From contig JBGGMM010000099.1 in NCBI GenBank assembly GCA_041288045.1, positions 1-21,250 on the forward strand: a stretch of 21,250 nt of DNA, read 5' to 3'. Made by a program: the position numbers and the translations under genes. Numbering within the stretch: position 1 is the first letter of the stretch; each line of letters begins with the position of its first letter. This DNA comes from Pseudobdellovibrionaceae bacterium. Its GTDB lineage: Bacteria > Bdellovibrionota > Bdellovibrionia > Bdellovibrionales > Bdellovibrionaceae. Of this stretch, positions 1-21,250 are shown in pieces. The notes beneath the pieces are model-generated. The model saw nothing but the letters and a program-made list of their open reading frames with translations, was not told the DNA's origin and did no database searches.

Positions 1-12
1 CGGTCGATTGTA

Positions 13-207
13 TTAGGACTTCAAAAGATAAAAAGGCAAAAACACATACAAGGTCAGATCGCGAATCAGATAATAAACGATGATTCCGACAACCGCCTTC
101 CACCCATATTTTCGCCGCACTTCTTTGAGTCGAGCGATGATTCGATGAAAAATCCGAAACACTCTAGGCGCCCGTTCTCGCAGAAACACCGAGGGCCCGA
201 AACACAT
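13..207 (-). CDS. Small hypothetical membrane protein (start uncertain: ATG 207, GTG 189 or GTG 162)
   Basis: Basic amphipathic stretch followed by a hydrophobic segment KYGWKAVVGIIVYYLIRDLTLYVFLPFYLL. Lies directly downstream of, or overlaps, the heme oxygenase stop (164-166), consistent with co-transcription. Confidence 0.6.
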   Translation of the reverse strand: MCFGPSVFLRERAPRVFRIFHRIIARLKEVRRKYGWKAVVGIIVYYLIRDLTLYVFLPFYLLKS

Positions 208-823
208 CGCCGTTGAATTGGAAGGCCGTGATCGCTTCTTCGCAGAATTTTCCATGATCTGTCAGAAGCACACCCACTTGATCCAAACCATCACGAAATG
301 ATTTTTTCAAATCGGCGACATTCGAATCTGGAAAGGCGTAAAAATTAAAAAAATTGGTCTCTGGAAAACGACGACTGAGAACCTTAGCGAAAACTTGGCC
401 GCCGGAAAGATCCCCTAAATACCTGACATAAGCATGAGCGACCAAAAGTTCAGGATTGGATTTCGCCAGCTGCAAAAGATAATTCTGATATTTAGAAACC
501 GCCCCTTGAATCTCATCACTGACTTCGCTGCGATGAGAGCTCCACCCTTTGAGATCTTCGTTCAGAGCTGAAAGCCGTAAAATTTCCTGAAAGAAAATAG
601 GAGAAATCGCTGGATGATTTAGATTTTCTGACAGCGCTGCCTCAAGACTTTCATAGATTTTTTGAAATGACCAAAGGTAGAGGTAATATTCACTATGAGT
701 GCAGCTTCCCTGAAAAAGCTTTTTGATAAAATCAGCACCTTCAACCATCGTGTGTACGGACTGTGTCGCTTCCCTGAGACGACTAGAAAGGAGATGTGAG
801 GGCGCCGAAGCTTCAGATTGCAT
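164..823 (-). CDS. Biliverdin-producing heme oxygenase (HO-1/HmuO/cyanobacterial Ho1 type)
   Basis: Proximal His region LREATQSVHTMVE and signature LVAHAYVRYLGDLSGGQ. Start moved to ATG 823 because GGAGG lies 4 nt upstream. Confidence 0.95.
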   Translation of the reverse strand: MQSEASAPSHLLSSRLREATQSVHTMVEGADFIKKLFQGSCTHSEYYLYLWSFQKIYESLEAALSENLNHPAISPIFFQEILRLSALNEDLKGWSSHRSEVSDEIQGAVSKYQNYLLQLAKSNPELLVAHAYVRYLGDLSGGQVFAKVLSRRFPETNFFNFYAFPDSNVADLKKSFRDGLDQVGVLLTDHGKFCEEAITAFQFNGDVFRALGVSARTGA

Positions 824-943
824 AAATCCTCCATAATTAAATAAAACCCTCTTCACCTAATGCAATAGCCGGAAAAAAATCAATAAAACAGAGACAAATC
901 TGGATTTCTGAAATCCTAATGAGAATGAAAATAAAATGAAAAC

Positions 944-1360
944 TTAAAACGGCGTCACTGAGTGACTTCTCGCCTCCTTCAACACATAAATCAGCTCTTC
1001 ATCTCCCAATTGAAGATGAAGAAGAATTTTTGATTCTTGGATTTCAATTTTCGTTTTGGTCTTACGCCCCAGCTGCATGTCTGGATCCTTGGCGCAGCTG
1101 GGATCATTTTGTGGGTTCAAGGCAAATGTCTCTGACTCTAAGAACCCGTTCTTTAATTGATAATTCGCAAAGCTTTCGCAAAAGGCTTCGGTCCCCCGGT
1201 CCCAATAGAGCCTTTCGGTGCCATTGGGATAAAAGCTCCAGCGAAGATTCAGCTCAGGACTTGGCAGCTGAATTTCTGAACCTTTGTAGATCAGACCAGC
1301 CAACTGCCATTCTCCAGACAAAGCAGCAGTCATTAAAAGAGGGACGAGAAGCGAATTCAT
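944..1360 (-). CDS. Exported lipocalin-like beta-barrel protein
   Basis: Short signal peptide followed by LSGEWQL (lipocalin GxW motif), beta-strand periodicity and two Cys. Starts 2 nt after the stop of the upstream gene. Confidence 0.6.
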   Translation of the reverse strand: MNSLLVPLLMTAALSGEWQLAGLIYKGSEIQLPSPELNLRWSFYPNGTERLYWDRGTEAFCESFANYQLKNGFLESETFALNPQNDPSCAKDPDMQLGRKTKTKIEIQESKILLHLQLGDEELIYVLKEARSHSVTPF

Positions 1361-1362
1361 TT

Positions 1363-1785
1363 TTATTCAACTTTCAGATCTTTTTCGAAATAAGTGCCGT
1401 CACCATTGAGGAATTTCAATTTGTGTTCACCTCGAGACAATTTTCCCAATTTGATTTCTTTTGAAAAAGGAATCAGAACCATCAAACACATGCCCTGACT
1501 GACAGAGGCCGAGGCTTTGATCTCATGCTGCTGGGGTCCCACATTTTTCACCACAGCCCCCTTCCAGCGGTAGCAACCATTCGGGAAAAGCCCATTGGCA
1601 ACGACATAAGCTTCTGCCTCCGAATTGAAGCCTCCCGGAACAAAGACATCACTGAGACCGATCACCACGTCCTTTACTTGTGGCGGCGCATCTTCATCAG
1701 CAAGTGCTGAGTGCAAGGGAGCTAAAAATAAAGCGGCAAGGGCTAAGAGCTGAAATGATTTCTTGGATGGTGATGGTTTCTTCAT
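1363..1785 (-). CDS. Exported hypothetical protein (Sec signal, probable disulfide-bonded beta-sandwich)
   Basis: AGGAGG RBS at 1790-1795. Signal peptide ending ALA-D. Two Cys (PNGCY, GMCLMV). First gene behind a sigma54 promoter. Confidence 0.85.
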   Translation of the reverse strand: MKKPSPSKKSFQLLALAALFLAPLHSALADEDAPPQVKDVVIGLSDVFVPGGFNSEAEAYVVANGLFPNGCYRWKGAVVKNVGPQQHEIKASASVSQGMCLMVLIPFSKEIKLGKLSRGEHKLKFLNGDGTYFEKDLKVE

Positions 1786-1823
1786 GAATCCTCCTGAAGT
1801 GGTTGTTTGTTGACAGACACATC

Positions 1824-1839
1824 AGCAACCCAGATGCCA
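1824..1839 (-). promoter_or_regulatory. Sigma54 (RpoN) -24/-12 promoter
   Basis: Minus strand reads TGGCATCTGGGTTGCT, with GG-N10-GC spacing and a near-consensus match to TGGCAC-N5-TTGCW. Intergenic, correctly oriented, 38 nt upstream of ATG 1785. Confidence 0.85.
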
Positions 1840-1878
1840 CTCGAAAAACCTTCGATCAGCCAGTTTCGTTGAGTCTCT

Positions 1879-1928
1879 TGAGACAATTCAGCTCATCTCC
1901 TGGAAAAATTCAGAGACAATTCGTCTCG
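1879..1928. promoter_or_regulatory. Tandem 17-bp pseudo-palindromic binding sites (putative upstream activator sequences)
   Basis: TGAGACA-ATT-CAGCTCA (1879-1895) and AGAGACA-ATT-CGTCTCG (1912-1928), 33 bp apart, upstream of the sigma54 promoter. The same arrangement recurs at 12077-12126. Confidence 0.75.
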
Positions 1929-2012
1929 AAAGGACACTCCCCGAAGCCTTTATTGGCGTTTAAGGCTTCCTCCGGTTTTGCATTTATCTCAAGGCACAGG
2001 AATAGGGACTCG

Positions 2013-2834
2013 ATGATGGGAAAGCTTGAAAATAAGATCTGTTTAATCACCGGCGCCGCGCAGGGCATCGGGCTGGCCACTGCTCAAGTTTTTATTGAAG
2101 AAGGCGCCAGGGTTCTATTGACTGATATCGCCGATGACATTGGCAAAGCAGCAGTGCAGGCGCTTGGCAACAAAGCCTCCTACCTGCATCTGGATGTGAC
2201 TCGGCCGCATGACTGGGACAGGGCCTGTGAATGGATTCAAAAAAAATGGGGACGCCTCGATATCTTGGTGAATGCCGCAGGCGTCACTGGTCATCATTTT
2301 TATCAGCAAAACAAAAATCCGGAGCAGACCCAATTGGACACTTGGGAAAAAATCCAAACCATCAATCATGAAGGTGTTTTTTTTGGATGCAAGCTTGCGA
2401 TTGGCCTTATGAAAAACCAACAAACAATTGGTTCCATCGTGAATGTCGCTTCAAGATCTCTCGCCCCGGACGGAAGCTTTTCAATCGCTCTTCCATCAGT
2501 TCGAAACCACACCAAATCAGTGGCACATCACTGCGCCCAGAAGGGCTACCCGATTCGCTGTAATTCCGTTCACCCCGTCGGTGTCTATAGTTCCTTGTGG
2601 GAGCAGCTGATCGATAAAAGTGTAGATCCTCAGAAATATATTGAATCCGTCAAAGAGAATATTCCGATCAAGCGTTTAGGAACGGCGAGTGAAATCGCTC
2701 AAGCGATCCTCTTTCTCGCCAGCGATGATTGCCTTTTTATGACTGGAAGTGACCTGGTCATTGATGGAGGCCTTTTGGCCTCTTCATCCCCCCAGCTGCA
2801 ACTCCAGCCTTCCGCAAAGCTGAATCTGGCTTAA
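2013..2834 (+). CDS. SDR family protein (3-beta-hydroxysteroid dehydrogenase-like) with a degenerate active site
   Basis: TGAAQGIG nucleotide-binding motif, LDILVNAAG, IRCNSVHP and FMTGSDLVIDGG. No YxxxK. Start at ATG 2013 or 2016 (GGGA upstream); the ORF-track extension to 1803 runs over regulatory DNA. Confidence 0.9.
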   Translation: MMGKLENKICLITGAAQGIGLATAQVFIEEGARVLLTDIADDIGKAAVQALGNKASYLHLDVTRPHDWDRACEWIQKKWGRLDILVNAAGVTGHHFYQQNKNPEQTQLDTWEKIQTINHEGVFFGCKLAIGLMKNQQTIGSIVNVASRSLAPDGSFSIALPSVRNHTKSVAHHCAQKGYPIRCNSVHPVGVYSSLWEQLIDKSVDPQKYIESVKENIPIKRLGTASEIAQAILFLASDDCLFMTGSDLVIDGGLLASSSPQLQLQPSAKLNLA

Positions 2835-2835
2835 A

Positions 2836-3951
2836 CTAAGATTTTTGCTTTTTGGGAATCAACAACCGAAATCGAGTGTGGGAACTTTGAGAATCGTACT
2901 CCAGCGCTCCGCCATTTTGCTGCAGAATGCTTTGTGAAATACTGAGCCCAATTCCAGTTCCATATTGAACGGCTTTCGTTGAGAAAAAGGGATTGAACAT
3001 TTTCTTGCGAACCTCTTCAGGAATCCCATGACCACTGTCGGTGATAGCAATTTCAATATTTTCTGCTTGGTCCTTAGCTTCAATTTCAATCCATTTGTCT
3101 TTTAAATTCAAAATGGCATCAAAGGAATTATTTAAAAGATTCACAATCACCTGAACGATTTCATGGCTTCGACAGTCGACATAAAGATTTTTCTCAAGTC
3201 CTTTACAGCGAATCCCAATTCCATTTTTCTGAAAGCGAAGCGTGCAAAGATCCATGGAATCATTCACCAGCTCAAGCACAGAAGTTCTTTGCGTCGGTTC
3301 GGATTCTTGATGATGGGCCATGGTTTTCATGCTGCGAACAATTTTTGCAATTCTTTGACCGGTCACTTCGATCGTATCAGCGATTCGAAGCAGCTCGGTG
3401 GTTTCAGACTTTCCCTCTTGAAGAATAGATTTCAGCATTTCGACCCGCCCGAGGATGACGCCGAGAGGATTGTTAATTTCATGGGTGATGGCGGCTGCCA
3501 TCTCGCCAATGGCCGAAAGGCGTGAAGCTGCCACGAGCTTTTCTTGCTGACTGGTGATCGTCTGCTGGGCGCGCTTGAGCTCGGTGATATCATAGCGGAT
3601 AGAAAGATACTGTTCGGGTTTCCCCTCCACATCCAAAAAAGGCACAATAGTTGTGTTCACCCAGTAAGCCTCGCCATTCTTTCGACGATTGCAGACTTCG
3701 CCTCTCCAGACGTGGCCTTTGACGATGGTTTTCCAGAGATCAATAAAAAAACTTTTGGAGTGAAATCCAGAATTGATAATTCGATGGGTCTGCCCAATCA
3801 GCTCATCCCGACGGTAGCCTGAAATTTCACAGAACTTATCGTTCACATAGGTGATGACGCCCTTCGCATCCGTCGCCGCCACGATGGCCGCTTGATCCAA
3901 AGCGTATTTTTGATCTGATAACTGCTTTAAAAGCTCTTGGTTGACTTCCAA
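2836..3951 (-). CDS. Cytoplasmic PAS-domain sensor histidine kinase (NtrB-like kinase core, Aer/NifL-like PAS)
   Basis: PAS-PAC (YVNDKFCEISGY...LWKTIVKGHVWRGEVCNRRKNGEAYWV), H-box HEINNPL, N-box NLLNNS, DSGHG, FNPFFSTK and GTGIGLS. No transmembrane helix. TTG 3951 lies 6 nt after AAAGGA; TTG 3957 is the alternative start. Confidence 0.93.
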   Translation of the reverse strand: MEVNQELLKQLSDQKYALDQAAIVAATDAKGVITYVNDKFCEISGYRRDELIGQTHRIINSGFHSKSFFIDLWKTIVKGHVWRGEVCNRRKNGEAYWVNTTIVPFLDVEGKPEQYLSIRYDITELKRAQQTITSQQEKLVAASRLSAIGEMAAAITHEINNPLGVILGRVEMLKSILQEGKSETTELLRIADTIEVTGQRIAKIVRSMKTMAHHQESEPTQRTSVLELVNDSMDLCTLRFQKNGIGIRCKGLEKNLYVDCRSHEIVQVIVNLLNNSFDAILNLKDKWIEIEAKDQAENIEIAITDSGHGIPEEVRKKMFNPFFSTKAVQYGTGIGLSISQSILQQNGGALEYDSQSSHTRFRLLIPKKQKS

Positions 3952-3993
3952 ATCCAATCCTTTGTCTGGTCCTCGAGCTTTGAGTTTGGGTTT

Positions 3994-4010
3994 TGGGACA
4001 TTTTAGCTCA
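3994..4010. promoter_or_regulatory. Single copy of the 17-bp motif between the divergent kinase and regulator genes (putative autoregulatory site)
   Basis: TGGGACA-TTT-TAGCTCA. 14/17 identical to the 1879 site and 14/17 to the reverse complement of the 12077 site. Confidence 0.6.
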
Positions 4011-4082
4011 GAAAAGCAGAGTCCCAACTGGAAACTTTGAAGCTCCGAAGGTTTATGTTAACTCTATACCTAAGGAGTTATT

Positions 4083-5489
4083 ATGGCTCAAGATTCTTTT
4101 GGTTCCATTGTCATCGTTGATGATGACCCCGAGATGCGATCAATGGTCACTGACCATTTGAAACGGCAAGGATATCAAATCAAAGATTTTGGCAGCAGCC
4201 TAGAAGCTGTCAAATACCTTTCTTCTGGAGGAATCGACGCACTTGGGACCGAACTACTTCTGACTGACCTTCGCATGCCGGAGCTGGATGGCTTGGATTT
4301 GCTCCAGCAGATCCGAAGACTTCCCAATCAATTTCCAGTGATCATCATGACCGCTTTTGCCACAGTGGATACTGCCATTGAGGGACTTCGGCGAGGGGCT
4401 TTTGATTACATCACCAAGCCATTTAAACTTCAGGAGCTCACGCTCACAGTGGAAAGAGCTCTGACTTTCTATCGTTTAAAAATGCAGAACCAGGCACTCA
4501 CTGCCGAGGTCCGAAAAACTTGGTCCCTTCAAGACATGGTGGGAAAAAGTGCACCGATGAAAGAAATTTTTGATCTCATCGAGCGCGTGTCATCTGCCAA
4601 TACCAATATTTTGATCACAGGCGAAAGCGGAACGGGAAAAGAAGTGGTGGCAAGAGCCATTCACCAACGAAGCCCTCGAGCTGAAAAACAATTCGTCGCT
4701 ATCAACTGCACAGCCATCCCCAGCGAATTGATGGAATCCGAACTCTTTGGTCACGTCAAAGGCTCCTTCACTGGCGCGGTTTCGGATAAAAAGGGTTTGT
4801 TCGACGAAGCTCACGGCGGAACACTTTTTTTGGATGAAATTGGCGATATGGATGTGGCATTACAAGCGAAACTCCTTCGCGTTTTGCAAGAGCGCAAGAT
4901 CAAGCCTGTCGGTGCCACTCAAAGCAAAGATATTGATGTGCGAGTGATCGCCGCAACTCACAAGGATCTCAAAAAAGCGATAATGAATGGCGGCTTCCGT
5001 GAAGATCTTTACTATCGTCTTTCAGTGATCCCGATTGTTGTGCCTCCCCTTCGCCATCGGCCCGAGGACATCCCACTTCTTGCCAATCATTTTCTGCGCA
5101 AATATTCGGCTTTGAATGGCAGCCGCGTGATGGGATTTACCCAAGCCGCTCTGCAAAGATTGATGGCCTTTTCTTGGCCCGGCAATGTCCGAGAGCTTGA
5201 AAATTTGGTCGAACGAATGATTGTGCTTTCTCGCTCAGCGCAAATCGACGTGGCAGACATTCCAAATTCGGATCAAAGCTCTTCCGAGCAGTTTTTTGGC
5301 CAGGCCACAGTGGATTCGCCAACCCTTGAGGACCTTGAAAAAAGATACATTCAACTGATTTTGGAAAAAACCGGTGGTCGCAAAGAAAAGGCCGCTCAAA
5401 TTCTTGGAATCAATCGCCGCACTCTTTATCGAAAAGAACGCGATTATGGATTTTCCACCGATCAAGGCGAGCCGGAGCCAGAAGAATAA
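4083..5489 (+). CDS. Sigma54-dependent response regulator (NtrC/AtoC/ZraR family; REC-AAA+-Fis HTH)
   Basis: VDDD, TDLRMP and KPF receiver motifs; GESGTGKE Walker A; ESELFGH; GSFTGA; LFLDEIG; FREDLYYRL; WPGNVRELEN; HTH AAQILGINRRTLYRK. TAAGGAG RBS. Confidence 0.97.
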   Translation: MAQDSFGSIVIVDDDPEMRSMVTDHLKRQGYQIKDFGSSLEAVKYLSSGGIDALGTELLLTDLRMPELDGLDLLQQIRRLPNQFPVIIMTAFATVDTAIEGLRRGAFDYITKPFKLQELTLTVERALTFYRLKMQNQALTAEVRKTWSLQDMVGKSAPMKEIFDLIERVSSANTNILITGESGTGKEVVARAIHQRSPRAEKQFVAINCTAIPSELMESELFGHVKGSFTGAVSDKKGLFDEAHGGTLFLDEIGDMDVALQAKLLRVLQERKIKPVGATQSKDIDVRVIAATHKDLKKAIMNGGFREDLYYRLSVIPIVVPPLRHRPEDIPLLANHFLRKYSALNGSRVMGFTQAALQRLMAFSWPGNVRELENLVERMIVLSRSAQIDVADIPNSDQSSSEQFFGQATVDSPTLEDLEKRYIQLILEKTGGRKEKAAQILGINRRTLYRKERDYGFSTDQGEPEPEE

Positions 5490-6856
5490 GGACCCAGCAA
5501 AGAAAGTTTTTTCTCTAACAAATTTTTTTCAGTTTCAGCGTCCTGGATGCGAAGGTGGATTTCTAATCGACCTTTGGCACTGAGCTTGGAAGACTCAATT
5601 TCAAAAAAGATCGGGACTTCTCGTTTTCCTTCGGCTGGCAAAGAAAGCGCATCTTCAGGGATCACCACTTTCACCTGCGGATCTGTCTCAATTCTTATTT
5701 TCATTGCTTGAGCGGAATGATTCTCCAGCCGCAAGTGAAAATAATTTTGAATGAGCTTTTTCCCATTTTCTTCTCTGACTTGATAGGGATTGCCTTTTCC
5801 TCTTAAAAGCTCAAAGCGAATGCTTTGATGAAAAGCCAAAAGCACAATGAGCGCCACTGAAGCTGCGGCAATGATGCCTCCATAAGCTAAAACGCGAGCT
5901 CGCAACCATTGCACCGGTTTGTTGGTCAAAGCTTTGTAGCGAATCAGTCCTGTGGGCTTTTTCACTTTGGTCATGATCTCATCACAAGCATCGATACAAG
6001 CCGTGCAACCAATGCAATCCATTTGCACGCCGTTGCGGATATCAATCCCTGTTGGGCAAACCTGAACACAGCGACCACAGGCCACGCAGTCCCCTTTTGG
6101 CTGCGCGCTTGTTGCCAGACCCTTGCGCGGCTCCCCTCGCTTTTCATCATACATCACAGTCACTGAATGCGAATCCATCAGCACACTTTGGATTTTGCCG
6201 TAAGGACAGACGATCAAACAGAACTGCTCCCGAAACCAGCCAAAATTAAACAGCAAAGTTCCGGTCATTCCAAAGACCAACAGAAAGTAAGTCCAATTTT
6301 CTTGCGGAGCTCCTGACATCATCGAGATCAGCTCTTTGGAGCCCGACCAGGAAGCAATAAAACTATGAGCAATCAAAGCAGAGACGAAAAAATAGAGAAT
6401 CCATTTCAAATCTGTTGTGCGTATTTTTTCAAAATTCCAGTTTTGATCTCGAAGTCGTCGCCGTTGCAGATAGGTGCCTTCTGTCCATTTTTCAATCTGA
6501 CGATATATCGCTTCAATAAACACAGTCTGCGGACAGGCCCAGCCGCACCACACGCGGCCATAAAGAGCTGTCAGGAGAGCCAGACCCACTGTCATAATGA
6601 TCAGGAGAAAGAACATCAAGGGAGTGTCGGAGGCGTACAAATGCCCACCCAAGAAAGTGAGTTTCCGAGCCCCGAGATCAATTCGAAAGGCCTGCTCGCC
6701 ACCAATGAAAATCCACGGCAGCAGAAGAAAGATCAAAAGAAGAAGAAAGTGAACTTTTCGTTTCCACTTGGTGTAAAATCCCTTCACTTCGGCTGGAATG
6801 ATAAATTTGCGATGCCCATGCTCATCCAGCATTCCTAATCTTTCAGAAGGATTCAT
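5462..6856 (-). CDS. ccoG: Cytochrome c oxidase accessory protein CcoG/FixG (membrane 4Fe-4S protein, cupric reductase family)
   Basis: GRVWCGWACPQT, FCLIVCPYG, CVACGRCVQVCP and CIGCTACIDACD motifs; C-terminal Ig-like region; last gene of the cco operon. Confidence 0.96.
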   Translation of the reverse strand: MNPSERLGMLDEHGHRKFIIPAEVKGFYTKWKRKVHFLLLLIFLLLPWIFIGGEQAFRIDLGARKLTFLGGHLYASDTPLMFFLLIIMTVGLALLTALYGRVWCGWACPQTVFIEAIYRQIEKWTEGTYLQRRRLRDQNWNFEKIRTTDLKWILYFFVSALIAHSFIASWSGSKELISMMSGAPQENWTYFLLVFGMTGTLLFNFGWFREQFCLIVCPYGKIQSVLMDSHSVTVMYDEKRGEPRKGLATSAQPKGDCVACGRCVQVCPTGIDIRNGVQMDCIGCTACIDACDEIMTKVKKPTGLIRYKALTNKPVQWLRARVLAYGGIIAAASVALIVLLAFHQSIRFELLRGKGNPYQVREENGKKLIQNYFHLRLENHSAQAMKIRIETDPQVKVVIPEDALSLPAEGKREVPIFFEIESSKLSAKGRLEIHLRIQDAETEKNLLEKKLSLLGPYSSGSGSP

Positions 6857-7428
6857 TCGGTCACTTCCACTCCTTGTGGGGCTTTGGCTTGAGCGGGTTT
6901 GGTTTTTCGAAGCGAATAAACATAGCCCACCAGTCCTAACATTTCTTTTTCATTCACCAGACCTTCCCAAGCCGGCATTCCTTTTTCAGTCACGCCTTTT
7001 GAAATGACTTTGATCAGATCAGCGCGGTGACCTTTGCCATGCAGCCAAAATTTGTCGGTTAAATTAGGACCGATCATTCCTTGTCCCTCTGCTGCATGGC
7101 AAGCCGCACATTTGGCTGCAAAAACTCTTTTGCCTTCTTCCAACCGTTCATGGCCTTCGGACTGAGCTTGCAGCTCTTGTTCAGACCAAATTTTTTCTGC
7201 AGCTTTGGGAAGCTCCTTCATTGAAACTTCAAGCTCTTGAATTTGGTTCTGCCCGCCACCAAACTGGTAATGGATAAAATATATAAAAGAAAAGATGATC
7301 GTCCCAAAAAAAGTCATCAACCACCAATTCGGAAGTGGGTTGTCGTACTCTTGGATTCCGTCATAGCTATGATCAAGAAGCTCAGCTTCTTTTTTCTGAT
7401 TTTGGCTGTCTTGTTTTTCTTCGCTCAC
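6853..7428 (-). CDS. ccoP: cbb3-type cytochrome c oxidase subunit III, monoheme form
   Basis: FixP N-terminal motif HSYDGIQEYDNPLPNWW, one transmembrane helix, a single CAACH, GPNLTD and GMPAW. GTG start overlaps the ccoQ stop. Confidence 0.95.
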   Translation of the reverse strand: MSEEKQDSQNQKKEAELLDHSYDGIQEYDNPLPNWWLMTFFGTIIFSFIYFIHYQFGGGQNQIQELEVSMKELPKAAEKIWSEQELQAQSEGHERLEEGKRVFAAKCAACHAAEGQGMIGPNLTDKFWLHGKGHRADLIKVISKGVTEKGMPAWEGLVNEKEMLGLVGYVYSLRKTKPAQAKAPQGVEVTE

Positions 7429-7592
7429 GAGGGATCCCCTTCAAAAGGAAGTTGCTCCAAGGCCTTCACGTCCTCTTTTTTGTAGATCATCTGCTGAAGA
7501 ATCAGCAGGACGATGAATGAGACGAAAAAAATCAAAAGACCGATTTGTGTCCAATGAAGATCGGTGAAAAAGGCCAATCCCTCTTTTTTCAT
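7425..7592 (-). CDS. ccoQ: cbb3-type cytochrome c oxidase subunit IV (55 aa, not in the ORF track)
   Basis: Hand translation: MKKEGLAFFTDLHWTQIGLLIFFVSFIVLLILQQMIYKKEDVKALEQLPFEGDPS. One transmembrane helix and a C-terminal LPF. GAGGAGG RBS. 4-nt overlaps with ccoNO and ccoP. Confidence 0.88.
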   Translation of the reverse strand: MKKEGLAFFTDLHWTQIGLLIFFVSFIVLLILQQMIYKKEDVKALEQLPFEGDPS

Positions 7593-9706
7593 TTTGCCTC
7601 CTCTGATGTTTTCTGTCCAAGTGCTTGCAAGTAAGCGATGAGTGCCGTGATTTCTTTTCTTTCAAGGCCCTTAGGTGCTCCTTGGGATTCTAACCCTTGA
7701 GCGATTTCAAGCGCTTGTTTTTCGGCCATGACGTCGGCGTTGACGACTTCTTCATCGGTGTAAGGAACACCCAAATTTTTCATGACGGAAAGTTTTTTTC
7801 TTAAAATCAGATAGTCCACTTTGTTTTCCGCAAGCCAGGGATAATTGGGCATGATAGATCCTGGCGTGATCGATCTTGGGTCCATCATGTGTTGAAAATG
7901 CCAAAGATCTGGATATTTTTTGCCAACCCGTGCGAGATCTGGACCCGTTCTTTTCGAGCCCCACTGAAACGGGCGATCGTACATCGACTCTTCAATGGTG
8001 GATGGCTTTCCATATCTTAAGACCTCTGAAGAGATGGGCCGGATCTGCTGCGAGTGACAGACATAGCAGCCTTCCTTGACGTAAATATCTCGACCAGCCA
8101 ATTCCAAAGCGCTGTAGGGCTTGGTGCTGATTTTTTCTGGCAAGTATCGATGCAGTGAAAGCGTGGGATAAATTTCGATGATGGATCCAACCAGAATTGC
8201 AATCAAAGTGAGAGTGGTAAAAAGAGCCCATCTCCCTTCGAGTTTGCGGTGCATGGTTTCTTCTTTGCCCGAAGAATGCTGTGTTGAAGAAACCTTCATC
8301 GCTACAGCCGGCTCAGCTTTGGGAGCCAGCTTAATGGTTTTATAGATATTGTAAATCATCAGAATGAAACCGGCGATAAACAGAGCTCCACCCAGAGCTC
8401 GGCCCCAATACAGAGGAACAATTTTTGTGACTGTTTCGATAAAATCCGGATACATCAATCGCCCTTGTGAATCGATCGCTCTCCACATCAATCCCTGTGT
8501 GAGCCCTGCTACCATCAAAGAAATGTAATAGAGAAGGATTCCCAAAAAGCCGGTCCAAAAATGGGCAGTGGCCAATTTGACGCTGTAGAGTTTGGTGTTC
8601 CAAAGTTTGGGAACCAGATAATAAATCATCGCGAAAGAGAGAAACCCATTCCAACCCAAAGCTCCACCGTGCACATGCGCCACAATCCAATCCGTGTAAT
8701 GTGCCAGGCTGCTGACGGATTTGATCGAAAGTAGAGGTCCTTCAAAAGTTGCCATTCCATAAAAAGTGATGGCAGTGACCATGAATTTGATGATGGGATC
8801 GGTTCGCAAAAGATGCCAAGCTCCACGCAAAGTCAAAAGTCCGTTGATCATCCCACCCCAGCTGGGTGCCCAGAGCATCAAACTGAAAATCATCCCCAGA
8901 GTTTGCGCCCACTCAGGCAATGAAGTGTAAAGAAGGTGATGGGGACCTGCCCAAATGTAAATGAAAACCAAGGACCAAAAGTGAATGATCGAGAGTCGAT
9001 AAGAGTAAATGGGTCGATGGGCCGCTTTGGGAAGGTAATAATACATCAAACCCAAAAACGGAGTGGTCAGAAAAAAAGCCACAGCATTGTGACCATACCA
9101 CCACTGCACAAGTGCATCCTGAATGCCGCTATAAACGGGGTAGCTGTTCATCCAGCTGACTGGGATTTCAACCGAATTGACAATATGAAGGACAGCCACC
9201 GTGATAATGGTCGCAATGTAAAACCAAAGCGCCACGTAGAGATGTTTTTCTCGTCGGCGCGCAATGGTGCCAAAAAAATTAACCGCAAAGATCACCCAAA
9301 TGAAAGTGATTGCCAAATCTATGGGCCATTCGAGCTCGGCGTATTCTTTAGCTTGACTGTATCCCAATGGCAGAGAGATCGCCGCGGCCACAATGATCAA
9401 CTGCCATCCCCAGAAGTGAATACGGCTGAGAGTGTCCGAAAACATCCGCGCTTTCAGAAGCCTTTGCGAAGAGTGATAGATACCGGCAAAAATGGCGTTG
9501 CCAGCAAAGGCAAAAATAGCCGCATTGGTATGAAGGGGTCTCAACCGGCCAAAGGTGAGCCAGGGCAAATCCAAATTCGTCGGCCAGTAGGCCAATTGCA
9601 GAGCGGCTACCAGCCCCACAAGAAAGGCGACAAGTCCGAAAACCATGGTGGCCAGAAGAAATTTTTTAACAATGTCGTCGTCGTAGCGAAATTCGGTCTG
9701 ATTCAT
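7589..9706 (-). CDS. ccoN: Fused cbb3-type cytochrome c oxidase subunits I/II (CcoN-CcoO)
   Basis: CcoN motifs GRLRPLHTN, WWYGHNAV, WAGPHHL and AHVHGGALGW, followed in frame by CcoO motifs GRDIYVKEGCYVCHSQ, WGSKRTGPDL and SIMP. Confidence 0.98.
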   Translation of the reverse strand: MNQTEFRYDDDIVKKFLLATMVFGLVAFLVGLVAALQLAYWPTNLDLPWLTFGRLRPLHTNAAIFAFAGNAIFAGIYHSSQRLLKARMFSDTLSRIHFWGWQLIIVAAAISLPLGYSQAKEYAELEWPIDLAITFIWVIFAVNFFGTIARRREKHLYVALWFYIATIITVAVLHIVNSVEIPVSWMNSYPVYSGIQDALVQWWYGHNAVAFFLTTPFLGLMYYYLPKAAHRPIYSYRLSIIHFWSLVFIYIWAGPHHLLYTSLPEWAQTLGMIFSLMLWAPSWGGMINGLLTLRGAWHLLRTDPIIKFMVTAITFYGMATFEGPLLSIKSVSSLAHYTDWIVAHVHGGALGWNGFLSFAMIYYLVPKLWNTKLYSVKLATAHFWTGFLGILLYYISLMVAGLTQGLMWRAIDSQGRLMYPDFIETVTKIVPLYWGRALGGALFIAGFILMIYNIYKTIKLAPKAEPAVAMKVSSTQHSSGKEETMHRKLEGRWALFTTLTLIAILVGSIIEIYPTLSLHRYLPEKISTKPYSALELAGRDIYVKEGCYVCHSQQIRPISSEVLRYGKPSTIEESMYDRPFQWGSKRTGPDLARVGKKYPDLWHFQHMMDPRSITPGSIMPNYPWLAENKVDYLILRKKLSVMKNLGVPYTDEEVVNADVMAEKQALEIAQGLESQGAPKGLERKEITALIAYLQALGQKTSEEAK

Positions 9707-9861
9707 GATTGCTGATCTCCTTGACCTTCATCAATTAAAATTCGATGTGCTGGTGTTGTCGTGTCGTCAAATTGCCCCTGAGATGTGGCCCAGAGAAAGG
9801 CAGCGAGAAATCCGCCACCTAATAAAAGAGCCATGGGAATCATCATCCAGAGAATGTTCAT
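9703..9861 (-). CDS. ccoS: cbb3 oxidase maturation protein CcoS/FixS (52 aa)
   Basis: MNILWMMIPMALLLGGGFLAAFLWATSQGQFDD...PAHRIL matches the FixS pattern. ATG 9861 overlaps the ccoI stop (ATGA). Confidence 0.95.
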   Translation of the reverse strand: MNILWMMIPMALLLGGGFLAAFLWATSQGQFDDTTTPAHRILIDEGQGDQQS

Positions 9862-12008
9862 TTGCGAACTCCCCACCAAGTCGATGCCAAAATAAAAAGT
9901 GAACTGGCTGGCATTAAAAGAGCTGCCACAAAAGGATTCACCCATCCCAGAAGCGCACAAGTTCCACCAATCAGGTTGTAAACGAGGGCTGAGGTTAAGT
10001 TGGCTCGAATTTGCCTTCGAGCTTTGGCAGCGAATTTCATCAGCTCCGTTAAAGAGGAAAGCCCTTCATTGAGAAAAAGAACATCGGCAGACTGAAGGGC
10101 CACGTCGACACCGCCGCTGACAGCAATTCCCACTTGCGCGGCTTGCAGAGCGAGAGCATCGTTGACTCCGTCGCCGACCATTAAAGAGTGAGGAGTTGAT
10201 TTCACCAGCTCTGCCTTTTCTTGAGGAGTTAAATTTCCAATGGCATCACGAATTGGAAGGCCCAACTGCTGCGCCATTTTTTCGCTTTCAATTTGTGTGT
10301 CGCCCGAGAGCAGCTTGATTCGAAAACCCATATTCAGAAATTTCTGCACTGACTCTTTGGCACCTGTTTGCAAAACTGGCAAAAGTTGAAATTTCCAGAC
10401 TAAATTCCCCTCAAGATAAAGTCCGAACCATTTTTGTGAATTCTCTTGGAAGGATTGAAAAGACCAAAGGACCCCATTGATCCTTCCGCTCACTCCCCGC
10501 CCAGCTTCTTCCCTCAATTCAGAAAGCTTCCAATCTGAAGGGATTGAAGTTGCATGCCAAATCTCACGAAGGGCAAAGGCGATGGGGTGCTGAGATATGG
10601 ATTCGAGCAGCAGAATCACCTGGGGGTGAGAAGCCGGAACTTCGGCGAGGTTCGAGTTTTGCACATTCCAAAAGCGCTCCGTCAGAGTGCCAGTTTTATC
10701 CAGGAAAAGAGTTTGAATGCTCTTCAGTTTTTCAAAGGTGACTGCTGATTTCACAAGAATTCCGCTTTCCTGAGCTCGCTTCATGGAAAAGGAAAAGGCC
10801 AAGGGAGTTCCAAAGGCCATGGCGCAGGGACAAGCCAGGATAATCAGAGCCAAAGCTTTTTCGAACTGAGCTTCAAAATTTGAAAAAGCCCCGGATATCA
10901 GAACTCCGAGGGCTAAAATCAGCACTGACCCCAGCAGAATTTTTGAAGCTTTGTCTGAAAGCTTTGACGAATCCGATTCATCAAAGTTTTCTCGTTTCAG
11001 AGTGGAAAGCAAATGACTGAGAAACGTCTGGCTTCCAGCTCTTTTGACCTCCAGTGAGATTGCAGACGAAAGCAGTCTTGTGCCGGCCTTGATCGGAAAG
11101 CCTTGTTGAACTCGTCTTGGCAAAGGTTCTCCGTTGAGCACTGAAAGATCGATCACAGCTTCGGAGCTGAGCAAAATGCCATCAGCAGGCACCCACTCGT
11201 TGGTAGCTACTAAAATCTGATCATTCACTCTGAGGCTCTCCGTCCGAACCCAAGTTTCTCCAGCTCGAGTCAACAATCGCGCTTTGAAAGTTTGTGTCAA
11301 CGAAGAGGGCTTTAAAAATTTCAAATATTCAAATCGGGTTCTCTTTTGTAGGTAGCGAGTGGCCAAAATCAAAAAAAGAAATCCACTGAGGGAATCAAAG
11401 TAAACAGATCCCTGTCCACGAATCAGATTCCAGGAACTGGTTAAAAAACCAAAGCCCGAGGCGATCGCCATGGGTCCATCAATGGAAATGAACTGACTTC
11501 GCAGTCCGCGAATAAAGCCCTGATAAAATGGAAAAGCGACATAGGTCACCACCGGCAAATAGAGAACAAACTGCAACCACTCAAATTGACTTTTCATGGT
11601 TCCCACGAGGCCAAAATAAGTGGCAAATGCCAGCATCATGATATTGCCAGCACAAAATGCTGCAATTCCAAGCCGCGACAGGTCCTTGCGAGATTCGAAT
11701 TTCCACTGTTCGGTAACATCTTCTCCAGGGAAAATGGGGATCGGTCGATAGCCAAGATTTGAAATGGCCTGAGCAATCCCACCAAAAGACCCCTTTTCAG
11801 AAGTCAGTTCAACCCACGCTGTGGAGTTGTCCAAATCGACTTCTAAGGTCTCAATTTCAGGATTTTGCCTTCGCAGGCCTTCGACTTTAGAAATGCATTT
11901 TGCACAGCGGATGCCTTCAATGAAGAATTTCATTCGTCGAGGATTCTGAGGCTCACGATAAAGCAAGCGGAACTGGCTCTGGTCGAGGTAGCTAAATGTG
12001 CTTTCCAT
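9858..12008 (-). CDS. ccoI: P1B-type Cu(I)-translocating ATPase CcoI/FixI
   Basis: HMA domain GIRCAKC; CPC; DKTGT; HP; SGD; GDGVND; transmembrane YN and MxxSS Cu(I) signatures; first gene of the cco operon. Confidence 0.93.
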   Translation of the reverse strand: MESTFSYLDQSQFRLLYREPQNPRRMKFFIEGIRCAKCISKVEGLRRQNPEIETLEVDLDNSTAWVELTSEKGSFGGIAQAISNLGYRPIPIFPGEDVTEQWKFESRKDLSRLGIAAFCAGNIMMLAFATYFGLVGTMKSQFEWLQFVLYLPVVTYVAFPFYQGFIRGLRSQFISIDGPMAIASGFGFLTSSWNLIRGQGSVYFDSLSGFLFLILATRYLQKRTRFEYLKFLKPSSLTQTFKARLLTRAGETWVRTESLRVNDQILVATNEWVPADGILLSSEAVIDLSVLNGEPLPRRVQQGFPIKAGTRLLSSAISLEVKRAGSQTFLSHLLSTLKRENFDESDSSKLSDKASKILLGSVLILALGVLISGAFSNFEAQFEKALALIILACPCAMAFGTPLAFSFSMKRAQESGILVKSAVTFEKLKSIQTLFLDKTGTLTERFWNVQNSNLAEVPASHPQVILLLESISQHPIAFALREIWHATSIPSDWKLSELREEAGRGVSGRINGVLWSFQSFQENSQKWFGLYLEGNLVWKFQLLPVLQTGAKESVQKFLNMGFRIKLLSGDTQIESEKMAQQLGLPIRDAIGNLTPQEKAELVKSTPHSLMVGDGVNDALALQAAQVGIAVSGGVDVALQSADVLFLNEGLSSLTELMKFAAKARRQIRANLTSALVYNLIGGTCALLGWVNPFVAALLMPASSLFILASTWWGVRK

Positions 12009-12024
12009 GATAACTAGGTTTGGC

Positions 12025-12040
12025 TGCAGGGTTTATGCAG
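12025..12040 (-). promoter_or_regulatory. Degenerate sigma54-like -24/-12 element upstream of ccoI
   Basis: Minus strand reads CTGCATAAACCCTGCA (TG-N10-GC rather than GG-N10-GC). It sits 37 bp from the tandem motif, against 40 bp at the 1824-1839 promoter. Confidence 0.4.
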
Positions 12041-12076
12041 ACCTGAAATCAAAAGAATGGGATTTGGCTAAGAATT

Positions 12077-12126
12077 TGAGCCAGAATGTCTCAAGTTGCA
12101 GTGAACTCCAATGACAGATTGTCTCA
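12077..12126. promoter_or_regulatory. Tandem 17-bp pseudo-palindromic binding sites upstream of the cco operon
   Basis: TGAGCCA-GAA-TGTCTCA (12077-12093) and AATGACA-GAT-TGTCTCA (12110-12126), 33 bp apart. Confidence 0.75.
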
Positions 12127-12132
12127 GTCCTA

Positions 12133-13599
12133 TCAAAGCTCTGCCGCCGGCAAGTGATCTGACAGAGAAAGCGAATTCGGAACCAGTGCTTTGAGCTTCA
12201 CTAAAAAACTTGTTCCTACATTTTGGGTGGACTGAACAAGGATTTCGCCACTTTCATGGGCATTAATGATTTTTTTGGCAGCGGAAAGACCCAAACCAAT
12301 TCCGGGAATGGAATCTTTTGAGACACTGGAGCGTTTGAAAGGCTCAAAAATCGATTCGATTTCATTCTCTGGAATTCCAATTCCAGGGTCAGAAATCTCA
12401 ATGAAAACGTTTTGCTCTGTTTTTTGGACTTGGACTTTAACAGCTCCCCCCTGGGGCGAATACTTGATCGCATTGTTCAATAAATTATTGAAGACCTGAG
12501 TGAGGCGCTGACTGTCGCACATCACGAGAGCCGGCTCTTTCGGGACCACAATTTCGACTTTGTGAATCGGCGACAAATGAGAATGAAGAAGGGCCGAATC
12601 TTGAACCAAAGTGCGAATGTCACAAGCTTTCAAATGCAAATCCAAATGACCGGATTCAATCCGAGCTGTGTCCATGAGATCATCAATCAGGCGAAATAAA
12701 TGATCCGTCTGACGTTTGATGATGGAAACTGTTTGCATGCCATCTTTGGAAAGATTGAGGTCCTCTGAAATCAAATCCGTGGACATTTTGATTGCTCCCA
12801 GAGGATTTTTCAGATCATGGGCAATGGAAGATATAAAGGTTAGCTGAGTTTCTTTCTGTTTCGACAGCTTCGCCGACAATTTCACAAAACTAGATGAGAT
12901 GGATTGAATCTCGGAAACTCCGCCAAAGGAACTGGCCTCGACAGCTTGGCCCAGCTCAAACTTTTCAATTGCTTTTTTTAAACTGAGGATCGGCTTGTAA
13001 AGAAATCTTCGAAGCCCAAAAAACAGGACCATCAGAACAGACACCAGAATCGCAAAGGAAAGAGCGACCAAAGCATAATTGAATCTGTTTTGCAGAGCCG
13101 CCGCCGTCTGGAGCTTGCTCGCTTCTTCAAGATTGAATTGCACCAACTCTTGAATGGCCTCTTGAGCTTGATAATACGACTGAGAGACGGATTCGTAAAG
13201 GCGCTCCCCTTGCAAACCCCTGTTCTGCAGATATTCATAATTTTCTAAATAAGCAGTCACGCTCGATTGAACGTTTTTGTCATATTCGCCCTCTTTCAAA
13301 CTTGTCGCAAATTCTGAGAGGCGAGCCGAATTTTGCAAGAGGTTGTCTTTAGCTCGCATGGTCTGTATTTGCCGCTGATCAGGGCTGAAGATATTTTTCA
13401 GTAAAGCCTGTCGCCGATGATTGGAAAGATTTCTTTGAATGACTTGGGTGAAGGTGGCACTTTCGACAGCTTCGGTCAGGCGGTCAATGGTGGCCGCTGA
13501 TTCACGCGTTGAATACCAAAGCGTCGCAGCCGTCAAACAGCTACAAGCAAAGATAGCAAGAAGAGCTAAAGTCAAAGAGCGACGAAGAGATATTTGCAT
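12133..13599 (-). CDS. Membrane sensor histidine kinase (periplasmic helical sensor, HAMP-like linker, HisKA, HATPase)
   Basis: Two transmembrane helices flanking a helical domain; H-box AHDLKNPL; NLLNNAIKYS; DPGIG; GIGLGLS. Confidence 0.93.
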   Translation of the reverse strand: MQISLRRSLTLALLAIFACSCLTAATLWYSTRESAATIDRLTEAVESATFTQVIQRNLSNHRRQALLKNIFSPDQRQIQTMRAKDNLLQNSARLSEFATSLKEGEYDKNVQSSVTAYLENYEYLQNRGLQGERLYESVSQSYYQAQEAIQELVQFNLEEASKLQTAAALQNRFNYALVALSFAILVSVLMVLFFGLRRFLYKPILSLKKAIEKFELGQAVEASSFGGVSEIQSISSSFVKLSAKLSKQKETQLTFISSIAHDLKNPLGAIKMSTDLISEDLNLSKDGMQTVSIIKRQTDHLFRLIDDLMDTARIESGHLDLHLKACDIRTLVQDSALLHSHLSPIHKVEIVVPKEPALVMCDSQRLTQVFNNLLNNAIKYSPQGGAVKVQVQKTEQNVFIEISDPGIGIPENEIESIFEPFKRSSVSKDSIPGIGLGLSAAKKIINAHESGEILVQSTQNVGTSFLVKLKALVPNSLSLSDHLPAAEL

Positions 13600-13665
13600 A
13601 CTCGAAATCGAAAACTTCCCTTTTGAGTCAACCTACGCCTTTGAATGGAACAGTCAATTTTCTTA

Positions 13666-13691
13666 GTCATTTGTGCAATTGCACAAATGAC
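13666..13691. repeat. Perfect 26-bp palindrome (operator or terminator-like hairpin)
   Basis: GTCATTTGTGCAATTGCACAAATGAC equals its own reverse complement. Intergenic, between the glutaminase stop and the kinase start. Confidence 0.85.
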
Positions 13692-13715
13692 ATGAAGCGA
13701 ACACATCGCAAAGTT

Positions 13716-14765
13716 CTATTTCACCCGGGGATTGATATCATACGGATTTCCATTGAGAGCATCTGAGATATAGGCGATGGCTTTTTGAGCCCGAACACTA
13801 TTCCCAGCGGCATCTAGCGGTGGCGAGAATGCAGCCACCCCGAATTTTCCTGGAGACACAGCCATAATTCCGCCGCCAACTCCGCTTTTCGCTGGAAGCC
13901 CAGTTTTCGCAAGCCATTTTCCCGAATCGTCATAAAGTCCTGCTGTCGACATCACAGCCAAAATGCCTTCGACATTTTTTTGTTCGACCACTTTTTTTCC
14001 AGTCACTGGATTGACCCCACCGTTGGCGAGTGTTGATGCCATGACCGAGAGATCTTTGGCAGTGACGTTGATGGAGCACTGCCTGGTGTAGAGGTCTGTG
14101 GCCACTTTAGGATCGCTCTTGATGCGACCATAAGCGTGCATGAGCATGCCGATGGCTTGGTTTCTTTGGTTGGTGTCGGATTCCGAGCGGTAGACCTCTT
14201 GATTGACTTCCAAATCCCGTCCGGCGAAAGCCTCGTGCATGTTGATGATTTTGTTCCAGACATCATCGGGATTCTTGCCTTGGACCATCGAAGTGGTGGT
14301 GATGGCGCCGGGGTTGACGAGAGGATTCATCTCTTGGCCTTTGTACTGCTCAATGGCGGTGATCGAGTTGAAAGCTTGGCCAGTGGCATCCACCCCGATG
14401 TTTTTTTCTACCGACTGCTCGCCGCTTTCCTGCATCACTTCAGCTAGAGTGATGACTTTCGAAATGGATTGAATCGAAAAGGGCTGTTGCACATCCCCGA
14501 CGGTGTGGACTTTTCCGTCCGTGGTGACCAGCGCAATACCGAAATAGGTCGAAGGAACTTTGGCCAATGCCGGGATGTAATCCGCATTTTTTCCTTCTTT
14601 TTCACTTTTAAATTTATTGTAGGCCTCTTTCAACACTTGGTCGATTTTTTCTGGCGATGGCAGAGTGTTGTCTTGCGGAGCTTTCGCGGCTGGCGCTTGC
14701 CCCCAAGCGAGAGAGGAACTCAGCATCAGAAGCGAGAGCTTGAGTGAAAATGATTTTTTGGACAT
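13716..14765 (-). CDS. glsA: Glutaminase A with an N-terminal signal peptide
   Basis: GKNADYIPALA, FSIQSISK (SxxK), NPLVNPGAI, GLYDDSG and PAKSGVGGG. AAGGAG RBS before ATG 14765. Signal peptide ending AWG-Q. Confidence 0.95.
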   Translation of the reverse strand: MSKKSFSLKLSLLMLSSSLAWGQAPAAKAPQDNTLPSPEKIDQVLKEAYNKFKSEKEGKNADYIPALAKVPSTYFGIALVTTDGKVHTVGDVQQPFSIQSISKVITLAEVMQESGEQSVEKNIGVDATGQAFNSITAIEQYKGQEMNPLVNPGAITTTSMVQGKNPDDVWNKIINMHEAFAGRDLEVNQEVYRSESDTNQRNQAIGMLMHAYGRIKSDPKVATDLYTRQCSINVTAKDLSVMASTLANGGVNPVTGKKVVEQKNVEGILAVMSTAGLYDDSGKWLAKTGLPAKSGVGGGIMAVSPGKFGVAAFSPPLDAAGNSVRAQKAIAYISDALNGNPYDINPRVK

Positions 14766-14788
14766 AGGTGACTCCTTTTGTGTTTGGC

Positions 14789-15892
14789 TCAATTTCTGGC
14801 CTGAGAAATGCGAGTCTCTTTGTTTTCGAGGACATTCGCTTTTTCCCAAGCTCGAACTTTTTTTCTGGCTTCATCAAACAGTCGAACATAGTTGCCAGTT
14901 CGCACTTTTTCACTGGCACTTTCATTCAAAGCGCTCCACAGAGGTTTGTAAGCTTCATAAACAGACAGGTACTGGGTCGAATCTTTGGGTGCGACTTCAT
15001 CGGTGCCAAACAAAAATCGATCCGGGTGGCGATGAATGAGTTCTGCCATCAGTTTGGTGGCGCGAGGATCGGTGATGATGTATTTGGCTGTCTCCATCCA
15101 GGAAATATCAAAATAGATATGCTTGAAGCGTGGATCTTTGAGCAGACTTTCAATTGCGGCCAAATGCTTGTGAATGGGACGGACAATCCGGCCCACACCC
15201 ATATGTGCCCAGATGATTTTTGTTTCCGGATGGCGAATTAAAAGATTTCGCATTTGCGCAAGGTAGGTGGGCTCATCCCCTTTTTTAGGGAAAGGAGTGT
15301 CGATGTCATTATGAAGAATCACCAGAAGCCCGACTTGGCCTGCAAAATCCAAAATTCGATCGACTGCGGGATCTTTGAGACTCGCCACCTCCCCTGCCAC
15401 TTTCGAAGAGACGAATTCTTTGTGAATGCTAAATTCACCGATGCCTGTGAAAACTCCAGGAAAGGTTTCAAGCACTCGGCGAATGTGATCAGCCGCATAC
15501 ATGTCCGTTGGATTAAAGCCTGTGATCATGGGATCCAAGCGCTCTTGCTGGGATTTGGTCAGAGATTTGTAGGCCATGGCAATGGCGGCGTCAGTGAAAG
15601 AGTAATAATAAAGAGGCGCATCGGTTTGCAGATAGTAGGTTGGAGGATTGCTGGCGTCCGAAACCCGGTGGGACCATTGCTGTTGCAGGGGAATTCCAAA
15701 AAGTGTGGATCTGCCCACTTGCTCGCCCATCAGCTGCAACAATCTTTGCGCTGTGATCCCCTCTTGCACATAATTGGTGAGATGAAAATGGCTGTCATTG
15801 AAAAGAATTGCCTTTGCCCCCAAGGCACTGTGAGAAAAAATCACCAAGCTGACAAGAGCTGTGAGGATGAAAATCGGTTTCGGTTTGCGCAT
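14789..15892 (-). CDS. Exported metal-dependent amidohydrolase (TIM-barrel superfamily)
   Basis: DSHFH (HxH), GIGE, ILHND, IWAHMG and FLFGTD motifs. AAGGAG RBS before ATG 15892. Signal peptide. Confidence 0.9.
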   Translation of the reverse strand: MRKPKPIFILTALVSLVIFSHSALGAKAILFNDSHFHLTNYVQEGITAQRLLQLMGEQVGRSTLFGIPLQQQWSHRVSDASNPPTYYLQTDAPLYYYSFTDAAIAMAYKSLTKSQQERLDPMITGFNPTDMYAADHIRRVLETFPGVFTGIGEFSIHKEFVSSKVAGEVASLKDPAVDRILDFAGQVGLLVILHNDIDTPFPKKGDEPTYLAQMRNLLIRHPETKIIWAHMGVGRIVRPIHKHLAAIESLLKDPRFKHIYFDISWMETAKYIITDPRATKLMAELIHRHPDRFLFGTDEVAPKDSTQYLSVYEAYKPLWSALNESASEKVRTGNYVRLFDEARKKVRAWEKANVLENKETRISQARN

Positions 15893-15905
15893 GCACAAAC
15901 TCCTT

Positions 15906-17234
15906 TTAAAAAAACAGATCAGCCGATAAAGCGATCGTCGTGCCCGTTTGTCCACCCACATAGTAACCAAAAAGACTGTTCACTGGGCTGTGGTGCACAT
16001 CGAAAATCATGGCGTTCAATTTAAAATCGCGAGTGTCAAAGGGGTAATGGTTCGCACCTAGCATCCACTCCCAGGAGTTGTTAAATTCACCGCGGATGTA
16101 GGAATGTGCGGCGATCAATTCTGTTTTCTTTGGCTTGAGCATATAAGACGTTTGCAGGCTCATTCCCTGATCCCGAATCACAGAGATCGGAACATCGCCG
16201 CCGACAGTTTCAAAATGGCTCAGTTCGCGAAAGAAAAATTCAGAATTGAAGAAAAAACCTTTGTACTTCATTCCGCCATCGAGAGCTAAAATATCGTAGG
16301 TCGCTTTTTGAACTGTCACGCCTGGCGCTAAGGCGTCAGCTTCAAAAAGGTTCAAGCTGTCTGAAAGTTTCAGCTGGGTATTTTCTGGAACTCGATCCGT
16401 GAGGGCCGAGTATCGATCTTCGCGGCTGTGAGCGCTGGAAAAACCAAAACGAGTGGCCAGCTGCTGATGGTCTTCATAGTCCCCATATCCACCGCGAGGG
16501 CCGAACTCTCCGGTCGAGGGCATCCACCAGGCCGTCGCCCCATAGGCCATCTCTCGGTCGTTTTGTTTGGCATCGATGCCGATTTGACTGAGATTATCTC
16601 CAACCATCACTCGGTATTTGGAGTTGTCGGTGATATCACCACTGGCCCAAACTCCGGTGGTGAAACTGGGTTTGAAAAACTCATCGGCCATCTGACGGTC
16701 ATTTCCAAGAAAATAAGGATGTTGATTGTTCAGAGTCCGAACCCCGGGAAGCCCTGTGGTGCCGACACCGAGAATGAAGTATTTCGAAAAATCATAAGTG
16801 AAGGAGCCGACAATCGCCACTTGCGTGGTTGAGTTCACAGTCCAATACAAAATTTGATAGCGAAATTTCGGATCGAAAAACCAACCTTTGAAAAACATCA
16901 TGATCCGATGAATTTGAAAGTCGTGTCTGGCGTCCACAACCTGCTCGCGCCCCAAGTGATCTTGAAAGGTCTGCCCATCCGGCATTTGGTTCAGATAGCG
17001 AGCTAGAACGTAGGCGCTGAGACGGATTTCACCCATGGGATTTTTCCCCAGGAGCCATCCGCCACCTCCAGGTTCCAGCCGTCCCCAAGTCTCTGAACTG
17101 GATGGGTACTCTTCTTCAGCTGTTTTCTCGGTGTTGGGATTTTCCTGAGCCTGAAGCAGAAGAGGTGTAAATAAAAATAAGATAAGAAAAAGAATTCGAG
17201 CTCGACTGGTGGTGGTGTATCCTGGAGCTATCAT
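15906..17234 (-). CDS. Outer-membrane beta-barrel (porin-like) protein
   Basis: Signal peptide ending LQA-Q, aromatic-rich amphipathic strands and a C-terminal IALSADLFF ending in Phe. First gene of the operon with the amidohydrolase and glutaminase. Confidence 0.75.
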   Translation of the reverse strand: MIAPGYTTTSRARILFLILFLFTPLLLQAQENPNTEKTAEEEYPSSSETWGRLEPGGGGWLLGKNPMGEIRLSAYVLARYLNQMPDGQTFQDHLGREQVVDARHDFQIHRIMMFFKGWFFDPKFRYQILYWTVNSTTQVAIVGSFTYDFSKYFILGVGTTGLPGVRTLNNQHPYFLGNDRQMADEFFKPSFTTGVWASGDITDNSKYRVMVGDNLSQIGIDAKQNDREMAYGATAWWMPSTGEFGPRGGYGDYEDHQQLATRFGFSSAHSREDRYSALTDRVPENTQLKLSDSLNLFEADALAPGVTVQKATYDILALDGGMKYKGFFFNSEFFFRELSHFETVGGDVPISVIRDQGMSLQTSYMLKPKKTELIAAHSYIRGEFNNSWEWMLGANHYPFDTRDFKLNAMIFDVHHSPVNSLFGYYVGGQTGTTIALSADLFF

Positions 17235-17399
17235 ATGAAATCGGTAGCATCGGATTCTTCGCTCGGTCCACGCATGACCTCAGTGCGCCTGGCAAAAAGC
17301 AGGCAATTCAGAGGCTTTCCTCAATTTTGAGTGAAGAAAGCCGACTCGAGTTTCATCTATCTTTCAAATGGCAACCAAATTTGTCGCTGAAAAAATCGG

Positions 17400-18791
17400 C
17401 TAATGAAAAGTCACAAGATGAATGACGTGATCCGTATCTGGCGAAATCGTCGTCGAGGCGCCATAAGTGCCCGTGGAGGACACCACTCGTTCAATAATAG
17501 AGGTGCTATTGACCCATCCTTCAATTCGAACCAGCTTATAATTAGTTGCTACAGTGTCTGTCGTTGCACCCCCATTTTTCGTCAAGATAAATCCTAAGAG
17601 CAATTCATTCGGATAGGTCGTCGTGACATTCGGAGCAGTCGGACTCCCCGAAAAATTTCCATTGCTTGAAATCTGATCCAGCGGAGTGACTGGATCGAGC
17701 CCAGCGTATTCTAATACTGACAGGGTGACATTTTTAGAACCGCTTAAACTCACAGTCACAACATTTTGGCCAGCCGTGGCCGCTGCAATATTCTTTGCAT
17801 AATAAATATACTGTGTTGCAGAGGACCCATAACGAATCGGTCCGCTCGCTAAAGTGTAGGTATTGCCCTTGGTATCCGAAATTGAGGAAACTGTTCCCGT
17901 ATGATCATCCCATCCGACTCTGACTACAATCAAATTGCCTGCTGTCTGGGCGCTTGTAAAAGCAGTGTTAATCGAAGTCGTGCCAGCCCAATAAAAGCCA
18001 TTGGATTGGATATTTCGAATCGTGTTTTGAGCGATGGCTCCCAAGTTCTTTTTGAAAGCCACAAGCTGAACGATGTAATCCAAAGCAGAGTCCTGAGTCC
18101 CTGTTGAATTGTAGGTACCCGTGGATGAGACAACCCGGTGCTGAGTGTAGTTTCCATTGAAATTCATGGCGCTTTTATAATTTGTTCCGTTAGTCGTAAA
18201 AGTTCCACCCTCATAGCCAGCGGCAAAAAGCAAAGCACAGGCCTGAGTGGTTGTCAGATTCGCCGAAGTTATTGAGGTTGTTGACCCTGTCCCTACAGCG
18301 GTCACATTCAGTGGACTGGATGTATCCAATCCTTGGTACTCATGCACATAAATACTAATTCCACTTGGAGATGATGAAAGGTTCACCGTCACTGCATTGG
18401 TAGAGGAGGCGACAATATTCTTGGCGTAGTAGATATACTGAGTGCTAAACGACCCACGGGTTGGTCCAACGGCTAACGAATAAGAATTTCCGGCAGTGTC
18501 CCCGATCGAAGATACAGTTCCAGTATTTCCATACCAGGAAATCACAACCACATTTAAATTTCCGGCTGTTTGGGGTGAATAAAATCTCCCGGTGATAGCG
18601 CTATACCCATCAAGTGTCATCACTGACTTCTGAACCAACCCCGGATTGGCAGTATCACAGGTGGACGCTCGTCTTTTCATCATCAACGAATTAAAAAAAG
18701 CTTGAGACTGAGTGGAATTCGGCGGGAACGGCAGCAACACCATAAAGGCAACGAAAAGCCTAAGAAGGAATTTTTGATATTGACGTCCCAT
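17400..18791 (-). CDS. Secreted Ser/Thr-rich protein with two tandem ~200-aa beta-rich domains
   Basis: Signal-like N-terminus. Internal duplication: QTAGNL, TGTVSSIxDTxGNxYxLAxGP, TQYIYYAKNI, EYxGLD and RVVSSTGTY each occur twice. Confidence 0.85.
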   Translation of the reverse strand: MGRQYQKFLLRLFVAFMVLLPFPPNSTQSQAFFNSLMMKRRASTCDTANPGLVQKSVMTLDGYSAITGRFYSPQTAGNLNVVVISWYGNTGTVSSIGDTAGNSYSLAVGPTRGSFSTQYIYYAKNIVASSTNAVTVNLSSSPSGISIYVHEYQGLDTSSPLNVTAVGTGSTTSITSANLTTTQACALLFAAGYEGGTFTTNGTNYKSAMNFNGNYTQHRVVSSTGTYNSTGTQDSALDYIVQLVAFKKNLGAIAQNTIRNIQSNGFYWAGTTSINTAFTSAQTAGNLIVVRVGWDDHTGTVSSISDTKGNTYTLASGPIRYGSSATQYIYYAKNIAAATAGQNVVTVSLSGSKNVTLSVLEYAGLDPVTPLDQISSNGNFSGSPTAPNVTTTYPNELLLGFILTKNGGATTDTVATNYKLVRIEGWVNSTSIIERVVSSTGTYGASTTISPDTDHVIHLVTFH

Positions 18792-18878
18792 AGCTCTGAT
18801 TTTCTCTTATTTTTCAAACAAATGAAACCACAGACTCTCCCGACCAATTTGATATCGTCTCAAACGAATACAATCCCT

Positions 18879-18917
18879 AAATAAAAATGCCAGAAGCGAG
18901 GGGCGCTTCTGGCATTT
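18879..18917 (-). terminator. Rho-independent terminator of the 18959-21136 gene
   Basis: 14-bp inverted repeat AAATGCCAGAAGCG (18885-18898) / CGCTTCTGGCATTT (18904-18917), 5-nt loop, ending in TTTTTATT on the minus strand. Confidence 0.88.
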
Positions 18918-18958
18918 CGTCCTATTGGTGATGCCTGATAGGACCTAAGGACTAAAGA

Positions 18959-21136
18959 TCAATTTGGGACAAAAACAACATCTCGAAAGTAATTGGAGTT
19001 CTGCCAAGACGAGGTCGGCTTTTTTCCGACAGGTCCGTACACTCCGTTACTTCCAACGACACTTCTTAAATTCGTCGATGATCTCTGTGAAGCCAGACCA
19101 TTCACTGTGATCACATAGTAGGTATTGCCTGTGTTCACAGAAACTGTGTACTCGGTGTTGGCCGCAATGCTCAGCGGAGTACTGAGTTTTGCTTCTTGCC
19201 AGCCACTGCCAGACTCTGAGCTAAACACCACCGAGGCCAGAACAGCTCCGGATGAAGAGTAGATCTTACCCGTGTGCGATCCCGATTCAGAAGCGGATTT
19301 GTAGAATCGGATGGCTGTGATTTTTCCTGCTGCAGTTGATGTGAATCGCATTCCCAATTCATAATGCACATTCGCTCCATCCGAATTGCTCAAACTCGCA
19401 GGCACCAAAGAGGCCATCAGAGATTGGATCGCAGGTACAGGTGCCGGAGCAGGCGCCGTGGAAGACTCGAGATAATGACACTCTTTCAATACACCATAAA
19501 TCGGATCTCGACCGAAAGCCGAATTCGTGCAGGCAATCTGAGTGGTCACGGATTTTGTCACGTACTGACCTTGAGCTCCGTAGCGGACTTGTTTGGTTCC
19601 AGAAACTCGACAAGTTTGACCTTCAACCGCACATTTGATCCAAGTTCCTGTCGGCGATGGAGAAGGGGTTGGCTCTGGTGGAGGCTGCACAACGGGAGCT
19701 GCAGGAGTGGTTGCGCACAACTCATTCGAAGCTGCTGATTGCGAAGAAGCATCATAAGCTTTGACCTGGTAGCAATAGGTGCTGCTGGCAGAGACTGCGC
19801 TGTCGGCGTACGAGAGAGCTGTGGTCGTAGCCACTTGAGATAAACTTCCAGAAGCTCCAAGCTTACGATTCACGATAAAACCAGATTGTCCGCTTCCAGA
19901 ATAATCCCACTGAACAGAAATTTTGTTGTAAGCCACAGACACCAAGCGAAGATTTGTCGGAGCGGCCAGAGAAGCTGCTGGTGGAGGGGGCGGCGGAGGC
20001 TGAACGATGGCGCCACCAAAATAATTTGAGCCCATGTTCTTACCATCAAGACCTGCATTCACCCCGATCGACGATGAAGTCAGAGCCCAGCCAGCCATCG
20101 TTGTGGGACTTGTGCCTCCGACAAAAGTGGGATTGCCGATCAAGTTGCTGCTTCCAGCTTGAGAGGAGCTCGTGTCGAACATATTATGACTGATATTGCA
20201 ATTGGTGCAGTTCAAAGACACACGAGATCTCTTAAAAAAGAGATTGTCCTGCATCACCCCATTAGATGAATAAACGGGGCTTTCTGATTTTTTATCCAAA
20301 GTCACGGCCATACCAATCACAGTGTTGTGAATGAAAACGGCGTTGATTTGACTCCCCAATTGGATTTCACCAGAGCTCGTGTCATTTCCAACAAACACAT
20401 TGTCTCGAATAGTGACATTGGCACCACCATCTGGAGCCATGATGCAATCCGAGTTTCGGCGAAAATAATTGCCAATGATGGTGTGATGATCGACTTCGCC
20501 ATAAAGTTGAATCGAATCCACGTGGCGTGAACCAGTGTAAACCAGATCTTCAAAGACATTGCCAGGACCGACCTGTCCGCCGTAACCGCCCATTTGAATG
20601 CCGTCAGAATCCCCGCGGCCACCAAAGTGATTGTTTGAGACAATGACTCCGCCAGCATCATAGAGCTGAAGCCGACCTTCATAATCATTGGGACCCACAG
20701 TGATGCCATCAAAAGTGTTGCCATCAATGAGAATATTCGCAGGAGTGGAACTGCTGCCGCTCCCTTGAACCATGGCCTGTCCAGTGAAGGTGTTGTTCAG
20801 AATGGAAATGTTTTTATTGCCGCCACTCCACATATTCAATCGCTGAATCGTGAGGCTCTGAAATTTCAAGCGGCTTGAGCTCTGCAGGGTCAAAGAAAGC
20901 ATGGCTGTTCGTCCGCTGACGGACTGAAGAATCACATCACTGGATTTGTTCACGCTTGAAAGACTGACAGCGCCGTAGCTGCCCGCATTGAGACAAATCG
21001 TCGAGCCGGCCACAGCGTTGGCAACTGCCGAAGCCACATTGGCCCCCGGACTGAGCGTTTGATCACAGGCCGCCTGGGCTTTCGCTGTTCCCAGCAAAAA
21101 AAAAAAGAAAAAAGTTGCAAATGACGTTCGAAACAT
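18959..21136 (-). CDS. Secreted multidomain protein: right-handed beta-helix, FN3, 4-Cys lectin-like module and DUF4082-like domain
   Basis: Signal peptide ending AQA-A. Asn-ladder repeats (ILIDGNTF, VIVSNNHF, TIIGNYF, VTIRDNVF). FN3 (APTNL...VQW...YCYQVKAY...SN). Module WIKCAVEGQTC...CTNSAFGRDPIYGVLKEC. C-terminal YELGMRF...ITAIRFYK...SGWQ...NYFRDVVF. Pro-rich linkers. GGGGG RBS. Confidence 0.88.
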   Translation of the reverse strand: MFRTSFATFFFFFLLGTAKAQAACDQTLSPGANVASAVANAVAGSTICLNAGSYGAVSLSSVNKSSDVILQSVSGRTAMLSLTLQSSSRLKFQSLTIQRLNMWSGGNKNISILNNTFTGQAMVQGSGSSSTPANILIDGNTFDGITVGPNDYEGRLQLYDAGGVIVSNNHFGGRGDSDGIQMGGYGGQVGPGNVFEDLVYTGSRHVDSIQLYGEVDHHTIIGNYFRRNSDCIMAPDGGANVTIRDNVFVGNDTSSGEIQLGSQINAVFIHNTVIGMAVTLDKKSESPVYSSNGVMQDNLFFKRSRVSLNCTNCNISHNMFDTSSSQAGSSNLIGNPTFVGGTSPTTMAGWALTSSSIGVNAGLDGKNMGSNYFGGAIVQPPPPPPPAASLAAPTNLRLVSVAYNKISVQWDYSGSGQSGFIVNRKLGASGSLSQVATTTALSYADSAVSASSTYCYQVKAYDASSQSAASNELCATTPAAPVVQPPPEPTPSPSPTGTWIKCAVEGQTCRVSGTKQVRYGAQGQYVTKSVTTQIACTNSAFGRDPIYGVLKECHYLESSTAPAPAPVPAIQSLMASLVPASLSNSDGANVHYELGMRFTSTAAGKITAIRFYKSASESGSHTGKIYSSSGAVLASVVFSSESGSGWQEAKLSTPLSIAANTEYTVSVNTGNTYYVITVNGLASQRSSTNLRSVVGSNGVYGPVGKKPTSSWQNSNYFRDVVFVPN
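21096..21113. repeat. Homopolymer tract A11-G-A6 (poly-T on the coding strand) within the signal-peptide codons
   Basis: Read directly from the sequence; encodes the FFFFFL run. Confidence 0.8.
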
Positions 21137-21250
21137 GGTTTCCCCCTATAAATTCAGGTGCTGTTGAGAGAAAACGGACCGCTGACCTGTTATTTTTAAA
21201 ATAGATTCAAATTTAAAAAACGATTTACATCCTGAAACTAAGTGTATTTC

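Follow-up and report, generated by a model that had tools for sequence, protein, structure and literature searches.

A locus in a Bdellovibrio-like bacterium that is probably a conserved sigma-54 regulon responding to redox state or low oxygen

In the textbook view, cbb3 oxidases are controlled by FNR/FixK and RegBA. To our knowledge, it was not until 2025 that a sigma-54 enhancer-binding protein was shown to control a cbb3 oxidase directly, in Myxococcus. Here we ask how the cbb3 (cco) operon of a predatory Bdellovibrio-like soil bacterium is controlled, given that the genes of a histidine kinase and an NtrC-family activator lie beside it. We find that the locus is probably a conserved sigma-54 regulon that responds to redox state or low oxygen. 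We consider it likely that an FAD-type PAS kinase and an NtrC-family activator form a switch that drives the u140 and cco operons via sigma-54. In this circuit, the kinase (2836–3957) and the activator (4083–5489) would form a two-component switch that is triggered by a fall in cellular redox state or oxygen supply. The phosphorylated activator would then bind yGAGaCA-N3-TGtCTCr, a degenerate palindrome. Bound at site pairs 33 bp apart, it would activate transcription via sigma-54 at the u140 operon and, probably, also at ccoI-S-NO-P-G, which encodes the cbb3 oxidase.

The first-pass annotation of the window (the whole stretch of 21,250 nt that was analysed) had listed five intergenic copies of TGAGACA-N3-TGTCTCA. 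We found the five sites at these coordinates and all of them between genes, but the copies are not exact: no exact copy occurs in the window, only 12077–12093 matches with up to two mismatches, and all five sites match with up to three. The strong proximal site before ccoI (12077–12093, TGAGCCAGAATGTCTCA) has one mismatch, and the remaining four have three each. These are the proximal (1879–1895, TGAGACAATTCAGCTCA, 18.4 bits) and distal (1912–1928, AGAGACAATTCGTCTCG, 18.9 bits) enhancer-like sites of the u140 promoter, a single site in the gap between the divergent kinase and regulator genes (3994–4010, TGGGACATTTTAGCTCA, 19.4 bits) and a distal site before ccoI (12110–12126, AATGACAGATTGTCTCA). 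The scores were obtained with a window-free matrix, which was built from 38 sites of relatives only. The distal site before ccoI is weak, with one good half-site and a score of 9.7 bits with the full matrix and of less than 7 bits with the matrix made without the window sites; its aligned column block is kept in five genomes. In 100 shuffles of the window with up to three mismatches, 1.14 palindrome copies were expected, the maximum was four, and none of the shuffles gave five. The start-to-start spacing of 33 bp that had been claimed for two pairs is exact in both (1879/1912 and 12077/12110). The palindrome repeats are real but degenerate.

The best-supported target of the regulator is u140 (1363–1785, minus strand), a predicted exported small protein encoded by the first gene of its operon. 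It is followed by the small protein u138 (944–1360, minus strand), whose start overlaps the stop of u140. No Pfam or NCBIfam match was found for u140 in the family libraries searched. Its fold is predicted to be similar to a YB1M beta-sandwich, and a predicted lipocalin-like fold of u138 is a lead only. The canonical sigma-54 promoter of u140–u138 (TGGCATCTGGGTTGCT, 1839–1824, minus strand, with a predicted start near 1813) has one mismatch to TGGCAC-N5-TTGCW, and its GG-N10-GC is intact. The element lies 39 nt from the core of the proximal site. Both site pairs had been placed 37–40 bp upstream of -24/-12-type elements; the ccoI promoter of this genome is not a canonical element of this type. 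As the first-pass annotation had proposed, we also looked at orthologous upstream regions in relatives and found the sites conserved, here and, as described below, before ccoI. In 8 of 30 loci, the regulator has a u140 homologue nearby, and equivalent sigma-54 elements are present in six of the eight u140 promoters. Site pairs at 32–33 bp occur in five of the eight loci (33 bp in L058, L068 and L032, 32 bp in L033), and a site-to-promoter gap of 37–39 nt is likewise found in 5/8.

The second operon (5462–12008, minus strand) comprises ccoI, ccoS, a fused ccoNO, a small ORF of 55 aa (7425–7592, for which no family match was found), ccoP and ccoG. Their stops and starts overlap, and ccoI to ccoG are predicted to form one operon. 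The earlier statement that no TTGAT-N4-ATCAA box precedes ccoI was confirmed: the only match in the window with at most one mismatch (9721–9734; 1.95 expected by chance) lies within ccoS. Control of the cco operon by FNR/FixK was rejected, as no such box is present at the promoter. A sigma-54-like element before ccoI (CTGCATAAACCCTGCA, 12040–12025, minus strand) starts 36 nt after the site. This element fails the GG-N10-GC scan because TG is found where GG is expected, so that the first G of the -24 GG is absent. We predict that it is a weak sigma-54 promoter of the cco operon, and the element with TG for GG may still work with sigma-54.

Alternatively, the element with TG for GG could be a decayed promoter. 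The regulator would still bind, but cco would no longer depend on sigma-54 in this genus: a different holoenzyme would transcribe it, or transcription would continue into it from the kinase gene upstream (12133–13599), and the bound regulator would be a repressor, a roadblock or idle. This would fit the lack of the first G not only in this genome but also in G006, G007 and G004, and the TATAAT within the aligned stretch of G004 (AAGTATAATCTGTGCA), which could be a sigma-70 -10 box. Furthermore, no terminator-like site was found between the upstream kinase gene and ccoI, and the predicted leader spans just some 6 nt and lacks a ribosome-binding site. However, all five aligned genomes share the second G and the TGCA, which, together with the 36-nt offset, are kept in three species of the genus (this genome, G006 and G007) whose intergenic DNA has otherwise diverged. 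In addition, the aligned position in G017 is occupied by a true GG, with a similarly short leader, and no sigma-70-like promoter was found in 11900–12300. We regard a decayed promoter as unlikely and retain the weak sigma-54 promoter as our reading. GG/GC elements are found downstream of the ccoI sites in L036, L040, L046, L047, L034, L043 and L156, and the motif usually precedes putative GG/GC sigma-54 promoters in other genera.

The regulator (4083–5489, plus strand) is an NtrC-family sigma-54 activator that contains a REC domain (Response_reg, 5.5e-28), an AAA+ domain with GSFTGA (Sigma54_activat, 2.6e-73) and a C-terminal Fis-type HTH (HTH_8, 2.4e-14). Its sigma-54-contact loop reads ESELFGHVKGSFTGA, which is a GSFTGA variant of GAFTGA. 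Assignments to AtoC (476.6 vs 714 bits), NtrC (460.7 vs 558.6), NtrX (392.9 vs 600), ZraR (401.7 vs 760) and GlrR (401.9 vs 763) were rejected based on the NCBIfam cut-offs. Orthologues with at least 55% identity are present in 22 of 40 relatives and form one clade in the tree; an orthologue lies beside the cco genes in 14/30 loci. With our query, no cbb3 was found in four regulator-positive genomes. Thus, cbb3 is not the sole target of the regulator, and perhaps it is not the ancestral one. A search for rpoN (PF04552) in 26 genomes found it in 24; this genome (G000), whose assembly is 83% complete, is one of the 26 and gave no match. No RNA run was found to contain this DNA. A paralogous activator in G021 has an upstream site that is similar to the motif.

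In the scan of the bacterium's own genome that the first-pass annotation had suggested, four window sites (at 12075, 3992, 1910 and 1877 with the window-free matrix) were among the five best matches of the 2.89-Mb genome. The 12077 site is the top match genome-wide with either matrix, and the pair 1877/1910 is the only one in the genome at a spacing of 30–36 bp (0.24 expected, window-free matrix). High-scoring matches are not commoner genome-wide than in Markov controls, and no sigma-54 element was found near the six next-best matches (five of them outside the top five). The motif signal is the clustering of matches and not their number, and we read the scan as showing that the motif is confined to this contig in its own genome. 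When exact dyads were counted in 67 orthologous upstream regions, TTGAG-N9-CTCAA (in 6), GAGAC-N5-GTCTC (in 4) and TGAGA-N7-TCTCA (in 3) were at or near the top; the candidate palindrome is recovered without bias from orthologous promoters. Upstream of ccoI, the consensus of the first-pass annotation (up to three mismatches, 600 bp) was found in 12 of the 17 regulator-positive genomes, and a motif of at least 13 bits in 14/17. The consensus was found in none of the eight genomes with cbb3 but without a regulator orthologue (best score 10.0 bits); the contrast of 12/17 to 0/8 overstates the support because kin are not independent. The regulator-positive genomes in which no good site was found before ccoI are G031, G037 and that of L054. 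The regulator gene itself has an upstream site in 15/29 loci, mostly without a sigma-54 element, and the single site in the kinase–regulator gap may confer autoregulation.

These comparisons also bear on whether the palindromes could be bound by another factor, or be chance matches or remnants of repeat elements that merely lie near the regulator. Each site is degenerate, the genome-wide total is no higher than in the controls, and the paralogous activator in G021 has its similar site. On the other hand, the motif before ccoI is found only alongside the regulator, a site precedes the regulator's own gene in about half of the loci, and the sites have a fixed offset from the sigma-54 promoters. 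Matches also lie near the regulator in G006 (4 of 11 within 11 kb, in a 3.8-Mb genome) and in G013 (3 of 5 within about 6 kb). We consider binding by another factor or a chance origin highly improbable; this regulator would be the protein that binds the sites. The first-pass interpretation is partly supported: its core, that kinase and regulator act on the flanking operons through the palindromes, is borne out by the comparative data.

What, then, might the switch sense? The gene at 2836–3957 (minus strand) encodes a cytoplasmic PAS-HisKA-HATPase histidine kinase with a PAS domain of the MmoS/Aer/NifL FAD type. The best solved match of this domain is 3EWK, the FAD-binding PAS-A of MmoS (142 bits), followed by Aer and NifL, and over 116 residues it shares about 60% identity with MmoS PAS-A. 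All four flavin-pocket residues are kept: T29, H58, N90 and R121 of the kinase align to T103, H132, N164 and R195 of MmoS in the 3EWK alignment. The residue names are those given in PMC9668731, against which we checked the numbering offset of 98. The kinase may bind FAD and report redox state or oxygen. Of the dedicated low-oxygen switch that had been proposed, the two-component link to the operons is supported by the comparative data. The sensor resembles an FAD redox PAS, so that low oxygen can only be inferred and redox lies closer. The direction of regulation would be induction at low oxygen.

The targets in relatives add to this picture. Motif sites together with sigma-54 elements are found before a hemerythrin operon in L031, before a pair of genes in L033 that includes one for an acetyl-CoA transferase, and before CBS genes in L063 and L068. 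A CBS gene in L058 has upstream sites with no sigma-54 element scored, a CBS-USP pair in L033 has a site only, and the targets also include an M4-like peptidase. In Myxococcus xanthus, the NtrC-like NmpR binds paired palindromes upstream of the sigma-54 promoter of a P-type ATPase-cbb3 operon, and it also targets a CBS protein, a USP and a hemerythrin operon; NmpRSTU autoregulates, and its proposed signal is oxygen limitation (PMC11841059). The target set of the relatives mirrors this experimentally defined oxygen-utilisation regulon (same source). The circuit could still operate as described with a signal other than oxygen or redox, such as copper status (the signal proposed for MmoS), energy charge or a phase of the predatory life cycle. 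The closest PAS structure is that of MmoS, which belongs to a copper-dependent switch (titles cited in PMC9668731), and ccoI is a copper ATPase. Furthermore, the best target, u140, encodes predicted exported proteins, with the M4-like peptidase in relatives, and four genomes have the regulator without cbb3. Yet the flavin-pocket residues match redox-sensing FAD-PAS domains, and hemerythrin, USP, CBS and cbb3 are the set that hypoxia induces through NmpR. We find such another signal rather improbable and keep redox state or oxygen supply as the trigger.

The first-pass annotation named no described equivalent for this system, but NmpR of M. xanthus is a published functional equivalent (PMC11841059). 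We rejected the regulator as an NmpR orthologue because the reciprocal best match fails, its tree position is apart and the motif differs. We took as NmpR-like the regulators beside protoglobin kinases with GCGCA-N5-TGCGC pairs. Their best match in G000 is this regulator (380 vs 361 bits). In G041 and G044, this regulator matches other activators (461 and 459 bits) better than the NmpR-like proteins (414 and 408 bits), which rank about sixth among its matches in their own genomes. In the tree, read without branch supports, the NmpR-like regulators of L137 and L139 lie outside the regulator clade, and GCGCA-N5-TGCGC pairs were found only in these Myxococcota loci. The GSFTGA variant is also present in the NmpR-like proteins. 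We suggest that predatory Bdellovibrio-like bacteria have a second version of such control, with a non-orthologous regulator.

Tentatively, it is quite possible that a sigma-54 hypoxia/redox regulon arose within Bdellovibrionota, separately from that of Myxococcus NmpR, and that a TG-for-GG promoter drives the oxidase in one genus. If so, the gene set shared with NmpR (ccoI-cbb3, hemerythrin, USP and CBS) would have come under another activator lineage with another motif and a one-step FAD-PAS kinase, a lineage-specific operon of exported proteins would have been added, and a natural sigma-54 promoter would lack the first G of the -24 GG. In a limited literature search, we found no published account of such a system in Bdellovibrio. 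With a simpler flavin sensor and a compact, mostly regulator-local regulon whose sites can be read from sequence, the locus would be a tractable system for asking how obligate aerobic predators tune their respiration within prey or in the microsites of soil, how different regulons come to share one hypoxia gene set by convergence, and how far a -24 element may drift and still serve sigma-54.

When comparing the locus to known systems, we find the same output, a high-affinity oxidase induced at low oxygen, in FixLJ-FixK/FNR and RegBA/PrrBA; however, these rely on another regulator class that acts at sigma-70 promoters through FNR/FixK boxes or RegA sites. NtrYX likewise combines a PAS-containing kinase with an NtrC-family regulator and is linked to cbb3 expression and low-oxygen adaptation. 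NtrY is membrane-bound, and NtrX often has no working GAFTGA and acts without sigma-54; the regulator described here reaches only 392.9 bits in the NtrX model, with a cut-off of 600. At glnAp2, E. coli NtrC binds upstream of a sigma-54 promoter at a pair of dimer sites separated by about three helical turns, and it also has sites at its own operon, but signal, motif and targets differ, and the NtrC model score is 460.7 (cut-off 558.6). The FAD-type PAS with its conserved flavin-pocket T, H, N and R is shared with MmoS, NifL and Aer, of which MmoS and NifL feed sigma-54 activators. Their target genes differ from those found here; moreover, unlike our kinase, MmoS is a large hybrid kinase with several domains, two of them PAS, and NifL is a non-kinase that acts by binding NifA. 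The system shares its NtrC-like activator, paired sites and a target set with P-type ATPase and cbb3 with NmpRSTU (PMC11841059). According to the same text, however, the haem protoglobin kinase NmpU signals by a phosphorelay via NmpS, and the motif is GCGCA-N5-TGCGC with 14–15 nt between sites. Here, a single cytoplasmic FAD-type PAS kinase is found, the cores are GAGAC-N5-GTCTC with 16 nt between the 17-mers, and the regulator lies beside its targets.

The finding is real, and the reading in which the kinase and the regulator (an NtrC-family sigma-54 activator) would act on the flanking u140 and cbb3 oxidase (cco) operons through palindromic sites is well supported by comparative genomics. 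We infer binding of these sites by the regulator from sequence, and the signal of the kinase and the direction of control are likewise predicted.

The 21,250 bases are the complete contig C99 of a metagenome-assembled genome (2.89 Mb, 46% GC, 83% complete), and the nearest public relatives carry the names Bdellovibrio sp. or Pseudobdellovibrionaceae. When sequencing runs were searched for positions 2201-12200, DNA was found in two soil metagenome runs of a single study and no RNA runs were found. The minus strand encodes a haem oxygenase (164-856) and two small exported proteins without a Pfam family, u138 (944-1360) and u140 (1363-1785). A gap of 87 bp separates u138 from the haem oxygenase gene downstream, a possible member of the sigma-54 operon. 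Next come an SDR oxidoreductase (about 2012-2834, plus strand), the PAS-HisKA-HATPase kinase (2836-3957, minus strand) and the REC-AAA+-HTH regulator (4083-5489, plus strand). The cco genes are all on the minus strand and tightly packed, with stops overlapping starts: ccoI (9858-12008), ccoS (9703-9960), a fused ccoNO (7589-9706), a 55-aa ORF (7425-7592) for which no match to the FixQ/CcoQ family was found, ccoP (6853-7428) and ccoG (5462-6856). The regulator gene and ccoG are convergent, and their 3' ends overlap by 28 bp (5462-5489). Directly upstream of ccoI, an unrelated membrane histidine kinase gene without an adjoining response regulator (12133-13599, minus strand) stops 7 nt short of the distal ccoI site; by tblastn, no homologue of it was found beside ccoI in the relatives' loci. 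The minus-strand region further on (15906-18791 and 18959-21136) holds ORFs of 442 and 463 aa without a Pfam or NCBIfam family and a 725-aa protein with a C-terminal DUF4082.

The first-pass annotation had listed five copies of TGAGACA-N3-TGTCTCA: a pair upstream of u140 (1879/1912), a pair upstream of ccoI (12077/12110) and a single site (3994). Exact copies are absent from the window, and the count of five stands only if three mismatches are allowed: the site at 12077 has one mismatch, the remaining four have three each, and a search at up to two mismatches returns a single site. At up to three mismatches, five matches compare with 1.14 expected, and five were reached in 0/100 shuffles. The 33-bp spacing was correctly described, as the starts are exactly 33 bp apart in both pairs. 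When exact inverted dyads were counted without bias across 67 regions upstream of the ccoI, u140, kinase and regulator genes, TTGAG-N9-CTCAA ranked first (6 regions) and GAGAC-N5-GTCTC tied second (4), with TGAGA-N7-TCTCA found in 3; all are pieces of one palindrome. Iterative refinement yielded yGAGaCA-(a/t)3-TGtCTCr, in which G, G and C are near-invariant in each half (44 sites).

With a matrix built from 38 non-window sites, four window sites (12075, 3992, 1910 and 1877) are in the genome-wide top five, and 1877/1910 is the only pair in the genome spaced by 30-36 bp (0.24 expected); the genome-wide total of hits is not above Markov controls. Six further hits in the genome, of which five rank below the top five, lie mostly inside or at the ends of ORFs. 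We did not count C181:26045, C158:2717, C98:10112, C31:4791, C245:5398 and C18:1546 as regulon members because no sigma-54 element lies within about 250 bp. Since the other top hits lack such elements, the predicted regulon appears to be limited to the window's contig, within an incomplete assembly. In the relative G006 (99% complete), 4 of the 11 matches at up to two mismatches fall within 11 kb around the regulator and 7 elsewhere. Genome-wide counts of the pattern versus its reversed control were 11 vs 3 in this genome, 5 vs 8 in G013, 3 vs 2 in G008 and 13 vs 9 in G021, a modest excess only; the weight of the pattern evidence rests on local clustering. G021 also carries a motif copy (C48:59005-59021) some 200 bp before a gene for a paralogous sigma-54 activator (C48:59202-60569) and two more copies, 22 bp apart, at C89:8457-8495; these could reflect cross-regulation or a related motif.

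Both pairs had been placed 37-40 bp from -24/-12 elements. This holds for u140, where a canonical element (TGGCATCTGGGTTGCT, 1839..1824, minus strand) lies 39 nt from the proximal site, but less well for ccoI, where the element (CTGCATAAACCCTGCA, 12040..12025, minus strand) begins 36 nt past the proximal site and has TG in place of the near-invariant GG. The starts predicted from these elements, about 11 nt downstream of the -12 sequence, fall near 1813 and 12014 on the minus strand. Among eight u140 promoters, five have pairs spaced by 32-33 bp, six have a sigma-54 element and five have a gap of 37-39 nt between the two. True GG/GC elements precede ccoI in other genera, for instance TGGCGCAAATTTTGCA in L036 (with a 33-bp pair), TGGCACATCGGGTGCA in L040 and TGGCATATTGATTGCT in L046, and also in L034, L047, L043 and L156. 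Within the window's genus, the element reads cTGCAT in the window, aTGCAC in G006 and tCGCAC in G007, each followed by N5-CTGCA and each starting exactly 36 nt past the proximal site. Across five aligned genomes, the doublet's second G and the -12 TGCA are invariant; at the aligned position G017, from another genus, has AGGCAC and G004 has AAGTATAATCTGTGCA, which contains TATAAT. The ccoI element is thus probably a conserved, weak sigma-54 promoter that lost its first G in the window's genus, and use of this TG variant by sigma-54 is putative. A search of 11900-12300 revealed no sigma-70-like promoter and no terminator. The absence of a TTGAT-N4-ATCAA (FNR) box upstream of ccoI was confirmed. 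One sequence at 9721-9734 (TTGACCTTCATCAA), inside ccoS and 15 nt before the ccoNO start, is one mismatch from an FNR/FixK box; it is probably meaningless, because about two such matches are expected in the window by chance. In the window's genus ccoI begins at the conserved Y-L-D-Q region, without the Cys-rich N-terminal extension of other genera (window 11940-12040; L036, L040, L046, L047), and the predicted ccoI transcript would have a leader that is only about 6 nt long and lacks a ribosome-binding site.

To define regulator orthologues we used at least 55% identity; paralogues reach at most 53%, with a clear gap, and form a separate clade. Orthologues were found in 22 of 40 relatives: 18 have the orthologue and cbb3, 4 the orthologue only, 8 cbb3 only and 10 neither. 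In the 600 bp upstream of ccoI, the consensus (up to three mismatches) occurs in 12/17 orthologue-bearing genomes versus 0/8 cbb3 genomes without the orthologue, a contrast that overstates independence because the compared genomes are kin. At a threshold of at least 13 bits the former count rises to 14/17, and the best score among the latter is 10.0 bits. GG/GC elements (up to two mismatches) are found upstream of ccoI in 10/17 versus 1/8. Of 30 loci, 14 have the orthologue beside cco genes and 8 have it beside u140. A single site precedes the regulator's own gene in 15/29 loci, and a sigma-54 element follows it in only 3/29, which suggests autoregulation from another promoter type. The sigma-54 gene rpoN was found in 24 of the 26 genomes searched and not in the window's 83%-complete assembly.

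Further candidate targets were found in relatives. In G006, sites paired at 35 bp and TGGCTTCGCCTTTGCT (36-nt gap) lie upstream of genes for a 121-aa protein and a hemerythrin. G013 has the regulator and no cbb3 detectable with the query used; here a site with TGGCGTCAGGTTTGCT (36-nt gap) precedes genes for a 128-aa protein and an acetyl-CoA hydrolase/transferase, and another site, with no sigma-54 element scored, lies upstream of genes for a CBS protein and a tandem USP. Sites with sigma-54 elements lie directly downstream of the regulator gene in L063 and L068, and equivalent sites precede a CBS gene in L058. This CBS gene is adjoined by Hsp20 and Fic/DUF4172 genes (L058:6051-6602 and 7098-8219), and the set of Hsp20, Fic/DUF4172, USP and CBS genes is reminiscent of the mycobacterial DosR dormancy regulon. 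In the relatives' u140 operon, a 447-473-aa protein with weak similarity to M4/M36 (thermolysin/fungalysin) peptidases is encoded between u140 and u138 (L033:17017-19242, L036:17343-19718, L058:335-2584); this gene is missing from the window, where u140 abuts u138 (944-1785). The resemblance of u140 to YB1M beta-sandwich proteins and the lipocalin-like fold predicted for u138 are leads only.

For the kinase, no membrane part is predicted in the Pfam output, and its best NCBIfam match is to the model for the first NifL PAS domain. Compared with solved structures, its PAS domain (residues about 20-140) best matches 3EWK (142 bits over residues 26-141); the PAS domains of Aer and NifL come next. 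3EWK is Methylococcus MmoS, with FAD in PAS-A and with T103, H132, N164 and R195 named as flavin-pocket residues (PMC9668731). All four align to identical residues of the kinase (T29, H58, N90 and R121). The PAS domain thus resembles the FAD-binding type, with FAD binding itself putative.

A limited literature search found no publication on such a system in Bdellovibrio. The view that no equivalent is known does not hold, since Myxococcus xanthus NmpR is a described functional equivalent. EMSA and reporters showed this NtrC-like protein to bind pairs of GCGCA-N5-TGCGC sites in front of sigma-54 promoters (PMC11841059); besides its own genes, its targets include a P-type ATPase-cbb3 operon, hemN-hemerythrin and genes for a CBS protein and a USP, and hypoxia induction was shown for one target. 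Neighbouring protoglobin-kinase genes and GCGCA pairs spaced by 30 bp identified NmpR-like genes in two Myxococcota genomes. The products of these NmpR-like genes share 43-44% identity with the regulator, take about sixth place among the regulator's hits in those genomes (414 and 408 bits vs 461 and 459) and branch outside the Bdellovibrionales clade (mafft and FastTree, a tree without branch supports). Given this rank and the separate branch in that tree, we rejected the regulator as an NmpR orthologue. Its best Myxococcota hits (L140, L141) belong to generic kinase-regulator pairs without cco genes, and 64 more distant loci likewise held generic pairs, with a cco or u140 hit in none. For the NtrC, AtoC, NtrX, ZraR and GlrR models, too, the regulator's scores stay below the curated cut-offs. 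The window system is a variant on a circuit type already described: NmpR uses GCGCA-N5-TGCGC sites, whereas the sites here follow yGAGaCA-(a/t)3-TGtCTCr.
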